Virus record (IMG/VR): IMGVR_UViG_3300045988_063094
Coordinates: 1 to 56,219 of that record
DNA: 56,219 nt
Reading direction: 5' to 3' (one strand)
Source: a virus
Below the pieces are notes generated by a model, which saw nothing but the letters and a program-made list of their open reading frames with translations, had not been told where the DNA came from and made no database searches. Every line of letters starts with the position of its first letter. Within the stretch, counting starts at the first letter, position 1. The position numbers were made by a program, and so were the translations under genes. Shown here piece by piece: positions 1 to 56,219 of this stretch.

Positions 1-67
1 AGAATCTTTTTTGCGCTTTTCTATTGCAAAAATGATTCTTTTGTGCTATAATTAAATCGCGGTAAGG
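1..67. repeat. 67-bp terminal direct repeat, identical to 56153..56219 (circular-closure overlap or terminal redundancy)
   Basis: The first 67 bases recur exactly as the last 67 bases of the window. Confidence 0.95.
24..52 (+). promoter_or_regulatory. sigma-70-like promoter for the 95..364 gene
   Basis: TTGCAA (24-29), 17-bp spacer, TATAAT (47-52), preceded by TGC (extended -10). Confidence 0.5.
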
Positions 68-94
68 AACACAAAATAAACGGAGGAACAAGCA

Positions 95-364
95 ATGACG
101 AAGTTTTATGACGGCAAGAAGATCCTGAGCATCTCCATGATGGATGACCGGACGGGAATCGACTTTGAGAACGAGTTCTTTGAGATTGGTCAGCTCCCTT
201 ACAACATGGAGCTGGATGCGAACAAGGTGGATGATGTCGATTATCTGATCGACTACGCCGTTACTTACGCAAACGGCACCAATACCGATTTTGAGTACCA
301 GTACGACGAGGACGGCAACCTGCTGGACGGATGCAGCGTGTCTTACACCGTCGAAGATATGTGA
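95..364 (+). CDS. small, strongly acidic protein (89 aa), stand-alone moron-like gene
   Basis: ATG with GGAGGA RBS. 14 Asp + 7 Glu against 4 Lys + 1 Arg. It has its own promoter and terminator and is the only plus-strand gene between minus-strand blocks. Confidence 0.6.
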   Translation: MTKFYDGKKILSISMMDDRTGIDFENEFFEIGQLPYNMELDANKVDDVDYLIDYAVTYANGTNTDFEYQYDEDGNLLDGCSVSYTVEDM

Positions 365-378
365 CCGAAACAACAAAA

Positions 379-412
379 CCCCCGGTGTCCACAGTGGACA
401 CCGGGGCTTTGT
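379..412. terminator. stem-loop terminator after 95..364
   Basis: CCCCGGTGTCCAC / GTGGACACCGGGG 13-bp arms, flanked by an A-run upstream and CTTTG downstream. Confidence 0.55.
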
Positions 413-491
413 CAAATATCCACCCTAATGCGCTTCTTCGAGAGGCCGGGAAGATTTGTTGATGTTATTATACCACAATTCGTGCAAAAAG

Positions 492-524
492 AAAAGCGGC
501 AGACCCGAAAGCCTGCCGCTTTTG
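492..524. terminator. bidirectional stem-loop terminator ending the minus-strand lysis-side operon
   Basis: AAGCGGCAG / CTGCCGCTT 9-bp stem, with an A-run on the left and a T-run on the right. Confidence 0.5.
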
Positions 525-574
525 AATTGCCTGAGCAGAAGCTCAAAGCTAATCCTATAACCATGATTAGTATA

Positions 575-742
575 TCACACATTCAGCATTTTTTCAATGC
601 CTTTCAGCCGGTAGCTTATCGCCGTCCGGCTGTAATGCGTCTGTGCTGCAATGTCCGGCAGCGGGAGCCGCTCAACGTACCGCAGTAAGGCTATCTTACG
701 GTCAACCCTCCCAAGCGGTGCAGTTTTGATGGCGGCGGTCAT
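575..742 (-). CDS. small sigma-70 region-4-like HTH protein (55 aa)
   Basis: C-terminal part of ORF 575..964. RKIALLRYVERLPLPDIAAQTHYSRTAISYRLKGIEKML resembles sigma region 4. The start codon is uncertain (742 or 799). Confidence 0.35.
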   Translation of the reverse strand: MTAAIKTAPLGRVDRKIALLRYVERLPLPDIAAQTHYSRTAISYRLKGIEKMLNV

Positions 743-752
743 CCTCTGTCTG

Positions 753-989
753 TCAAGTCCTCGCAGCGCAGCGGGCAGCACTACACGAGCCGCCGCCATG
801 AGCACCGAGCCAGAAAGGCTGCGGCAGCTGTCCAGCGTTGCGCACCATATTGCCAATGACGGCAAAATGGTATGTTTTCGTGAGGTCACGAAAACGTCCA
901 CAGACCATTTTCGTGACGTGCCGAAATTGCTCTTGTGTGGCGTACATTTTGCCATCACCGGCAAAATGGTCGTATGTAGTGCTTGCCAT
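753..989 (-). CDS. hypothetical protein (78 aa) downstream of the holin
   Basis: Internal ATG of ORF 753..1109 preceded by AAGGAGGA. Contains internal repeats HFAGDGKM / HFAVIGNM. Confidence 0.45.
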   Translation of the reverse strand: MASTTYDHFAGDGKMYATQEQFRHVTKMVCGRFRDLTKTYHFAVIGNMVRNAGQLPQPFWLGAHGGGSCSAARCAART

Positions 990-999
990 GATATCCTCC

Positions 1000-1338
1000 T
1001 TACTGCTTTTGCAGGGCTGCTCTTGCCCGGTCAAAGAAAAACTGGATGACCGTGCCGATGGTCTCATCGGTGATGGCCCACGAGATAAGTCTTCCCCACT
1101 TGCTGGCACTGAGGGCGGCCCGCAGGGTCTTTGTCACCCACGCTTTGCGCTCTGCGCCGCGCTTCGTACCCTGAATTTTATGCTCGGCCCGCTCGATGAG
1201 GTCAAGCACCAGAGGCTTCACGGCTGCGCCGTAGCCCAGCCGAATGCAGCCCAGGGCGTAAAAGATAAAGCCGCCCAGCATGAGCACGAGGGCCACCGGT
1301 ACGGGAATGACGCCCAAAATGTTATTGATTGTTGCCAT
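1000..1338 (-). CDS. holin-like membrane protein (LL-H-type layout)
   Basis: N-terminal TM segment, then a soluble tail with KRGAERKAWVTKTL. Sits in the lysis cassette next to the endolysin. Confidence 0.55.
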   Translation of the reverse strand: MATINNILGVIPVPVALVLMLGGFIFYALGCIRLGYGAAVKPLVLDLIERAEHKIQGTKRGAERKAWVTKTLRAALSASKWGRLISWAITDETIGTVIQFFFDRARAALQKQ

Positions 1339-1341
1339 GTA

Positions 1342-1599
1342 TTACTCTCCTTTCTCTTTTTCGAGGTCTGCAATGCGGTGGTTTGCCACCTTCATCTGTT
1401 CTTCAAGCACCGGGATGCGCTGGGCAAAATTGTTGTGTGTCCGGACTTCCCGGGTCAGCTCTTCCAGCTTGGTTTCGGTCACAGCCTGCTGCTTGTCCAG
1501 CTTGGCGTCCATGCTCTGGGCGGTGCGGTTGTTGGAGACGATCACGCCGATCAGGCTCAGACCGCCGGTAATAATGGCTACGATGACTGCTTCGCTCAT
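1342..1599 (-). CDS. small membrane coiled-coil protein, lysis accessory (XhlA-like?)
   Basis: N-terminal TM (VIVAIITGGLSLIGVIV) followed by a coiled coil. Overlaps the endolysin stop codon. Confidence 0.45.
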   Translation of the reverse strand: MSEAVIVAIITGGLSLIGVIVSNNRTAQSMDAKLDKQQAVTETKLEELTREVRTHNNFAQRIPVLEEQMKVANHRIADLEKEKGE

Positions 1600-2405
1600 G
1601 CGCCCTCCCGGAGACGGGTCAGGCCCTTCTTTTCGATGATGCGGGGGTAGTTGAGGGTAGTGACGTTGAGGTCTACGTCGCCGAATATGCCCGGCACAGC
1701 GCCTTTACTGGTGTGCTGGTGGGAGTTGTACTTAAAGGTAACAGCAGGTGGCTTGCCCGTATAGTCGGCCAGCCAGACGTCCCACCGAGAGGACAGCCGA
1801 GCCATGTCCAGCTCGTACTTGTAACCGGTGTAGGTGTACAGTTGGGCGTAAAAACCCATCCGCTCCACCTGTTCCAGCGCGTAGGCGGCAAGGTTGGACA
1901 GGTCAAGCGTGGACAGCTGCTTGAGCTTGTTCTCCTCCACGTCTACGCAAACGGGGAGAGAAAACTCCTTGCCGTACACCGCCTGCCGCACAAGGGAAAG
2001 CTCTGCATCGGCCATTGCCTCACTGGTGGCGTAGGTGTAGTAGTAGACACCCACGTCCAGCCCAGCCGCTTTGGCGTTTTTGTAGTTGGCCTCAAAGGTG
2101 GGGTCGATGTACAGCCCGTCTTCCCGCTTGGAGAGTTTGCGGTTGGTGCTCACGGTCTTGAGCATTGCCCCCTTGTAGCCAGCCGCTTTGACCTTGCGCC
2201 AGCCGTCGAGGGTGATTTTGCCCTGATACCGGCTCACGTCGATGTAGCGGTAGGGTGGTGCGCCCTCCCAGCCGGCCACAGTGTCCACTGTGGACACTTT
2301 TTCAAGAGCGGAGGCGTCCGGCTCCTCTGCCTTGTCTCCGGCAGCGTGAGAGAGGGCTGCCAGAAGCTTGGAGATAAAATCAAAAAGTGTTTTCATTCCA
2401 CGCAT
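1596..2405 (-). CDS. endolysin, glycoside hydrolase family 25 muramidase
   Basis: YIDVSRYQGKI..W..VKAAGYKGAMLK and DVGVYYYTYA are GH25-like motifs. Confidence 0.8.
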   Translation of the reverse strand: MRGMKTLFDFISKLLAALSHAAGDKAEEPDASALEKVSTVDTVAGWEGAPPYRYIDVSRYQGKITLDGWRKVKAAGYKGAMLKTVSTNRKLSKREDGLYIDPTFEANYKNAKAAGLDVGVYYYTYATSEAMADAELSLVRQAVYGKEFSLPVCVDVEENKLKQLSTLDLSNLAAYALEQVERMGFYAQLYTYTGYKYELDMARLSSRWDVWLADYTGKPPAVTFKYNSHQHTSKGAVPGIFGDVDLNVTTLNYPRIIEKKGLTRLREGA

Positions 2406-2407
2406 CC

Positions 2408-2560
2408 TTACTGCCCAATGGCTTCTTCGATTGCTTTCAGGTCGTCAGCGGTCAAGGCGGGGTAATCTGCCGCGATGTCCTCAAAGGTTTCGCCGTTGTT
2501 CAGCCGGATGCGGAATGCCCGCACCATGATGCGGAGCTTCAGGTTGTTTAGCGTCTTCAT
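2408..2560 (-). CDS. XkdX-like small tail-fibre-associated protein (50 aa)
   Basis: ATG with GGAGG RBS, below the ORF-track size cutoff. Ends ...LTADDLKAIEEAIGQ. Lies between the fibre genes and the endolysin. Confidence 0.4.
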   Translation of the reverse strand: MKTLNNLKLRIMVRAFRIRLNNGETFEDIAADYPALTADDLKAIEEAIGQ

Positions 2561-2564
2561 AATT

Positions 2565-2957
2565 TTAGCCTCCAATCAAATCGGCCATCATGAGTACGAG
2601 GTCATCGTTTGCAGCTTCAAGAGAGGTGAGCCGTTTTTCAGACTTGGCTTTAGCAGCTTCGTCCTCTGGAATTTCTCTCAAGATAAACTGCCACGTTCCG
2701 TCCGGGGTATCCGTTGGCTGCATGATTTGCACAAGCTCTGTATCGTGCAGGGTGTCTGGGTAAGCGCACCCGGTCATATCACCGTCGCTGGCGGCGATGT
2801 GGACTTCCGACAGCTTGCAGTTGAACATCTCTTCGGTGATCTCGGTTGCACTGTGGAACGTGTTGGCGCCGGGGTTCAGGGTCAAGCCCTCAATCAATTT
2901 CCCATTTGCAAGGGTGACTGTATAAGTTTTCATGACTATAAGGCTCCTTTCTATCAA
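2565..2957 (-). CDS. hypothetical tail-fibre-region protein
   Basis: 130-aa ORF tightly packed in the fibre cluster. Confidence 0.5.
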   Translation of the reverse strand: MIERSLIVMKTYTVTLANGKLIEGLTLNPGANTFHSATEITEEMFNCKLSEVHIAASDGDMTGCAYPDTLHDTELVQIMQPTDTPDGTWQFILREIPEDEAAKAKSEKRLTSLEAANDDLVLMMADLIGG

Positions 2958-2987
2958 TCCTGCGGTACAGGCCCGCAGGATGTTCGA

Positions 2988-3872
2988 TCAGCCGATCAGC
3001 CCGACGACGGGACGAACGCCACCGGCGCCCATGGCACCGCCGCAGTCCGCAGCGCCGTGTCTGCTGACATCCGCGAAACCGGCTGCCGAGACGACGTCTC
3101 GCAGCCAATACCAGTTCCTGTTACAGATCAGCCACGGGGCAAGGTGGAACAAAGGCAGCTGCGATTTGTCGATGGTGTAGTTACGGCAGGTGTCACTCGG
3201 GTCAGCGCCGTCCGGCATGGGGCTGAGCTGTCTGCCACCATAGACCATGTTCTCGTTCATCAGCTCCACCGTGCTGTCGTACCAGTCGGAGCCAGTGGGC
3301 TTTCCGTTGGTGACGGCATTCACCAGATACTGCCTATGGCTCAGGATGTGCGCGGAGCCAAACGCGCTGTTGATGGTGGTCTTTGCCTGCGTCAGACCGT
3401 TTTTGTACAGGTCAGAGCCAACGTAGCCGCCCTCGATCATGTCGGTCGGATTGAACTTGTAGGTGTACAGATTGTTCCGCGGCACAACAAGCAGATGGTT
3501 TGTGTTGCAGGCGGTGTCGCCGCAGAGCAACCAGTAGTTGAACGCGGCAATCAGATAGTCTACGCCGCCGATAGACCAGTAGTCTCCAAGGTACAAGTCT
3601 TTGAACGTGCCCGCCTTGATAGCTGCCCACTGCTCGCTCGTGACGCTGCCGCCCAGATTCTTGCCGCGGAACGTGGCGTTATGCGCGCCTGCGCCGTCGG
3701 GCACCATAATGCGGAGCATGGTGTCCTGCGACATATCCGGGTTTACGATGTTCAGATCAGACAGGACCTTTGCCAGCATTACGCGCTGGGTGCTGTTGCC
3801 CTGCAAGATAAGCTGGTCAGTTTTTGCTACCGTGCTTGCCTGCGGAAGGCTTGTAATGGGTACATTTGCCAT
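2988..3872 (-). CDS. putative tail fibre / receptor-binding protein
   Basis: 294-aa ORF directly after the repeat-rich fibre gene. N-terminus MANVPITSLPQ is typical of fibre proteins. Confidence 0.5.
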   Translation of the reverse strand: MANVPITSLPQASTVAKTDQLILQGNSTQRVMLAKVLSDLNIVNPDMSQDTMLRIMVPDGAGAHNATFRGKNLGGSVTSEQWAAIKAGTFKDLYLGDYWSIGGVDYLIAAFNYWLLCGDTACNTNHLLVVPRNNLYTYKFNPTDMIEGGYVGSDLYKNGLTQAKTTINSAFGSAHILSHRQYLVNAVTNGKPTGSDWYDSTVELMNENMVYGGRQLSPMPDGADPSDTCRNYTIDKSQLPLFHLAPWLICNRNWYWLRDVVSAAGFADVSRHGAADCGGAMGAGGVRPVVGLIG

Positions 3873-3884
3873 AATTTGTCCTCC

Positions 3885-4727
3885 TTAAATACGTTTGTTT
3901 GCGGTTAGCGCGTTGCCGTCCGATGCGCACAGCACGTCGCCGGTGCTGGTGTACAGCCCAAAGGTCAGGTTGCCGGTCACGAGCATCAGCATGATGCTGT
4001 CAAGCGCGTCACCGGTGGCCTTTGCGTCTGCGGGTGCGTCGGCGATGCTCAGGGTCTTATCCGTATTGGCTTTAGCTCCGGCCTCTTGAGAATAGCGCAG
4101 GGCGTTGGCCTCCGAGATGGCGGCGTTCGTTTCGCTGGTCTTCGCCGCGCTTGCGGAGGACGCGGCAGAGGACGCACTGGAAGCGGCCGCTTTCTGGCTG
4201 GCGGCGGCGTTGGTCTCGCTGATTTTGGCGGCGGTCTGGGACGCTTTGGCCGCTGACGCGCTGGATGCTGCGGCACTCTGGCTTTCGGATGCCGCAGATG
4301 CGCTTTTGGCGGCAGCTGTAGCACTGCTTGCGGCGGCGGTCTGGCTGGACTTTGCTTCCGCCGCAGACTTGGACGCTGCGCTTGCGCTGGATGCTGCGTT
4401 TTTTTCACTTGTTGCGGCAGATGCAGCTTTCGTATCCGCTCGTTTTGCGGAGTTTTCGGAGTTCTGAGCGCTTGTAGCAGCAGCGGACTCAGAACGGGCT
4501 GACGCGTCTTGAGAAGCTTTTGCGTTCTCTGCGGCTTTCTCTGCGGCTTCTTTCGCAATGTCCGCACCAGCAACATCACTCAGAGTATTCAGAGTGGCGG
4601 CGTTCATCGGAGTCCCTTCAACGACTGGCTCATCGTTGCGGATGAGCTTCACGACTTCGGCCGTATTATCTGCATGGATAATTGTCCACCGATTCGGATA
4701 CTTTGCTTGCCTGTCAACAAAGTGCAT
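3885..4727 (-). CDS. tail fibre protein with a long Ala/Ser-rich repeat region
   Basis: Start MHFVDRQAKYPNRW with GGAGGTG RBS. About 150 aa of SAA/KAS/TSETNAA-type quasi-repeats. Confidence 0.65.
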   Translation of the reverse strand: MHFVDRQAKYPNRWTIIHADNTAEVVKLIRNDEPVVEGTPMNAATLNTLSDVAGADIAKEAAEKAAENAKASQDASARSESAAATSAQNSENSAKRADTKAASAATSEKNAASSASAASKSAAEAKSSQTAAASSATAAAKSASAASESQSAAASSASAAKASQTAAKISETNAAASQKAAASSASSAASSASAAKTSETNAAISEANALRYSQEAGAKANTDKTLSIADAPADAKATGDALDSIMLMLVTGNLTFGLYTSTGDVLCASDGNALTANKRI

Positions 4728-5178
4728 AATAGGGTTCACCTCCACATATCGGCTCTGAGCAATAAAGCAAGCGGTCTTTTGCCAGCATTTCGACATCGAG
4801 CAAAATTTGTTCCACCTGATTTATCACGGTAAAATGCAAATAGTCCAGCTTTTCGGGCGTGTTTGGGCTGGAATCAACACCGTTACATCTTGCACGAAGG
4901 ATTTGGATGTTATCAATCCAACGTGCGGCATCCGCAGTAGTCAGATATCCATTTTCACCCCAGTCGGTTTTTACGGATACCGTTGCGTGAAGAACATCCG
5001 CGATTTCCTGAACGCCGCTTTCGATACGGTTGTAGTCGAGATAGCTCAGTGCGCCTTTCATGCCAGCGGCCCATTCAAGCTGTTCCCCTTCCGTCCATGT
5101 TCCGGCTTTTGCTTTTTCAGCAAGAGCCTTCACACGGTCAACATCCGATTGTGTCCGGTCGGTTATCCAGTTACTCAA
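4714..5178 (-). CDS. tail fibre/baseplate-associated protein
   Basis: 154-aa ORF between the Tal-position gene and the fibre gene. Confidence 0.5.
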   Translation of the reverse strand: MSNWITDRTQSDVDRVKALAEKAKAGTWTEGEQLEWAAGMKGALSYLDYNRIESGVQEIADVLHATVSVKTDWGENGYLTTADAARWIDNIQILRARCNGVDSSPNTPEKLDYLHFTVINQVEQILLDVEMLAKDRLLYCSEPICGGEPYYALC

Positions 5179-6866
5179 CGCACATCAGCTCCTTCCAAAA
5201 GGTATCCCTCCACCGTTCCATGGAAACAGCCAGAGTATTCATAGCTGAACCGAGTAGTCAGAAGAACAGAAGAGTATCCAAATTGATGATGAATCAGAAC
5301 GTAGTCCAAGGCATCGAAGTGTGGGCTTGCACGATAGCTCAGAGAAGCTTTCTTTCGGTTGGACAAAATCTTGTAAGCTTCGGTCAACGCATTTTTGGGC
5401 TGAGAAAGGATGCTTTCAGATAACATCTCGTTACTGATCGTTTGCGTTGCACCTTCACCAGAAGGATTGCTTGGATAAGAATGCTCTTTGCTCTCAGAGC
5501 TGCTTCCAGACTTCACGTTTACAGTACAAGAAACATTTTTGAGCGGAGAAGAGAAGGCAATTTCAGGCCAGCTGAAATTGTTGATGATTCCAATTTCACC
5601 AGCAAGATTTGAAGATGCGGTGGAAATATCCGGAATGCGGTCAAGCACGATGACGCCTTCGCGTGTCTGATACATTGCCATGCCAGTAGCATTTGCAACC
5701 ATCTGAAGAATATCCGAATCCTTGTAATCGCCCTTGCTCTGGCTTGTGATGTCCGTACTGTAATTTTTCAGTTCTTCCGAAATCCGGAATGTTGCAATGC
5801 TGTCGCTGAGAAGTTCCAGCGCATCGTATGCCATCTCATACAGTGTTCCGTACATACGGCCTGTGTAGTTGGAAACCATGAGATATGCAAACGCGTCACG
5901 CGCTGTAAAGCTTGCTTCGATGCTGTTTGCGGGAACGCTCCATTCCGACAAGAAGAACTTTCCACCGTCAATCCATTCGGTTGTGCCGTCAACATCCATT
6001 CCGTACTGAACAGAAATCTGTTGGCGTTCATACAGATACCGGTAAAGCCCTTCTGGGTTGATGGGGTTCCACTTCTGCTGGCTGTTATCGACTGTAAACG
6101 TAATGCTGTCGTTTGGTAACTGTCCACTGATCGGGTCGCGGGAAGACTCATGCGTGTACGAGAAAATGTCGTTCTTCTCGAACACAATGAACTGGCCGAG
6201 TTGGATTTTTTCCAAACGAGCGCGCCGGTTTGAAATACACCACGAGATGATTTCAAGAGATACTGAATCGTATCCGGAAATTTCCCACTCTACTTCAGAC
6301 AGAACGGAATCGTTGTTCTGAACCGTTTTTGTTGAAACGACCGCTTTCCCGGAATAGGCTGTCAGTTTGAAGCTGGTTGCCCACTCATTACACGTCTGCG
6401 ACCATGTGATCGTCACGCCCGGTATCTTGGCTGTGTGAAGTTTACTGAACGAAAGCGTGATTTTGGGGTGATAGCTGTCCGAAACACAAAACTCACTGAC
6501 ATAACCGGCTTCTTCCGGATAAATGAACAAATTGCAGAGAAGAACATCGTTATCGGATGTCGTCAAAGCATCATATTCAGGCGTTGTCAGCGTGTAAAGT
6601 GTACTTTCCGGAACATTCGCAAACGGGATTTGAAACGTTCCGTCAAGCGGAACAAAATTTAGCTCACCAGTAGCGTACTTTGTATAACCAAGGCTTTCGT
6701 TCTTTACAACGGACGAAACATCACTGAACGAGACCTCTCCGTTCGTGCTTGGAATTGCATCTTCCTGTAAGCCCGGTTCCGTAATTGCGTAGGTGATTTT
6801 TACGAATGTCTCCGGAACCAGTGTTTCGTTGAATTTGTCCAGCCATCTCTGAGAAGGTTGTACCAT
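5175..6866 (-). CDS. tail-tip protein (Tal position)
   Basis: 563-aa ORF, second gene downstream of the tape measure. Confidence 0.55.
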   Translation of the reverse strand: MVQPSQRWLDKFNETLVPETFVKITYAITEPGLQEDAIPSTNGEVSFSDVSSVVKNESLGYTKYATGELNFVPLDGTFQIPFANVPESTLYTLTTPEYDALTTSDNDVLLCNLFIYPEEAGYVSEFCVSDSYHPKITLSFSKLHTAKIPGVTITWSQTCNEWATSFKLTAYSGKAVVSTKTVQNNDSVLSEVEWEISGYDSVSLEIISWCISNRRARLEKIQLGQFIVFEKNDIFSYTHESSRDPISGQLPNDSITFTVDNSQQKWNPINPEGLYRYLYERQQISVQYGMDVDGTTEWIDGGKFFLSEWSVPANSIEASFTARDAFAYLMVSNYTGRMYGTLYEMAYDALELLSDSIATFRISEELKNYSTDITSQSKGDYKDSDILQMVANATGMAMYQTREGVIVLDRIPDISTASSNLAGEIGIINNFSWPEIAFSSPLKNVSCTVNVKSGSSSESKEHSYPSNPSGEGATQTISNEMLSESILSQPKNALTEAYKILSNRKKASLSYRASPHFDALDYVLIHHQFGYSSVLLTTRFSYEYSGCFHGTVEGYLLEGADVR

Positions 6867-6869
6867 GCG

Positions 6870-7247
6870 TTACACCTCCACCAGAGAAAGAGAACAATCC
6901 GTCCAACCCATTACATTTCCGTTCTTCGGGCTCCTGCGCCACATACCAGCTGTTCGGTCGGAAACGTACATTTGTCGGGTGTCATATCCTGCCTTTGTCT
7001 GGTTATAAAAACGTACAGTGCAGTAAAAGTTTGTAGTAAACAAACTCAGGATAGTTGCCCACTGCTGTGCGGTTAAATAGTTCCATTTCAGAGCAACCTT
7101 TGCAACATCGTGCCGCACAACAGCGCCAACCACTTTACCTTTTACGTTTCGTCCGGAATCCACAATGGTGCTTGTCGTCCCGCTATAAGAGGACGGCTCC
7201 GGAAGTTCTGTTCCGTTCACCGTAACCAAAGCAGGAATGCTTGCCAT
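6870..7247 (-). CDS. small distal-tail-position protein
   Basis: 125-aa ORF immediately downstream of the tape measure. Confidence 0.45.
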   Translation of the reverse strand: MASIPALVTVNGTELPEPSSYSGTTSTIVDSGRNVKGKVVGAVVRHDVAKVALKWNYLTAQQWATILSLFTTNFYCTVRFYNQTKAGYDTRQMYVSDRTAGMWRRSPKNGNVMGWTDCSLSLVEV

Positions 7248-7262
7248 AAGCCGTCACCTCCA

Positions 7263-10200
7263 TTAATAACTATAGACTTCGTTGCCCATCAGCGACATTC
7301 CACGAGCGTTCTGATTTTTTTCGACAGAAGCCGTAAGCTGTCTGCCGTCCAGATAAATTTTGAGTTCTTTTCCTCCGGTCAGTTCGTCGCCGTACCGCTG
7401 AAAGATGTCAAGGAACGCGTTGTAAGTGCCATTGTAGACAGATTCACGCATTTCCTCTTCGTTGAAATCGACCGTTACGGTCGTGCTCCCACCGTAAGAG
7501 CCGGAGGACGTGCCGTTGTTTTTATCCCACTCTTTCGTACCTGGATAATCAGATGGATTGTAGTTTGGGTAATTGGGCGTATAGCTAGGATTGTAACTAG
7601 GATAGTTAGAACTCGAAGGTGTATAGCTAGGCGTCGTAAAATTATACTTTTCCTTTAGGCTATTTAGCGTTTCTTGTTGCTGGCGCATCAACTCTTCGTA
7701 TTCGGAGTTGTAATCCCTGTTGCCGTCGTTCTTAAGCTTTTCTTGTTCCTCTGCCAGCTTTCTGGCCGCCTGGTTATCTCTACGCTTCTGAGCAATCTTG
7801 TCAGCAAAGTCATACAACGGATTGGAGAGCCTGCTCATCGAGCTCATTCCAAGACCTCGTCCGATTTTGCTGTTTGCGAGCTTATTATAAGCGTCGATGA
7901 CAACATTGATAGCGCTGATAAAGCCTTGAATAGTAAACCCAAGCACTCGAAGGACGCCTTCAAAGACAAGCGACACGAAGTCTCCAAATCCGTTCCATGC
8001 TTTCTTCATGGAGTTCGCGGCATCGCCGTTTTTATTAACCATGTTCACCAATGCACCCACAAACATTCCGATAAGAGAAATGACAAGCATAATCGGGTTT
8101 GCGTCCATTGCGACGTTCAGCCCGGTTTGTGCAGTCGTTGCAGTTGCAAGAGAAGGGACAAACATTCCAATGAACCCAGAAGCAAGCTGAGACAGGTTGG
8201 TAAAAACTCCGCTCAAGGACGTGGACAGCTTCGAAAGCGCAGTCAGAGCAAATGTTTGAATCTGTTTTTTTTGCTCATCGTTCAGATTGTGATAGAAATA
8301 TGCAGCAGACCATGTTGCAATTTTCTCAAGATTGCCGTTTTTAATTGCGGTGAATAACGTTTGGATACTGCCAATCGTATCCGTTTGAATCGCTTTGTTT
8401 ACGTTGTTCCACTCGGAATCAAGGTTTGCCCAAAAGGTTGTCCCAAAGTAGGTAGCAGCAGAGCCAAATAGAGAAGCTGTAGATGGAACTTGCGTGTTCA
8501 TACCTTCCGCAGTTTGTGCGGCGGCAGCCTGCCCCATCGCATTGAATGCGCCAGTGTCAAGTCCGAGACCTTTAGATGCGGCGTTGATAGCCTGCAAGCC
8601 CATTAGGTTCATGGCATCATTAACAATTTGCTGTCCAGTTTCAACGCCAATCGCAAGGCCTTGGTCAATGTAGATGCCAAACCGTTCAAACAGCTTGGAA
8701 GGGGAATTGATGTCCGTCTCAGTGGTGAACTTGTCAATGATGGCTTTTGCAAGATTTTCAGCCGCTCCAGTTGCGTTGCTGATTCCGCTCTGAATGCCTT
8801 TTACAAGGCCTTGCCAAACGTTTTTCCCGGCTTCATACAATTTTGATGGCAAAGAAGCGATTGCGTCTGCAACTGCGTTTACCATGTTTGCAGCAGCTTT
8901 TCCAGCTTCTGCTGCCCAATTTTCTACTCCATCCAAGAACCTCGTAAAAGATTCTCCGGCCGATTTGATATGGTCATCCAAATGAACAAACCAATCGATC
9001 ACGCTTCCGATGTCAGAAATCAAATCCGCTAAACCAAGAAGCGCATTAGCGATGAAGCCTTGATTCATTGAAACGTCGAGACGCTCAGCCTCAGTTGGGC
9101 CTTTGCTAACCCAACGAACAAATGTCTCAATATCTGCAATCAAGTCAGCTAATCCAAGAAGAGCATTCGGGAACAAAGTTTTGTTCATTGTGACATCCAA
9201 ACGCTCAGATTCGCTGATTCCGTCTTTAATCCAACGAATAAAATCAGAAATGCTATCCGCGATTTGAGCAAACCCATCAACAAAGAAGGATGCCATGTTT
9301 CCAGCATCAATTCCAAGCTGCTGAAAAGTGCTATGCCAATCGGATTTTAAGTCAAAAGACTCTTTTTCACTTTCGCTACCTAATCCGCGAATCGCCACAG
9401 AAATGGCTTCAAATCCGATAACAGCAAGACCGGCTACAGGATGACCGCTAATAATCAACCCAATTCCAACTAAAGTTAGAGCCAAATCTCCTAAGTCCAA
9501 GTCGAGCTTTTTAACAACTTGTCGAATGGTTTCGAAAGCATTAAAAGCATTTTCTTTCCATTCTTCGGGAAGTAGGTCAAGAATCTGTTGAGCAAGTGTT
9601 TTAATAGATTCTTTCAAATGCTCGATGGACTGACCGAGTTTTCCTTCTGTAAGAGAAAGATCCCATCCCTGAGAAAAACCAAGTGCGGCAAGTTCGATAA
9701 GGTCTATGATTCTTTGTAGTCCGATTCTGAATTTCTCGCTGTTCTGATACAAGTCTACAAAACGCCATACAATTAGTGCTACAGTACCAGCAATTACAGC
9801 AAGTTCAGGGTTGACAAGTCCTAATTTCTTTCGTAATTCTCCAACAACCTGCCCCAATTTGTAAGCTAACCCGTGGACATTGTTTAACTGGTTGAAAAGA
9901 AAATCAGCAATTTTCCAAGCGGCAAATCCAGATGCAACACCTGCAATGATTGGAAGAAGTTTTTTTATTTTTTCCTTGATTTCATCAATAGATGTGCCAA
10001 CATAGTTCTTGAACATATCGTAGCCGGACAGGTCTACGTCACCCAAGATGTTGCCAGCAGATGCGCCGCTGCCAGAGCCGGAGCTTCCCTGTGTGGGGTC
10101 AATGATGTTCAGTTCATCAAAGCCCATCGTGTAGTCCTTGAGGGCTTTGGCGGCTTTCTTTGTCGAATCGGTTGTTTCGTCCATTGCGTCACCGATGCCG

Positions 10201-11633
10201 CCAACGCTATCAGCGCTCTTGGTGAAATCAGTAAACACGACCTTCACACCCATCAGCTTTGCCACCCACTCAACGAACTCTCGAATGAGCTGCACGGCGG
10301 CAATCAGCGGGGGAAGAATGGATTTCAGGGCAGGGTAGAGCAGAGAACCGACAGACTTTGCCAGCATATCCAACTGCGCTTTCAGAATCTTAATCTGGTT
10401 GGCAGGGCTTTGGATGGTCTGCGCAAGATTGCCCTGCACATTGGCAGTCTGCTTCATAATGGCAATGTAACGCAGAACTGCTTTATCTACCTGGGACAGG
10501 CTAGAGACTTGCTTGTTAAAGCCCAAGGCAAGAAGTTCCTGCTGTAACCGTTCCTGAGTTAGATCAATGCCCAAACGGCGAATAGGCTCAATCTCGCCAG
10601 AGATAGCAGAGGACATTGCGGTAAAGGTTTCGGCAACATCCTTGTTCCAATAAGAACCCTCATCATAGGCAAGCTGGGTCAGGTTCTTAGACAGAATGTA
10701 TGCTTTGTCGCTGGCCAAACCGAACGAAGTACCCAAACTCTGGATGGTAGCCATGTAGGTCATCGCTTTGGTCGGGTCAACGCCAAGCAATCCCTGCATC
10801 TTGCTAATAAGCGTATCGGCTTCACCGCTCAGATTGCCCATAGCATTATGAAACAGGTCTGTTGCTTCGTAAAAGTCATTAAACTTTGCAACAGCGTTGC
10901 CAAGATATTCAGCAATAGCTTTCAACGAAACCAGCTTTGCCATGTTCCGCATAAAGCCGTTCATCTGATTGGACAGACTGAGATAGCTCTTACGCTGCTT
11001 TTCGTTGGCTGCGGTCACGCGGTTTGCCTGTGTGACCACTTTGCTCAACTGCGGAGGGAGCGTTGCAAAAGCATTGCCCACCTTGTCGAGCTGAGATGCA
11101 AGGGGAATAAGGGCGGCGGAAATCTTCTGGCAAGAACTTGCAAAAGAATCAAGGTCAGTCGCTTTCAGCTTGTCGGTTAGGTCAGGAACCTTCCCAATCG
11201 CATTGAAAGCGCTGCCAAGAGCTTTAAGGTTCGATGCGTCCAGAATGGACAGAGGAGCCAAAGCATTAGTGAGCTGAGTGATGCTTCCTGACATGGAGTA
11301 GAAATCCACACCGTTCAAGCCGGAGACTGCCGCAGGAATCTTCTTGATTGCATTCACGACCGTGTTGATGCTCTTTGCGCTTGCGGTCGTGTTGACGTTG
11401 GAAAGCCCGTTCAAGAAGTTATTGATTTTATCCAGCCCGGACATTCCAGCGGATGCCTGTTTCAGCGTTGCAATAGAACTAGCCAGCTTATCAAGGCTGT
11501 TCACAACCTTCGTGACGTTGCCCTTTGTACGCAAATTAGAAATGGCGGTAGCGAGCTTGTCGATATTAAGCTCCGCACCGCTGGATTCCGCAGAGATTTC
11601 TACGGATAAGCTTGTAATATCAACATCAGCCAT
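7263..11633 (-). CDS. tail tape measure protein
   Basis: About 1456 aa with coiled-coil and TM-rich segments. Located between the chaperone pair and the tail-tip genes. Confidence 0.9.
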   Translation of the reverse strand: MADVDITSLSVEISAESSGAELNIDKLATAISNLRTKGNVTKVVNSLDKLASSIATLKQASAGMSGLDKINNFLNGLSNVNTTASAKSINTVVNAIKKIPAAVSGLNGVDFYSMSGSITQLTNALAPLSILDASNLKALGSAFNAIGKVPDLTDKLKATDLDSFASSCQKISAALIPLASQLDKVGNAFATLPPQLSKVVTQANRVTAANEKQRKSYLSLSNQMNGFMRNMAKLVSLKAIAEYLGNAVAKFNDFYEATDLFHNAMGNLSGEADTLISKMQGLLGVDPTKAMTYMATIQSLGTSFGLASDKAYILSKNLTQLAYDEGSYWNKDVAETFTAMSSAISGEIEPIRRLGIDLTQERLQQELLALGFNKQVSSLSQVDKAVLRYIAIMKQTANVQGNLAQTIQSPANQIKILKAQLDMLAKSVGSLLYPALKSILPPLIAAVQLIREFVEWVAKLMGVKVVFTDFTKSADSVGGIGDAMDETTDSTKKAAKALKDYTMGFDELNIIDPTQGSSGSGSGASAGNILGDVDLSGYDMFKNYVGTSIDEIKEKIKKLLPIIAGVASGFAAWKIADFLFNQLNNVHGLAYKLGQVVGELRKKLGLVNPELAVIAGTVALIVWRFVDLYQNSEKFRIGLQRIIDLIELAALGFSQGWDLSLTEGKLGQSIEHLKESIKTLAQQILDLLPEEWKENAFNAFETIRQVVKKLDLDLGDLALTLVGIGLIISGHPVAGLAVIGFEAISVAIRGLGSESEKESFDLKSDWHSTFQQLGIDAGNMASFFVDGFAQIADSISDFIRWIKDGISESERLDVTMNKTLFPNALLGLADLIADIETFVRWVSKGPTEAERLDVSMNQGFIANALLGLADLISDIGSVIDWFVHLDDHIKSAGESFTRFLDGVENWAAEAGKAAANMVNAVADAIASLPSKLYEAGKNVWQGLVKGIQSGISNATGAAENLAKAIIDKFTTETDINSPSKLFERFGIYIDQGLAIGVETGQQIVNDAMNLMGLQAINAASKGLGLDTGAFNAMGQAAAAQTAEGMNTQVPSTASLFGSAATYFGTTFWANLDSEWNNVNKAIQTDTIGSIQTLFTAIKNGNLEKIATWSAAYFYHNLNDEQKKQIQTFALTALSKLSTSLSGVFTNLSQLASGFIGMFVPSLATATTAQTGLNVAMDANPIMLVISLIGMFVGALVNMVNKNGDAANSMKKAWNGFGDFVSLVFEGVLRVLGFTIQGFISAINVVIDAYNKLANSKIGRGLGMSSMSRLSNPLYDFADKIAQKRRDNQAARKLAEEQEKLKNDGNRDYNSEYEELMRQQQETLNSLKEKYNFTTPSYTPSSSNYPSYNPSYTPNYPNYNPSDYPGTKEWDKNNGTSSGSYGGSTTVTVDFNEEEMRESVYNGTYNAFLDIFQRYGDELTGGKELKIYLDGRQLTASVEKNQNARGMSLMGNEVYSY

Positions 11634-12380
11634 CACTACCACCATCACTTTCCATCATAGAGAACATCATTCTCTTGATTCGCTCCTGCGCCTCAACTGC
11701 GCGTTGGTATTCATACTCGTCTTTATCCTTTTGAGTAAGGGGAATCGGTCTATCCATGTACTTGATGGGGCTAGACCCTTTCTTTCGGAACATATTGCCA
11801 ACCGTAGAGGAAAGTGCAGATGCCATGTAAAAGCCGTTTCTCCACGCTTCTGCATTGGCTCTGCGTTCTCGCAGCTCCTCTGCATCACGGTATACCTTAG
11901 CCAGCCAGACATCACCGTGCCAGAACTGTTCGTAGGTCATGCCGATGGAAATGTAATAGGCTTCTACATCGTGAAACAGCTTGGAAAAGGAAGGCTGTTC
12001 TTTCTCTCCCTCCGTTTCCCCTTGAGGTCGTGTTACACGACCTCCCACGTTGCGTTTTTTGCGGTCTTGTCCTCGGTGTCAGTTGCCAGAAGAGACTTAG
12101 AAGCGTCCATGAACATCTCAAGCAGCGCAGCCATCAGCTCTTCCTTCTCGTCGATGTGGGCAAACATTTCGTCCACGACTTTACGCTTGATGCCACGATT
12201 CCGGGCAATGAACGCACCGTAGAACAGGGCGCGGGAGTTGGACAGCAGGTTGGTCATCTGGGTATACTGACCAATCTGAAAGCCTGCGCGTTCGGTGGCT
12301 TCCACGCTGTCACGGGTGAAAGTCAGCTCGTAAGTGTTCTTGCCATCGGGGGAATGAAAATTGATAACTTTTGCAGCCAT
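11626..12380 (-). CDS. tail assembly chaperone, -1 frameshift-extended form (gpGT-like)
   Basis: The ORF 11626..12048 frame has no proper start and is entered from 12033..12380 by a -1 slip at A_AAA_AAC. Confidence 0.6.
12033..12380 (-). CDS. tail assembly chaperone (gpG-like)
   Basis: 115-aa ORF between the major tail and tape measure genes. Confidence 0.7.
   Translation of the reverse strand: MAAKVINFHSPDGKNTYELTFTRDSVEATERAGFQIGQYTQMTNLLSNSRALFYGAFIARNRGIKRKVVDEMFAHIDEKEELMAALLEMFMDASKSLLATDTEDKTAKNATWEVV
12054..12060 (-). promoter_or_regulatory. slippery heptamer A_AAA_AAC for programmed -1 frameshifting
   Basis: Minus strand reads GCA AAA AAC, 7 codons before the gpG stop. The -1 frame continues open to 11626. 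Confidence 0.6.
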
Positions 12381-12464
12381 AATAAATGCTCTCCTTTATA
12401 AATAGGGGCAGAACTAAATCCGATGTTCAGTTCTGCCCGGTTTGATTGATTCGATTAAGATGTA

Positions 12465-12902
12465 TTAGGAAACGTCAAGGGAAACCGTTTCAGCCCATTT
12501 GGGTTTACTCAGGAAAATAATGTTGATGGGGAACTCCAACGGTTCGTCAACGCCTGCGCCGGACATACCGCACTGGTGCATACCATCCCAAGTAAACCCA
12601 GAGCCATCAGAGAACTTCAGAGCATAATGATGCGTGGCGTTAAGTTCTCCATCCGAATCCTTATATCCACGCTCAATAACGGCACCATAATCCGTCTTGT
12701 TATAGAACGCAGTGAAAGCCTTAAGGTCAGACTGGTTGATGCCGAAAATCTGTTTCTGCATAGGGTCAGAAAGGGTAGTGACGTCCAAAAGGTTCGGGTC
12801 GGAAATCAGGTCAGGAAAATCCTTGATGTCGCACAACTTGGTCATAGTGCCGGAAGTTCCTTCATAAAGAGTAATTCCGTAGCTGGAAATTCCAGTTGCC
12901 AT
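12465..12902 (-). CDS. major tail protein
   Basis: 145-aa ORF upstream of the chaperone pair, with a TP901-1/phi13-like N-terminus. Confidence 0.7.
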   Translation of the reverse strand: MATGISSYGITLYEGTSGTMTKLCDIKDFPDLISDPNLLDVTTLSDPMQKQIFGINQSDLKAFTAFYNKTDYGAVIERGYKDSDGELNATHHYALKFSDGSGFTWDGMHQCGMSGAGVDEPLEFPINIIFLSKPKWAETVSLDVS

Positions 12903-12917
12903 AGAATGTTTACCTCC

Positions 12918-13319
12918 TTAGTTTCGGTAAATCATTCCGTCCTCTCCGATTGTTGCCCCATAGCTGCAATCAATCCGATAGACGGAATTGTTGTACAGCC
13001 CATTCAACGGGGCAAACGATTTTCGATAGAAATTGAGTGGTTCCAATACAGAATCCACAATGCTCACAATGGAGCGGGCTTCTGCAATGCGTCCGCTGGT
13101 TTTGTTGGAGTAGACACGCACACGCATGGAAACGGCAGCATACTTGCTTCGGCTGGCAGAATCCAAATGAACCGGGAGGTTGCTGTTTTCCTCTATCTGC
13201 ACACATGGAAACTTTTTGACGTTGCTGTCATTGATTTCACCGGTGACAAAGATGCCGGGGACTTGTTTTCGCAGTTCCGTGGCAACAGCCGTGAAGATGG
13301 AATTGAAATAATCAATCAA
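12918..13319 (-). CDS. tail completion/terminator protein
   Basis: Called from position and size in the head-tail joining block. Confidence 0.5.
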   Translation of the reverse strand: MIDYFNSIFTAVATELRKQVPGIFVTGEINDSNVKKFPCVQIEENSNLPVHLDSASRSKYAAVSMRVRVYSNKTSGRIAEARSIVSIVDSVLEPLNFYRKSFAPLNGLYNNSVYRIDCSYGATIGEDGMIYRN

Positions 13320-13858
13320 CTATTCCAGACCTCCCTCCACGTTGCTTCTACCTGAGAAGCCATTTCTTCAACAGCCCCCCACATAGCCATGGCCGCATCG
13401 TTGCCGCTGGTGTAATTCAACTGACCTTTGCCGGGAACGGTATCTACATAGGTTCCGGCATTGCCGGGGTCGCCGTAGTAGTACCAGCGCTTATGCTTGC
13501 CATTTTCCTTACCGTATGTGCCATGCTCACCAATGTTGTCAGGCAAAGGGAGCGGGCCGACCGTTCCGGCAGCGCCCCATCCCTGATGCGTAACGCCGGT
13601 GCCAAATTCGATGTGAGCAACCGCCTTGCCTTCTGCAACGATGGTACAGGTGTTTCCGTTCTGCTCAACACGGCAAGAGACATCGTTACTGCCAGCATAT
13701 TGAGCATTAGCAAAGCGAACTTTTGCCACGTCAAGCCCTTTGTCAGCCAACGCCTTTGCGAACTCCTGTGCCTTTTTGTTCAGGGTGGTCTTGTGCTCCT
13801 GTATCTGACGTTCCGCATCACGAAGTCCGGCATCACTCAACCTCACTTTAATTTTCAC
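13316..13858 (-). CDS. HK97 gp10-like head-tail joining protein
   Basis: N-terminus MKIKVRLSDAGLRDAERQIQ... and AHIEFGTGV resemble HK97 gp10. Confidence 0.55.
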   Translation of the reverse strand: MKIKVRLSDAGLRDAERQIQEHKTTLNKKAQEFAKALADKGLDVAKVRFANAQYAGSNDVSCRVEQNGNTCTIVAEGKAVAHIEFGTGVTHQGWGAAGTVGPLPLPDNIGEHGTYGKENGKHKRWYYYGDPGNAGTYVDTVPGKGQLNYTSGNDAAMAMWGAVEEMASQVEATWREVWNS

Positions 13859-14222
13859 TTGCAGCCACCTCTTTCAGCGCATACAACGTGTCCGTGATAT
13901 GCTCTGCGACTTTGACCACAATGTAGTTGAAGGGCTTTGAAACGTCCGTCTGAAACCAGACGTGCGTACCCTCATAAAGTGGAGTGTTATGCTTTCTGCT
14001 GGACGAACTGACCACATAGCTGTAATCCGTAAACGCTCCAAAAGGGCTTGCTTCCGCAGAACCGGTAGGCGGGCTGACGTTCAACATCAGCTTTGCAGGG
14101 TCACTCCACGTCTGCGATGTTTCGCCGGTTTCGTTTCCCCATTCGTCCACAACAGGCGTTTTCTCGCCAACAGGGTTTGAATACCAAAGTGGGCGCTTGT
14201 CCAGCGGGCTTCCATTGAACAT
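13848..14222 (-). CDS. head closure / head-tail adaptor protein
   Basis: Called from position between the connector and gp10-like genes. Confidence 0.5.
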   Translation of the reverse strand: MFNGSPLDKRPLWYSNPVGEKTPVVDEWGNETGETSQTWSDPAKLMLNVSPPTGSAEASPFGAFTDYSYVVSSSSRKHNTPLYEGTHVWFQTDVSKPFNYIVVKVAEHITDTLYALKEVAASEN

Positions 14223-14566
14223 CAGCCGATAACACCTACTCTCGGAACCACATCATTCAACAGGGACTGTGCCACATCGGAGCTTTCCCACACACGAGTA
14301 ATGCCGTTGTTGGTATAGCTCGTCTGCCCGTTTGCGCCGATGTGGTTGTACAGTTCCGCTGCAATGCGTATCTGCAACGACTGATACTGCAAGGGCAGCT
14401 CGTCCGGTCTGTTGCCGAAGGGATAGCCCTGTGCAAATATCTTGTCTTTGGCGAAATCAAGTAGCAGGTCGAAGAGTGGGTAGTCCTCGTCCGTGATTTC
14501 ACGGTCAAGTGCAGGGGCAATGTACTGCCCCAGCTTGACTGCCGCTTCGGAATACTGGTCTCCCAT
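14222..14566 (-). CDS. gp6-like head-tail connector protein
   Basis: Internal ATG at 14566 just after the capsid gene stop. The upstream part of the tracked ORF overlaps the capsid gene. Confidence 0.55.
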   Translation of the reverse strand: MGDQYSEAAVKLGQYIAPALDREITDEDYPLFDLLLDFAKDKIFAQGYPFGNRPDELPLQYQSLQIRIAAELYNHIGANGQTSYTNNGITRVWESSDVAQSLLNDVVPRVGVIG

Positions 14567-14586
14567 GCTGCTTTTCTCCTTTCGCC

Positions 14587-15654
14587 TTAGTAAGCCTTGA
14601 TGCAGTACACAGCGTCCATCTTCTGGAAGGACGGCAGGACAATTTCGGATGCAATGATGTTTGTGTTGACGGGGTGAGGTTCCTTGATAGTGGTGACTGC
14701 AACGCCGTTGTTTACGATAGAAACAGAAGCGTTCGTCATGCCCGCACGGAGGTCTGCCTCTTCGGGAGTAGTGCCATACCACATCTCGCCGACCTTACCA
14801 TCAGGAACCAGAACAACATAGCCATCCGGGATATATTTAACGGAATCGCCACCGCCTTCAGGCTGATACATTTTGTCGAACAAATGAATCTTAATGTCGG
14901 TAGTCTGCTCGATCAGAGCTCGTGCTTCACTCTGGGTAAGCACGGCAATAGACTTTGCCGTAACCGTCATGAAACGGTTTTTCACCTCGTCAGAAGCAAT
15001 CATCTTATTCAGAGTGTTGGTGTTCATGTAGGCGCGAGTGATGGTTTCGCCAACATTTGCAGCAATCGCATCTTTCGCAGTGGCGAAATCGGTAAGGGGA
15101 GTCGAAGTGGTAACGTCCCACTTCGCCTTGCCGGTAAGAGCCTTGTAATTCTTTGCCTGCCAAGTACCATCCGGGTCGTAATCGTAGATGTAGTTCACGC
15201 CGTTCGCTTTGATGGTAATGCCGGGCTTGCCGTTCTCCGGGCAAAGCAGTTGCCATGCCATACGTTCAGGAACAATTCGAGCACCAGTAATCAGCTCTGC
15301 GGCATCATCGAAAATTCGGCTGATGATTTCCTCTGCAAAAGTGCTCTTGCTGTTCTGAATCTCCATCAGCATCTGGCGGTCTTTCTCGTCAATGTGGAAA
15401 CCCTCACGGAAGAACGGCATCTCGGTTTCAGACATCTTAAAGCCCTTGCGCTCGCGGAAGGTCGCCTTCGTGTCAAATGCACTCGGCATCAGGGAGATGC
15501 CAACGCCCTTGTGACCGCGAATCCACTTCAGCTCCAGACCAGATTTCTTGCGCGGAGGAAACAGGGCATCAGAGCCGAATGCTTGCGCGTTGGTAACATC
15601 GTTCGTCCAATACTCAGCAAGTGCATCGGAAGTGAAATATTTCTGAAAATCCAT
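14587..15654 (-). CDS. major capsid protein (lambda gpE-like family)
   Basis: 355 aa, preceded by decoration and scaffold genes. N-terminal LFPPRKK..LELKWIRG pattern. Confidence 0.8.
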   Translation of the reverse strand: MDFQKYFTSDALAEYWTNDVTNAQAFGSDALFPPRKKSGLELKWIRGHKGVGISLMPSAFDTKATFRERKGFKMSETEMPFFREGFHIDEKDRQMLMEIQNSKSTFAEEIISRIFDDAAELITGARIVPERMAWQLLCPENGKPGITIKANGVNYIYDYDPDGTWQAKNYKALTGKAKWDVTTSTPLTDFATAKDAIAANVGETITRAYMNTNTLNKMIASDEVKNRFMTVTAKSIAVLTQSEARALIEQTTDIKIHLFDKMYQPEGGGDSVKYIPDGYVVLVPDGKVGEMWYGTTPEEADLRAGMTNASVSIVNNGVAVTTIKEPHPVNTNIIASEIVLPSFQKMDAVYCIKAY

Positions 15655-15668
15655 GTTTTTTACCTCCG

Positions 15669-16040
15669 TTAAGCATTAGTGCCGATGTTGTCACGGAAAA
15701 AGACTGCGGGAACAGCCTTATGCAGAGCGGCAACGTCATCAGCAGTAAAGGAAAAGCCAGAACTTGCCTTTGCCTTTTTCTGGTCAACAACGCCCTGAAT
15801 AAGCAGCGCGCCGTTTGGGTTGACGGAAGGGTCAACAGTGTGCAGCAGAATGCCAATGGCATCGGTGACTGCCGCATCGGAAGCCCCGGTAGTGGTAGAA
15901 GCCTTCTTGCCGGTCTTTGCCATAGGATAGCCAGCCTTTACCACACCGGCTTCGGTTACGGTAAAGGGAATAGCAACGTAGGTATCAGCAGCCAAAATAA
16001 TGCTTTCAGGAGCCGATACCGGAGTAGTGATATACTTCAT
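15669..16040 (-). CDS. head decoration protein (gpD-like position)
   Basis: 123-aa ORF directly upstream of the capsid gene. Confidence 0.5.
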   Translation of the reverse strand: MKYITTPVSAPESIILAADTYVAIPFTVTEAGVVKAGYPMAKTGKKASTTTGASDAAVTDAIGILLHTVDPSVNPNGALLIQGVVDQKKAKASSGFSFTADDVAALHKAVPAVFFRDNIGTNA

Positions 16041-16050
16041 GTTTTCCTCC

Positions 16051-16632
16051 TTAATGGAAAGCGTTCAGTGCGTCACTCGATGCCTTATTTTCGGCATTCT
16101 TTCTTGCTGCAAGGCTCTTAGCAAACGCCACGCCCTCACTGTCAGAGCCGCCCTTGCCATCCGCACCCGGGGGCGTGGGCATATCCTTCAGCAGAGAAGC
16201 TTTGTATGCGGTGTCGTGGGCGGTCATAAACTCCGACTGGAACTTAAACACCTTGTCCATGTCACCTTCAGCAAGAGCAGATGCAGCCTTGCCAGCCAGT
16301 TCAGCATCATAACCCTGTGCAACGAACTTCTCACGGTAAGATGCAAGGGTCTTTTCCTTGACGAGGTTTTCCTTGTCGGCAGTCAAGGCTTCAATCTGCT
16401 TCTGCATCTCTGCCAGCTTATCGGCCTGTTCCTGTGCGGCATTCTCGTCATCGGTACGCTTTGCTTTGAGCTGCTTCTTGTACTCGGCGGCTTCGCCGTT
16501 GGCTTTCGTCACGGCGTTGCGCAGCTTTTCAACCTCTGCGTTAGGGTCTGCAACCTTTTCCAGCGCAGAAATGATTTCATCGGCGGTCATGCCCTCTTTG
16601 TAGGCATCACCAAGCAACACACTGAGTTTCAT
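16051..16632 (-). CDS. capsid scaffolding protein
   Basis: ATG at 16632 with GGAGGA RBS. Charged coiled-coil protein between the portal and capsid genes. Confidence 0.65.
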   Translation of the reverse strand: MKLSVLLGDAYKEGMTADEIISALEKVADPNAEVEKLRNAVTKANGEAAEYKKQLKAKRTDDENAAQEQADKLAEMQKQIEALTADKENLVKEKTLASYREKFVAQGYDAELAGKAASALAEGDMDKVFKFQSEFMTAHDTAYKASLLKDMPTPPGADGKGGSDSEGVAFAKSLAARKNAENKASSDALNAFH

Positions 16633-16732
16633 ATCGTTAATTTCCTCCTGCGTTTTTTTACCGTTGCTTCCCTGCAACGCTGCGAAATTTGTATCCCGGC
16701 TTCCCTGCCGGAATATGCAAAGGCGAAAACCT

Positions 16733-16957
16733 TTACTTCCATTCATCAACGATTTCCCAATCGTCACATGCCATATTTTCCATGGTGTACAAAATATCTT
16801 CTGAATCAACAAGATTTACAATCTTGCCATCGTAACAGTGCATTTCGACATAAGGCTTTTTAGAGTCTTTAGTCCCCAAGCACCAATAACCAGTCCAATG
16901 ATGACGCTTGATTTTACGACCTCGTTTAAGAGAAAACAAAGCACTTGCAAAATTCAT
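16733..16957 (-). CDS. DUF2829-like protein (Thoeris anti-defence Tad2 family candidate)
   Basis: MNFASALFSLKRGRKIKRHHWTG ... DDWEIV matches the recalled DUF2829 N- and C-terminal hallmarks. Confidence 0.5.
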   Translation of the reverse strand: MNFASALFSLKRGRKIKRHHWTGYWCLGTKDSKKPYVEMHCYDGKIVNLVDSEDILYTMENMACDDWEIVDEWK

Positions 16958-18456
16958 TTTTCCCCTCCGTTCTTTTCGTCGGCCTGTTCGTTCATCATTT
17001 TGTTAGCGTCAACAATATGGTCTACAGGCTGTTCCTGCGGCTTCGGCGCTTTTCCATCCTCGCCCAGCTTGCCAGCGGCAATCAGGAAGGGCTTACTCAT
17101 TTCGTAAGCAGCCTGCGGGTCGGGGAACAGACCAGGCGTTGTGAACGCCAACTGCGGGTCAATGCTTTGGCTGAGCATCTGTGCAAAAATCTGAACCTTG
17201 CTCTGCTGGTTATCGTACTGACGGCGCGGCAGTTTGATGTTGATGTCACTTGCCATCAACTTAGAACCAGCCGTATCACGCAGGATTTTCAGCATCACAG
17301 ACAGGCTTTGGCGTTCAGCGTACTTGAACATATTCTCGTACTGCTGTGCCCTTGCTTCTGTGTGATTCCAGCCGTTGCGGACGATAACTGCACCCACGTT
17401 GTCGGACGTTGCATTCTCGCTGCCAGTGGCACTTGGCATGGCAGTCAGACTGCGGTACACGTTCAACATGGAGTCAAGCAGGGTTTGACTCTGCTGCTGG
17501 TCAAGCTCATTCGCAATCTGCGAAACGGAAGCAGGCAGACCAGGAGTGGATTTCAGGCACATTGCGCCAAGCTCTTTTACTTTGTCAAGAGCACCCTTGT
17601 CCACAAGGCAATTGGTAAACACCATGATGGACTGGATGAACTGCGCCACACCGTCCAGCCGGTTGCTTTCAAGGTCGTTGATGGCATCCAACACAGGGAT
17701 AGCGGGTTCAAACAGACCCATACGCTCCGGGTTGAGCTTATATTCGACCATAGGCAACATTCCCAGAGAGTGATTCTCAGACTTTGTGACCTTGCCGTTG
17801 TCGATTTCAAAGTACTGGTTTGGCGTGTACACGCAAATCAGGTCGTTCAAGTCGTTCTGATAATTGCGTGGAATGTGCAGCACGTTGGCAATCGGCTTGT
17901 GACCGATGCCGGAGTTGTAAATCACATACGCCATGTCCGGGTCTGGAACGTCCACCAGCAGGGGCGTTTCGTCCGGGTAGTTGCCACCATACCCCTTGTC
18001 AGGAAGAACGATGCGGTATCCCTGCCCGCACTCCAACATCCACTGCCAGAGCCGCCGATCAAGCGCATCCTTTCCCTCATACTGCAAGGCGTTGGACAGG
18101 CGAGCGATTTCCTCACCGTCACCAGTTGCCGTTTCAGACCGCACATAAGAGCAAGGAGTGCCACTCATGTAACCTGTGTAGAAGCCCACGCATTCATTGG
18201 CATGGTTCTCTACAATGCGGTTGGTGATTTCAGCGTGGTATTCCTTCGTGCGTTCGAGGACAGGCTGGCTACCCAAGTAGTAGTTGTGCAGAAAGCGGAT
18301 CTCGTTCTTGTTCAGCAGATGAATAGGATCTGCCTTGCCCGTGACCACTTTTAGCACGTTTGCCCGATTGATTTCCGTCTCCGGCGTTTCAATCGGTCTG
18401 CGCCCGGTCAGCGGCTCATTCAAAAAGCCGCCAACAACCATCTGATACTCAGCCAT
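16954..18456 (-). CDS. portal protein (SPP1 gp6-like)
   Basis: 500 aa, lying between the terminase side and the scaffold. Confidence 0.85.
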   Translation of the reverse strand: MAEYQMVVGGFLNEPLTGRRPIETPETEINRANVLKVVTGKADPIHLLNKNEIRFLHNYYLGSQPVLERTKEYHAEITNRIVENHANECVGFYTGYMSGTPCSYVRSETATGDGEEIARLSNALQYEGKDALDRRLWQWMLECGQGYRIVLPDKGYGGNYPDETPLLVDVPDPDMAYVIYNSGIGHKPIANVLHIPRNYQNDLNDLICVYTPNQYFEIDNGKVTKSENHSLGMLPMVEYKLNPERMGLFEPAIPVLDAINDLESNRLDGVAQFIQSIMVFTNCLVDKGALDKVKELGAMCLKSTPGLPASVSQIANELDQQQSQTLLDSMLNVYRSLTAMPSATGSENATSDNVGAVIVRNGWNHTEARAQQYENMFKYAERQSLSVMLKILRDTAGSKLMASDINIKLPRRQYDNQQSKVQIFAQMLSQSIDPQLAFTTPGLFPDPQAAYEMSKPFLIAAGKLGEDGKAPKPQEQPVDHIVDANKMMNEQADEKNGGEK

Positions 18457-18548
18457 GTGTTCCTCCTTCCTGGCAAAATAAAAAAGCGCAGCAAGAAAAA
18501 CCTGTTAAGGTCTATCTCACTGCGCCAAAACTGCGCTTCAAAAGCTAT

Positions 18549-18731
18549 TTACTTTTCGGGTGGATGGATGATTTTCACCCATCCTTCCCTTGTGTCTCCT
18601 TCGATAACGCCCTTGCATCTGTCGCACTTGAAATGGTATCGTCCGTCCACTTCGCCAAGATAGCGGTTGCAGCGGACGTTCTTATAGATGGGGTTCTGCC
18701 GGATACAAGGGCAACAGATTCTAACTAGCAT
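18549..18731 (-). CDS. small Cys-rich zinc-ribbon protein
   Basis: 60 aa with CCPC ... C..C pairs. Confidence 0.4.
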   Translation of the reverse strand: MLVRICCPCIRQNPIYKNVRCNRYLGEVDGRYHFKCDRCKGVIEGDTREGWVKIIHPPEK

Positions 18732-18899
18732 GAGCGCTCCTTTCGTTGGATTTCTGGAAACAGGCTGTTGAGCACAGACCTGTCAGAAGCTACTGGGAAA
18801 CTATTCGCACTTCCAGCCGTGCTATTCTTCGCCCGAAGAAAACCATTGCAGCCGTTTCATTCTGCTGTCGGACAGACGTAAAACGGGAAGCTGCAATTT

Positions 18900-18977
18900 T
18901 GGTGCTGCATAATGGATTTGAACCAATGTAGGTCCGGTTATGAGCCGGATGCTCTAGCCATACTGAGCTAATGCAAC
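18900..18977 (-). tRNA. tRNA-Met (anticodon CAU; could also be a lysidine-type Ile2)
   Basis: Manual cloverleaf: acceptor GTTGCAT/ATGCAGC, D arm GCTC/GAGC, anticodon arm TCCGG-CTCATAA-CCGGA, T loop TTCAAAT, encoded CCA. One U-U mismatch in the T stem. Confidence 0.75.
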
Positions 18978-19108
18978 ATAAAAGCCTGGCTTAGCAAGCC
19001 GTTGCTCTTTGCAATGTGAAAAATCTTAAAAGCATTGCATCGAGAGCCAGGAATAACGGCAGAGGTATTATCAGGAGAATATGTCCACGCAAAGCAAGAG
19101 AATCGTTG

Positions 19109-19185
19109 TGCTGCGTAGCGGGTTTGAACCGCTTCGTGTCAGTTGGGGGAGTACAAACAACGTTTCGTCCACTCGAAAACGCAAC
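19109..19185 (-). ncRNA. tRNA-like element with an aberrant anticodon arm
   Basis: Good acceptor stem (GTTGCGT/ACGCAGC) and T arm (AGCGG-TTCAAAC-CCGCT). The anticodon arm is only a 4-bp stem with a 12-nt loop, and no CCA is encoded. Confidence 0.3.
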
Positions 19186-19391
19186 ATATAATCCCCGCGA
19201 CAGAGAAAGGCAGCTGTCGCGGGTAAATGAGAAAGGAGTGTAATGCAACAAACTGACGAGTAAAAATGACTAAAACCACGTCAATGCAATACATTAGAGG
19301 AAGCTACAAATCTTCCTGTTTATATTTTAAGTCAAAATGCAACCCAAAATCAAATTTTTGTTTCCAAGCACCGCTATATATGATACTTTTA

Positions 19392-21056
19392 TCAAAAAGG
19401 CCTCTTGACAGGCTCAATTTTACTGATTCCGTTATATAATTCATCGGCAAGCTGTGCCAGACTGTCCGGTGCATCATCGTGCGGAACTTTGCCAAGCTGC
19501 GTGAACATCGTCACCTGTTCCATGAACGCTTTGTACTCTTTCGACTGGTGTTTTTCATCAAGGAAATAGAACCGTTTGATATCCGGCGCATACTGGATGA
19601 TTCTGGACAGCTTGCTTTGTCCGCTCGGCGCACGCTGGCTGCGGACAGAACAGTGGTATCCCTGCTGCCGGAGCTGGCTGTCTACCACATCGCAATATTC
19701 GTCACCGCCGTTGTTGGCTTCGCCACGCACCACGTTGATTTTATGCTGGATGATTTTGCCAACGACTTCCGGTCTGGTCACGGTCTTGTCGCCGTTATTG
19801 AACACAAGATCAGGGATGAACACGGCATCGCCGTACACATAAGCAATAGGGCAGGCGGTAAAGTCACCGCCACCCCATGCAATATCCATGACCATGAGCT
19901 TGCGATCGGGCTCACCATCAGGCAGAACGCCATTAAAATATCGCAGTTCATCGGCAGGGAAGAGCAGACCTTCACGCTCAACAGGTTGGTTCATGTACAA
20001 AGCTTTCCAACTCATTTCATCCATGACTTCGCGTTGCTTGCGGAGCGTTTCTGTGCTATATCCCACACCGTAGTCATAATCGAAGTTGGATTCGTCTTTT
20101 TCGTTCATTGCTGGCATAACAATAAACCTGTTCCTGTCGGAATCGCCGTAGTTTTGCTCTAATCGTCCGATAACATCATGGACAGACCAGCGTGTAGCAA
20201 TATGCAGTTCTTTGCACTTATTACCGATTTTTCGCTGTCTAAGGTCGGTTGTGTACGTTTCCCACAGCTTATCAAGGCGGGGTTTGGAAAGTGCCACTTC
20301 GATACCTGACACAAGGTCATCGCAGTAGAGAAGCGTAGATGCACGGTACAGACCAGCATTACCAGTGCCAATAGACGTAAATTCTAGCGTTTCAAAGCGC
20401 TTTCTCTTGCCCAAGTCGATGCGGCAGTCCTTCGCATTTGTGTTCGACACAGTAACGTCCGGGAAAACATCATTCCACAGGTATTCTCCGTCTTTGTCGA
20501 ATATACGCAAGCACTCGTCATAAACGCCACGCACAAAGCTGTTCGAGTGAGAGCCTGTAAGCATCGGTTCGTCAGGGTTTCTTCCTGCAAGCCATGTCAG
20601 ATAGAAAATAGCTAGAGCCGTCTTACCACAGCCGGGGGGCATCGAGATTGCCAGCAAGTCCAATCTGTCATCCGCAAGGTCTTGCAGGGCGTTCGCAACG
20701 GTTCTCAACACCTTTCTTCTCGGCTGATAGAACTTCTTCTCCGGCGCACGGTTCCATTCAAGGTAGATGCAATAGCTGTCAAACACATCCTTTGCTTCAA
20801 ACAGGTACGTCCGGCTGATAATGTCATAGACCTTCGCCACGTCCTCGCCTGTTTTCATCTTGCCCATCATGGCTGCACAGACAGAGCGCAGCTCACCAGA
20901 GTATTTGTAGGCATCGAACCGCTTGTCTTGCGGCAGAGCATCTCTCAGGTTCACGACCGCCTGAAACCAGTCCTCATATACCTGTGCTTCGGTCGGATTC
21001 TGCTTTGCATATGCTTTGATGCTGTCGATGATGGTAATGCACTGCTTTGGCTGCAT
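19392..21056 (-). CDS. terL: terminase large subunit
   Basis: Walker A PPGCGKT plus a C-terminal nuclease-type region. Start taken at MQPKQ (21056). Confidence 0.9.
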   Translation of the reverse strand: MQPKQCITIIDSIKAYAKQNPTEAQVYEDWFQAVVNLRDALPQDKRFDAYKYSGELRSVCAAMMGKMKTGEDVAKVYDIISRTYLFEAKDVFDSYCIYLEWNRAPEKKFYQPRRKVLRTVANALQDLADDRLDLLAISMPPGCGKTALAIFYLTWLAGRNPDEPMLTGSHSNSFVRGVYDECLRIFDKDGEYLWNDVFPDVTVSNTNAKDCRIDLGKRKRFETLEFTSIGTGNAGLYRASTLLYCDDLVSGIEVALSKPRLDKLWETYTTDLRQRKIGNKCKELHIATRWSVHDVIGRLEQNYGDSDRNRFIVMPAMNEKDESNFDYDYGVGYSTETLRKQREVMDEMSWKALYMNQPVEREGLLFPADELRYFNGVLPDGEPDRKLMVMDIAWGGGDFTACPIAYVYGDAVFIPDLVFNNGDKTVTRPEVVGKIIQHKINVVRGEANNGGDEYCDVVDSQLRQQGYHCSVRSQRAPSGQSKLSRIIQYAPDIKRFYFLDEKHQSKEYKAFMEQVTMFTQLGKVPHDDAPDSLAQLADELYNGISKIEPVKRPF

Positions 21057-21162
21057 AAAAAAATAGGCACCCCCTACCTGAAAATGTAAAGAGTGCCTAC
21101 AACTGCACAAAAATCAAATATTCGGTTTTATTCTAGGTTGCGAAAAACGTCAACTGAAAATA

Positions 21163-21270
21163 TCACAGAACGCACCTCGCAACCACAACTACAATGAAGA
21201 ACCCGGTAAGCAATCCAACGACTGCCCCCGCAAGCCAGTCATACGAGTTTCTGTTGTTCCACTTATCCAT
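21163..21270 (-). CDS. small single-TM protein (35 aa)
   Basis: ATG ORF MDKWNNRNSYDWLAGAVVGLLTGFFIVVVVARCVL. Below the ORF-track cutoff. Confidence 0.3.
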   Translation of the reverse strand: MDKWNNRNSYDWLAGAVVGLLTGFFIVVVVARCVL

Positions 21271-21326
21271 AGGCTCTTACTCCTTTCACCTGTTCTGTTC
21301 AGCAATCCGATACCATGTCTGGCGGG

Positions 21327-21518
21327 TCACATAAATCCGTGTTCCTTTGCGTAAGCTGTAATATGTGGGAAAATATCTAGCGGTGCGTTGCTATCAACTA
21401 ACTTCTTTACGGTTTCTTCCATACCGATCTCAAGAATGTATTCTGTAACAGTAGCTGTCACGTTGTCCATGAAATTATTGATTGCCTCCGATTTACAATA
21501 ACTATTCGCCATATTCAT
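21327..21518 (-). CDS. hypothetical protein upstream of the terminase
   Basis: Start chosen at MNMANSY. No recognisable small-terminase features. Confidence 0.4.
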   Translation of the reverse strand: MNMANSYCKSEAINNFMDNVTATVTEYILEIGMEETVKKLVDSNAPLDIFPHITAYAKEHGFM

Positions 21519-21727
21519 TCTTCTTTGGTGTTGTGTTCCCCCAAAAGAAATGATATAATACTCATGTACTATCATCCTGTTGAGGGATTGGTGGTCTTTT
21601 GTTTGTAGCAGCGGCTTGTGGTGAGCCGCCGCTTTTTTATTTTTAGTTTTCCTTGTTTATTAGAAGAAAGAATGGTATACTATGGTTGCACCATTCTTTT
21701 TCCTGTTTTGATGAAGTTGGTGTACTC

Positions 21728-22393
21728 TTAGCGGTGGCTTGTGGTTGGGCTGCCGCTATTTTTATTTGCGTATCTTTCGACACGCTCATACCAAGTGGAT
21801 TTCCCGATGCCAAGTTGCTTGCAGCACTCTTTTACGGTAATTTTGCCTTTTTGCTGTTGCTCTAATAGGCTTTCAAACTGCTGCTCGTCAATTTGCTTTT
21901 CCTGTCTGCCAAAGCTACGGCCTGTTCTGGCCGACACTCTCTTGCCATCAACAATAGGCATGGCAGCTATACCCTCTGCCTGACGTTGCTTAGTTTTCTT
22001 GCGTTCCTGTTCAGCTACTGCGCCCAAAACCTCAATAAGGATGTTGTTCACCATTTCCAGCACCCATGTCTGGTCTTGGAAGTCAATCAGCGTAGTTGGA
22101 ATGTCAAGAATGCGAACAATCACGCCTTTTTCTTTGAACCACTGAAGTTCTCGCTTCATCTCGTCTTTGTCACGCCCGAATCGGTCAAATTCCTTAACGA
22201 TGACTTCATCCCCAGCCTTGACAGTCTCTTTCAATCGTTTATATTGCGGGCGATCAAAGCTGCTGCCTGTCATTTTATCACAAAATACATTCTCGTCCGG
22301 GATGTCGAACCGATCTCGTGCGATTTTAAGCTGTCTTGCAAGGCTTTGCTCCTTACTAGACACTCTAGCTAAGAAGTAACGCATTTTTTTCAC
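21728..22393 (-). CDS. small serine recombinase (resolvase/invertase family)
   Basis: N-terminus YFLARVSSKEQSLARQ (catalytic Ser context), DRFGRD motif, C-terminal HTH. 221 aa, too short for a large serine integrase. Confidence 0.85.
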   Translation of the reverse strand: MKKMRYFLARVSSKEQSLARQLKIARDRFDIPDENVFCDKMTGSSFDRPQYKRLKETVKAGDEVIVKEFDRFGRDKDEMKRELQWFKEKGVIVRILDIPTTLIDFQDQTWVLEMVNNILIEVLGAVAEQERKKTKQRQAEGIAAMPIVDGKRVSARTGRSFGRQEKQIDEQQFESLLEQQQKGKITVKECCKQLGIGKSTWYERVERYANKNSGSPTTSHR

Positions 22394-22396
22394 CCA

Positions 22397-22618
22397 TCAC
22401 TTGATGTCAAACCCATTTTCGACTTTTGTCTCACGAGGAACTACCATAATCTTGTATCCCATAACCCTTAGTGTTTCATCCAGCTTGTTGACACTAATGT
22501 TTTTGTGCCTTAGACGTTCATTCAAGGTTTTAAGCGGAATGTCAAGCATATCACTTAACTTCGCTTGGTTCAATTCCTTCAATTTCAAAATTTCCTTTAT
22601 CGCTTCACTTGCCGTCAT
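22397..22618 (-). CDS. HTH DNA-binding regulator
   Basis: 73 aa, LNQAKLSDMLDIPLKTLNERL. First gene of the recombinase operon. Confidence 0.65.
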   Translation of the reverse strand: MTASEAIKEILKLKELNQAKLSDMLDIPLKTLNERLRHKNISVNKLDETLRVMGYKIMVVPRETKVENGFDIK

Positions 22619-22645
22619 TTTTCTTCGCCATCCTTTCTTGATTCT

Positions 22646-22673
22646 ATTATATCAAGATATTTCTGGATGTCAA
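22646..22673 (-). promoter_or_regulatory. near-consensus promoter of the HTH-recombinase operon
   Basis: Minus strand reads TTGACA, 16-bp spacer, TATAAT. The spacer is one copy of the 16-bp direct repeat. Confidence 0.55.
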
Positions 22674-22685
22674 GATATTTCTGGA
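22652..22685. repeat. two 16-bp direct repeats TCAAGATATTTCTGGA, 18 bp apart
   Basis: Exact copies at 22652-22667 and 22670-22685, overlapping the promoter. Confidence 0.85.
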
Positions 22686-22719
22686 CTTTCTTTGCTTGCG
22701 CTTATATTATATATAAATA

Positions 22720-22751
22720 TACTCTAGTATGTATTTATACATACTAGAGTA
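22720..22751. repeat. perfect 32-bp palindrome (15-bp arms, central TT)
   Basis: TACTCTAGTATGTAT tt ATACATACTAGAGTA. Confidence 0.9.
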
Positions 22752-22841
22752 GTATAAGGGTGTTTACTTAGTTAATCACAATCAGGTAGAAAATTTTCTA
22801 TAATAAGGAGTAATTCTGCCGAACTTCATTTCCGTAAAACT

Positions 22842-23084
22842 TTGGGTCTTGATAAGCATATTTTCACGCTTTATACTTGTTCCAGCGAAAGCGAGGTGAT
22901 AGGCTTGGCAAGACGAGCAGGAACCTCAGAACGTGATAAGCTGCGCATGATAAGCACCCGGCTCACTGAGAACCAGATCGCAAGCATGGAGAGCAGCGCA
23001 AAGGCATTGGGCATCTCAAAGGTCGATGTTATCCGCATGGGTATTGAGTGGGTAGCATCATACGTTGAGAACATCAAAGCATAA
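22842..23084 (+). CDS. ribbon-helix-helix-like protein
   Basis: RMISTRLTENQIASMESSAKALGISKVDVIRMGIEWV. The tracked start is TTG; an ATG at 22947 is an alternative. Confidence 0.4.
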   Translation: MGLDKHIFTLYTCSSESEVIGLARRAGTSERDKLRMISTRLTENQIASMESSAKALGISKVDVIRMGIEWVASYVENIKA

Positions 23085-23237
23085 AAAAATAAGCTACCAG
23101 CGCCACCGTCCAAAGTTACGCTGATAGCTTATCCACATCACGAAACGAGAACCTGCAACCACCAAGGGGTCAGTCTCCCTTTTCGGAATCTATTATACCA
23201 AAAAGGGCTGCTCTCCGCAAGAGTTAGGAGAAAAAAC

Positions 23238-23450
23238 ATGAACTTTCCCACGACAACCGAAGAATTTCTGAAAACCTTTGCCCACGGCAAAGAGCCGACC
23301 AGCGAGGACATGGAGTACGCAGAAGCACTGGGCAAGCTGTCCGAGCTGAATTACCGGGCAGGGTACGAAGCGGGAGTAGCCAAAAATAAGGGCTTAGTTT
23401 TGTGCAAGTCTACAAATTTTGACATCAACGCTATCGAGTGCTATATGTAG
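23238..23450 (+). CDS. hypothetical protein
   Basis: 70-aa ATG ORF with a GGAG RBS. Confidence 0.5.
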   Translation: MNFPTTTEEFLKTFAHGKEPTSEDMEYAEALGKLSELNYRAGYEAGVAKNKGLVLCKSTNFDINAIECYM

Positions 23451-23461
23451 CACTTCTTTTC

Positions 23462-23489
23462 TTGACTTAACACAAAATAAGGTTATACT
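23462..23489 (+). promoter_or_regulatory. candidate promoter
   Basis: TTGACT, 16-bp spacer, TATACT. Confidence 0.4.
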
Positions 23490-23523
23490 AACATCACCAG
23501 CAAATGAAAGGAGGTAAATAAAC

Positions 23524-23700
23524 ATGAGTAGTCCTTACGCCGAGCGGTTCAAGCGAACACTGACGATCAGTATGACTGACAAGCAGTTTGAGCATTTGCA
23601 AGCGTACTGCATCAAGAAGCGCGTATCGTTGTCCTTTGCGCTTCGAGATGCGTTCTTTACGCTGCATCCCATCCCGGAGACCGATGAAAACGAAAAATGA
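23524..23700 (+). CDS. small ribbon-helix-helix (CopG-like) protein (58 aa)
   Basis: AAAGGAGG RBS. KRTLTISMTDKQFEHLQAYCIKKRVSLSFALRDAF. Below the ORF-track cutoff. Confidence 0.5.
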   Translation: MSSPYAERFKRTLTISMTDKQFEHLQAYCIKKRVSLSFALRDAFFTLHPIPETDENEK

Positions 23701-23817
23701 TACGTCCGCTAAAGTTTGCCGACCGCAGCGAACGTATCATCAAAACCACTGGAACAAGCTGTTCCAGCTTTATTATAGCAGGAATTGGCTTGTTCCGCAA
23801 GAACCATAGGAGTTTTT

Positions 23818-24585
23818 ATGGAACAAAAGGTTAAATATGCTATCAATCTTATCAGCGAAAACGGACAGGTTGTCGTGTCTAGTCGTGAAGTAGCAGAACA
23901 CTTCGGTAAAGAGCACAAAACGGTTTTGCGTTCAATCGAAGAACTGGCGGCACAAAATTGTGCCACCAAATCCATGTTCTACGAAACCACGTTTGAAAAT
24001 CGTGGTAAGCAGTACCCGATGTACTTAATGAACCGAGATGGATTTAGTTTGCTCACGTTTGGATTTACTGGCAAGGAAGCCCTTGAATGGAAGCTCAAGT
24101 ACATTGACGCTTTCAATCAGATGGAACAGAAGCTTACCAACCCGGAACCTGAATCTACGGAAATGCTGTTGAGCCGCGCTCTGATCGCCGCTAACAGTGT
24201 TATCGACACGGAGCGCAAGAAAGTAAAGGCTCTGGAAGTGGAAAACGCCAAGATGAAGCCTGATTCTGACTACGCAAAGGCTATGCTGCTTTCCGATGAA
24301 AGCCTGACTACCACGCAGATTGCCATGAACTACGGCATGAGTGCACGAAAGCTGAACCAGATTCTTAGAGGGCTTGGCATCCAACATACTGTGAACAAAC
24401 AGTGGATTCCTTACCAGAAGTATCTTGGCAACGGATACGTTGTCGGGCATCCGATCGAGCTGCCGAACGGCAAGACGAAAGAAGTCACCCGCTGGACGAG
24501 AGCTGGTCAGAAGTTCATTTACAGCAAGCTCAAAGAAGCGGGCTATCTTCCTGTTGGCGAGCAGATTAGAATGGAGACGTGCTGA
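23818..24585 (+). CDS. Rha-family regulatory protein with a KilAC-type antirepressor C-terminus
   Basis: VVVSSREVAEHFGKEHKTVLRSIE ... YLMNRDGFSLLTFGFTGKEALEWKLKYIDAFN. Confidence 0.75.
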   Translation: MEQKVKYAINLISENGQVVVSSREVAEHFGKEHKTVLRSIEELAAQNCATKSMFYETTFENRGKQYPMYLMNRDGFSLLTFGFTGKEALEWKLKYIDAFNQMEQKLTNPEPESTEMLLSRALIAANSVIDTERKKVKALEVENAKMKPDSDYAKAMLLSDESLTTTQIAMNYGMSARKLNQILRGLGIQHTVNKQWIPYQKYLGNGYVVGHPIELPNGKTKEVTRWTRAGQKFIYSKLKEAGYLPVGEQIRMETC

Positions 24586-24872
24586 TGGACTATTTGAAGG
24601 AAGTGTTTCGGCTGCAAGCTGAAAACAAGGAACATCAGGAGAACTTAAAGAAGTGGTTTGAAGCTCTCGGTCTCGCTCTGTCTATTCTGATGCCGGAAAA
24701 GGACAATCTTACAGACGAGGAAAAGAAAGAACGTGACAATATTTATTTTGCCGTTGAATCATGCGTAAAAGGATTCTGTACTAGCAGCCATGCCATCGGC
24801 TACAATGATTGTATGCTTGAAATGGCAAAGCACGGAGCAGCACACGAACCGATTATTTATCCAGAACAGTAA
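24579..24872 (+). CDS. hypothetical protein
   Basis: 97-aa ORF overlapping the stop of the preceding gene. Confidence 0.5.
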   Translation: MLMDYLKEVFRLQAENKEHQENLKKWFEALGLALSILMPEKDNLTDEEKKERDNIYFAVESCVKGFCTSSHAIGYNDCMLEMAKHGAAHEPIIYPEQ

Positions 24873-24883
24873 ATAACACATAA

Positions 24884-24926
24884 GAAAAGCCAGTGGTTAG
24901 AGAACATCTAGCCGCTGGCTTTTTGT
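24884..24926. terminator. bidirectional terminator between convergent genes
   Basis: AGCCAGTGG / CCGCTGGCT stem (one G-U pair), with an A-run on the left and TTTTTG on the right. Confidence 0.6.
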
Positions 24927-24927
24927 G

Positions 24928-25671
24928 TTACATTTGAATTGCTACGACTTCCCACGAAGAATAATTGGAAAGCCCGGAATAGGGGTGAATCTCAAAGTTT
25001 TTCGTTTCGCCCGGTTGGATGTCCAAGACATAATCAATATCTCCGCACACAGGGACTTCTTCTCCGTTCTCATTCTTCATCTTATACAGAACGATGACCT
25101 TTGCGCTTGTCTTGTACGCACTGTTGTTAGTCACTTTTCCGGTGAATCTTGTCTCATAGCCACTACCTCGCTTTGAAGTATTGGTAACAGCCAATTCACC
25201 TGCTCTTAAAACTTCTTTTCCTGCACTCGGCTGATAATTATAGTCCTGTGCTGAAACAGACATTTCGATACCGGCAGGGATAGTACCGTCATACTCGTAT
25301 GTAAAGTACCCAGCATACCAATAAGAATCATTTTCCGCAACCCAGTCCAAATATTCATCGTCTGTTTTAATTACGGAGCCATCCTCTGCAACGACTGCAA
25401 TTTCAATATGTGGAAACCAGGCCGCAAGATTTTTGTTTGTATTCTCGATTTCAAGAGCATAAGAAATATAAATCGTGCTACCATCACGCCACGCATAAGA
25501 CCCATGATTCTTAATGCCCAACGGTTCATACTGCGTTGCATTGGTCTGTTCAAGTTCAATAAGGCCAGACCATTCATCAGGCTTTTTTGCAGCAATTGCA
25601 CTGATAGGCATGGTAAAAATCAAAGCGGCAACAAGAATTGCTGAAGCAAACTTCTTCATCTTTACGTTCAC
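24928..25671 (-). CDS. secreted protein with a signal peptide
   Basis: MKKFASAILVAALIFTMPISAIAA N-terminus. Confidence 0.6.
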   Translation of the reverse strand: MNVKMKKFASAILVAALIFTMPISAIAAKKPDEWSGLIELEQTNATQYEPLGIKNHGSYAWRDGSTIYISYALEIENTNKNLAAWFPHIEIAVVAEDGSVIKTDDEYLDWVAENDSYWYAGYFTYEYDGTIPAGIEMSVSAQDYNYQPSAGKEVLRAGELAVTNTSKRGSGYETRFTGKVTNNSAYKTSAKVIVLYKMKNENGEEVPVCGDIDYVLDIQPGETKNFEIHPYSGLSNYSSWEVVAIQM

Positions 25672-25674
25672 TCC

Positions 25675-26304
25675 TTATTCGTCCACAAGGTCTGCGTACT
25701 TGACTTCGATGCGGGGCAGTTCATCGGTAGTGCTGGTCAATGCTCTGGTGATTTTTTCAAGCCCGGTGAACTCACCATAGACGGTGATAATATCATCGTC
25801 CAGAATCTTCACAGCATCGCCGCCACGCTTATCCAGCATATAATACTCGTCATCAGCATAGAAGCCATATCCGCTGTTGTCCGTGTAGGTTCTCCATGCC
25901 TTCTCGCTGCCGGAGAAGTTTGCGTCAATAATCTGCGAGACCTTTACCTTGACAACAATCTTAGTTCCTTCATACTTTTCAGGATAGCGGCACAGTTCCT
26001 TATAGTCCACAGTCTGGCACTCTGCCTTGTAATCGTCCTCGCTGATTTCTGGAACAACGGATGCAACGGAAGAAGCGGTGGATGCACTTGCCTTAGATGT
26101 TGATTTACTGCTGCTTGCAGAGCCGTCAGAACTACTACCAGAGCCACCAATGGCAGACAGGACAATCAGAACAATGATTGCGATGAACCACCAGCGCTTG
26201 TAGATGGGCGGTTTGTTCTTGCCGCCACACTGAGGACAGACCTTTGCACTTGCGGCAATTTCTGCTCCACAGTGCTTGCACGTTGTCATTTTACTTTTAG
26301 CCAT
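25675..26304 (-). CDS. zinc-ribbon / single-TM / extracellular-domain protein
   Basis: CKHCGAEI..CPQCGG, then WWFIAIIVLIVLSAIGG, then a Ser-rich linker. Confidence 0.65.
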   Translation of the reverse strand: MAKSKMTTCKHCGAEIAASAKVCPQCGGKNKPPIYKRWWFIAIIVLIVLSAIGGSGSSSDGSASSSKSTSKASASTASSVASVVPEISEDDYKAECQTVDYKELCRYPEKYEGTKIVVKVKVSQIIDANFSGSEKAWRTYTDNSGYGFYADDEYYMLDKRGGDAVKILDDDIITVYGEFTGLEKITRALTSTTDELPRIEVKYADLVDE

Positions 26305-26318
26305 TGTAGATTCCTCCT

Positions 26319-26900
26319 TTATTCAACTGGTGTTAGCAAGACTTCCGCACTAATCGAAAGTTCGATATGGTAGCCGTCTTTAACGGTAACATTCTGCTTT
26401 TCGCCAGCTTTTTCAAATTTCAGCACATCACTCACATCGTCAGAATTTGCATCAGACACCACAAATACTGTAGCTTCTTTGTTTCGATTCTCAACTTGGT
26501 ATGTGTCAGCCGGAACCATGTACCAGATATATTTATAACCACTTTTGTTCGTTTCTTCTTTTCCATAATCGCCAAGAACTTCATCAACTAAAACAATAGA
26601 GTCATTCTCTTCTACGGCTTCTTCCGAAGTAACAGACGGATTTTTAGATTCTATCTTTACAGATGACGCAACGGATGATGTTGGTTTTTCGCTTTCAGAG
26701 CTAACCGCAGTATCTGTTTTGTTACGAGGGCTTACCAAATCCATAATAAAAGCCAATACGAACATTACCATAAGGATTTTGAACCACAGCCGCTTATAAG
26801 CTGGCTTTGGTGGTGTATTCTCTCCACCACACTGCGGACAGGTTTTAGCGGTAACGGCTATCCTTGCGCCGCAGTGTTTACACTTTACGAGTTTTGCCAT
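26319..26900 (-). CDS. zinc-ribbon / single-TM / extracellular-domain protein (paralog of 25675..26304)
   Basis: Start MAKLVKCKHCGARI..CPQCGG, followed by a TM segment. Confidence 0.65.
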   Translation of the reverse strand: MAKLVKCKHCGARIAVTAKTCPQCGGENTPPKPAYKRLWFKILMVMFVLAFIMDLVSPRNKTDTAVSSESEKPTSSVASSVKIESKNPSVTSEEAVEENDSIVLVDEVLGDYGKEETNKSGYKYIWYMVPADTYQVENRNKEATVFVVSDANSDDVSDVLKFEKAGEKQNVTVKDGYHIELSISAEVLLTPVE

Positions 26901-27331
26901 TTTACAATGCCCCTTTCTTACGGTCAAGTATAGCACAGATTAGACCAGGAAAGGGGGCCTTTTTGCTGTTTTTAATTTTTTGACGCTTTGCACAGAACAA
27001 GGCCTTTATTTTTGTGGGTCTTTTTTATTTTTTTCGGTGGTGACGGAACTCACCTACCCCACCCCCGGCGTTCCCTGTATACCCCGCCGGTGCACCCCCT
27101 GCCCACTCCAGCGCACCCGAAGCGACGGCACACGACAGGCAGCAGGGCAGGCCGTGCCAGATGCAAGGCAGACCACGCCACGCACCGACACACACGCCCA
27201 GACGCTGGACACGCTGCACCGATCTACACTCGATACCAGACAGGCCACGCGGGGCGATCAGGACGGCGGCGGGGGCTGGACTGCCTGCTCAGTGCGTCCG
27301 GCAAAGTGTACAATTTCGGACGCTTTATTTT

Positions 27332-27420
27332 ATCCATATTTATATGGATATATTTTGCTGAAAGCATTGACAATCCATATATATATGGATATAATATAAT
27401 CAGTCCAGATAAATATGGAC
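27332..27420. promoter_or_regulatory. three 18-bp palindromic operators ATCCATAT-NN-ATATGGAT
   Basis: Copies at 27332-27349, 27373-27390 and 27403-27420 (the third is imperfect: GTCCAGATAAATATGGAC). Confidence 0.6.
27367..27395 (+). promoter_or_regulatory. consensus promoter for the 27458 operon
   Basis: TTGACA, 17-bp spacer, TATAAT. The spacer is the middle operator. Confidence 0.6.
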
Positions 27421-27457
27421 TACAACCACAATACACCAAAACAGGAGGACAAAAACC

Positions 27458-27781
27458 ATGAAAAGAACCTCTAGTATGACCTATCACGAAACAGACGAGA
27501 GCAGAGAGCTTGAGCTGTACACCACCAACAACGGCGGCTTGTACCGCCAAATGATAACGCCCATTATTAACAACCTGCGCAAAAAGTACCAGCGCGGAAC
27601 CTATGACGCAGACAAGGCCGTTGACCTCTGGTATAACGTAGCTACTGAGGGGGCAAAGCTGTACAATAAAGAGTTTGGCAGCGACAGCCGGTGGAGCCGC
27701 TTATTTAACGTCCAATGCCGCTATACTGTGGCGGTCAACCTTGAGAGCTACTATAAAGAGGAGGTAGAGTACAATGCTTGA
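27458..27781 (+). CDS. hypothetical protein
   Basis: 107 aa, GGAGGA RBS. Confidence 0.6.
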   Translation: MKRTSSMTYHETDESRELELYTTNNGGLYRQMITPIINNLRKKYQRGTYDADKAVDLWYNVATEGAKLYNKEFGSDSRWSRLFNVQCRYTVAVNLESYYKEEVEYNA

Positions 27782-27873
27782 TGCAACTCAAATTTATGCC
27801 CTCTGGTACGTGGGCGGCATGATTTCCGGGGCGTTGGTTATGCTGGCATGGCTTAATAACTGAGGTGGGCGCA

Positions 27874-28173
27874 ATGAAACTTGTTATAAATTATAACCAA
27901 TACAAACTCCTTGATTTACTCGTTTACCGCGCTTCCCTTTTGTCCGACACATTAAAATATGAGCCAGACAACAAAAGTCAACTGTCTACTGATAAACGAC
28001 TATTTACGATTGCCGTAAAAAAGGTTGACAGTGCAAAAATCCCGGAGCAAGTAAAAAATCTTGTGATTTCTATTGGCAATAACTGGGCAAAATATACATC
28101 CGACGCTTTTGATTTTTTACTTCGTGACGCAGGTGTTTTAATCGAAGGCAGCACACATTTTAAGGAGGGCTAA
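27874..28173 (+). CDS. hypothetical protein
   Basis: ATG at 27874 with a GAGGTG RBS. Confidence 0.55.
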   Translation: MKLVINYNQYKLLDLLVYRASLLSDTLKYEPDNKSQLSTDKRLFTIAVKKVDSAKIPEQVKNLVISIGNNWAKYTSDAFDFLLRDAGVLIEGSTHFKEG

Positions 28174-28176
28174 AAA

Positions 28177-28440
28177 ATGACGTTGTTTGAAGAAAAGGTG
28201 AACGAGTACAGGGAAAACAAGCGGCTTTTAGAAGAGCTCGAAGCAATGAACGAAGCAATCAAGGCAGATATTATTTGCATGATGCAGGGCGCGCCGGAAA
28301 TGGCTCAGGGTACGGCAAAAGCTATCTATAAAGACGTTCAGAGCGTCCGGTTAGATAGCAAGCTTCTGAAGACGCTGCACCCGGATGTTTACGCCGAGTG
28401 CAGCAGCAAAACCACCTACAAGCGTTTCAGCGTGGTATAA
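28177..28440 (+). CDS. hypothetical coiled-coil protein
   Basis: 87-aa ORF with a GGAGGG RBS. Confidence 0.55.
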   Translation: MTLFEEKVNEYRENKRLLEELEAMNEAIKADIICMMQGAPEMAQGTAKAIYKDVQSVRLDSKLLKTLHPDVYAECSSKTTYKRFSVV

Positions 28441-28560
28441 AGGGGGTGCAAGCTGTGATTTTATCCGCAATTTTGTTCTTTTTTTGGTTTTTCCAGGCAC
28501 TGTTTAAGGCGTCCAAATAAGGACGCCGGAACACACTTATATAATATGGAGGGTTACACA

Positions 28561-28722
28561 ATGACTAACACTAATAAGGGATATGACATCAATACAGGGC
28601 TGTACAGCTCCCGCTACTATGCTCGCAAGGCCGCAACCGGCGCGGAGGTTGTCGTTAAGATCTGCGGCGGTTATACCATTATGACGGCAGCAGATTATAA
28701 CATTTGGCGCAATCAGCGCTAA
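28561..28722 (+). CDS. small hypothetical protein (53 aa)
   Basis: ATG with a GGAGGG RBS, co-oriented with its neighbours. Preferred over the antisense ORF 28537..28764. Confidence 0.4.
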   Translation: MTNTNKGYDINTGLYSSRYYARKAATGAEVVVKICGGYTIMTAADYNIWRNQR

Positions 28723-28835
28723 CAATTTTGCCCCAGCCCAAAAGGGCAAAAATATTTCTTGCAAGTCCTGTTAATGGGGCTTGCGATATGATATACTATA
28801 AAAAAGGGCAAAAGCCCAGAAAAGAGGGAAAAATC

Positions 28836-28991
28836 ATGTTAAAAGACGTTTCTAGCAGCGCAGCCGCCCTGTATGATGGAGGATGGAGAAGCGCAGACGC
28901 TGACCAACTCCGCACAGAATACGACTTGACAGAAGAGGAAGCGCAAGAGCTTTGCGCCGCCCTTGCAGATCTTGAAGAAAAAAATAAATAA
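28836..28991 (+). CDS. small hypothetical protein (51 aa)
   Basis: ATG at 28836 with a GAGGGA RBS. Internal start of ORF 28704..28991. Confidence 0.45.
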   Translation: MLKDVSSSAAALYDGGWRSADADQLRTEYDLTEEEAQELCAALADLEEKNK

Positions 28992-28997
28992 TTCCTA

Positions 28998-29027
28998 CCC
29001 CGCCCACGCTGGCGGGGCTTTTCTTTT
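28998..29027 (+). terminator. rho-independent terminator
   Basis: CCCCGCC cacgct GGCGGGG followed by CTTTTCTTTT. Confidence 0.75.
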
Positions 29028-29605
29028 GCCTTGCATCTGCTGAGGGTGCAGGGCTTTTCTTTTTGGCCTGCAACGTATCAGCCACGCGCAAGCGTTTACA
29101 GCGGCCTTTCTGCCGTCCATGCAATTCGCCAAAACCGTTTACAGGGCTTTACAGGGGTATTTCCATTGATTTGCCCCATTCCAGCACACACAATACAGCA
29201 GCCGCACAAACCGCCTATACACCGCCAGCGCAGCACCGGAGGGCATACCGTCAAACGTAGTACCTGCACCAATATCAGATACCACCGACGCGCCGAACGC
29301 CATACAGACCAGCACAACCGCCCTATTATAATAAGTTATATAAGGGTGCGGCTATGCGCCCTGTTATGGATCTATGCCCGGCGGTGCAGCATAGCGCAGA
29401 CCATGCCAGCCCGGCGGCGGTCTGCTCCTATCATGTGCGGATTGCTGGCAAGTGTTGACACACTGTCAGCAGTACAGACCCGGCGCACCTACTGAGGGGG
29501 TCAACGTCTCCACCTGTACAGGGTCAGCCCGGCGGCTTGCGATCTGGCACCTGGTCAGCCCGGCACACTCCACCCGGCGGAGCAGTCCAGCAGCGAGCGG
29601 CCGGA

Positions 29606-30715
29606 ATAGTCGTAACAGCTTCTGAAATAGTCGTGGAATAGTCGTAAAGTCGTCAGACGACTACTGCTTGAAAGCCCTATATATAGTATAGTAACGGCTG
29701 CTCGCTGATAGTCGCAGAGCAATAGTCGTAATATTTTCTTGCGAATTATCGACAAATAGTCGTGTATTTTTTGTGTGAAATAGTCGTTTGCCTTTTAGGA
29801 AAATGGAGATGCGATAGTCGCTAAGTCATCAGACCGCATAAAATTCATAATCCATTGCATATATTCACTTATTTATTCACTCGCTAGCCATACCAAATTC
29901 GTATACCAACCGTACTTATTGTAATATACGCTTATATATCCTAGTAACTATCTAGGGATTATTCTGCTAGAATAGTCGTATCATCTAATTCGGTCCGTTC
30001 CTGCTCGATTTAATTCCCAGCAATGTGCTATGATATTTCAACTAATCCATACTACTTTGCTATGAATAATTATGCCTGATAGTCGCAGTCAAGCTATGCA
30101 ACATTTGTGCATATCCAACCGACTACAAAATGAAGTCAATTCTCCATGTGAAATAGTCGTGGAGGGTGGCAGGTCAGATGCCGTTGCCCTTTATAGGCTA
30201 GATGCCGTTACCGTTGGAGGTCACCCGGTCGGCGCGGTGCGCCGGACGATAGAGGGTGACGTAACGTAGAGGTCAGATTGACGGTATGCCTTTATCCAGC
30301 TAATAGAACCTGACGGCAGATGCTGGTAACGGTCTGCTCTGCTGGCTAACGGCGTAGCTTTGGAGATAGAGGGTTGTAGGGGGAAAGAACCTTTGCAAAG
30401 CATCCGGTTGTCGTTTCCGGTTGTCGCACCATTTTGGCGTGGGGGCCTCAAACAATTTATTTGTTTGAGGGGGGAGTTAGGGGGATTATAGGGGGTAATA
30501 GGGGTTGTAGGGGAAAGAGGGGGAAGAAAGGGGGGAAGATTGGATGCGGACGCATCATGTGCATTCATTTGCATGCAAACGCATCACGCTGATAGTCGTA
30601 GCCATATCAGCTCAAACTCCGCTCGATCGAGACGGCTCCTACTCAAATCCAGACCTTGCCGTTTTCCCATGATAAATAACAAGAGAAAAAAGCACGGAAT
30701 AGTCGCAGAGGGTAG
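29606..30715 (+). repeat. field of 13 co-oriented ATAGTCG(Y) repeats in non-coding DNA
   Basis: Cores start at 29606, 29627, 29638, 29708, 29722, 29756, 29780, 29814, 29972, 30079, 30153, 30592 and 30709. A palindromic variant AGTCGT-cag-ACGACT lies at 29648-29662. Confidence 0.85.
30361..30540 (+). repeat. G-run / TAGGGG repeat tract with an embedded perfect hairpin
   Basis: Nine runs of G4-G6 and five TAGGGG copies. The hairpin CCTCAAACAA-tttat-TTGTTTGAGG lies at 30446-30470. Confidence 0.8.
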
Positions 30716-30779
30716 TTTTACCACCTGATACCATTCCATGCTTTCTGATACAGTAGTTTTGTAGTCATACAAGCTAAGA

Positions 30780-31082
30780 TTAGATATTCTTGGCTTTTCT
30801 TGCCTTACGCAGACGCTCTGCCAGTGTTTCACGCTGCTCTTCGCTGATCTCACGAGTGACAGGCGACCGGAACTTCACAAGACGTTTCGGCATCGAATAG
30901 GTCTTGGATTCCTTGCACCGCTTGGCAGACAGCTCCGCCATAAACTTGTACGTATCGGGGAACTGCTCACAGAGCTTGTCCAGCTTGCGAATGTAAACCG
31001 GGTCTGCCGTGTAGATTTCTGCGGTATCTTCCGCTGCGTTGAAGTTGATGATAGTCTCACGTTCGATGTTGGTGATTGCCAT
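30780..31082 (-). CDS. hypothetical protein (last gene of the early operon)
   Basis: 100-aa ATG ORF. Confidence 0.6.
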   Translation of the reverse strand: MAITNIERETIINFNAAEDTAEIYTADPVYIRKLDKLCEQFPDTYKFMAELSAKRCKESKTYSMPKRLVKFRSPVTREISEEQRETLAERLRKARKAKNI

Positions 31083-31212
31083 AGTTGTTTTTCTCCTATA
31101 TTTTGTGTAGTGAAAAATATTTATAGGGTTCAGGCGGTAACTTTATCGCCCTGACCCTGTTATCTGTTTTTCTTGCCTATTCTACTGTGACGATACGAGC
31201 GCAGAAGCGATG

Positions 31213-32436
31213 TTACATCCACACGCATTCTTTGAACTGCTGGGTTTCCATCTGGAACGTGATGTCTAGTGACCCTACGTTGCCCTCTTTGTTCTTCTCA
31301 AGCGCAAAGTGATAATGCGGCTCCGGTCTCTTTTTCGTGGTCACGTTCTGCGCCAGCAGGATGATTGCATCTGCGTCCTGCTCGATCTGTCCGCTCTCTC
31401 TCAGGTCTGCGGCAGTCGGTGGAATGCTTGTTCTTGCTGTCTCTCGATTAAGCTGCGCAAGAGCTATCACCAGCGTTCCTGTGGACTGTGCGAACTCGTG
31501 TAGCGCCATGCTGATTTCTGTGACGGCACTGTATCGGTCTTTCGCTCCGGCTTGATGGATAAGCTGCAAATAGTCTATGAACACCACTTTTGCCTGCATC
31601 CTGATAGACTGCGTTCTAATCCACCCAACGCTCTTACCAGCGGCAGAACGGACGAATAGCGGATATTTCTTGATGGCTGCCAGCCGGTCAAGCTCGTCAA
31701 TGCTGACGGTTTTGTTTTTGACCGTGTGTAGCGGTACGCCTAGCTGGTTTGCGATGATACGAGCATAGAGGGTATCAGGGTCTGTCTCTAGGCTGAAATA
31801 CGCCACCTTGCGTCCGTTCTTGGCTATTTCACAGGCAAGTTGCAGGGATAGAGCAGTCTTACCGGCAGACGGTCTGCCGCCGATCACAACGAAGTTACCC
31901 GGAACAAGATGCAAGTTGTTGTCCAGCACTTTAAGCCCTGTGCTGATATACTCCGGCTTATCATCCAGTCTGCGGATGTAGCCGTCTATACCATCGCACA
32001 TCGGAATAAAATTACTTCTCTCGTTGTGCAGGTTAATAGCTTCGCCTAACTGCTCATAAATGCCCGTCAGGTCTGCGTATCTGGTCGAGCCATCAACAAT
32101 TTTGAACGCAATCTCTCTGGCTCTGGACAACGCTGCCTGTTCCTTGACGATTCCAGCCCATCTAAGCATCATATCATGGGTGACGTTTCGGATGAACTCT
32201 GCACCAAAGGCATCTAGGCATTCACCCATTGCTTTCTTGCAGTTATCGTACCGCCCCATGACTTCTACCGGGTTCCACTTGTCGTTGTGTTCCCAATAGC
32301 CACGAATGGCAGCGAATGTATCATGCAGTTCAGGGCAGAAATCGTCAATTTTAAGATCTTGTAGCACATCGGCATACTCAGAAAACGTGAGGACTGCTCC
32401 CAGAAGGATGTATTGGGTTTGATTTTCAATATTCAC
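31213..32436 (-). CDS. dnaB: replicative DNA helicase, DnaB family
   Basis: Walker A GGRPSAGKTALSLQ and a DnaB C-terminal domain layout. Confidence 0.85.
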   Translation of the reverse strand: MNIENQTQYILLGAVLTFSEYADVLQDLKIDDFCPELHDTFAAIRGYWEHNDKWNPVEVMGRYDNCKKAMGECLDAFGAEFIRNVTHDMMLRWAGIVKEQAALSRAREIAFKIVDGSTRYADLTGIYEQLGEAINLHNERSNFIPMCDGIDGYIRRLDDKPEYISTGLKVLDNNLHLVPGNFVVIGGRPSAGKTALSLQLACEIAKNGRKVAYFSLETDPDTLYARIIANQLGVPLHTVKNKTVSIDELDRLAAIKKYPLFVRSAAGKSVGWIRTQSIRMQAKVVFIDYLQLIHQAGAKDRYSAVTEISMALHEFAQSTGTLVIALAQLNRETARTSIPPTAADLRESGQIEQDADAIILLAQNVTTKKRPEPHYHFALEKNKEGNVGSLDITFQMETQQFKECVWM

Positions 32437-33101
32437 CGCAGAAAGTCTCCCTCGTCAGGCAATTCAGCCATTGTGTGCTGATAGCCACCGTTCCAGTCCT
32501 TCACGTTACGCATCCAGTTCCGTGCAGCAGCTTTCCAGTCTTTCATAGGCGACTTGCCGACTTTCCAGCCATTCGCCGTGAAATGGTCAACGAACCGCTC
32601 TGCTTCTGATTCTGTGTAACCCTTGTCCGCAAAGTATTCTTTGGCTTGCTCGATAGTCGGTGCCTTGAAGCGTTTGACTTCGTTGGTATTTTTCTTTTCA
32701 CATTTTTCTTTTTTATCAGATTCAGATACAGAATCAGATACAGATAAGGCATCGTTTGCATCCATTTGCATATTTTGCATACCAGTGTATGCGTTTGCAT
32801 CATTTGTATGCGTTTGTATGCACTTGCATTTTTCATCGTTCCAACGCTTATTTGCACTCCGTCTGTTTTTCTCAATTCGCTCCTGTCTTTTCTGCACGTT
32901 CATATCATCGAACGCCTTAACGACTTTCCAAAGCATCCGCATAGCACGGTCGTTGTCGTATGCTGGCTCAAGTCCAGTCTCAACGTAGTGTGCGTAGTTG
33001 CGGACGAACGCTCCAAATTCCTCGTCCGTCAATTCGTCCATCGCATGAACGTGTTCCAACAGAAGAATCATTGATGTTCTAGGCTTGTGTTCCTGCTCCA
33101 T
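32433..33101 (-). CDS. putative replication organizer / helicase-loading protein
   Basis: Directly upstream of DnaB with overlapping stop/start. The C-terminus (FTANGWKVGKSPMKDWKAAARNW) is typical of phage DnaD-like organizers. Contains an internal DNA repeat array. Confidence 0.5.
   Translation of the reverse strand: MEQEHKPRTSMILLLEHVHAMDELTDEEFGAFVRNYAHYVETGLEPAYDNDRAMRMLWKVVKAFDDMNVQKRQERIEKNRRSANKRWNDEKCKCIQTHTNDANAYTGMQNMQMDANDALSVSDSVSESDKKEKCEKKNTNEVKRFKAPTIEQAKEYFADKGYTESEAERFVDHFTANGWKVGKSPMKDWKAAARNWMRNVKDWNGGYQHTMAELPDEGDFLR
32755..32829. repeat. array of seven TTTGCAT/TTTGTAT motifs inside the organizer gene
   Basis: Motifs start at 32755, 32765, 32774, 32794, 32803, 32813 and 32823. 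Two adjacent CAGATACAGA copies lie at about 32723-32744. Confidence 0.75.
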
Positions 33102-33103
33102 AC

Positions 33104-33355
33104 TCAATCCTCTTTGTAACGGCTGTTCCACCGGCTGATGATTTCTTGTCGTCCGTCTTTTTCGTCATACGGTGACAAAACGCCATCTTCACCAAAGCTA
33201 TAGTAAGCGCTATTGCTCATTGATGCATTATGACACTTTTCACACAGAATCATCCATGTTGTGTGGTATCTTCTCTTTGAATCCACTTGATGCAATCCAT
33301 CGTGATACAGCGTCGGAATAGACCCGCAGAACGGGCATCTCTTAAGTTCTTCCAT
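33104..33355 (-). CDS. Lar-like zinc-ribbon protein (restriction-alleviation family candidate)
   Basis: LKRCPFCGS ... CEKC ... ISRWNSR pattern. Confidence 0.4.
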   Translation of the reverse strand: MEELKRCPFCGSIPTLYHDGLHQVDSKRRYHTTWMILCEKCHNASMSNSAYYSFGEDGVLSPYDEKDGRQEIISRWNSRYKED

Positions 33356-33357
33356 CT

Positions 33358-33651
33358 TTAATCCTCCTTAAAATATGGGCACTCAGCGTCAGATTCACGT
33401 AGCCAACCTTCGCCCGGAATGTTTACTATCTCATAATACTGCCGTGCAACGTAGATTGTTTTCTGCCCATCTTCAGCGATCAGACCGACAATCAGATAGT
33501 TGCCAGCAGCCGTAAAGAACCAAGGGTTGCTCTTGTAAGTCTCGCCCTTCATCCAGTTCTTCATTTTGTTTACGGCTTTTTCAATGTCCTTATCGGGGCA
33601 GTCCGGGTTGTCGTATGCAAAGAAATCCTCAGGAAATTTAAGCTTTTTCAC
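33358..33651 (-). CDS. hypothetical protein
   Basis: 97-aa ORF in the coupled early operon. Confidence 0.55.
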   Translation of the reverse strand: MKKLKFPEDFFAYDNPDCPDKDIEKAVNKMKNWMKGETYKSNPWFFTAAGNYLIVGLIAEDGQKTIYVARQYYEIVNIPGEGWLRESDAECPYFKED

Positions 33652-33848
33652 TTTCTAAATCCCTCTCTCGTTCTTATAATTCGTTTGCAACATTCATGTA
33701 GCTTTGCGCCTTTACGGTATACAGGTCGATTGTGCTTCTTTTTAATGTAACCGCACTGCGTTTCGGACCGTCTGATAGCATTTGCAAGCTGTTCAAGTGA
33801 TGCAGCGCATCGGTTCATTGCTTCTGTTAACGCTTCAAATCCATCCAT
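33648..33848 (-). CDS. hypothetical protein
   Basis: ATG at 33848 with a GGAGGA RBS. Confidence 0.5.
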   Translation of the reverse strand: MDGFEALTEAMNRCAASLEQLANAIRRSETQCGYIKKKHNRPVYRKGAKLHECCKRIIRTREGFRK

Positions 33849-33850
33849 AT

Positions 33851-34133
33851 TTAGTCCTCCGTAGGCGGTATTGGCATATACGCCCAATATTCAATTTTTG
33901 AGTGATGTAAACAATATCCGTTATCGTTCATCCAATCAAATTCTGGCATTCCATGCCGAAGGTCTTTTACAAGTCCTCCGCATGACACAGCCCTGTCTAT
34001 CTTCCTTTTGAAAAAAATCAAAATACAGCCCAGACAGTAAAATCCTTCCGGATGAAAAGTAGCCATTTCCATTGTCAAACAGTGGCGGGTATCCTTCTTT
34101 TTTAAGAGAATGCCAAACAATTTTGCTCTCCAT
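33851..34133 (-). pseudogene. DUF551-like gene split over two frames at a T7 run (sense strand)
   Basis: The N-terminal frame (MESKIVWHSLKKEGYPP...) and C-terminal frame (...YWAYMPIPPTED) overlap at 34011-34017. Total length is 283 nt (3n+1). Confidence 0.4.
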
Positions 34134-34143
34134 ACCCATCACC

Positions 34144-34376
34144 TCACACCATCGGAAACGCCATCCAATGCGTCACCGTCACATCTTTCGGCAGTCTCTC
34201 GCCTATCTCGTCCCAGAACTGACCGTCTGCATAACAGCCAAGAAAGTACGCTGTTGGCGAGATTCCTTGCAATATTTTCCATCTTTATCCCGCCACGTTG
34301 TCTTAGTCGCAAGCAACAAAGGCTGCGTCCGCTCTCGCGGCGGTTCGCTTGCTGGATGCCAGAGTGTGTTAGCCAT
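34144..34376 (-). pseudogene. second DUF551-like gene split over two frames (one nucleotide short)
   Basis: MANTLWHPASEPP... in the ATG frame; ...DVTVTHWMAFPMV in a frame with no start codon. One extra A in the A4 run (34275-34278) would join them. Length is 233 nt (3n+2). Confidence 0.45.
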
Positions 34377-34593
34377 TTTTATACCCCGCAGTAGCAAGAA
34401 CGACTACATATCCAATTAAGAAAATAGCAACATTGATAACCGCACAAGCAACAACCTTGATAACAGTGCTATCAATATATTCATCCAAAGTGTTCCAAAG
34501 GATATATCGTTCAAACAGATAAATGGGAGATACAAACAATATACCCACCATCGTTGTCAAAACGATACCTAAAGCGACTTCATATATCGGCAT
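34369..34593 (-). CDS. small two-TM membrane protein
   Basis: Start MPIYEVALGIVL with a GGGGAG RBS. Confidence 0.5.
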   Translation of the reverse strand: MPIYEVALGIVLTTMVGILFVSPIYLFERYILWNTLDEYIDSTVIKVVACAVINVAIFLIGYVVVLATAGYKNG

Positions 34594-34607
34594 TGACTTT
34601 TCTCCCC

Positions 34608-34982
34608 TCAATCTCCGTCCCACACGCCGTCAGGACGCATCTTTGCAAATGCCAACAGTCCGTACAGCGCACGTTTTGCATTGCCCTCTGTGGCGTTCCA
34701 GTAGTCGCTATCGTCTACATCGTCACCTAGTGCGGAGATGGCCTTTTCCAGCATCGGAATGCTTTCTGCGCCTGTTTTGCCGTAGATGGAGCGGATGCCG
34801 CCCTCACCAAACACTTCTGGCCGATAATAGAAGTGACCGTAATTATAGGTGACGTTGAGCCATAGTTCTTTTGTACCTCCCATAGCGCGCATACCACCTG
34901 CGATAAAATGCGTACTATCTGCTTTGAGCGGTTTATGCGTTACAGGGTCGCACAGTGAAATATCATAGCTCATTTTTTTCAT
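34608..34982 (-). CDS. hypothetical protein
   Basis: Start MKKMSYD; ATGA overlap with the upstream stop. Confidence 0.55.
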   Translation of the reverse strand: MKKMSYDISLCDPVTHKPLKADSTHFIAGGMRAMGGTKELWLNVTYNYGHFYYRPEVFGEGGIRSIYGKTGAESIPMLEKAISALGDDVDDSDYWNATEGNAKRALYGLLAFAKMRPDGVWDGD

Positions 34983-35215
34983 CCTTTCGCCAGCCATACA
35001 GCTAAAAGACCACCGCCAAAGACAGTCGCGTTAATAGCTGCCACTATCATTGCATGAATAATTGTTGAACGTTCTGGATGCTTCCACGACCATCCAAGCG
35101 AAATGTCATCGGTCATATCCCAAAGAAACATTTCAAAAATCGTGACAAAGGCTCCAACCAAGAATGTTATGAGCGACCCCAAAACAAATATGGCGAATGT
35201 TTCTTTAGCTGTCAT
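34979..35215 (-). CDS. small membrane protein
   Basis: Start MTAKETFAIFVLGSL; two TM segments. Confidence 0.5.
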   Translation of the reverse strand: MTAKETFAIFVLGSLITFLVGAFVTIFEMFLWDMTDDISLGWSWKHPERSTIIHAMIVAAINATVFGGGLLAVWLAKG

Positions 35216-35447
35216 TTTCTCTTTTCTCCCATTCCTTGCATCCACGTTCATCCCACACGAAGTCTGCAACGCGTTCTGACTGGTCGTTCACACACACGCC
35301 CTCCGGCTCTGCGTACCATTTGCAAGAGCCACAGGACTGCTCAGATTTGTTTTTGCAGGATTCTGCCATACATCGGATAGCCTTGCCAGCGGAAAACTGC
35401 TTGATGCCCATGCAAGAGCAATGTTCTGTGGTGCAGTAAAAGTTCAT
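35205..35447 (-). CDS. Cys-rich small protein
   Basis: Start MNFYCTTEHCSC; ATGA overlap with the upstream stop. Confidence 0.5.
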   Translation of the reverse strand: MNFYCTTEHCSCMGIKQFSAGKAIRCMAESCKNKSEQSCGSCKWYAEPEGVCVNDQSERVADFVWDERGCKEWEKRENDS

Positions 35448-35665
35448 TTGTACTTCACCCATCCTATTTGTTCGCAAACGCCAACAGTAACGGGGTCACA
35501 TCTATGTACGATCATTTCCATTGTTACTTTTGCGCATTTTGCTGCATTGTTTTCGTTTGTGCTTGAAAACAACCCACGAACCGTTTCATACTGCAAGTTC
35601 TTTAATTCATTGGCCGAAAATACAGAACCGCATTGCTTGCATCTGTATATCCCACAAAATCTCAT
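35444..35665 (-). CDS. zinc-ribbon small protein
   Basis: Start MRFCGIYRCKQCG; ATGA overlap with the upstream stop. Confidence 0.5.
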   Translation of the reverse strand: MRFCGIYRCKQCGSVFSANELKNLQYETVRGLFSSTNENNAAKCAKVTMEMIVHRCDPVTVGVCEQIGWVKYK

Positions 35666-35865
35666 TTCCTCTGCCCTCTCTTTCCCCTGTTGAACCGTCC
35701 AATCACTCGCTTGTACTCCGCATAGCAATCCGGACACAGGTCGCCTGTGTCCCTGCGCCACGCCCAGTCTTTGAAGTATTCGTCAGGGTTCATCATTCTG
35801 CCGCTCAGAACCGCTCCGCAGCGGTCGCACACTCGCTTGTGGTAGATTCCTCTGTCAGTTTGCAT
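35662..35865 (-). CDS. zinc-ribbon protein (paralog of 52662..52862)
   Basis: CDRCG ... WRRDTGDLCPDCYAEYK. Confidence 0.6.
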   Translation of the reverse strand: MQTDRGIYHKRVCDRCGAVLSGRMMNPDEYFKDWAWRRDTGDLCPDCYAEYKRVIGRFNRGKRGQRK

Positions 35866-36613
35866 CGTCTGTCACCTCTTTGTACTCCACATCAATCCCC
35901 TTCGGCAAAGCCGTCTGGTACTTCTGGGCGAGCTGTTCTGCGCTCTGAGCATCACCCAACGGCTGTTCAGGCGGCGCAACGGTAACTTCCACGTTGTCAC
36001 GCATACCAAAGTAGTTCTTGGCTCGGAAAATCCACTCTGCCGGGTTCTCTTGACCGTACATACCGTTGTACGCCCACATGGACTGCATTTGCAGAATCAG
36101 CTTGAGGATGTATTTCTGCTGCAAGCTATCGTCACGGCGCTTCCCTGCCATAATCTGCTTCAGGCTCACCCATTCGATGCCCAGAACTAGTGCAATCCAT
36201 TCCACAACAGGGGAGATTCTAGCTTCGATGCAAGCGTCAAAAAAGAAGTCAAGGCGTTGCTGCACTTCAATGGGGTTGTTCATGTCCACGCTCGGAAGGT
36301 CGCCAAAATACTTTGCCGCAATCATGCCGACAACTTTCTTATCCTCTTCATCACCAATTCTCGACTGCAAATCGCCTGTGTTCAGCATCTTAGACCTCGT
36401 GATTGCTAACTCCTGTTGTTCTTTCACCTTTTTACTCACCTGTGAGCGGATAGATTTCCGCTTGTTAAGCATCTGTTGCTTCTTCTTCTCACGCTCTTTC
36501 TCGCGTTTCGCAGCGGCTTGCTCTTTCGCCTTTTGCGCTCGCTTCTCACGCTTTTTCTTTTCAGCTTCGGTCAGCGGCGGTCTGCCACGACCACGCTTCG
36601 GGGGTGTTGCCAA
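35855..36613 (-). CDS. basic DNA-binding-type protein (possible small-terminase-like; uncertain)
   Basis: N-terminus KRGRGRPP (AT-hook-like) plus a Lys/Glu-rich tract. The C-terminal domain is of unknown family. Confidence 0.6.
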   Translation of the reverse strand: MATPPKRGRGRPPLTEAEKKKREKRAQKAKEQAAAKREKEREKKKQQMLNKRKSIRSQVSKKVKEQQELAITRSKMLNTGDLQSRIGDEEDKKVVGMIAAKYFGDLPSVDMNNPIEVQQRLDFFFDACIEARISPVVEWIALVLGIEWVSLKQIMAGKRRDDSLQQKYILKLILQMQSMWAYNGMYGQENPAEWIFRAKNYFGMRDNVEVTVAPPEQPLGDAQSAEQLAQKYQTALPKGIDVEYKEVTDDAN

Positions 36614-36619
36614 GAGTTT

Positions 36620-36784
36620 TCACCTCTTCATTTTCGTTTCGATTTTATCTAGCATGGTTGCAATCCACCAGATAGAGCAGCAACCGTCCAGCTGCCGCCA
36701 CCAAGCGCACTCTTCTTTCTCACAGATGCACCGACCAAGCGGATTGCTGGTCATCTTCATCGGACAGTAAAGTTCGTTATCCAT
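36620..36784 (-). CDS. small Cys/Trp-rich protein (54 aa)
   Basis: TAATG overlap with the upstream stop. MDNELYCPMKM...CICEKEECAWW. Below the ORF-track cutoff. Confidence 0.4.
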   Translation of the reverse strand: MDNELYCPMKMTSNPLGRCICEKEECAWWRQLDGCCSIWWIATMLDKIETKMKR

Positions 36785-37107
36785 TAGTTACTTCCTTTCT
36801 TCGCAAATGGATTGTACTCACTGGGGTCGGCTTTATTTGCCCACTCAACCCACTTAACAACCTTTTCACGAAGTTCATCATCAAGTAAAAATGGCTCACG
36901 AATCAAAATAATCTTTGGATTTTTCTTCATGATTTCTGCATTAGTCTTGATTTCGTCATAATCAATCGATCCATAAAACATTTTGCTACGAACCTTGTCA
37001 CCACGACTTGAGATATGACGAGTGAATGATTCCTCACGAAACCTGAATTTCTCGGTCAAATGTGGATTAAGTTTCAAATCATACTCCTGAATATATCCAA
37101 CCTTCAT
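36784..37107 (-). CDS. hypothetical protein
   Basis: 107-aa ATG ORF. Confidence 0.55.
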   Translation of the reverse strand: MKVGYIQEYDLKLNPHLTEKFRFREESFTRHISSRGDKVRSKMFYGSIDYDEIKTNAEIMKKNPKIILIREPFLLDDELREKVVKWVEWANKADPSEYNPFAKKGSN

Positions 37108-37113
37108 GATGCG

Positions 37114-37293
37114 TTACCTCCCCATCATAACAGCCGTACAAACGGCCAGACATACGTTGATAAACAGCCAGACGAGCATTGCCTGCCGCTCTTCAAACAG
37201 GTTGTTTGCCATGTTCTTGATTGTCCGTTCGGACTGAACTACCACCGCCAGCAAGACTAAGCAGACCAGCCAGCGAGTTACAAATTCAAACAT
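37114..37293 (-). CDS. small two-TM membrane protein (59 aa)
   Basis: ATG ORF MFEFVTRWLVCLVLLAVVV... Below the ORF-track cutoff. Confidence 0.4.
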   Translation of the reverse strand: MFEFVTRWLVCLVLLAVVVQSERTIKNMANNLFEERQAMLVWLFINVCLAVCTAVMMGR

Positions 37294-37294
37294 T

Positions 37295-37519
37295 TCAGAA
37301 TGCCTCCCAACTGTTAATAATCAGTTTCTTCCCGCAAATCGGGCATTCAGGAATAATTTTGTTCCATACTTTATTTGCTGTCATCGTTGCAAATCGAGTG
37401 TCGAGGACATCTATATCCGTTCCACACAAATCACAAGAGAATTTTATGCTCCTCCGAATATCATCGCTTATCCTCATGGATAACGTATCGTCAACTTCTT
37501 CGCTGTTCAATAGTGCCAT
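37295..37519 (-). CDS. zinc-ribbon small protein
   Basis: CDLCG ... CPICG pairs. Confidence 0.5.
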   Translation of the reverse strand: MALLNSEEVDDTLSMRISDDIRRSIKFSCDLCGTDIDVLDTRFATMTANKVWNKIIPECPICGKKLIINSWEAF

Positions 37520-37724
37520 TGTTATCCTCCATCAAATCGTACCGATGCTCTGACAGCCTTGCAGCGTCCTGCAACCGTGCGATTGCAAGCTGTTCCTTGT
37601 CCATTAGCTCCACCTTTCTCTCAGCTCTTTTTCGACCTGTTCTGACTTTGCGGTGATGTAATCCGCAAACTCGTCAGGGGTCATGTCCTCGTTTTTGAAT
37701 TGCCCAACCATCTCCCAGTATCTG

Positions 37725-37973
37725 TCACCGTCCCATCGGCTGGTATCGGTTTAGGCAGCGTGAGTTATTGCAAAATCGCTCGCTTCCGATGATGCGCAGC
37801 GGCTTCCCGCAGTAGGGGCAGAAGTCCGGGAGCTGCTGTGGCGTGGCAAATTCCATGTCTGCCTTTGACGCACCGGTTTGCATCAGCTTAATCACGCAGT
37901 AAGCGGAACCCGGCTGCGCTGCCGCAATGCAGCTCTGACGTGCTGGGCATTTTGAGCAATCGTACATCGTCAC
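37725..37973 (-). CDS. Cys-rich small protein
   Basis: CSKCPARQSC ... CPYCG ... C..C pattern. Confidence 0.5.
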   Translation of the reverse strand: MTMYDCSKCPARQSCIAAAQPGSAYCVIKLMQTGASKADMEFATPQQLPDFCPYCGKPLRIIGSERFCNNSRCLNRYQPMGR

Positions 37974-38353
37974 TCCTCCATTTTTGCGCCACAGTAAGGG
38001 CAGAACTTCATTCCGTTTTCCTTCGGCGTGCCCTCATACATAACAGAAGAATCTTTGCACCGAGAGCACGTCCAAATAACAGCGTCTCCGTTATAATCTT
38101 CCTCGTTCACCCAATGCGCCACCGGTCTCAGCGTTTCCGGGTCGATGGTAGGGGCGTTTTCAATATTTTTCTTCATGAGAGCAATACCGTCTCGCCAAGC
38201 ATCGGCTTCTTTTTCACTGTATTGCTTGATTGACCAATTATTTCGGTCAAGTATCGCATTTGCATCAATCAATCGTTTATCGCTCACTTCTGTTCTCCTT
38301 TCAGCCAGTCGTTCAGCTTTGCCATGCAAGAGGGACAAAGAAGAATGCCCCAC
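37970..38353 (-). CDS. hypothetical protein with a C-terminal zinc ribbon (paralog of 50394..50711)
   Basis: LIDANAIL ... CSRC ... FCPYCGAKMEE. Confidence 0.55.
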   Translation of the reverse strand: MGHSSLSLLHGKAERLAERRTEVSDKRLIDANAILDRNNWSIKQYSEKEADAWRDGIALMKKNIENAPTIDPETLRPVAHWVNEEDYNGDAVIWTCSRCKDSSVMYEGTPKENGMKFCPYCGAKMEE

Positions 38354-38457
38354 CCTTCTTCCCCGTCAATTATTGGCCGAACTTCAATTTTCCTATTCAT
38401 TTTGTTCCATTCTTCAAGCGTAAACGTTTCGCCACACCTATCGCATACCATTGTCAT
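38284..38457 (-). CDS. zinc-ribbon small protein
   Basis: Start MTMVCDRCG ... CPSC. Overlaps the RecU-like stop. Confidence 0.45.
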   Translation of the reverse strand: MTMVCDRCGETFTLEEWNKMNRKIEVRPIIDGEEGWGILLCPSCMAKLNDWLKGEQK

Positions 38458-38974
38458 TTTCGTTCTCCAATCTTTCCAGCAGCCCATCCACGTCATACCG
38501 CCAATGGACACGTAGCCTTTTTGCTTTGACCTCTATCCCCTCGTGCTCTGCCCACTGCCAAGGGATGCTCTTGCGGCTCTCGTTGTATCGGAACGCCAAA
38601 ACCTTGTTGGCAGGGATTGCAAAGGTGCGGTTGACTGCCCGGTAATTGACTATCACATGGGCGGTCTGACCGCTGTACCCCATTGCATCCACCATGTCAG
38701 TGATGTGCTTTTCCTTGCGGTATTTGCACTTTGCCTTGTCGTACTTGCCGAACACCTTTTCCAGAGGGATAGAGGGCGTTTCGATGGTTTTCAGCTCAAA
38801 CAGGTGGTTCATCGGGTAACGGTACACAAGGAAGTCGCAGATGTTGTCGATGGAAAAGGACAGGTTCTCGTTGCCGCCGTAGTAGGTGGCAGCACTGTCT
38901 TTCAGTCGGTAGCACCACGCATCGGGTGGAACAGATGCCTTGAAATCTGCTTCAAACTGCTTGCCGGTGTTCAT
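38438..38974 (-). CDS. recU: RecU-like Holliday junction resolvase
   Basis: GKQFEADF ... ICDFLVY ... LFELKTIE pattern, a PD-(D/E)XK fold typical of RecU. Confidence 0.55.
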   Translation of the reverse strand: MNTGKQFEADFKASVPPDAWCYRLKDSAATYYGGNENLSFSIDNICDFLVYRYPMNHLFELKTIETPSIPLEKVFGKYDKAKCKYRKEKHITDMVDAMGYSGQTAHVIVNYRAVNRTFAIPANKVLAFRYNESRKSIPWQWAEHEGIEVKAKRLRVHWRYDVDGLLERLENENDNGMR

Positions 38975-39162
38975 GTGTTGTCCTCGATTTTTTTGGCTTC
39001 TCTGATACGTAGCCGAGCAAGTTCGCTATTTGCATATTGCAGTTGCCAGCTACCAAACCAGCCTTTGTGAACAAGTTTTCCGGCGCAGTAAACAAACTCC
39101 TGCTTCATCAATTCATCAAGTGAAATGATGTAACCGCCCGGCTTATACTTTCTTTTGCTCAT
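38971..39162 (-). CDS. hypothetical protein
   Basis: 63-aa ORF; ATGA overlap with the frame entered after the A7 run. Confidence 0.5.
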   Translation of the reverse strand: MSKRKYKPGGYIISLDELMKQEFVYCAGKLVHKGWFGSWQLQYANSELARLRIREAKKIEDNT

Positions 39163-39378
39163 CCTCGCTCACCTCTAAATTCACTTCCGAGAAACCGCTT
39201 CTTGCCACGTTCCCGGTGCTTGTCCTCGTAATTGCGGTGGTACACGCTCTGGCTGTGGTTAAGCTCATGCACGAATGCCTTGCGCTCCTCGAAGTCTTTT
39301 TTTCTCTGCCTTGTACTTCTCGCAAGTGTCGTGGCAAGCTGTGTGGCGTGATGTGCAGTTGAGACAACAAGTAATCAT
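39159..39378 (-). pseudogene. Cys-rich VLP-like small gene interrupted at an A7 run
   Basis: MITCCLNCTSRHTACHDTCEKYKAEKK, then a stop after 11 more codons. The +1 frame (DFEERKAFVHELNH...) runs open to an ATGA overlap with the next gene. Length is 220 nt (3n+1). Confidence 0.4.
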
Positions 39379-40655
39379 TCTTCGCCGAATCTCCTTTTTG
39401 TAACGGCAATGGGAAACTCTTCGATTTCGGAAGCCCATCGTGCCGTACCGTTTCCATAGGTCTTTTGCCAGACAAGTGGGAAGCCGCCTATGCCATCGAA
39501 CAAACTGCCCAACATGGCATTTGTACTTAAATAGGGCTTCATCTTCTGTGCAATCCAGAACCACTGCGGTAGAGCAATGCTGTTTCCGAGTGCCTTGTAA
39601 CGTGGACTGTCAGCATACTTATGCTTCTTGCCTTTGCTATCCACCCATTCGCCGATGTCCGTCCATCCATCAGGGAAACCCTGTAACCGTTCGCATTCAA
39701 CAGGCGTAAGGCGGCGCACAATCCAACGGATGGCTTTCTCTGCAACCAGGCATTCGCTACCATTTCCAATGTTCCCCGCTTTCGCTTTCAAGGTTGAGCA
39801 TTTGTCGCTTTCCTTGTAGTGACTGAAAGACTGTTCGTTAAAGGTCTTGCGTTCGATAGCAATAGCCGTGTAGTCTGTGATTCTGTTTTCGTGGTCGCCT
39901 GTAATGGTCGGTACGATTTTCCCATCGCCGTTTCCACGAGCATCATAAACAACAGGCTGAAATAATGTCTGGTCTTGGAGTGTTGAAAGCGTTGCGCTTT
40001 TTTCGGTTTGTACCAGCGCACCTTTACCACCACCGGCGCATCCACTACGGATTTTCAGGGTATAGGAATTGCCCGCCCTATCACGTCCATAAGGGCTTGC
40101 CTGAGAACTTCCGGAAGTGGTTTCCCACGCCTTGATGCTCTCGTCAGGATTCCCCGACACGCCCGTGCGCTCAAATAATATCTCTGCGGCACGTTGTCCT
40201 CCAAAATCCACGACAAGAGCGATTCTCTTTCGGCGTTGGGGAACTCCCCAATATTGAGCATCGAGCTGTCGCCATGCCAAAGACCATCCGTTTCCAGCGA
40301 TTGCTCCGGCTTTGCTCCATCTGCCCCCCCTACCCGAAGGTCGAGGAATTGAAACGTCTGGTTGTTCCACGCGGGCAAGTTCTTCCAGCACGGCTCTGAA
40401 ATCTTCTCCTCCGTTGGAACTGAATGCTCCGGGCACGTTCTCCCAAATAGCGAAAGTTGGATGCAATCCATTTGTGCTTGACCTCATTTCTTTTATGATT
40501 CGAACTACTTCCATGAACAACCCGGAGCGTTCTCCGGCAAGTCCCGCCCTGCGTCCTGCAATGGACAAATCCTGGCATGGGCTACCAAACGTGATACAAT
40601 CCACAGGCTCTATCTGGTCGCCGTGAATCTTTGTAATGTCGCCCAAGTGCTTCAT
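39375..40655 (-). CDS. DNA (cytosine-5) methyltransferase with circularly permuted motif order
   Basis: Motif order IV (GSPCQDLS), VI (ENVPG), VIII (QRRKR), IX (RRLTPVECERLQGFP), X (ALGNSIALP), then I (LFDGIGG) and II (ASEIEEFP) at the C-terminus. Confidence 0.8.
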   Translation of the reverse strand: MKHLGDITKIHGDQIEPVDCITFGSPCQDLSIAGRRAGLAGERSGLFMEVVRIIKEMRSSTNGLHPTFAIWENVPGAFSSNGGEDFRAVLEELARVEQPDVSIPRPSGRGGRWSKAGAIAGNGWSLAWRQLDAQYWGVPQRRKRIALVVDFGGQRAAEILFERTGVSGNPDESIKAWETTSGSSQASPYGRDRAGNSYTLKIRSGCAGGGKGALVQTEKSATLSTLQDQTLFQPVVYDARGNGDGKIVPTITGDHENRITDYTAIAIERKTFNEQSFSHYKESDKCSTLKAKAGNIGNGSECLVAEKAIRWIVRRLTPVECERLQGFPDGWTDIGEWVDSKGKKHKYADSPRYKALGNSIALPQWFWIAQKMKPYLSTNAMLGSLFDGIGGFPLVWQKTYGNGTARWASEIEEFPIAVTKRRFGEE

Positions 40656-40708
40656 CTTTCCAAACGCCCGTCCAGCCAGATAGCGCAGCTCTTATATAAG
40701 GTAGGCGG

Positions 40709-41314
40709 TCAGGACTTTGCCGAAGCGAAAGCCTTGCTCATATCAGTGATAATGTCATATCGGTCTTGATATTTGCTGTACACAGTCGTTCCAGTTCCAA
40801 GACCAATCTGCGTCTGGTTGATGGAAGCAGGAACTATGTAAATGCTTTCCTTCTCTTCGTTTTTTGCGATCAGAAAATAAACATCGCAAGTAGGGAATCG
40901 TTTTTCAAGATTGAACGAATAGCAAAAACTCTTGTTTGCCCTGCTCGGTCTCGCTGTTTTCACATCAACCTTAACGCTTCCATTAACATAAAGGTCGTAA
41001 GCATATCTGGTTGTCATCCGTTCAACGGAAAATCCGTGTTCTTCCAGCAATTTTATTGCAAGTTCTTCTCCGTATTTTCCAAACTGAGCTTCGCTTTCCT
41101 TCATCTCGATTTTGAGAAGTTCAGCCACCTTGTAGTAGCCACCCGGAAACCGCTTGATGGCATTTGTTACCTTGTTGTTACCGTAGTACCCGCTCAATTC
41201 ACTTCTTGATGGCATTCTGGTTAAACCAGTGGCAGACATACAGGCTTTCACATACAGCAAGATTTTATCTTGCGTCCAATGCGTTTTTTGTTCCCGATTC
41301 ATGCGCATCTCCAA
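40709..41314 (-). CDS. PD-(D/E)XK-type nuclease with a HEAR-like N-terminal repeat (homing-endonuclease-like)
   Basis: N-terminus HWTQDKILLYVKA...FPGGYYKVAELL. Core GEELAIKLLEEHGF ... YDLYVNGSVKVDVKT. Confidence 0.5.
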   Translation of the reverse strand: MEMRMNREQKTHWTQDKILLYVKACMSATGLTRMPSRSELSGYYGNNKVTNAIKRFPGGYYKVAELLKIEMKESEAQFGKYGEELAIKLLEEHGFSVERMTTRYAYDLYVNGSVKVDVKTARPSRANKSFCYSFNLEKRFPTCDVYFLIAKNEEKESIYIVPASINQTQIGLGTGTTVYSKYQDRYDIITDMSKAFASAKS

Positions 41315-41731
41315 TCAGAAGTGCAACGAACCATCATCGTCAATCACAGAGAAGTCATCCGTGTTGCCCTGAGAGTAGTTCTGCGGTGCATCCTGCGCCC
41401 GATCGGCGGGTTTGCTGTCAGACTTGCCACCGCAGAAGTCAACCTTGTTCGCCATGATTTCCGTTGCAGTGCGGTTGTTTCCCTGCTTGTCGGTATACTT
41501 CCGGGTCTGGATGCTGCCAGTCACCAGAATCAGGCTACCCTTCTGGAACCACTTGGAAACGAACAGTGCCGTATTACCAAATGCGGTGCAGTTGAAGAAG
41601 TCTGTTTCCTTCTGTCCGCCACTCTGACGGTCGCAAGCAATGCTGAATGCGCAAACATCCTTGCCGGATTTTGTGACCTTAGCTTCAGGCGTGTGAACCA
41701 GACGACCCTGAATTGCGATAGAGTTAAGCAT
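41315..41731 (-). CDS. ssb: single-stranded DNA-binding protein
   Basis: OB-fold N-terminus (IAIQGRLVHTPE...) and an acidic tail DDDGSLHF. Confidence 0.85.
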   Translation of the reverse strand: MLNSIAIQGRLVHTPEAKVTKSGKDVCAFSIACDRQSGGQKETDFFNCTAFGNTALFVSKWFQKGSLILVTGSIQTRKYTDKQGNNRTATEIMANKVDFCGGKSDSKPADRAQDAPQNYSQGNTDDFSVIDDDGSLHF

Positions 41732-41734
41732 TGT

Positions 41735-42337
41735 TTAGCCCTCCTTCGGCTGTTTCTGGGCACAGTCCCAACACAGGACACGCCCAAAGCGTTTCTTCGT
41801 GCTTCTTGCAGTTTCCAGCGGAGTGACTGTGCGGTTGTTGTACTGAATAGGCTGCAACTGCTTTCCGCAGCAAGCGCATGGGGGGATGGTTTCCGCTTCC
41901 GTTTGCTTCTGCGCAGGCTTGTTTGCCCTGCTTGTGGTCTGCTTCTGGTACTCGTCCGTGTCAGCGTCCTTCGTATCGTCAATGCAGAACAGACCGTTCA
42001 GAGCGTACTTTCTAGCGTAGCTGCTTGCAGTACCGGTAAGTTGGGAATCTGACATACCAGATTGCTGCTTTGGCTCTCTGGCGTATGCCGTGTTAGATAT
42101 TTTGTCTCCGGTCTCCGAATCGTAGATTGTTGCAGTCGCTTTGATATAGTGGTACTCACCACTCTGTACAGGCTCGTCTTCAAGAACAAGACAGGCTCCG
42201 TATTTCGCAAGGAGGGGTTTTACTGCTTCCAGAATGTCTTCGCAACTGCGGTAATTGTACTTACCAAAAGAATTGCGCTGGCTTTTTGGGGCTTTCAGCT
42301 CGCCTTGAATTTTGGAAAGCTTCACAAGTGTTTCCAT
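41735..42337 (-). CDS. ERF-family single-strand annealing protein
   Basis: Start METLVKL with a GGAAGGAGA RBS. KAPKSQRNSFGKYNYRSCEDILEAVKPLL. Confidence 0.65.
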   Translation of the reverse strand: METLVKLSKIQGELKAPKSQRNSFGKYNYRSCEDILEAVKPLLAKYGACLVLEDEPVQSGEYHYIKATATIYDSETGDKISNTAYAREPKQQSGMSDSQLTGTASSYARKYALNGLFCIDDTKDADTDEYQKQTTSRANKPAQKQTEAETIPPCACCGKQLQPIQYNNRTVTPLETARSTKKRFGRVLCWDCAQKQPKEG

Positions 42338-42785
42338 ATTTCTCCTTCCATAAAGCATCTTTTGCTTTCTTAGCTTCTTCTATGGTTTTGAATCGGTATG
42401 TTTTGCCGCTAAAGTGGAACGAATATCTGCGTTTCAAACCTTTCGTTGAACGGTCTTCGTAGATTCCGTACTCGCCAGTTAAAGTGTTTCTGGCCTGAAC
42501 AGTATTTGCAACATTATCAGCTTGGGTTACGCAGCGAAGATTCTCAATCCTGTTGTCTGCCCTGATTCCATTGATATGATCGATTACTCCAATAGGCATT
42601 AGCCCATAATGAAGTGCGTACACAAGGCGGTGTGCTTTGTATTGTTTTCCTTTGATTTTTACAATCAAATACCCGTCTTTATCGTAGCTTCCTGCACTGT
42701 TTTTCCTGTCTTTTCTGTGTAACGTACCGCCAGAATCAACGTAAAACCATTTGCAAAGATACTCGACAAGTTCCTTATCGGTCAT
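42261..42785 (-). CDS. HNH homing endonuclease
   Basis: IDHINGIRADNRIENLR motif. The 3' end overlaps the ERF start by 77 nt. Confidence 0.75.
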   Translation of the reverse strand: MTDKELVEYLCKWFYVDSGGTLHRKDRKNSAGSYDKDGYLIVKIKGKQYKAHRLVYALHYGLMPIGVIDHINGIRADNRIENLRCVTQADNVANTVQARNTLTGEYGIYEDRSTKGLKRRYSFHFSGKTYRFKTIEEAKKAKDALWKEKYGNTCEAFQNSRRAESPKKPAQFFW

Positions 42786-42857
42786 GGAATCGTCCTCCTT
42801 TCTTCGGCTTTATTAGGCTTGATTGCTCTTACTTTGGCTTAATACGGCTGTACAAAA

Positions 42858-43007
42858 TCAATCTCCCCAGCACACGGAATCCGCTTCATCTGGCCGCTGC
42901 CATTCAGGCTCTTCGTCCGTCCTGGGAGCGAAGTAGTAGTCATCGGGCGGCTCAACCACGCCACCAAACCGATCAAAACAACCGGAACAATCGTACATTT
43001 CGTTCAT
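42858..43007 (-). CDS. small acidic protein (49 aa)
   Basis: ATGA overlap with the upstream stop. Internal start of ORF 42858..43145. Confidence 0.35.
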   Translation of the reverse strand: MNEMYDCSGCFDRFGGVVEPPDDYYFAPRTDEEPEWQRPDEADSVCWGD

Positions 43008-43249
43008 ACCGTGCCTCCAAGTTTCAGGATTTTTGCCTTCATCTCTTCCACAAGGGCTTCCAACTGAGATATGATATATTTCATCTTGCTGAAACTCCTC
43101 GTTACGGAGTCCCACTGATCCATATCTATTTCGACTGTATTCCATGTATGGCCGCAGTTCTCGCAGAGTCTCCGTCGGATGATGTTGTCTTCACATGATG
43201 TGCTGCGATAGATTTTGATTTTCTCGCTTCCGCATGTCGGGCACTTCAC
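43004..43249 (-). CDS. NrdR-like zinc-ribbon protein
   Basis: GTG start in a GTGA overlap. KCPTCGS...IRRRLCENCGHTWNTVE. Confidence 0.45.
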   Translation of the reverse strand: MKCPTCGSEKIKIYRSTSCEDNIIRRRLCENCGHTWNTVEIDMDQWDSVTRSFSKMKYIISQLEALVEEMKAKILKLGGTV

Positions 43250-43506
43250 TTGGCATCCCTCCACTCGTTTGTGTGATGCGGGATGCGCTTGATTTTTCGG
43301 CTCTCTTGCTCCATGCGCTCGTTTTCGGCGCTTACGCCAATTGCGGCCAAAATAAGAGCTGCAAAAAGCATCGCCAGAGCAAGGAAGGCGTATCCAAGCA
43401 TCGCCCATCCGTTTGCCGCGCCATCAATAGCATTTCCGCACCCAAGAGCTACGATAGCAAGCGAAATGCTCATACAGCACAGCACCGTGCCTTTAACTGT
43501 TTTCAT
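43246..43506 (-). CDS. small membrane protein
   Basis: 86 aa with two to three TM segments. Confidence 0.5.
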   Translation of the reverse strand: MKTVKGTVLCCMSISLAIVALGCGNAIDGAANGWAMLGYAFLALAMLFAALILAAIGVSAENERMEQESRKIKRIPHHTNEWRDAK

Positions 43507-43738
43507 CTCTCTTCACCTCTTTCAAAATAATGTCAAATCCGTTCGGCTTTTTCTCGTTGATGACTATTTTTGCATTTAACGCCTTTGCGATTTTTAGAAG
43601 CGTATCGACCCGAACGGAACTTTTCTGCTTCTTTCGCTTGCCCAAGATGCTGTAAATCGTCGGTCTTGATATCCCAGATCTACGGCTGAGGTCGTTGATG
43701 TTGAAGTACCTGACCCTCATTGCATCTTCCAGCGTCAT
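43493..43738 (-). CDS. HTH (XRE-like) regulator
   Basis: INDLSRRSGISRPTIYSIL. The C-terminus resembles that of 22397..22618. Confidence 0.6.
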   Translation of the reverse strand: MTLEDAMRVRYFNINDLSRRSGISRPTIYSILGKRKKQKSSVRVDTLLKIAKALNAKIVINEKKPNGFDIILKEVKRDENS

Positions 43739-43926
43739 GCCTTTTTACCGACGCCGAAAATCCAGCAGGTGGCCATCAGAGCGCCAACACCTATGATGTA
43801 CCATGTCGCCTTAGCTCCGACCAAAAGCTCAATATGATGCACAAGCCAGAAGTTCAACAGGAACGTTGCCAGAATCAATGCCAGGACGATGCCCCAGATC
43901 AGGGCGATTTCCACAAGTGCTTTCAT
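43735..43926 (-). CDS. small membrane protein
   Basis: Start MKALVEIALIW with an AAGGAG RBS. Confidence 0.5.
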   Translation of the reverse strand: MKALVEIALIWGIVLALILATFLLNFWLVHHIELLVGAKATWYIIGVGALMATCWIFGVGKKA

Positions 43927-44006
43927 TTTTCTCCTTTCGCTTGTTGATATGTTCCAGCCGCTCCTTCTCACGGCTGTGCCAGCGGATTTCCCGCTGACCG
44001 TAATAT

Positions 44007-44408
44007 TTACCGTTCATCAGGCGGCTCCACCTTCCCCTGACTAAGCAACGTGCTGTAATGCCCATAGTTCATTCCGAGCGACTTTGCTTTGTCGTTTATT
44101 TGCTTGATGCTGTATCTAGGTGGAGTCGGCCTTTGCCTTTCTGGCAGCTTGAATTGATATCCAGCCGGTGCGCATGACCTTTCGACCTTTCTAGCACAAT
44201 CTTTGTGATACTTTTGATCTGGTGTTTTCTTTACCATCGCCTTACCGCACCACGCACAGAGACCCATCACTCGTTCGGTTTTGCCATTCCGACGTCTCCA
44301 TTTCGCTTGTTGTTCAAGCTGGACATTGTGCGCACATACGACGCAATACTTCTGGTTTGCGTTCGGAGCTTCAAGAAACGCTCCACAGCGGACGCAGAAT
44401 TTATTCAT
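44007..44408 (-). CDS. zinc-finger protein
   Basis: Start MNKFCVRCG ... CVVC ... CAWCG. Confidence 0.5.
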   Translation of the reverse strand: MNKFCVRCGAFLEAPNANQKYCVVCAHNVQLEQQAKWRRRNGKTERVMGLCAWCGKAMVKKTPDQKYHKDCARKVERSCAPAGYQFKLPERQRPTPPRYSIKQINDKAKSLGMNYGHYSTLLSQGKVEPPDER

Positions 44409-44570
44409 CGCGCTCACCGTCTTTCTCTCTGGCTTCCCGGTTGTGCCTTTCAAAGCACTGGTTCAGCATCTTTTCCATCCAGAACACCTTGTTGGCATCG
44501 TTTCGGGATACTCCAGCAGCCATTGCCAGCTTCAGTCTGCGTTTGCGGCTTTGCGCCCTGCGAAAATTCG

Positions 44571-44969
44571 TCACCAGCACTCACCAACCTTCTTGGTGAT
44601 GAACTCAGGCACGTTCCTGCCGGTAGTCCGGCACAGGCAGACGCACTTAGCAATCCAAATATCAAAAAAAGCAGAAGGGATGCAGCACGTTGCATTTCTC
44701 TTAAAGCTTTCATTATCCGGTTTACTAAGCCAAACAGAAACCGCCTTGTAGTCATACGCTTCCGTGACTCTGCACCATTCGATGCTATACCCATCCAAAC
44801 ACAGTCGGTTCATAATACGCATTGCCATAAGCTTTGCTTCGATGAGGTCCGCTTCTGTCCACTTCAGCTTGTCCGCCTCGTAGGCCTTTGTCGCTTCGTT
44901 AATGGCGTGGTGCGCTTCTTCCGGGTATTCAAGGTCAACCTTTAAGGTGATGATCTGTTCCATGTTCAT
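44571..44969 (-). CDS. hypothetical protein
   Basis: 132-aa ORF overlapping the Rha gene stop. Confidence 0.55.
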   Translation of the reverse strand: MNMEQIITLKVDLEYPEEAHHAINEATKAYEADKLKWTEADLIEAKLMAMRIMNRLCLDGYSIEWCRVTEAYDYKAVSVWLSKPDNESFKRNATCCIPSAFFDIWIAKCVCLCRTTGRNVPEFITKKVGECW

Positions 44970-45718
44970 CCCTCCACTTTCCTGCTCTTCTCCGTCTTTA
45001 AGAAGAGATTAACGAAATAGACCTGACCGATACCCGTCACCTTCGGGGTCTTATTGATAGAAGTGTGCCCATCGGAATGTGCAATGGATGTTTCCTTGAT
45101 TTCAAACAGGCGAAGTTCCATAGACTTCTGCGTTGGCATATTGTAGTCTGTCCGCTTTCTTTCCTTAATCAGGTATCCGTTCTCACGCATCCATGAGAAC
45201 AAGCGGTTCTGCCCCATCTGGATGCCGTTCTGTGACAGCAGCTTTGCCATTTCACCAACAAGAATGCTTTGGTTGCTTGCGCTCACAGCGTCAGCGAAAA
45301 GCGCTTTCGGCTTCATGGTTTCAATCTGCTTGTCCTTCTCTTCCAGCTCTTCGTGCGCCGCAATCAGCGCAGTTGCAAGGAGTTGTGAACGAGTGAGCTG
45401 CGGCTGTTCAGCCAGCTTCTTTTCCATTTCGTTGAACGCTGCAATGTACTTGAGCTTCCACTCAAGAGCCGCCTTTCCGGTAAAGCCCATAGCCAGCAGG
45501 GTGAAACCGTCACGGTTCATCAGGTAAGCCCTCTGTTCCCTGCCGTAGCTATCCGGCACGGTGGTTTCAAAGAACATCTGCGCAAAATTGCGCACATCTT
45601 CTTTGAGGTTGTCCACAGCTCTAAGAACGTCACGGTGGTTCTTTTCAAAGCTCTCAGCAATCTGACGACTGGATGCTACCGGTTCGCCGTTCTGGGTCGA
45701 TAATATAATGTCGGTCAT
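44966..45718 (-). CDS. Rha-family regulatory protein / antirepressor (second copy)
   Basis: VASSRQIAESFEKNHRDVLRAV ... YLMNRDGFTLLAMGFTGKAALEWKLKYIAAFN. Confidence 0.75.
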   Translation of the reverse strand: MTDIILSTQNGEPVASSRQIAESFEKNHRDVLRAVDNLKEDVRNFAQMFFETTVPDSYGREQRAYLMNRDGFTLLAMGFTGKAALEWKLKYIAAFNEMEKKLAEQPQLTRSQLLATALIAAHEELEEKDKQIETMKPKALFADAVSASNQSILVGEMAKLLSQNGIQMGQNRLFSWMRENGYLIKERKRTDYNMPTQKSMELRLFEIKETSIAHSDGHTSINKTPKVTGIGQVYFVNLFLKTEKSRKVEG

Positions 45719-45731
45719 TTTTTCTCCTTTT

Positions 45732-45950
45732 TTACTCTTCCGAACCTTGAATATTCAGAATCCGGCAGATGCTTTGGACGATTTTGTCCGGTTTCCGCTC
45801 TCCGCGAAGAATCTTGTAGAGGTACGAATCGTCAAAGAACAGTCCTGTGTCATCCCTGACAGCCTGAATCAGTTCCGTTTGCTTCATACCTCGCTGAAGC
45901 AGCTTCATCTTTACTTCAAGCCCAAAATCAGACCAGAAGTTTTCTTTCAA
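45732..45950 (-). CDS. Cro-like HTH regulator, first gene of the early operon
   Basis: TTG start with a GGAGGTGG RBS. MKQTELIQAVRDDTG. Confidence 0.55.
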   Translation of the reverse strand: MKENFWSDFGLEVKMKLLQRGMKQTELIQAVRDDTGLFFDDSYLYKILRGERKPDKIVQSICRILNIQGSEE

Positions 45951-45977
45951 AATTCCACCTCCATTTGCTAAAATCTA

Positions 45978-46006
45978 TTGACAAGTACGGAAATCTGTAC
46001 TAATAT
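45978..46006 (+). promoter_or_regulatory. rightward promoter toward the repressor gene
   Basis: TTGACA, 17-bp spacer (= operator O1), TAATAT. Confidence 0.5.
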
Positions 46007-46109
46007 AATGGTGTAGAGAGTTCATATTGTACAGTGTTCTGTACTGCCCATGTCTGTATTATAGTACAGGCTTCTGTACAAGTCAACTCTTTTGTACAAA
46101 ATTCTGTGC
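45985..46109. promoter_or_regulatory. four operators GTACAG-N4-CTGTAC
   Basis: 16-bp cores at 45985, 46029, 46064 and 46094. The second and third are perfect; the first has 1 mismatch and the fourth has 2. Confidence 0.65.
46058..46086 (-). promoter_or_regulatory. leftward early promoter
   Basis: Minus strand reads TTGACT, 17-bp spacer (= operator O3), TATAAT. Confidence 0.55.
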
Positions 46110-46143
46110 ATTTGTATACTTGCACAAATATGGGAGTGTTCTT

Positions 46144-46473
46144 ATGTCGGACTTGTACAGCAACATCCACGCACTCTGCGAAAAAGAGGGCATCAAAGAC
46201 GGAACCCTTTGTGCCAACATCGGGATTCGCCGTAGTTTTCTTTCCGAGTTAAAAGCCGGGAGAACCAAGAGCCTGTCCGCAGAGGTTCTTTCTAAAATTG
46301 CAGCCTACTTCAACGTATCGGTAGACTACCTTCTCACTGGCGAACAAAAAGAAAACCCGCCCCAGCAGCCGCAAAGCGAAATTGATGCAGCAGTGGAGCG
46401 GATTAGAAGAAAACTTGAATCCATGCCGAAAGAACAGCGTGAAGCTCTGATGAACCTGATTGAGAAGATGTGA
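46144..46473 (+). CDS. CI-like XRE-family repressor
   Basis: Start MSDLYSNIHALCEKEG; HTH SFLSELKAGRTKSLSAEVLSKIAAYFNVSVDYLL. Divergent from the cro-like gene. Confidence 0.7.
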   Translation: MSDLYSNIHALCEKEGIKDGTLCANIGIRRSFLSELKAGRTKSLSAEVLSKIAAYFNVSVDYLLTGEQKENPPQQPQSEIDAAVERIRRKLESMPKEQREALMNLIEKM

Positions 46474-46496
46474 GGAAACGGTTCTGACCCGGTAAA

Positions 46497-46545
46497 ATAA
46501 AAACCCCTTGTGCCGGGCTGGTGTAGCTCTGTGCAAGGGGTTTTC
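46497..46545. terminator. stem-loop terminator after the repressor gene
   Basis: AAACCCCTTG ... CAAGGGGTTT stem with A/T flanks. The loop is large. Confidence 0.45.
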
Positions 46546-46840
46546 TGTTATTCCAGGTCTAAGGCTTGTTCCGCTGCCGGAATCTTATCAGGGTGTTCCA
46601 ACAGCCATGCGATAAATCGGTCAATCTTAGCTCTTTCTTGTTCACTCATTGTGGCATATCCTCCCGATCGGTAAGTTCGGATGTTCATTTGATATGATTA
46701 TACATCTTTCAGTTGTATAGTCAATACAATTTTAACAACTTCGTAAAAATCGAATGTTTTCTTCACATCCGTTACTTTACATCGGGGAAGCCACGAGCGT
46801 TCAAGTCAAAAGGGACAACGCCTATCCATCTTTCCTCCAA

Positions 46841-47047
46841 TCACAGCTCTACGAGCTGCCCGTCAATGCGTTCGATGCTATCTCCCGGGTCGCGCCCATC
46901 GTCTAAGGCGGCTACGGCACGTTCCAAGATGCCTTTTGCTTCGAGGTAAGCATCTTTATCAGCTTCGTACCCAGAAAGGCTCAGGACAAGCTCCAGCGTC
47001 CGTCTACGAGCGTATGGAATAATCAGAGCATCTACGGTTCGGTTCAT
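46841..47047 (-). CDS. hypothetical protein
   Basis: Start MNRTVDAL; TAATG overlap with a 36-aa upstream ORF (47047..47157). Confidence 0.4.
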   Translation of the reverse strand: MNRTVDALIIPYARRRTLELVLSLSGYEADKDAYLEAKGILERAVAALDDGRDPGDSIERIDGQLVEL

Positions 47048-47299
47048 TAGCTTTCCTCCCATGGTTCAGGTGTGTGCGGTTGCCCATCGGGAACGCTGGC
47101 GGGCATTCCATCGATGATCGGCATACGTTCATGGTTCCAGATTACAGTTTCTTTCATTTTGTGTTTCCTTTCTATTTGGAATTTTTTGACAATACAGTTA
47201 TAACATAGGCTGCTGTTGGTTCTCCATAGCAGCTTTTTCCATTTTTTGGCTTGTCGAATCCGGCAGTTTTGTAGAATTTTGTTGAAAGGGCGTGAATTT

Positions 47300-47893
47300 A
47301 TGGATGAATATTTGTTAAGAACTTCAAGGGCATTGGAAATGGCACGAATGCGTTCCGGTCTGAGTCAGCAGAAATTGGCGGCACAGATGGGCGTTAATCG
47401 TGGTACGATTGCCAACTGGGAGCAAGGTCTGGCAGCCATCTCCCTGCCAATGGCTATGCGCTGGTTCACCTGCTGCGGCGTATCGGTGGCTCGGTACATG
47501 GACGCTTGCATTCATCCGGGGCTGCTGGAGCATCTGGAGGACGACCTTTCCGGCATGGAAAAGCGTCAGATTCTCATAGATGCCATGATGGAGTGTTCTT
47601 CCTACGAGATAGATGCCTTGTTGTATATGCGGTACGGAGATCACGGTTCAGACCACATTGGTGTGCTGACGGAGGTTCTGGCAAACCTTCACACGCCGTT
47701 GAAGGACAGGGTCTCTGTCTGCCGGATGGTATCGGGCAACTATGAAATAGCGCAGGCTACCGGGACAGACCCAGACCCGAACGGAACCACCCCGAAGATG
47801 GAGATTCTCTATCAGGCGCAAGATGCCGGAACGGAAGCTGCTATGAAGTCCAACGATTCTTATACCGTGAACCCGAATAATATAATCGGCTGA
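47300..47893 (+). CDS. XRE-type HTH protein with a C-terminal domain of unknown function
   Basis: Start MDEYLL; SGLSQQKLAAQMGVNRGTIANWEQG. Confidence 0.6.
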   Translation: MDEYLLRTSRALEMARMRSGLSQQKLAAQMGVNRGTIANWEQGLAAISLPMAMRWFTCCGVSVARYMDACIHPGLLEHLEDDLSGMEKRQILIDAMMECSSYEIDALLYMRYGDHGSDHIGVLTEVLANLHTPLKDRVSVCRMVSGNYEIAQATGTDPDPNGTTPKMEILYQAQDAGTEAAMKSNDSYTVNPNNIIG

Positions 47894-47927
47894 TTGTCGA
47901 ATTATCGCAGTTTTTGAAGAACATTTT

Positions 47928-48470
47928 GTCCACGTTCATCCACTTTTTGTACACCTATCGGGCAAATTCGCCTTGTCATTCCGTCCCCCATAGACTGCAA
48001 ATCGACAACATTCGCGCGGAATAAATAACGAATTATCGTCAATCTATTGCTTGCGATTGAGTGGTTCGTCAATCCGTCCCCCATTGTGCAGATTAGGTAT
48101 ACCTTTCCATCCACTTCTTGTACACCTATCCACAATCCGTCCACGTTTGGTATACCTAACGTTGAACCGTGTCTACCATTGGAATCTACCGTTCTTGTCT
48201 TATTTAGCAATGGCTTTTGATACTGTTTTCAACAAAGAAAAAAAGAAAAGAAAAGTTTTTGTGGAAAATTCTACTACTTCCTATTAGTAGAAGATATTTT
48301 AATATCTTGTTTTAACTCTTGTTTTATATATAGTAAGAACGTGGACAAAAAATGGATGAACGAGGACGGATTGTGGACGAACGAGGACAAAATATTCCAC
48401 AAACGAGGACGAATTGTGGATGAACGTGGACGTTATGTATTGACTCGTCCTCGTAACGGTGGTATAATAG
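47928..48470. other. plasmid-type replication origin: phased iterons, inverted copies and an AT-rich core
   Basis: Five TGGAYGAACGWGGAC-type iterons end at 48346, 48367, 48388, 48410 and 48431 (21-22 bp spacing). Inverted copies occur at e.g. 47928-47942 and 48130-48143. An A/T-rich tract spans 48200-48335. Confidence 0.65.
48440..48468 (+). promoter_or_regulatory. rep promoter overlapped by an inverted iteron half
   Basis: TTGACT, 17-bp spacer, TATAAT. The spacer contains GTCCTCGT, the reverse complement of ACGAGGAC. Confidence 0.55.
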
Positions 48471-48503
48471 CTGTGGAAATCAAATCGGAAAGGAAGTGTT
48501 GAA

Positions 48504-49595
48504 GTGTCAGACATCAAAGGAGGCAATCTGATTGAGAAAAGCCGACCTCTTGTATGGGCGAAATTCAGGGACTACACGGCTGGCGAACTTCGTCTGTTGG
48601 AAGTCTACTTGTCAAGAATCAACCCTCGTGACCCTGAAACGTCAGCAGTCAGATTCACGTTGAAAGAATACTGTGATTTTCTGGACATCAAAATTAACTC
48701 AAGGAATTTGAAAGCGCAGGTCAAGCACTTTGTTAGCAACTCTGTGGAAGTTCCTAGAGGTGATAAGGCTGGTTCTTATGACATCTATCCCCTGTTTGAC
48801 CAAGCGTCTGTCGAATTTGATTACAAGTTAGCTAATTTCTTTATCACGCTTAGCTGCAATCCGAAACTGCGTCCTGTTTTCTTCGACATCGCCGAAAAAG
48901 GATACGTTAGATATCGTCTGCGGTACACGGCAAGTATGAAATCGCAGTACAGTATTCTCTTGTATTCAATCTTGCGTGACATGATAGGTCGAGGAATAAA
49001 AACGCCTGAAATTACAGTTGAGAAGCTAAGAGAACAGTTAGGAGCGAACGAACCGAGCTACAACGAATATCGGTATTTGCGAAAGCGAGTTCTTGATGTG
49101 GCGGTAAAGGAAATCAATGAACTGTCTGACTTGCAGGTCGATTATGAGCGTGTCATCATTGGACATAAGGTTGTATCAGTGAAGTTTAACGTGCATCAGC
49201 ACACAGAGCCGGTCATAGATGCCGAATCAAGCGAGGTTAGCGGTTCGTCCTTGAAAGATGTTCCTGAAGACCAAAGGCCTGTTAAAAAGGCTCGCAGAGG
49301 TGCGTATGAAGATGTTGACTGGGCATCCATTGCTCCAAGACTTACGGAAAAGCAGTGCATCGAGATTGCAAAGTCCGTTGCAAAGCGCATCAAGGAAAAA
49401 TACCCAAACATAAAACAGAACAAAAAGAAAGAAGCAGTTGTAAATATCGTCGAGAACGCTTATCGAATCATTATTGTCGATGGTGAAGCGGAGCGAAAAG
49501 AACCGTTGAAGAATCCGGGGGGGTACTTGTTCAAGACGATTGAAAAGACAGACCTTGATGATTATGCTACATTTGACGATAGCTTCTTGAAGTAG
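48504..49595 (+). CDS. Rep_3/RepB-like plasmid replication initiator
   Basis: GTG start. LIEKSRPLVWAKFRDYTAGELRLLEVYLSRINPRD has the layout of iteron-binding initiators and lies directly after the iterons. Confidence 0.7.
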   Translation: MSDIKGGNLIEKSRPLVWAKFRDYTAGELRLLEVYLSRINPRDPETSAVRFTLKEYCDFLDIKINSRNLKAQVKHFVSNSVEVPRGDKAGSYDIYPLFDQASVEFDYKLANFFITLSCNPKLRPVFFDIAEKGYVRYRLRYTASMKSQYSILLYSILRDMIGRGIKTPEITVEKLREQLGANEPSYNEYRYLRKRVLDVAVKEINELSDLQVDYERVIIGHKVVSVKFNVHQHTEPVIDAESSEVSGSSLKDVPEDQRPVKKARRGAYEDVDWASIAPRLTEKQCIEIAKSVAKRIKEKYPNIKQNKKKEAVVNIVENAYRIIIVDGEAERKEPLKNPGGYLFKTIEKTDLDDYATFDDSFLK

Positions 49596-49627
49596 TCATA
49601 CACAGTAAATAAAGAAAGAGGGACAAA

Positions 49628-50407
49628 ATGGCAAAAATTATAGCTGTTGCTAACCAGAAGGGCGGCACAGGAAAGACCACAACAAGCACCTGTCTGACTG
49701 GTGCGTTGCAGTTGCTTGGCAAGAAAGTTCTGCTTGTGGACTGCGATGCCCAGTGCAACGCAACGGACACCTACGGTGCACAGACAGAGGACGTATGCAC
49801 CCTGTTTGACGTGATGACCCGGCAAGGTACGGTCGAAGAAGGAATCCAGCACTGCGAAGCCGGTGACATTCTGCCGTCAGACAACGCATTGAAGGACATT
49901 GACGAGCAGCTTGTTCGGGACATAGGCAAGAACTTCCGGCTGCGTGAAGCGCTGGAACCCGTGTCTGCACAGTACGATTACATTGTTTTGGACACTCCCC
50001 CGCAGCTTGGTCTTGCACTTGTGAACGCTCTGATCGCCGCCAACAGCATCATCGTACCCATTACAGCAGACCGCTATGCGCTTGCCGGACTGAGCCAGCT
50101 TTCGCAGACCATCGGTGATGTTCACAGATACTTCAACCCGACCTTGAAGATTGAAGGTCTGCTTCTGAACCAGTACAAGAGCCGTGAGAATCTGTCCAAA
50201 GAGGTGGTGGAGCAGCTTCCTGTGATTGCACAGAGCATGGGAACAAAGCTGCTTGACGTGAAGATTAGACCGTCTATGGGCGTTCGTAAGGCACAGGCGG
50301 AGCGGCACAGCCTGTTTAGCGGTGACACGGCAAAGAGCACCAGCGCAGAGGACTTCAAAGAGCTGGCAAAGAAGATTGTAGAGGGGGATAAAAATGCGAC
50401 TGATTGA
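49628..50407 (+). CDS. parA: ParA/Soj-type partition ATPase
   Basis: Deviant Walker A: AVANQKGGTGKTTT. Confidence 0.85.
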   Translation: MAKIIAVANQKGGTGKTTTSTCLTGALQLLGKKVLLVDCDAQCNATDTYGAQTEDVCTLFDVMTRQGTVEEGIQHCEAGDILPSDNALKDIDEQLVRDIGKNFRLREALEPVSAQYDYIVLDTPPQLGLALVNALIAANSIIVPITADRYALAGLSQLSQTIGDVHRYFNPTLKIEGLLLNQYKSRENLSKEVVEQLPVIAQSMGTKLLDVKIRPSMGVRKAQAERHSLFSGDTAKSTSAEDFKELAKKIVEGDKNATD

Positions 50408-50711
50408 TTCTGATGAACTTGTAAATTACTGTTTGCAGAACCAAGCCAACAACGCAAGAATTCGTAGCGAAACGGCAAGCGTATGTGATGTTTTAGAAAG
50501 CGTAATTTGCCATATAAGACTGATGGATGAAATCCAGCCGAAAGAAACAGCAAAGTGGGAAGTTCATCATCGAGTGGACGAAGATGGAGTGCATTGGGAT
50601 TGGCTCGAATGCTCAAACTGCCATTATAAAATTGCACGTTACCCGAAAATGTACCGTGAGACAAGATTTTGCGCTTGTTGCGGATCAAAGATGGAGGATG
50701 AAGAAGAATGA
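50394..50711 (+). CDS. hypothetical protein with a C-terminal zinc ribbon (paralog of 37970..38353)
   Basis: RLIDSDEL ... CSNC ... FCACCGSKMEDEEE. Confidence 0.55.
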   Translation: MRLIDSDELVNYCLQNQANNARIRSETASVCDVLESVICHIRLMDEIQPKETAKWEVHHRVDEDGVHWDWLECSNCHYKIARYPKMYRETRFCACCGSKMEDEEE

Positions 50712-51280
50712 AATCAACCAGCAAAAAATCCTCTGGCTTGCTTGGCGGGTTTGATTTTCAGCCTATTTTTTCGGAACAAACATTAAGCCGAAGTGAGCCA
50801 AAGGAAGAAGAAGTAAGCCAAACAAAGCCAAATAACGCCGAACGAGAGCCAATTAAGCCCAGTGAAGCCGTAAACAGCCATGCACAGCCAAGTGATGCTG
50901 AATTAAGCAATATTAAGCCAAAGCAAGCCAAAGACAGCGAAAGACAGCCAAATGATGCTGTATTAGGCAGAGGTAAGCCGAAGAAGCTGAAACAGGCAAA
51001 GGAAACGAAACGGCTGATTGAACAGGGCAATATTCCCGGCGCACTAGCCGAAGCTGGCTTGACAAAGAAAAAAATCCCGATGCCGGAATCGCATCAGGGT
51101 GTTGCAAGCGGTGACGGCAAGCGGTCTAAGCGCATTACCATCCTTATGAGCGAGGAGGAACGCAAGTACATCAACCGTGAAGCCAGACGGCACGGAATGA
51201 CCATCGGGCAGTTTGTGTACGCTCTGGCTGCTGCGGCGGCAGATGGGAAGATTGAACTGGAAGATTTCTTGGAGGAATAA
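50708..51280 (+). CDS. protein with a C-terminal ribbon-helix-helix (ParG-like centromere-binding candidate); the N-terminal part is encoded by the decamer array
   Basis: ATGA overlap and a GGAGGA RBS. C-terminus KRITILMSEEERKYINREARRHGMTIGQFV. An alternative short form could start at the ATG of MPESHQG (about 51082). Confidence 0.55.
   Translation: MKSTSKKSSGLLGGFDFQPIFSEQTLSRSEPKEEEVSQTKPNNAEREPIKPSEAVNSHAQPSDAELSNIKPKQAKDSERQPNDAVLGRGKPKKLKQAKETKRLIEQGNIPGALAEAGLTKKKIPMPESHQGVASGDGKRSKRITILMSEEERKYINREARRHGMTIGQFVYALAAAAADGKIELEDFLEE
50781..51000 (+). repeat. about 22 tandem 10-bp units, consensus AAnnAAGCCA
   Basis: Written in 10-nt blocks from 50781, the units align in register. 13 of 22 carry AGCC at the same position. 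One 11/9 compensation occurs near 50841-50860. Confidence 0.85.
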
Positions 51281-51405
51281 AGGGCAAGATTTAAGTGTAA
51301 AAGAAAAATGGAAAGAAAATGGATTAACACATTGACATTTGGCTACACAACTGATCCGAAGAACATTTGCAAGCTCGGTATCGTAGATTGAGAGGAAATC
51401 TGAAG

Positions 51406-51711
51406 ATGAATAACACTCGTAGAAAAGCCATTAAGCAGACCATTGACCGTTTTGATTCCATCCGTGAAAAGCTGGAAGAGCTTGTGGCAGAGGTCGAAAG
51501 TGTAAAATCCGATGTTAAGGACATCCAGTGGGAAGAAGAAGAGTATCGTGACAATATGCCTGAGAACCTACAAGGCAGTGAGCGGTATGACAAAGCGGAT
51601 GATGCTTGCACGAATCTGTCTGATGCTGTGGATGCTCTGGACGATATGATTGGTGCTCTGGACTTTGATTTTGGTGATGTAACTACTTCTCTGGAAAAGG
51701 CGATGGAGTGA
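51406..51711 (+). CDS. hypothetical acidic coiled-coil protein
   Basis: ATG at 51406 (MNNTRRKAIK). Confidence 0.55.
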   Translation: MNNTRRKAIKQTIDRFDSIREKLEELVAEVESVKSDVKDIQWEEEEYRDNMPENLQGSERYDKADDACTNLSDAVDALDDMIGALDFDFGDVTTSLEKAME

Positions 51712-51783
51712 TTGCGGTTGCGAACCCGTTGAGAAGAAGTGCGTGGACTGTATTTCTATATAGAGAATGAGGGTGAAGAGATT

Positions 51784-51996
51784 ATGCGCACATACAAGCC
51801 ACACAAGCACAGAAGCAAAGAGGAACAAGCTCCTTCTGTAGATACCGTTGCGGTCATTCGGTGTAAGAACTGTGATTTATGGAACACATGGGACAAACAA
51901 GGAGAACTGTGTAGTTGTGCTCACTTCACGTTAGATGATTCCAGCCCTGCGTATACAAAACCTGATGATTTCTGTAGTTATGCAGAGCAACGATAA
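51784..51996 (+). CDS. Cys-rich small protein
   Basis: ATG at 51784. CKNC..W ... CSC ... FCSY. Confidence 0.5.
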   Translation: MRTYKPHKHRSKEEQAPSVDTVAVIRCKNCDLWNTWDKQGELCSCAHFTLDDSSPAYTKPDDFCSYAEQR

Positions 51997-52014
51997 AAGC
52001 TGAGTTCTAGGAGG
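51991..52014 (+). repeat. gene-junction motif CGATAAAAGCTGAGTTCTAGGAGG (copy 1)
   Basis: Spans the stop codon TAA and the next RBS. Related copies lie at 52631 and 52857. Confidence 0.7.
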
Positions 52015-52022
52015 ATTGACGT

Positions 52023-52580
52023 ATGATTGTTTATAGACCACATCGTGGTTCTTTGGAAGATGCCATGAAAGAAGTAAAAACATTTGACAACTGGTATCAG
52101 ATGACACATTATATTGCAAATAATTGGAATTTGGCGGTTGGCAAGAAAGTGATAGACCCTGATGATATTGTTATGGACGATAAACCGGTCAATGATGACC
52201 GTGTTGGTTGGAAAGACGTTCACATGGTTTTGGCAACTCGTATTGGGAATGACAACTTTATGGAAAAATACGGAAACTCGCAGTGCATCGGGTATTGCAC
52301 TTACGATGTCTCAAGTGTCAAAAAATACTTAACACCGAAAGAAGTAGGGAGCGAAAACTTTTATTGGGTCAAAATCCAGTACGATGATGACAAAAAATGC
52401 AGACACTTTCAAGCTCCGTTCGTCTTGTTTGCAAACAGCAAGGAAGAAGCAAAAGCAAGAATCGAGCGAGAGGTCCCCGGCAAGTTTTCCATTATCAGTG
52501 TGGTAGAACTCGACAAGAGCCTTGTAATTACCCCGCAAGATTTGTTTGACATGAGGTCAAAATCAACGCTTTGGGAATAA
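52023..52580 (+). CDS. hypothetical protein
   Basis: 185-aa ATG ORF with a GGAGGA RBS. Confidence 0.6.
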   Translation: MIVYRPHRGSLEDAMKEVKTFDNWYQMTHYIANNWNLAVGKKVIDPDDIVMDDKPVNDDRVGWKDVHMVLATRIGNDNFMEKYGNSQCIGYCTYDVSSVKKYLTPKEVGSENFYWVKIQYDDDKKCRHFQAPFVLFANSKEEAKARIEREVPGKFSIISVVELDKSLVITPQDLFDMRSKSTLWE

Positions 52581-52630
52581 AAGAAATCCTGTGTAAATTT
52601 GAAACGCTGTATATTAAAGAATTACTCAGC

Positions 52631-52654
52631 CGATAAAAGCTAAGATTTAGGAGG
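52631..52654 (+). repeat. gene-junction motif CGATAAAAGCTAAGATTTAGGAGG (copy 2)
   Basis: Intergenic, 50 nt after the 52580 stop and directly before the 52662 start. Confidence 0.7.
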
Positions 52655-52661
52655 GTTCGTA

Positions 52662-52862
52662 ATGAAAAAAGCGAATGGTAGATATATGCAAACAGAATGC
52701 GACCGTTGCGGGTTCGCTGTTCATATAGACGACACAAATAGAGTTCTGCTTCATGGATGGGGCTGGAGGAAAGATACAGGCGACCTTTGTCCAGATTGCT
52801 ATGCAGAGTACAAGAAGATGGTGCTTGAATTCAATGCGGCAAAACGTCGCGTCATCCGATAA
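52662..52862 (+). CDS. zinc-ribbon protein (paralog of 35662..35865)
   Basis: CDRCG ... WRKDTGDLCPDCYAEYK. Confidence 0.6.
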   Translation: MKKANGRYMQTECDRCGFAVHIDDTNRVLLHGWGWRKDTGDLCPDCYAEYKKMVLEFNAAKRRVIR

Positions 52863-52875
52863 AAGCTGAGATTTA
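52857..52875 (+). repeat. gene-junction motif CGATAAAAGCTGAGATTTA (copy 3, without RBS)
   Basis: Spans the stop codon of 52662..52862. Confidence 0.65.
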
Positions 52876-52890
52876 ACGTATAGAAAAATC

Positions 52891-52922
52891 CCCCTGTGTA
52901 GTTTTTAACGACTACACAGGGG
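52891..52922. terminator. bidirectional terminator between convergent operons
   Basis: CCCCTGTGTAGT ttttaacg ACTACACAGGGG, a 12-bp perfect stem. Confidence 0.7.
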
Positions 52923-52929
52923 TTCTGTT

Positions 52930-53568
52930 TTACTTATCAGCAATGCAATCCCAGTAGAGATACGCCTTGCCGTCCACAGCATCAGTGTCATCAAGGAACG
53001 CCTTTGCCATGTCAGCGTAGAAGCCCGGAGTGTCAACGGACTGGCGCTTTGCGACCTGACAATAATCCGAGTACATCATGTTCATAACAGCCCAGAAATC
53101 GTTCGGGTCGCAGGTGATATTGCGCTGTTTGGCAACGTCCTGTGTCTGTTCCAGCGTCCAGTGACAGCCCTTCGTGCCGTCAGCATTTACCATGCTGTCA
53201 CACCATTCCTCCGCTTCATCGTGGGTGAGGTGCTGGCGTGGCATCTTGATCGAGCGGCTGTCCGCGCCGCCACGCTCATACTGCCCAGAGTGCTTGTCCC
53301 AGTCACCGTTCCGCGAGAAGCCAATTTGCGGCATCTTGCGCCCGTATTCTACGTCAGGGTAGCGGGGGATAGGGTAGGGGTCGATGTAGCGGTTTTCCTC
53401 CTGCGGATAGTAAGGATAACGGTCGTTGCCGTCCTCCAACTTACGCAGACGGCGTTCCAGATCACGCTCCCTGCGGTCACGCTCTTCCTCAAGGCGGTCA
53501 CGTTCCGGCTCACGGTCTTTGTCGTGGTCACGGAGCATCATCATGCGGCGAAAATTAGTCTTGCCCAT
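52930..53568 (-). CDS. hypothetical protein with a charged Arg/Asp/Glu repeat N-terminus
   Basis: 212 aa. DREPERDRLEEERDRRERDLERRLRKLE, then a Cys/Trp-containing C-terminal domain. Confidence 0.6.
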   Translation of the reverse strand: MGKTNFRRMMMLRDHDKDREPERDRLEEERDRRERDLERRLRKLEDGNDRYPYYPQEENRYIDPYPIPRYPDVEYGRKMPQIGFSRNGDWDKHSGQYERGGADSRSIKMPRQHLTHDEAEEWCDSMVNADGTKGCHWTLEQTQDVAKQRNITCDPNDFWAVMNMMYSDYCQVAKRQSVDTPGFYADMAKAFLDDTDAVDGKAYLYWDCIADK

Positions 53569-53581
53569 AATTTACACCTCC

Positions 53582-53953
53582 TCAAGAAATGGATGCAGGC
53601 GCACCTGCGTGAGAGCGGCAGAAACAGCCCAGATATTTGAACGTGCCTGTGCCGGTAGCGGACGTTGCCACGCGGGTGGCGTAGCGGGTGCGGGTGTGGA
53701 TGCTCTCGGCGGTTGCCTGAGCGCAGTTGCAGTCGGTCAGAGGGTATGCGGTCGTACCTGCGCCGATCGTAATGACCACAGGGGCGTTGATGGTGGTCGT
53801 GTCCGGCAAAGCCTGAGCAATGACCAGACAATATTTTTCTCCCGCTGCGTAAGAGCCAGCAGGAATATTGATGGTCAGCGTGTCATTGGCGAACGTGACT
53901 GCGTTCGAGATGACGAGGTGCGGGCACAGCCGGCAGCTTGTTTTGCAAGCCAT
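53582..53953 (-). CDS. small Cys-patterned beta-rich protein
   Basis: 123 aa. MACKTSCRLCP N-terminus, later CNC and GCFC. Confidence 0.6.
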   Translation of the reverse strand: MACKTSCRLCPHLVISNAVTFANDTLTINIPAGSYAAGEKYCLVIAQALPDTTTINAPVVITIGAGTTAYPLTDCNCAQATAESIHTRTRYATRVATSATGTGTFKYLGCFCRSHAGAPASIS

Positions 53954-54042
53954 AATGTTTTCCTCCTATAAAAATCAGGGGCAGAGGTGTCTCACCCCCG
54001 CCCCGATGGTTCACCCGGTTTTATCGGGGAGTTAAACTGTCC

Positions 54043-54921
54043 TTAGTAGCACGCGTTCCCGCAGCAGTTGGTGGTTGCGTTGGGATTAGGTACAACATAG
54101 GCGGGCTGTGCGCGAGGATTGACCCGGTTCAGGATGGTATCGGTCTGCTGGGACATCACGGTGGTCAGAAGCGCATTCTGACGATCCTGAGAAGCGGCGA
54201 ACTTCAAGCTCTGGTTCTCAGCGGTCAGAGTGGCGATCTTGTCCTGCGTGAAGTAGTCCATCATGCTGCGGAAGTTGGCGTTGCAGTTGTCCACGATGGC
54301 GCGGGCGTTGTCTGCGATAGCCTGCCGGGTGGCACAGTCTTCCGTTGCGATGGTGTACTTCAGGTCGCCGATCAGCTGCTTGTTCTCGCAGCAGCAAGAT
54401 GCCAGCTGCGTGGCAAGTGCGGTCTGACCGGCCTGCCGAGCGTTGCCCTCCTGCATGATGGCAAGGTTGATAGCGTTGTCGCCGTTGGACACGCTGCGTT
54501 CCAGGCCGTTCACGAGCTGTGCGTTCTGGTAGCCGAGCTGACAGATGGCGCTGTTCACGCCAGCAAATCCATTTGCAATGTTGGCGTTGAGGCCATTGAT
54601 CTGCGCCAGCTGGTCATAGCCCAGAGAGCAGATACCGCTCTGGATGCCCGCCAGAGAACGAGAGGTGTCCTGCTGGTAGAAGCCCTCCGACAAAGCCGCA
54701 CGAGTATCTGCGCCGCCCTGACCGGTCGCACCGGTGCCCACCAGATAGGGGATGTAGCTGTTCATGCCGTTGTCACCACCGTTCCGACCGTAGCCGTTTG
54801 TGCCCCAGCCGAAGATGATGGCAAGGATGATAACCGCCCACAGACCTTCGTTGCCGAAAAATCCGCCGTTGTTATTACCGCCGTCCTGCCCAGCCAGATA
54901 GCCAGTTGCAAAATCGTCCAT
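54043..54921 (-). CDS. Gly/Asn-rich single-TM protein with conserved Cys clusters
   Basis: 292 aa. GGNNNGGFFGNEGLWAVIILAIIFGWG, central CCC, C-terminal CCGNACY. Confidence 0.6.
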   Translation of the reverse strand: MDDFATGYLAGQDGGNNNGGFFGNEGLWAVIILAIIFGWGTNGYGRNGGDNGMNSYIPYLVGTGATGQGGADTRAALSEGFYQQDTSRSLAGIQSGICSLGYDQLAQINGLNANIANGFAGVNSAICQLGYQNAQLVNGLERSVSNGDNAINLAIMQEGNARQAGQTALATQLASCCCENKQLIGDLKYTIATEDCATRQAIADNARAIVDNCNANFRSMMDYFTQDKIATLTAENQSLKFAASQDRQNALLTTVMSQQTDTILNRVNPRAQPAYVVPNPNATTNCCGNACY

Positions 54922-55043
54922 AACAAAACTCCTTTCAGTTTTGCGTTATGCTATCCCACCGCCGTGTGCGATGGGCGAAGCCAGATAAAAGCGGTTTTTA
55001 TCAAGTCCGCAAAACTGAGAAGCGTTTCGCTTAGAGGGATGCT

Positions 55044-55295
55044 TTACCGGGGCAGCGTCAGGTTCAGGACGCTTGCCAGTTGGTTCAGGTCGATGCCACG
55101 CTCTTTGGCGAGGTTCTGCGCCATCGTTCGGAGTTGCGCTTCGCTTTTGCCCTGAATCAGGTTCAAGCCCTGCATGATAGGAGCATTCTGCCCGCTCAAC
55201 TGCTGGATAAGCCCCATCGGGTTTTGCCCAGCGCGAGCCAGATTTGCAAGCTGCATGATAGGGCTGTGAGTAATCATGTCAAACGGAGAGGGCAT
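55044..55295 (-). CDS. hypothetical Gln/Leu-rich small protein
   Basis: 83-aa ORF in the same operon. Confidence 0.55.
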   Translation of the reverse strand: MPSPFDMITHSPIMQLANLARAGQNPMGLIQQLSGQNAPIMQGLNLIQGKSEAQLRTMAQNLAKERGIDLNQLASVLNLTLPR

Positions 55296-55297
55296 TG

Positions 55298-55816
55298 TTA
55301 TTCTCCTTTCTTCGCTGTGGCAGCGGGCTTAGAAAAGCTCTTCTGCCACTTTTCCAGCTCATCCAGACGGTGGACGAGGGCGTTATACTCTTCAATAGGC
55401 ACATACTGCTGTGTCGGTGCAGCGGTCTGCTGTGCCTGTTGTGCTTGCATCTGCCTCCACGCTTCCGGGCTGTAAAACTCCTGCACATAGGATTCACAGG
55501 TGTCCGGGTTCAGCCGCTTGCAGTAGATCACGCCGCTCCGCAGGTCGGGGCAGTAAGTAGGTCTGCCGTACAGGTCAGACGGTATTGCCAAAAACTCCTC
55601 CCTGCTGGAAACAGGTCTACCCAGCAGCCAACCGCCATCCTGTGCCGACTGCTGAATAGGCTGCTGCCCATTCATCGGCTGCGGACGCTGCTGCTGTGCT
55701 TGCTGCATCTGCGTGTTCGGCAGGGGAGTGGAAAGCCCAACTGTGCCCATGCCGCCGTAAGGATTGACAGGTTGCTGCGGAACATAGGGCGCTCCAGGTG
55801 TCGGATAATAGCTCAT
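55298..55816 (-). CDS. Pro/Gln-rich protein
   Basis: Start MSYYPTPG with an AAGGAGGG RBS. Two Q-rich tracts flank a short globular segment. Confidence 0.6.
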   Translation of the reverse strand: MSYYPTPGAPYVPQQPVNPYGGMGTVGLSTPLPNTQMQQAQQQRPQPMNGQQPIQQSAQDGGWLLGRPVSSREEFLAIPSDLYGRPTYCPDLRSGVIYCKRLNPDTCESYVQEFYSPEAWRQMQAQQAQQTAAPTQQYVPIEEYNALVHRLDELEKWQKSFSKPAATAKKGE

Positions 55817-55897
55817 AAAACATCCCTCCTTGTGCATCTAGTGTACTGCATCGGCAAAAAGCGAAGGACAACGAAGGTACAACGAAAGACAAAAAAT

Positions 55898-55951
55898 CTT
55901 GGTTAAACCTTGCTTAAACTTGATTAGAGCTTGATTAGATCTTGATTACTG
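55898..55951 (+). repeat. five tandem 10-11-bp units CTTG(N)TTA...
   Basis: CTTGGTTAAAC, CTTGCTTAAA, CTTGATTAGAG, CTTGATTAGAT, CTTGATTACTG. Confidence 0.8.
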
Positions 55952-56126
55952 TGAGCAAAAAAAAGAAAAGCGCCCACACGGAAAAAACCGCATGAGCGCT
56001 TAACTGTTAAGGGCTTCACTTTAGAAGCAAGAATAAAATATCACGTTTTCGTTTGCACAGCAAGACTTTCGACAAAACCAGTGCAAATAGCACAAAAAGT
56101 TTATTGTTTTGTTCCGCTCTAGGATT

Positions 56127-56152
56127 GATTTTCAAAAATATTTTTGCAAATC
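56127..56152. repeat. 26-bp near-perfect palindrome next to the moron promoter
   Basis: GATTTTCAAAAATATTTTTGCAAATC has one mismatched pair and ends 24 bp before the -35 (56176 = position 24). Confidence 0.7.
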
Positions 56153-56219
56153 AGAATCTTTTTTGCGCTTTTCTATTGCAAAAATGATTCTTTTGTGCTA
56201 TAATTAAATCGCGGTAAGG
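56153..56219. repeat. second copy of the 67-bp terminal repeat
   Basis: Identical to 1..67. Confidence 0.95.

Follow-up and report, generated by a model that had tools for sequence, protein, structure and literature searches.

Repeats of the heptad ATAGTCG, all oriented in the same direction, are conserved across hundreds of gut phage genomes. In the genome considered here, analysed as a window that comprises the whole 56,219-nt stretch of viral DNA, the field that they form is probably a pac-type recognition array that the phage's small terminase (TerS) would read. Fundamental to this interpretation is that terS alone, among the matches listed, is a constant neighbour of the arrays across lineages. 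From these sequence comparisons we infer the binding of TerS, the stoichiometry of its ring, the position of cleavage and headful packaging. How a small terminase searches out viral DNA is a long-standing question, and what is notable here is the exactness of the heptad, its copy number and its conservation across the very divergent terminases of human-gut phages.

The initial annotation had described thirteen copies of ATAGTCG on the + strand, and a recount bears this out, with all of them co-oriented over 29606-30705. They start at 29606, 29627, 29638, 29708, 29722, 29756, 29780, 29814, 29972, 30079, 30153, 30592 and 30699, the last having been placed wrongly at 30709. The palindromic variant AGTCGTCAGACGACT at 29648-29662 and the recurring extended contexts around the heptad were both found as previously described. 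All thirteen copies match RATAGTCGY exactly, a sequence with one exact occurrence elsewhere in the genome, where versions with one mismatch show no enrichment, and a frequency matrix of the repeats extends to about 11 informative positions, S-N-R-ATAGTCG-Y-R. When both strands of the window are counted ATAGTCG is present 16 times, against an expectation of 3.6 +/- 2.0 from dinucleotide-preserving shuffles (n = 100), none of which (0/100) reached 16. The enrichment belongs to the field: the three remaining copies (1761+, 27997- and 32653+) are at chance level, so that the one inside the organizer gene, which had been singled out earlier and is indeed present at 32653, requires no special explanation. 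From the rate outside the field, the probability of at least 13 copies in 1.1 kb of one strand is about 2e-30, and ATAGTCG is the top locally enriched 7-mer genome-wide.

The ends of two operons, a rightward early one and a leftward one, bound the field, which is laid out with its flanks and its candidate binder as follows.

28998..29064, + strand: tandem intrinsic terminators, 28998-29027 then 29028-29064, both highly conserved
29066..29600, unstranded: conserved GC-rich noncoding left arm, C-skewed on the + strand
29606..29820, + strand: main cluster of 8 exact RATAGTCGY copies (29606 to 29814)
29646: AAAGTCGT variant within the main cluster
29658-29663, - strand: inverted TAGTCG within the main cluster
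29830..29960, unstranded: AT-rich segment, prone to melting or bending, that separates the main cluster from the distal copies
29972..30159, + strand: distal copies 29972, 30079 and 30153
30115-30121, - strand: inverted TAGTCGG among the distal copies
30293..30400, unstranded: conserved block 7, 93-95% identity in relatives
30370..30535, + strand: G-run/polypurine cluster, TAGGGGG-type, about 8 runs
30540..30590, unstranded: TTTGCAT / ATGCAAACGCAT repeats, of the same type as inside the organizer gene
30592..30705, + strand: two outlying copies, 30592 and 30699, directly downstream of the 100-aa gene
30780..31082, - strand: 100-aa protein, phrog_1709
35855..36613, - strand: candidate TerS, P22 gp3-like / GP3_package family

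The terminator proposed at 28998-29027 proves genuine, and a second one comes after it at 29028-29064; with these two the rightward early operon ends, and transcription is kept out of the field. The left arm contains three TTTACAG motifs (29094-29155), CAGCCCGGCGG repeats and an AT-rich quasi-palindrome at 29321-29346. As had been claimed, the 1.75 kb at 29028-30779 hold no credible ORF; no codon periodicity is seen in the substitutions across a 73-sequence alignment of the region, and independent gene callers place zero genes in it in the relatives. Block 7 forms the right edge of the constant noncoding block, beyond which the sequence is mosaic. The G-run cluster, within which a hairpin at 30446-30470 has a compensatory variant in some relatives, belongs to the variable part, which is likely associated with the replication origin. 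The leftward operon has the order terS-like gene, small genes, Lar, DUF6291 organizer, DnaB and 100-aa gene.

The region is shared by over 119 contigs of IMG/VR and by three contigs of faecal phages in GenBank, and 73 non-identical relatives with 73-86% identity to the window over the block were aligned. Every one of the 73 keeps 7-16 copies on the + strand and essentially none on the - strand, and in all of them ATAGTCG is the top repeated 7-mer (73/73; mean 10.7 copies). The earlier suggestion of a binding-site field is thereby upheld, with an exact, co-oriented motif whose copy number and orientation are conserved in every relative examined; the functions proposed with it, namely an origin, a partition or silencing site and a structured RNA, fare less well, as is set out below. 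The main cluster (29600-29830) is nearly invariant across the 73 relatives, and since its spacers are as invariant as its repeats, more than recognition of the heptad is constrained. The distal copies fall within the conserved blocks 29960-30030 and 30096-30165, copy 30079 being specific to the window's lineage, and the conservation track reveals a window-specific insert at 30165-30290. The outlying copies at 30592 and 30699 are retained in relatives with the same replication module as the window (type A, below), and L012-type relatives also have ATAGTCG copies after the G-run cluster, in a non-homologous context. The AT-rich segment is poorly conserved in sequence, with a conserved low duplex stability. 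Positions 29842-29961 make up the fourth least stable 120-bp interval genome-wide, the second being the unwinding element of the plasmid oriV, which served as a positive control, and the least stable interval of the block is found at 29820-29868 in 72 of the 73 relatives.

What accompanies the motif outside this family? IMG/VR was scanned, in two scans and by motif alone, for ATAGTCG triples at spacings never used in the window's family. With tandem minisatellites set aside, this gave at least 112 co-oriented, irregularly spaced, non-tandem arrays with several distinct spacing signatures, which occur in many unrelated phage lineages. Among the matches listed for these 112 loci, homologues of the window's proteins were present for the 252-aa protein at 35855-36613 (49 loci), TerL (43), the serine recombinase (31), the portal (25), the 100-aa protein (18) and the 87-aa protein (17). 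A jackhmmer search raised the number of listed loci with a TerS homologue to 88 of 112 (E 1e-37 to 1e-91), and clustering of the ORFs within 3.5 kb left TerS as the sole universal neighbour among those matches, the second commonest family being found at 42 loci, about -2.5 kb away. The geometry is equally constant among the listed matches: measured from where the main cluster ends, the stop-side end of terS falls at -103 to +144 nt in all but one locus, most commonly at +1, +2 or -21, and terS is opposite in strand to ATAGTCG in all 87 of 87 clustered cases. In several lineages the array overlaps the coding end of terS. Main clusters contain 4-13 copies (median 7, among the matches listed) and whole arrays up to 19. 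The 24 listed loci without TerS are nearly all minisatellites, loci with short flanks, or members of a small environmental group that has copies on both strands.

In the reverse direction, both of the two TerS homologues that were retrieved by protein search alone (MT837742 and MT836871) carry the array, in the form of CGACTAT/RCGACTWT arrays directly at the terS 3' end. A related-locus search based on the TerS alignment yielded members of the window's own family and no others, which makes it unusable as an unbiased reverse test. No cultured relative that carries the array was found; by TerL (53%) the nearest cultured relative is Clostridium phage Maintenon, whose TerS is 26% identical and which has no array, and the RTP-like replication terminator annotated in it is absent from the window. 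A scan of isolate-genome contigs with the family's motif-containing conserved 27-mer and with the organizer protein gave zero matches, as did a comparison of the window with a plasmid collection, and literature searches gave nothing relevant on ATAGTCG as an iteron or on gut phage-plasmids.

The usual gene order at these loci is (100-aa gene), terS, array, small genes, HNH/serine recombinase, terL and portal. The window's family keeps this order with a mosaic replication module and the 100-aa gene placed between terS and the array, such that in the window the two are 5.15 kb apart in the same relative orientation as elsewhere. The genetic link to terS that is expected of a pac site is thus seen in the other lineages and is looser in the window, where the position of the array beside replication genes, unlike in the other lineages, counts against a packaging role. 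The second feature expected of such a site, repeated or bent DNA, is present as 8 + 3 (+2) exact co-oriented repeats around an AT-rich segment. In one further relative (L408), where TerS is only 36% identical, the gene layout is window-like and 9 copies are found in a gene-free region. The 100-aa protein has a homologue just upstream of terS in several other lineages, but it is missing from many array-bearing phages and so is not a universal binder; its structure model gave no significant fold match. Within the window's family the only universal nearby products are an 87-aa endonuclease-fragment-like protein (28177-28440) and a 29-aa peptide, and searches of NCBIfam, Pfam and PHROGs returned no function for the small neighbour proteins.

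How well does the 35855-36613 protein answer to a small terminase? Its GenBank homologues carry this annotation, it matches the annotated TerS of Maintenon at E = 9e-7, and it aligns over its full length with the PF16677-annotated P0153 (phmmer, E = 2e-36, 36% identity). It has no direct Pfam match at E <= 0.1; members of its jackhmmer family, which numbers 88 among the matches listed, score 43 bits against a GP3_package cut-off of 29.4 bits. Clustering of these 88 listed proteins gives 19 groups with less than 60% identity, and their identity to the window's protein is 21-30%. The best PDB match of an AlphaFold model (pLDDT 75.8) is the P22 nonameric small terminase 3p9a, a weak and non-significant match (E = 1.4) with a probability of 0.72 and a target-normalised TM-score of 0.52-0.56, and a profile search of PDB sequences gave 2ao9, a phage protein deposited with nine chains (E = 0.004). 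Within the window's family TerS is 97% conserved (median), which fits the invariant motif, with the neighbouring replication proteins being swapped between relatives. The predicted HTH recognition helix is GIEWVSLKQI in the window and GVDRKTLWAW in the family consensus, yet the motif is identical, a discrepancy that would be awkward for simple HTH-motif recognition.

In the packaging scheme that we propose, the P22 gp3-like TerS (35855-36613) would form a ring, judging from its family, in which P22 gp3 is a nonamer, and each subunit would contact one RATAGTCGY site in the 8-copy cluster at 29606-29820. The distal copies (29972-30159) may assist, with the DNA wrapping or bending around the ring. 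TerL (19392-21110) would then be recruited for a first cut nearby, plausibly within the low-stability AT-rich segment at 29830-29960, which is a candidate cleavage region like SPP1 pacC, and headful packaging would start from this cut. On such a scheme the segment is likely a region of cleavage or bending rather than an unwinding element. The copy number of the main cluster (4-13, median 7, among the matches listed) fits within the sizes of small-terminase rings. The present 5 kb between array and terS would have arisen by insertion of the replication module.

Packaging sites of other phages offer partial parallels. The likeness to P22 is that the candidate binder probably belongs to the same Pfam family, GP3_package, with P22 gp3 (3p9a) as its top, non-significant fold match, that the recognition site lacks symmetry and has a genetic link to terS, and that arrays overlapping the coding end of terS in several lineages resemble a pac inside gene 3, where the P22 site reportedly lies. 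The differences are that P22 pac is a single 22-bp site inside that gene, whereas here there are 4-13 (up to 19) exact units of 7-9 bp at or after the terS stop, or 5 kb away in the window, and that the unit is common to TerS proteins that are only 21-36% identical. In P1, also a phage-plasmid, pac is said to consist of seven TGATCA/G hexamers flanking the cut site, and a short repeated oligonucleotide on both sides of a cleavage region is shared with the present case. The P1 hexamers, however, are palindromic Dam methylation sites inside pacA, whereas ATAGTCG is asymmetric and co-oriented and corresponds to no known methylation motif. Direct repeats in pac also have a precedent in SPP1 and SF6, where sets of them flank the region of cleavage, and a wrapping of the DNA around an HTH ring has been proposed (PMC4737164). 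The succession of 8 copies, AT-rich segment and 3 copies parallels pacL-pacC-pacR of SPP1 (PMC4737164), but SPP1 pac covers the promoter and 5' end of terS, with only two copies per box, and even SPP1 and SF6 show poor conservation of these boxes, in contrast to the present repeats, which are numerous, exact and preserved in distant lineages. In SPP1/SF6, the most thoroughly studied Gram-positive system, the isolated DNA-binding domain of G1P shows little sequence specificity for the pac repeats (PMC4737164).

This last behaviour, together with the mismatched recognition helix, the invariant spacers and the want of an array-bearing cultured phage, makes a host factor or another protein at the same junction a serious rival, although on balance we regard it as rather unlikely. 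According to this explanation some other conserved factor, either of the host or a small phage protein, binds the array at the junction of terS and the late genes, where the array would insulate against transcription or block its passage, or would regulate the late or packaging genes, and would not be pac. That the motif is identical beside terminases with only 21-36% identity, and beside the differing helix of the window, is most easily explained by a host factor. The field is also flanked by terminators and by C-rich stretches that face incoming transcription on both sides, and the motif behaves in an all-or-none manner, degenerate copies being absent from the window. On the other hand, among the matches listed, the arrays of different lineages are accompanied by no other protein family, and the strict abutment on the terS stop with a fixed orientation is what would be expected of a cis site inherited with terS.

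An origin of lytic replication, in which ATAGTCG would provide iterons or accessory sites flanking an AT-rich unwinding element near DnaB and the organizer, was the first of the functions suggested initially, and it now appears improbable. The window taken alone does resemble the iteron origins with which it was compared (lambda ori in gene O, SPP1 oriL/oriR, SaPI ori and P4 ori/crr), in that short direct repeats flank an AT-rich segment beside a helicase gene. In its family the field always adjoins a DnaB-containing replication module, the adjacent AT-rich segment has the low, conserved stability (72/73) of an unwinding element, and repeats of the organizer type are present in the same intergenic region at 30540-30590. 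Iterons, however, co-vary with their initiator, and here no such co-variation is seen. The module to the right of the field is a mosaic of two non-orthologous types: in type A the DnaB is that of the window (about 95% identical) and is accompanied by the DUF6291 organizer, whereas type B combines a DnaB of only 48% identity with a divergent DUF6291 protein and, in addition, a RepA_N/HTH_36 protein, and the identical ATAGTCG field stands beside both.

Each initiator, moreover, carries different repeats of its own. The organizer gene has TTTGCAT-type repeats at 32749-32829, next to an AT-rich stretch, a second allele of the organizer is distinct in its central cassette only, where GGTAT/CGTATC-type repeats are present instead, and the RepA_N-like gene has three 23-bp internal repeats. 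Both types of organizer repeat recur at 30540-30590, and it is likely that the initiator sites are repeats of this kind, those at 30540-30590 included, and not ATAGTCG. A scan of the field for DnaA boxes found a single box with one mismatch, which is unconserved, and distant DUF6291 homologues (L123-L125) have no ATAGTCG arrays. Replication genes accompany the repeats in the window's family only; at the 88 loci of other lineages, among the matches listed, the array abuts terS instead. An origin-accessory role within the window's family is still conceivable.

A second partition (centromere) or silencing site of a plasmid prophage, which had also been put forward, is highly improbable. The element does look like a phage-plasmid, since it has a Rep_3 plasmid initiator and ParA and lacks an integrase, and contigs with genes of the family, which reach a maximum of about 100 kb, are never chromosomal; short direct-repeat arrays are moreover typical of centromeres. 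The Rep_3 initiator has its own iterons at 47921-48440. ParA (49628-50407), though, is located 19 kb from the field and adjoins its own 10-bp-phased AGCCRAA array at 50786-50985, so that the field is neither adjacent to parA and centromere-binding genes nor demonstrably served by them. Its spacing is irregular, and ParA does not recur near arrays elsewhere, where the recurrent window proteins, among the matches listed, are only TerS, TerL, portal, the serine recombinase and the 100-aa and 87-aa proteins.

Least credible of all is a noncoding RNA of large size, either structured or serving as a sponge, with repeated AUAGUCG (or CGACUAU), for which a conserved 1.75-kb noncoding region, a strand-specific motif and the lack of an intrinsic terminator after the 100-aa gene, which makes leftward read-through across the field possible, could be cited. 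Against it, Rfam, searched for the large RNAs ROOL, GOLLD and HEARO as well and at both gathering and relaxed thresholds, gave nothing relevant, fold z-scores of the region were -0.6 to -1.25 on both strands and carry no thermodynamic signal, RNAalifold on 53-68 sequences of the 73-sequence alignment produced no consensus structure over most of the region beyond a few short hairpins with zero covariation, no sigma-70-like promoter was found inside the 1.75 kb although at 27333-27419 the phage does use a promoter of canonical form, TTGACA-17-TATAAT, which is accompanied by three palindromic operators, and in other lineages the array overlaps the coding end of terS.

Returning to the pac-type array, its spread invites the more tentative proposal, which we put forward as a possibility of modest weight, that ATAGTCG is a packaging code which small terminases of over 20 lineages, in phages and phage-plasmids of gut Clostridia, have in common. 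If so, the same signal would be read by differing terminases, and cross-packaging of unrelated phages, phage-plasmids or any array-bearing DNA would become possible, amounting to a built-in form of piracy or mobilisation. In the window's family the signal would be uncoupled from terS and placed beside a lytic origin region, where it might couple replication to packaging. The 7-19 exact heptads at terS would offer a clean, sequence-specific test of the model in which a ring reads a repeat array. Were the assignment true, sequence alone would allow the prediction of pac sites in a large group of human-gut phages that are uncultured, a search for pseudo-arrays would flag host or plasmid DNA prone to generalised transduction, and engineered particles of gut phages could be given designed packaging signals. 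To annotators, the case is a warning that a repeat field beside replication genes is not necessarily an origin.

Of the roughly 15 listed array-bearing contigs that are stored whole, 3 terminate no more than 150 nt from the array, a count made by eye that gives only a weak hint of a packaging start there. The window itself has a 67-nt terminal overlap and is therefore a complete circular assembly. It encodes a small serine recombinase, two regulators of the Ant/Rha type with a CI-like repressor, and a methyltransferase that is a C5-cytosine enzyme, and its structural module, with TerL (19392-21110), portal, major capsid protein and tape measure, is on the - strand.

As a whole, the genome looks like that of a phage-plasmid. 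The elements that relate to this character are as follows:

47921-48440: Rep_3 iterons GTGGAYGAACGWGGAC, in direct and inverted sets
48504-49595: Rep_3 (WH1-WH2) initiator
49628-50407: ParA
50786-50985: AGCCRAA repeats, about 11 copies, phased at 10 bp or multiples of it

The iteron sets flank a very unstable AT-rich segment (48215-48334). The AGCCRAA array is found directly past parA and a 105-aa gene, in the 5' portion of an ORF that ends in a NikA-like ribbon-helix-helix domain. It represents a candidate centromere, which would be embedded in, or lie upstream of, the gene for its centromere-binding protein. There is no integrase in the window, and none of the contigs of its family was seen embedded in a chromosomal contig. 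The assembly is taken to be circular because of a terminal overlap of 67 nt. With regard to likely hosts, the evidence points to the Clostridia, since homologues of the 100-aa protein (30780-31082, minus strand) are present in MAGs labelled Lachnospiraceae, Eubacteriales and Butyrivibrio (P0212, P0229, P0231 and P0275) and the TerL has a 53% similarity match to a [Clostridium] innocuum phage.

To the left of the field of ATAGTCG repeats lies a rightward operon (27458-28991). A 270-nt noncoding stretch (27040-27310) that is GC-rich (62-69%) and C-skewed comes ahead of the following promoter:

27333-27419: canonical promoter, TTGACA-17-TATAAT, overlapped by three copies of the palindrome TCCATATWTATATGGA

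Presumably the operon is transcribed from this promoter under the control of a repressor. The 87-aa protein encoded left of the field (28177-28440) is universal, being present in 89/89 eligible loci, and homologues are also located near the arrays of 17 loci from other lineages, on either strand. It resembles YqaJ/RecE-like phage exonucleases in their C-terminal part (phrog_434; the JGI name is 'predicted phage-related endonuclease').

Some of the sequence to the right of the main repeat cluster varies among relatives. One component is an insert of around 130 nt (30165-30290) with internal repeats AGRTCAGATGCCGTT, which is shared by the window and a minority of relatives (e.g. L010, L048), where most other relatives have about 40 nt. 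Beyond the insert lie two further features:

30370-30535: G-run cluster, about eight G4-G6 runs of the TAGGGGG type, polypurine on the plus strand
30446-30470: 10-bp hairpin within the G-run cluster

In the relatives L009 and L037 the position of the hairpin is occupied by another hairpin sequence, CATGAAATAG/CTATTTCATG, a change that is a compensatory replacement. The cluster reappears in relatives of the L012 type in a non-homologous context and is missing from those that have the RepA_N gene. Candidate roles are those of a rut site in leftward transcripts and of an R-loop or origin element. Two GenBank virome contigs of the family also break within the G-run/hairpin segment (MT839567 ends at about 30482 and MT836051 starts at about 30524); either mosaicism among strains or a fault of assembly at this point might explain the breaks.

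Variation extends to the replication genes. The DUF6291 organizer gene exists as two alleles that differ solely in a central cassette, residues ~82-132 (window 32688-32830; L005, L013, L017, L029, L116 and others), the DNA of which bears either TTTGCAT-type or GGTAT/CGTATC-type repeats, depending on the allele. Both repeat types recur in the intergenic segment 30540-30590, to the right of the G-run cluster, and all four of the possible combinations are seen among relatives, such that in many phages the repeat type of the organizer gene is not that of the intergenic segment. Type-B relatives encode, in place of the 100-aa gene, a 239-aa RepA_N/HTH_36 protein (L068 4460-5179; also L007, L010, L014), the gene for which contains three 23-bp repeats, GAGGTGAAYGATTGTTCMCCTC. 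This protein and the organizer of the window have a common C-terminal domain (40% identity), which also occurs in phage replication proteins of the DUF4373 type from Vibrio and Porphyromonas phages.

Finally, among arrays in other lineages, four environmental IMG/VR contigs (L142, L180, L181 and L194) form a separate group, in which RATAGTCGY is present 8-19 times on one strand and a further 6-10 times on the other. A search for a TerS homologue in these four detected none, although the flanking sequence was adequate, and the group may represent a different use of the motif. Elsewhere, in 42 loci, the array and terL are separated by a gene some 2.5 kb away from the array:

21728-22393 in the window (e.g. 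also L138, L162, L171, L248, L265): small serine recombinase or AP2/HNH-type endonuclease gene

This gene is an unusual insertion that separates terS from terL.

Follow-up and report, generated by a model that had tools for sequence, protein, structure and literature searches.

To our knowledge, the partition site of type Ib systems has always been described upstream of parA. Published ribbon-helix-helix (RHH) centromere binders act cooperatively on unspaced tandem repeats of 7–10 bp (PMC3074162, PMC3130281). The centromere of pCXC100 consists of nine unspaced, non-palindromic 9-bp direct repeats to which RHH dimers bind successively and cooperatively (PMC3074162). ParG of TP228, also an RHH protein, activates its ParA-type ATPase through a flexible N-terminal tail and coats 12 and 8 degenerate boxes; the TP228 arrays (parH and OF) are elastic, with deletions lowering function gradually, and arrays of this kind serve as both centromere and operator (PMC3130281). 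The RHH protein omega of pSM19035 is a global regulator with several separate sets of heptads, each of them centromere-like, while in ParR-parC of pSK41, RHH dimers sit on the 10-bp half-sites of tandem 20-bp repeats and form a superhelical nucleoprotein structure (PMC3130281). In RepA_N replicons such as pSK41 and pAD1, the Rep boxes lie centrally in the binder's own gene, where their sequence also codes for a dispensable interdomain linker (PMC5703833). Variable parS locations have been discussed for repABC replicons (PMC9040568).

We analysed a 56,219-nt stretch of viral DNA (the window), which is a tailed phage-plasmid with a Rep3–ParA–(Zn-ribbon)–RHH operon in which the RHH gene comes last. 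Within the open reading frame (ORF) of this gene, which encodes a 190-aa protein, lies an array of 21 tandem decamers. With somewhat better than even confidence, we read these decamers as a cis-acting site, most likely the centromere and probably also the autoregulatory operator of a type Ib ParA/RHH system.

The type Ib ParA-ParB system of pCXC100 from Leifsonia xyli likewise pairs a small Walker-type ParA with a binder that has a long flexible N-terminus and a C-terminal RHH domain, and the 9-nt arrays of one related lineage (L081) closely resemble its repeats. However, the pCXC100 repeats are non-coding and upstream of parA, whereas 21 units of 10 bp lie in the binder's ORF here, and no sequence similarity to the pCXC100 system was detected. 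The TP228 unit differs in its length of 8 bp (ACTC with an AT-rich spacer), in occurring in either orientation and in lying wholly upstream of parFG; unlike ParG, the 190-aa protein has no Pfam ParG match. The delta-omega system of pSM19035 is a possible model for the main array together with a second, minor array in the window, although its heptads lie in promoter regions and have a period of 7 bp. The 10-bp spacing is shared with pSK41 parC, but in that type II system the motor is actin-like ParM rather than a Walker-type ParA and parC is upstream of the operon.

For the dual-coding layout, the closest precedent is the RepA_N origin inside rep. That site, however, is a replication origin of four boxes read by a winged-helix initiator, whereas the arrays described here comprise 10–20 short units that an RHH protein would bind. 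Lin and Grossman reportedly described, in 1998, a parS site of B. subtilis inside spo0J. As with parS in parB/spo0J or repABC genes, the candidate centromere lies within partition genes, but parS sites are single 16-bp palindromes with HTH/CTP-dependent ParB readers and include no long array making a protein segment. The first-pass annotation of the window had called a site in the binder's own frame unusual, which holds for RHH centromere binders but not more widely, given precedents elsewhere such as the pSK41 Rep boxes. Our literature search found no description of this phage-plasmid family or of an RHH centromere inside a coding sequence.

The Partition Operon and Origin Region

The first gene of the operon encodes a Rep3-family replication initiator (48504–49595, plus strand), identified by Pfam (Rep3_N, 81.7 bits; Rep3_C, 56.4 bits) and a PHROG search. 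It is followed by the gene for ParA, a 259-aa Walker-type partition ATPase (49628–50407, plus strand) supported by Pfam (AAA_31, 181 bits), PHROG (ParA-like partition protein, 8.8e-56) and NCBIfam. AAA_31 spans ParA residues 2–175, the CbiA, MipZ and ParA families also match, and an N-terminal DNA-binding extension is absent. The array had been placed immediately downstream of parA in the first-pass annotation; this was mistaken, as a Zn-ribbon-like ORF of 105 aa (50394–50711, plus strand; ORF list and Pfam search) intervenes. This ORF is accessory: it is missing in many relatives, and the RHH gene directly follows parA in L083, L090, L172, L173, L174, and L175. At every locus examined, the gene for the 190-aa protein was within the rep–parA operon.

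The window thus has the Walker-type ParA of a type Ib system and a downstream RHH partner, the latter called with weak statistics. It has no array upstream of parA: the rep–parA spacer of 32 nt contains zero AAGCC units, leaving the classical type Ib site position empty. Matching arrays upstream of parA were found in L087 and L172. The adjacent NTPase being a Walker-type ParA and not an actin-like ParM, the locus falls outside type II ParMRC.

A plasmid-type origin region was recognised at 47900–48500 from iterons, an AT-rich stretch (48200–48330) and a strong promoter-like site before rep (48440–48468). The iterons, GTGGA(C/T)(G/A)AACG(A/T)GGAC, are present in both orientations. Their pattern was kept where Rep was 98% identical (L081); where Rep was 49% identical, it was absent (L174) or represented by a single reverse match (L083).

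The 190-aa RHH Protein

The gene for the candidate centromere-binding protein (50708–51280, plus strand) was delimited from its ORF, homologues, start codons and Pfam matches. Its start overlaps the stop of the preceding ORF (ATGA). The reading frame was uninterrupted in all relatives, most of them 190 aa long, and the codon matching 50708 was ATG, GTG or TTG. According to the first-pass annotation, the array lay either within the RHH gene or, if translation began at 51082 (MPESHQG), upstream of it. The kept start at 50708, the conserved N-terminus and the open frame in all relatives rule out the shorter gene, and the array is within the coding sequence.

The protein starts with a conserved peptide, MKSTSKKSSGLLGGFDFQPIFSEQ (50708–50779, plus strand). 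Residues 1–24 are under purifying selection (pN/pS 0.14), and the motif MKxTSKKxSGLLGG(F/L)D(F/Y) is kept in diverged relatives with <45% overall identity. Across seven lineages, a higher ParA identity goes with a higher identity over residues 1–20. By analogy with the tails of ParG, omega and ParB (PMC3074162), this peptide may be the part that contacts ParA.

The C-terminal domain (residues ~138–178; 51119–51241, plus strand) was predicted to be of the RHH type, with a beta-strand KRITILM and helices at residues 149–161 and 166–178. A NikA-like RHH family matched residues 138–174 in Pfam with an E-value of 2.4e-5, at 24.8 bits against a cut-off of 27. AF2 modelled an extended segment followed by two helices with pLDDT 83–92 for residues 141–180. 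Among the 10 best Foldseek matches in the PDB, eight were RHH-type (CopG, AtaR, CdbA, NikA, Arc), all at E-values >0.1, with TM scores of 0.74 for both CopG and Arc. Taken at the level of fold, the models support the RHH assignment, with weak statistics. The pLDDT fell below 50 for residues 21–89, and the array is predicted to encode a disordered linker joining the N-terminal peptide to the RHH domain. In relatives, this linker survives natural deletions of 10, 20, 30, and 40 aa.

Neither ParG (PF09274) nor the Omega repressor was among the Pfam matches of the protein at E-values up to 0.1, the PHROG search gave no match, and the C-terminal 66 aa, compared by sequence with the PDB, matched a designed coiled coil at an E-value of 2.3 and nothing else. 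Identity as a NikA/MobA-type relaxosome accessory protein was not supported: the NikA-like match was below its cut-off, the NCBIfam MobA score was 17.5 bits against a cut-off of 80, and the surroundings of the gene, at the loci examined, were those of a rep–parA operon. A scan of genome contigs for the 190-aa protein found no relative, and a viral-contig scan for P0132 found no match. Megablast against a phage collection matched only two unannotated human-faecal 'Bacteriophage sp.' records.

The Decamer Array

The main array occupies positions 50780–50989 (plus strand), as defined by periodicity, controls, consensus and synonymous constraint, and codes for residues 25–94 of the protein. Its consensus is A-G-C-C-(A/G)-A-A-(G/T)-N-A (AGCC-R-AA-K-N-A). 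When the sequence is read in 10-nt blocks from 50780, 12 of the 21 units have AGCC at block positions 7–10; one further AGCC (50847–50850) is displaced by 1 base, and one unit, near 50840–50850, is 11 nt long. The earlier count of 13 of 22 units in register was therefore nearly right. AGCC occurs 13 times in ~230 nt at the array, compared with 4.8 times per kb over the whole window, and its reverse complement GGCT is absent from the array region. A makes up 42% of this region and T 12%. A repeat search of the window returned 12 copies spaced 10 nt apart in the array, and TRF reported periods of 10 and 60 nt, the latter equal to 20 aa.

The fraction of self-matches in the array was 0.585 at lag 10, 0.51–0.56 at lags 20–50 and 0.61 at lag 60, against ~0.25–0.3 at other lags. 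Period-10 power reached 6.13, the highest value of any 210-nt segment in the window (median 0.68, 99th percentile 2.5). The array proposed in the first-pass annotation is thus real, and its period-10 signal is the strongest in the window. Other period-10 peaks, at 28.7 kb and 30.4 kb, corresponded to unlike sequences and not to AAGCC arrays. Repeat and motif searches revealed no additional candidate repeat near the par genes of the window, and no Rfam family matched 42000–52500 at E-values up to 0.1.

The segment of the protein encoded by the array has a peptide repeat of its own, of 10 aa and 20 aa (S-x-x-K/Q-P-x-x-A-x-x). Shuffling the order of codons never restored the observed period-10 power (0/5000). 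When the peptide was kept and its codons were redrawn from local usage, the mean power was 2.06 (sd 0.57, maximum 4.44), again with 0/5000 reaching the observed value. The mean after re-encoding indicates that part of the periodicity resides in the peptide repeat, and codon choice contributes decamer signal well beyond it. A 10-nt repeat that is translated in frame inevitably yields a 10-aa periodicity.

DNA-Level Constraint on the Array

Synonymous diversity (pS) was 0.198 in the array and 0.354–0.384 in three other parts of the RHH gene, while pN was 0.084 in the array and 0.02–0.05 elsewhere in the gene. The pN/pS of the array (0.42) was the highest of the gene, compared with 0.14 for the N-terminal peptide and 0.053 for the RHH domain. 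Site diversity in the array depended on decamer position (eta2 0.146, p-value 0.01) rather than on codon position (eta2 0.026); the RHH domain behaved in the opposite manner (codon position eta2 0.46). Synonymous third positions falling on conserved decamer positions had a pi of 0.072, 3.4-fold lower than the 0.248 found in the rest of the gene (p-value 2e-6). The array is under selective constraint at the DNA level, as judged by diversity statistics that ignore kinship and treat related sequences as independent sites.

An antisense ORF of 90 aa (50758–51030) was rejected as a gene, being broken in 22 of the 81 relatives; where its frame stays open, this is chiefly owing to the shortage of T on the sense strand. 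As its third codon positions fall on sense third positions, it cannot account for the synonymous constraint. Of the initial proposal that the periodicity is a property of the DNA and not of the peptide, the first half is upheld by pS, by the diversity at decamer positions and by the 5000 re-encodings; the second half needs qualifying, since the 10-aa periodicity is real as well. Overall, the first-pass interpretation was upheld wherever it could be checked from sequence.

Arrays in Diverged Relatives

Diverged relatives with the same synteny and 38–48% identity each had a short-period array of their own where the gene codes for the linker. The units were GYCAGWRGAA in L087 (12 units), TACAGCGNAA in L173 and L182 (10–20 units), ACAGC at 10-nt intervals in L091, a 20-nt unit in L090, where one 15-mer is translated in two different frames, and the 9-nt unit CARANTSAN in L081 and L083. 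Five diverged lineages shared a period of 10 or 20 nt, which is not a multiple of three. The linkers were hypervariable and differed in length by steps of 10 aa. All arrays seen were on the sense strand of the gene that they sit in or precede. L181 (P0152), in which the operon starts with a different protein of 495 aa instead of Rep3, showed weak 30/60-nt periodicity.

In some lineages, the motif also recurs outside the gene, in part at what would be classical centromere positions. The rep–parA spacer of L087 has a 14-mer in common with the array (0/2000 shuffles) and held the top non-self cluster in a PWM scan. L172 encodes a protein of 102 aa with no intragenic array; its decamers flank the operon instead, upstream of parA and past the intrinsic-terminator-like hairpin of the RHH gene, with a common 15-mer (0/2000). 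L173 has a second array on the opposite strand with a 12-mer in common (2/2000). In L090 and L081, spacer and gene shared motifs only marginally in the k-mer test (p-value about 0.06). The comparison of relatives proposed in the first-pass annotation yielded more than had been expected, with lineage-specific arrays at the same place and three lineages repeating the motif at classical centromere positions.

Co-Variation of the Array with the RHH Domain

Compared with the window, L081 has a 97.8% identical Rep, a 94.9% identical ParA and 90% identity over the N-terminal 20 aa of the RHH protein, but has just 54% identity in the RHH domain and carries another type of array. Conversely, the Rep of L174 is 49% identical to that of the window, while its RHH domain is identical and its AAGCC array is the same. 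DNA homology between the window and L081/L083 stops at 50764, just before the array, and in L083 it resumes at 51247; array and RHH domain are thus exchanged as one block. Core motifs were paired with classes of the RHH beta-strand: AGC(C/G)NAA with RITI(L/I)M, CAGAATGA with RVSV(P/A)M, and AAGT(C/A) with RM(A/N)IAM. In these comparisons, the type of array goes with the RHH domain rather than with Rep or ParA.

The Minor Array

A motif scan detected another, short array built from the decamer family of the main one, in intergenic DNA at 42800–42854 (minus strand). It reads, on that strand, (GTAC)AGCC GTATTAAGCC AAAGTAAGAG CAATCAAGCC TAATAAAGCC GAAGAAAGGAGG, and runs up to the ribosome-binding site of an HNH gene, where it ends (start codon at 42785). 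The minor array was kept in 55 of the 79 relatives despite at least four different downstream genes. Among those that retain it are L178 and L180, which have another type of RHH and no RHH of the window type within 10 kb on either side. This retention indicates that the minor array is not simply tied to the window-type RHH domain. A role as operator of the 190-aa protein is weakened by these comparisons, and membership of the partition system is uncertain.

Interpretation of the Array

If the main array is the centromere, C-terminal RHH dimers would occupy successive AGCC-R-AA decamers cooperatively, one per 10 bp, and so coat ~210 bp. The flexible linker encoded by the array would extend the N-terminal peptide, which would contact and stimulate ParA, and nucleoid-bound ParA would then position the copies of the plasmid prophage. 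Protein bound to its own coding DNA may feed back on its own expression in the manner of a roadblock. The number of units would change only by three decamers (30 nt) at a time, preserving the frame. Such a coat needs to coexist with RNA polymerase on DNA that is transcribed and translated, and the RHH call below the Pfam cut-off with Foldseek E-values >0.1, the empty position upstream of parA, the weak motif sharing in L090 and L081 and the minor array in L178 and L180 also count against reading the array as a centromere. For the family as a whole, we hold it an even matter whether these human-gut phage-plasmids keep the centromere inside the ORF of its RHH binder, with sites of 9, 10 or 20 bp doubling as linker code, and swap site and RHH domain intact as a cassette of ~500 bp.

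It is unlikely, in our estimate, that the RHH domain reads the array for regulation only, as an operator, a roadblock setting the RHH:ParA ratio or part of a regulon with 42800–42854, with the centromere elsewhere. RHH partition proteins do also repress (the OF operator in the case of ParG, several promoters in that of omega), but the repeat sets of TP228 and pSM19035 serve as operator and centromere alike (PMC3130281). The minor array directly before the ribosome-binding site of an early-region gene, and the main array downstream of parA, where a coat would affect RHH expression selectively, are compatible with a purely regulatory site; by contrast, no rival repeat was found near the par genes of the window, and the L172 copy past the terminator is poorly placed for an operator. 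We consider it quite improbable that the array is without function as DNA, a mutational fossil left by the expansion of a disordered low-complexity linker, in which a 10/30/60-nt unit multiplied through slippage or unequal crossing-over. The predicted disorder of the segment, its high pN/pS, the 10-aa length steps, the 60-nt (20-aa) period reported by TRF and the hypervariable linkers of relatives would all fit such an origin. It would leave unexplained, however, why synonymous diversity is halved, most strongly at conserved decamer positions, why codon choice exceeds the needs of the peptide, why L087 and L172 carry the same motifs outside coding sequence next to their par operon, why the type of array changes together with the RHH domain, and why five diverged lineages converged on a 10- or 20-nt period that is not a multiple of three.

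The persistence of the minor AAGCC array in L178 and L180, with no window-type RHH in the 16–20 kb examined, could point to a reader other than the RHH domain, whether ParA, the Zn-ribbon protein or some host protein or phage regulator. We give this little credence: ParA is ~95% identical where the array type changes, the Zn-ribbon ORF is missing from many array-bearing relatives, and array and RHH domain change type in exact step, the two being exchanged as one block. Action at the RNA level, as an unstructured A-rich and T-poor segment, as a translational enhancer or as the target of an RNA-binding protein, appears highly improbable. The sense-strand location of all arrays seen, the base composition of the region and the minor array abutting a ribosome-binding site would be in keeping with it, but one L172 array follows an intrinsic-terminator-like hairpin beyond the RHH gene, Rfam gave no match in 42000–52500, a 10-nt period is meaningful for B-DNA and has no known meaning for mRNA, and the co-variation is with a DNA-binding domain. 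As to Rep3 iterons, the array lies within the rep operon and the 20-nt unit of L090 is iteron-like, yet typical iterons, an AT-rich region and a promoter are found upstream of rep, and these iterons co-vary with Rep. The natural swaps, with the same array beside a 49%-identical Rep (L174) and a different one beside a 98%-identical Rep (L081), together with the iterons at 47900–48500, led us to reject this identity, and we give a second origin, or a copy-control ('handcuffing') function, a close to negligible chance.

Should the array be the centromere, it would extend the known type Ib architectures beyond a site upstream of parA and offer a clean natural example of a protein code and a DNA-binding code sharing one sequence. 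As the site is <300 bp from the domain that would read it and in the same gene, recombination would move site and reader together as one specificity cassette, which points to a way for a DNA-binding domain to stay with its target in mosaic phage-plasmids. If true, this would offer a one-step origin of new partition and incompatibility specificities among near-identical elements sharing a host. For annotation, the locus is a warning that low-complexity linkers of small parA-adjacent RHH proteins can conceal cis-acting sites. Homologues of the 190-aa protein were abundant (812 protein clusters and 513 IMG/VR loci), and the family supplies ready natural swap and deletion variants, ranging from 9 to 21 repeat units and covering three or more motif classes.

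Genomic Context of the Decamer Array

The window belongs to a tailed phage encoding a tape measure protein, a major head protein, a portal and a large terminase, and this phage also bears a plasmid-type module. In the module, the gene for a Rep3 initiator (48504-49595) is followed by a ParA gene (49628-50407), an ORF for a Zn-ribbon-like protein of 105 aa (50394-50711) and an ORF of 190 aa (50708-51280), the stops and starts of the last three overlapping successively. The Rep3-type origin region upstream of the Rep3 gene (47900-48500) contains direct and inverted copies of the iteron GTGGA(C/T)(G/A)AACG(A/T)GGAC, an AT-rich stretch (48200-48330) and, directly ahead of rep, a promoter-like site called as strong (48440-48468; 11/12 match, extended TG). 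The element is very common in human gut data, with 812 protein clusters at 87-93% identity and 513 IMG/VR loci on contigs of 55-60 kb; both of its GenBank matches are faecal 'Bacteriophage sp.' entries that lack annotation. The Zn-ribbon ORF and an HNH endonuclease gene (42261-42785) were each variably present among close relatives, marking their junctions as mosaic insertion points.

The 190-aa ORF harbors 21 consecutive 10-nt units at 50780-50989, with the consensus A-G-C-C-(A/G)-A-A-(G/T)-N-A. Units in register near 50781 had been reported in the first-pass annotation, and we recovered them: AGCC occupied the identical four positions in 12 of the 21 decamers, and one further AGCC (50847-50850) was displaced by 1 base. 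The autocorrelation and period analysis proposed there agreed. At lag 10 the match fraction was 0.585, and over lags that are multiples of 10, up to lag 60, it ranged between 0.51 and 0.61, compared to ~0.25-0.3 at other lags. No other 210-nt window in the 56 kb exceeded the period-10 power of 6.13 (median over windows 0.68, 99th percentile 2.5). TRF reported periods of 10 and 60, and a repeat search found 12 copies at 10-nt spacing. AGCC was enriched ~12-fold in the array region, where no GGCT was detected.

Reading Frame and Constraint on the Array

The array could lie within the gene or, if translation started at 51082 as the first-pass annotation had alternatively suggested, upstream of it. 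The 50708 codon was a valid start in all 71 distinct gene sequences (ATG in 64, GTG in six, TTG in one), the frame was open in all relatives, and residues 1-24 were conserved (pN/pS 0.14), their motif MKxTSKKxSGLLGG(F/L)D(F/Y) being recognizable in relatives at <45% overall identity. These observations rule out 51082 as the main start and place the array inside the reading frame. The protein thus consists of a conserved N-terminal peptide, a predicted disordered segment encoded by the array (residues 21-89, pLDDT <50) and a C-terminal domain (residues ~138-178, pLDDT 83-92) predicted to form an extended stretch and two helices. A Pfam match to NikA-like ribbon-helix-helix (RHH) proteins fell just under the threshold, and the best PDB matches in Foldseek were the RHH proteins CopG, AtaR, CdbA, NikA and Arc (E-values >0.1).

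The periodicity had been described as a property of the DNA and not a peptide repeat. The second part needs qualifying: the array-encoded segment also has a 10-aa periodicity, as a 10-nt repeat read in frame necessarily produces. The first part was supported. Within the gene, pS was 0.198 in the array versus 0.354-0.384 in the three other segments, and pN peaked there (0.084). Per-site diversity in the array tracked decamer position (eta2 0.146, p-value 0.01) and not codon position (eta2 0.026, p-value 0.13), whereas in the RHH domain codon position explained 46% of the diversity and decamer position nothing. At synonymous third positions, pi was 0.072 on conserved decamer positions, 0.168 on variable ones and 0.248 in the rest of the gene (conserved core versus rest, p-value 2e-6), and the reduction on conserved positions was seen separately in two-fold and four-fold sites. 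When the array peptide was re-encoded with local codon usage, period-10 power averaged 2.06 (± 0.57) over 5000 trials, none of which exceeded 4.44; the observed value was 6.13. Codon choice is tuned to the decamer, and the array is a real feature constrained as DNA. A 90-aa antisense ORF spanning the array (50758-51030, minus strand) was considered as the source of this constraint and rejected: 22 of the 81 relatives have it interrupted, and it stays open in the others solely because T is scarce on the sense strand.

Besides the 190-aa form, the window's own family includes proteins of 150, 160, 170 and 180 aa. Their deletions fall within the array and remove 30 nt (three decamers) or a multiple of it, so the register is kept. 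In L175, a 173-aa variant, the loss of 51 nt yields a single 11-nt unit.

Arrays of Diverged Relatives

The comparison with relatives called for in the first-pass annotation revealed that diverged lineages carry short-period arrays of their own. Relatives 38-48% identical to the 190-aa protein, matching in N-terminal motif, RHH domain and Rep3-ParA-RHH synteny, each had a distinct linker-coding motif: GYCAGWRGAA in locus L087 (12 copies), TACAGCGNAA in L173 and L182 (10 to ~20 copies), ACAGC every 10 nt in L091 (~10 copies), a 20-nt unit in L090 (~6 copies) and the 9-nt unit CARANTSAN in L081, L083 and L084 (~18 copies; match 0.45 at lag 9, 0.20 at lag 10). In L090, one copy of the 15-mer ACTTTGAGGCAGAAT encodes TLRQN and another HFEAEY.

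The motif recurs outside the intragenic site in three lineages, two of which have it next to the par operon. The rep-parA spacer of L087 holds 6-7 decamers and has a 14-mer in common with the intragenic array, a sharing that none of 2000 shuffles and none of the locus's 97 other segments reached. In L172, whose RHH protein has just 102 aa, the gene contains no array; (C/G)AAGTANNNA decamers are found ahead of parA and just past the RHH gene terminator, and the two sites have a 15-mer in common (0/2000 shuffles). L173 has a second array of 5-6 units, 3 kb distant and on the other strand, with a 12-mer in common (2/2000 shuffles). This TACAGCG-type array (5320-5378, minus strand) lies within the CDS of an unrelated 171-aa gene and is also read in several frames (VQRS, TAQYS, QQNTAQ). 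Motif sharing with other sites was marginal in L090 and L081.

Natural exchanges indicate what the array travels with. Compared to the window, L081 is 97.8% identical in Rep, 94.9% in ParA and 90% in the N-terminal 20 aa, with 54% identity in the C-terminal ~60 aa of the RHH protein and the 9-nt array; L174 is 49% identical in Rep, 94.5% in ParA and 90% in the N-terminal 20 aa, with 100% identity in the C-terminal ~60 aa and an AAGCC-type array of nine units. The type of array goes with the neighboring RHH domain. Nucleotide homology of the window with L081 and L083 ends at 50764, 16 bases ahead of the array, and restarts at 51247 in L083; array and RHH domain were thus exchanged as one block, leaving the N-terminal peptide linked to ParA. 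The iterons go with Rep type, their pattern being present in L081, down to a single match in reverse orientation in L083 and absent from L174.

RHH proteins read DNA through their beta-strand. Strand RITI(L/I)M pairs with core AGC(C/G)NAA (window, L173, L182), RVSV(P/A)M with CAGAATGA (L081, L090) and RM(A/N)IAM with AAGT(C/A) (L087, L172). Each class comprises two lineages, and this sorting of strand class with core motif is suggestive rather than proven.

Putative Function and Other Periodic Sites

Most economically, the array is read as the putative centromere of a type Ib partition system whose centromere-binding RHH protein is encoded by the very gene that contains it, and probably as a putative operator as well. 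This protein would bind the array cooperatively and stimulate ParA, and the system would be active in partition. Known RHH centromere binders cover unspaced tandem repeats of 7-10 bp in a cooperative manner, and their flexible N-terminal tails activate the ParA partner (PMC3074162, PMC3130281). A precedent for the dual-coding layout is found in RepA_N replicons, in which Rep boxes sit in the dispensable linker-coding center of rep (PMC5703833).

Less readily reconciled with this reading are five further AAGCC-type decamers (42800-42854, minus strand), which form a minor intergenic array in a 72-nt spacer ending at the ribosome-binding site of the HNH endonuclease gene. Of 79 relatives, 55 conserve this spacer, although at least four different genes follow it. 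The minor array is intact in four genomes with a par RHH protein of the other type, two of which (L176 and L177) have an extra truncated window-type RHH gene. In the other two, L178 and L180, no window-type RHH gene was found within 10 kb on either side, and the minor array is not taken as evidence for the centromere model. The truncated gene, found in genomes with P0127-type par (L081 4862-5216, on one contig with L176; L177 10901-11182), encodes ~106 aa starting near LGESKPKK and lacks the N-terminus that would contact ParA; five AAGCC decamers remain between it and a small Zn-ribbon ORF that precedes them.

Apart from the main array, one of the strongest period-10 signals came from ~eight G5 runs phased every ~10 nt at 30370-30540 (TTGAGGGGGG AGTTAGGGGG ATTATAGGGG GTAATAGGGG ...). 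These runs overlap just a mechanical 117-aa ORF, lie ~700 nt from a DnaB-like helicase gene (31213-32436, minus strand) and may mark an origin of lytic replication or a further array for protein binding. At 28800-28835, A-tracts phased at 10 nt (AAAAAAGGGC AAAAGCCCAG AAAAGAGGGA AAAATCATG) lie immediately ahead of an ATG and look like a bent promoter or leader region.
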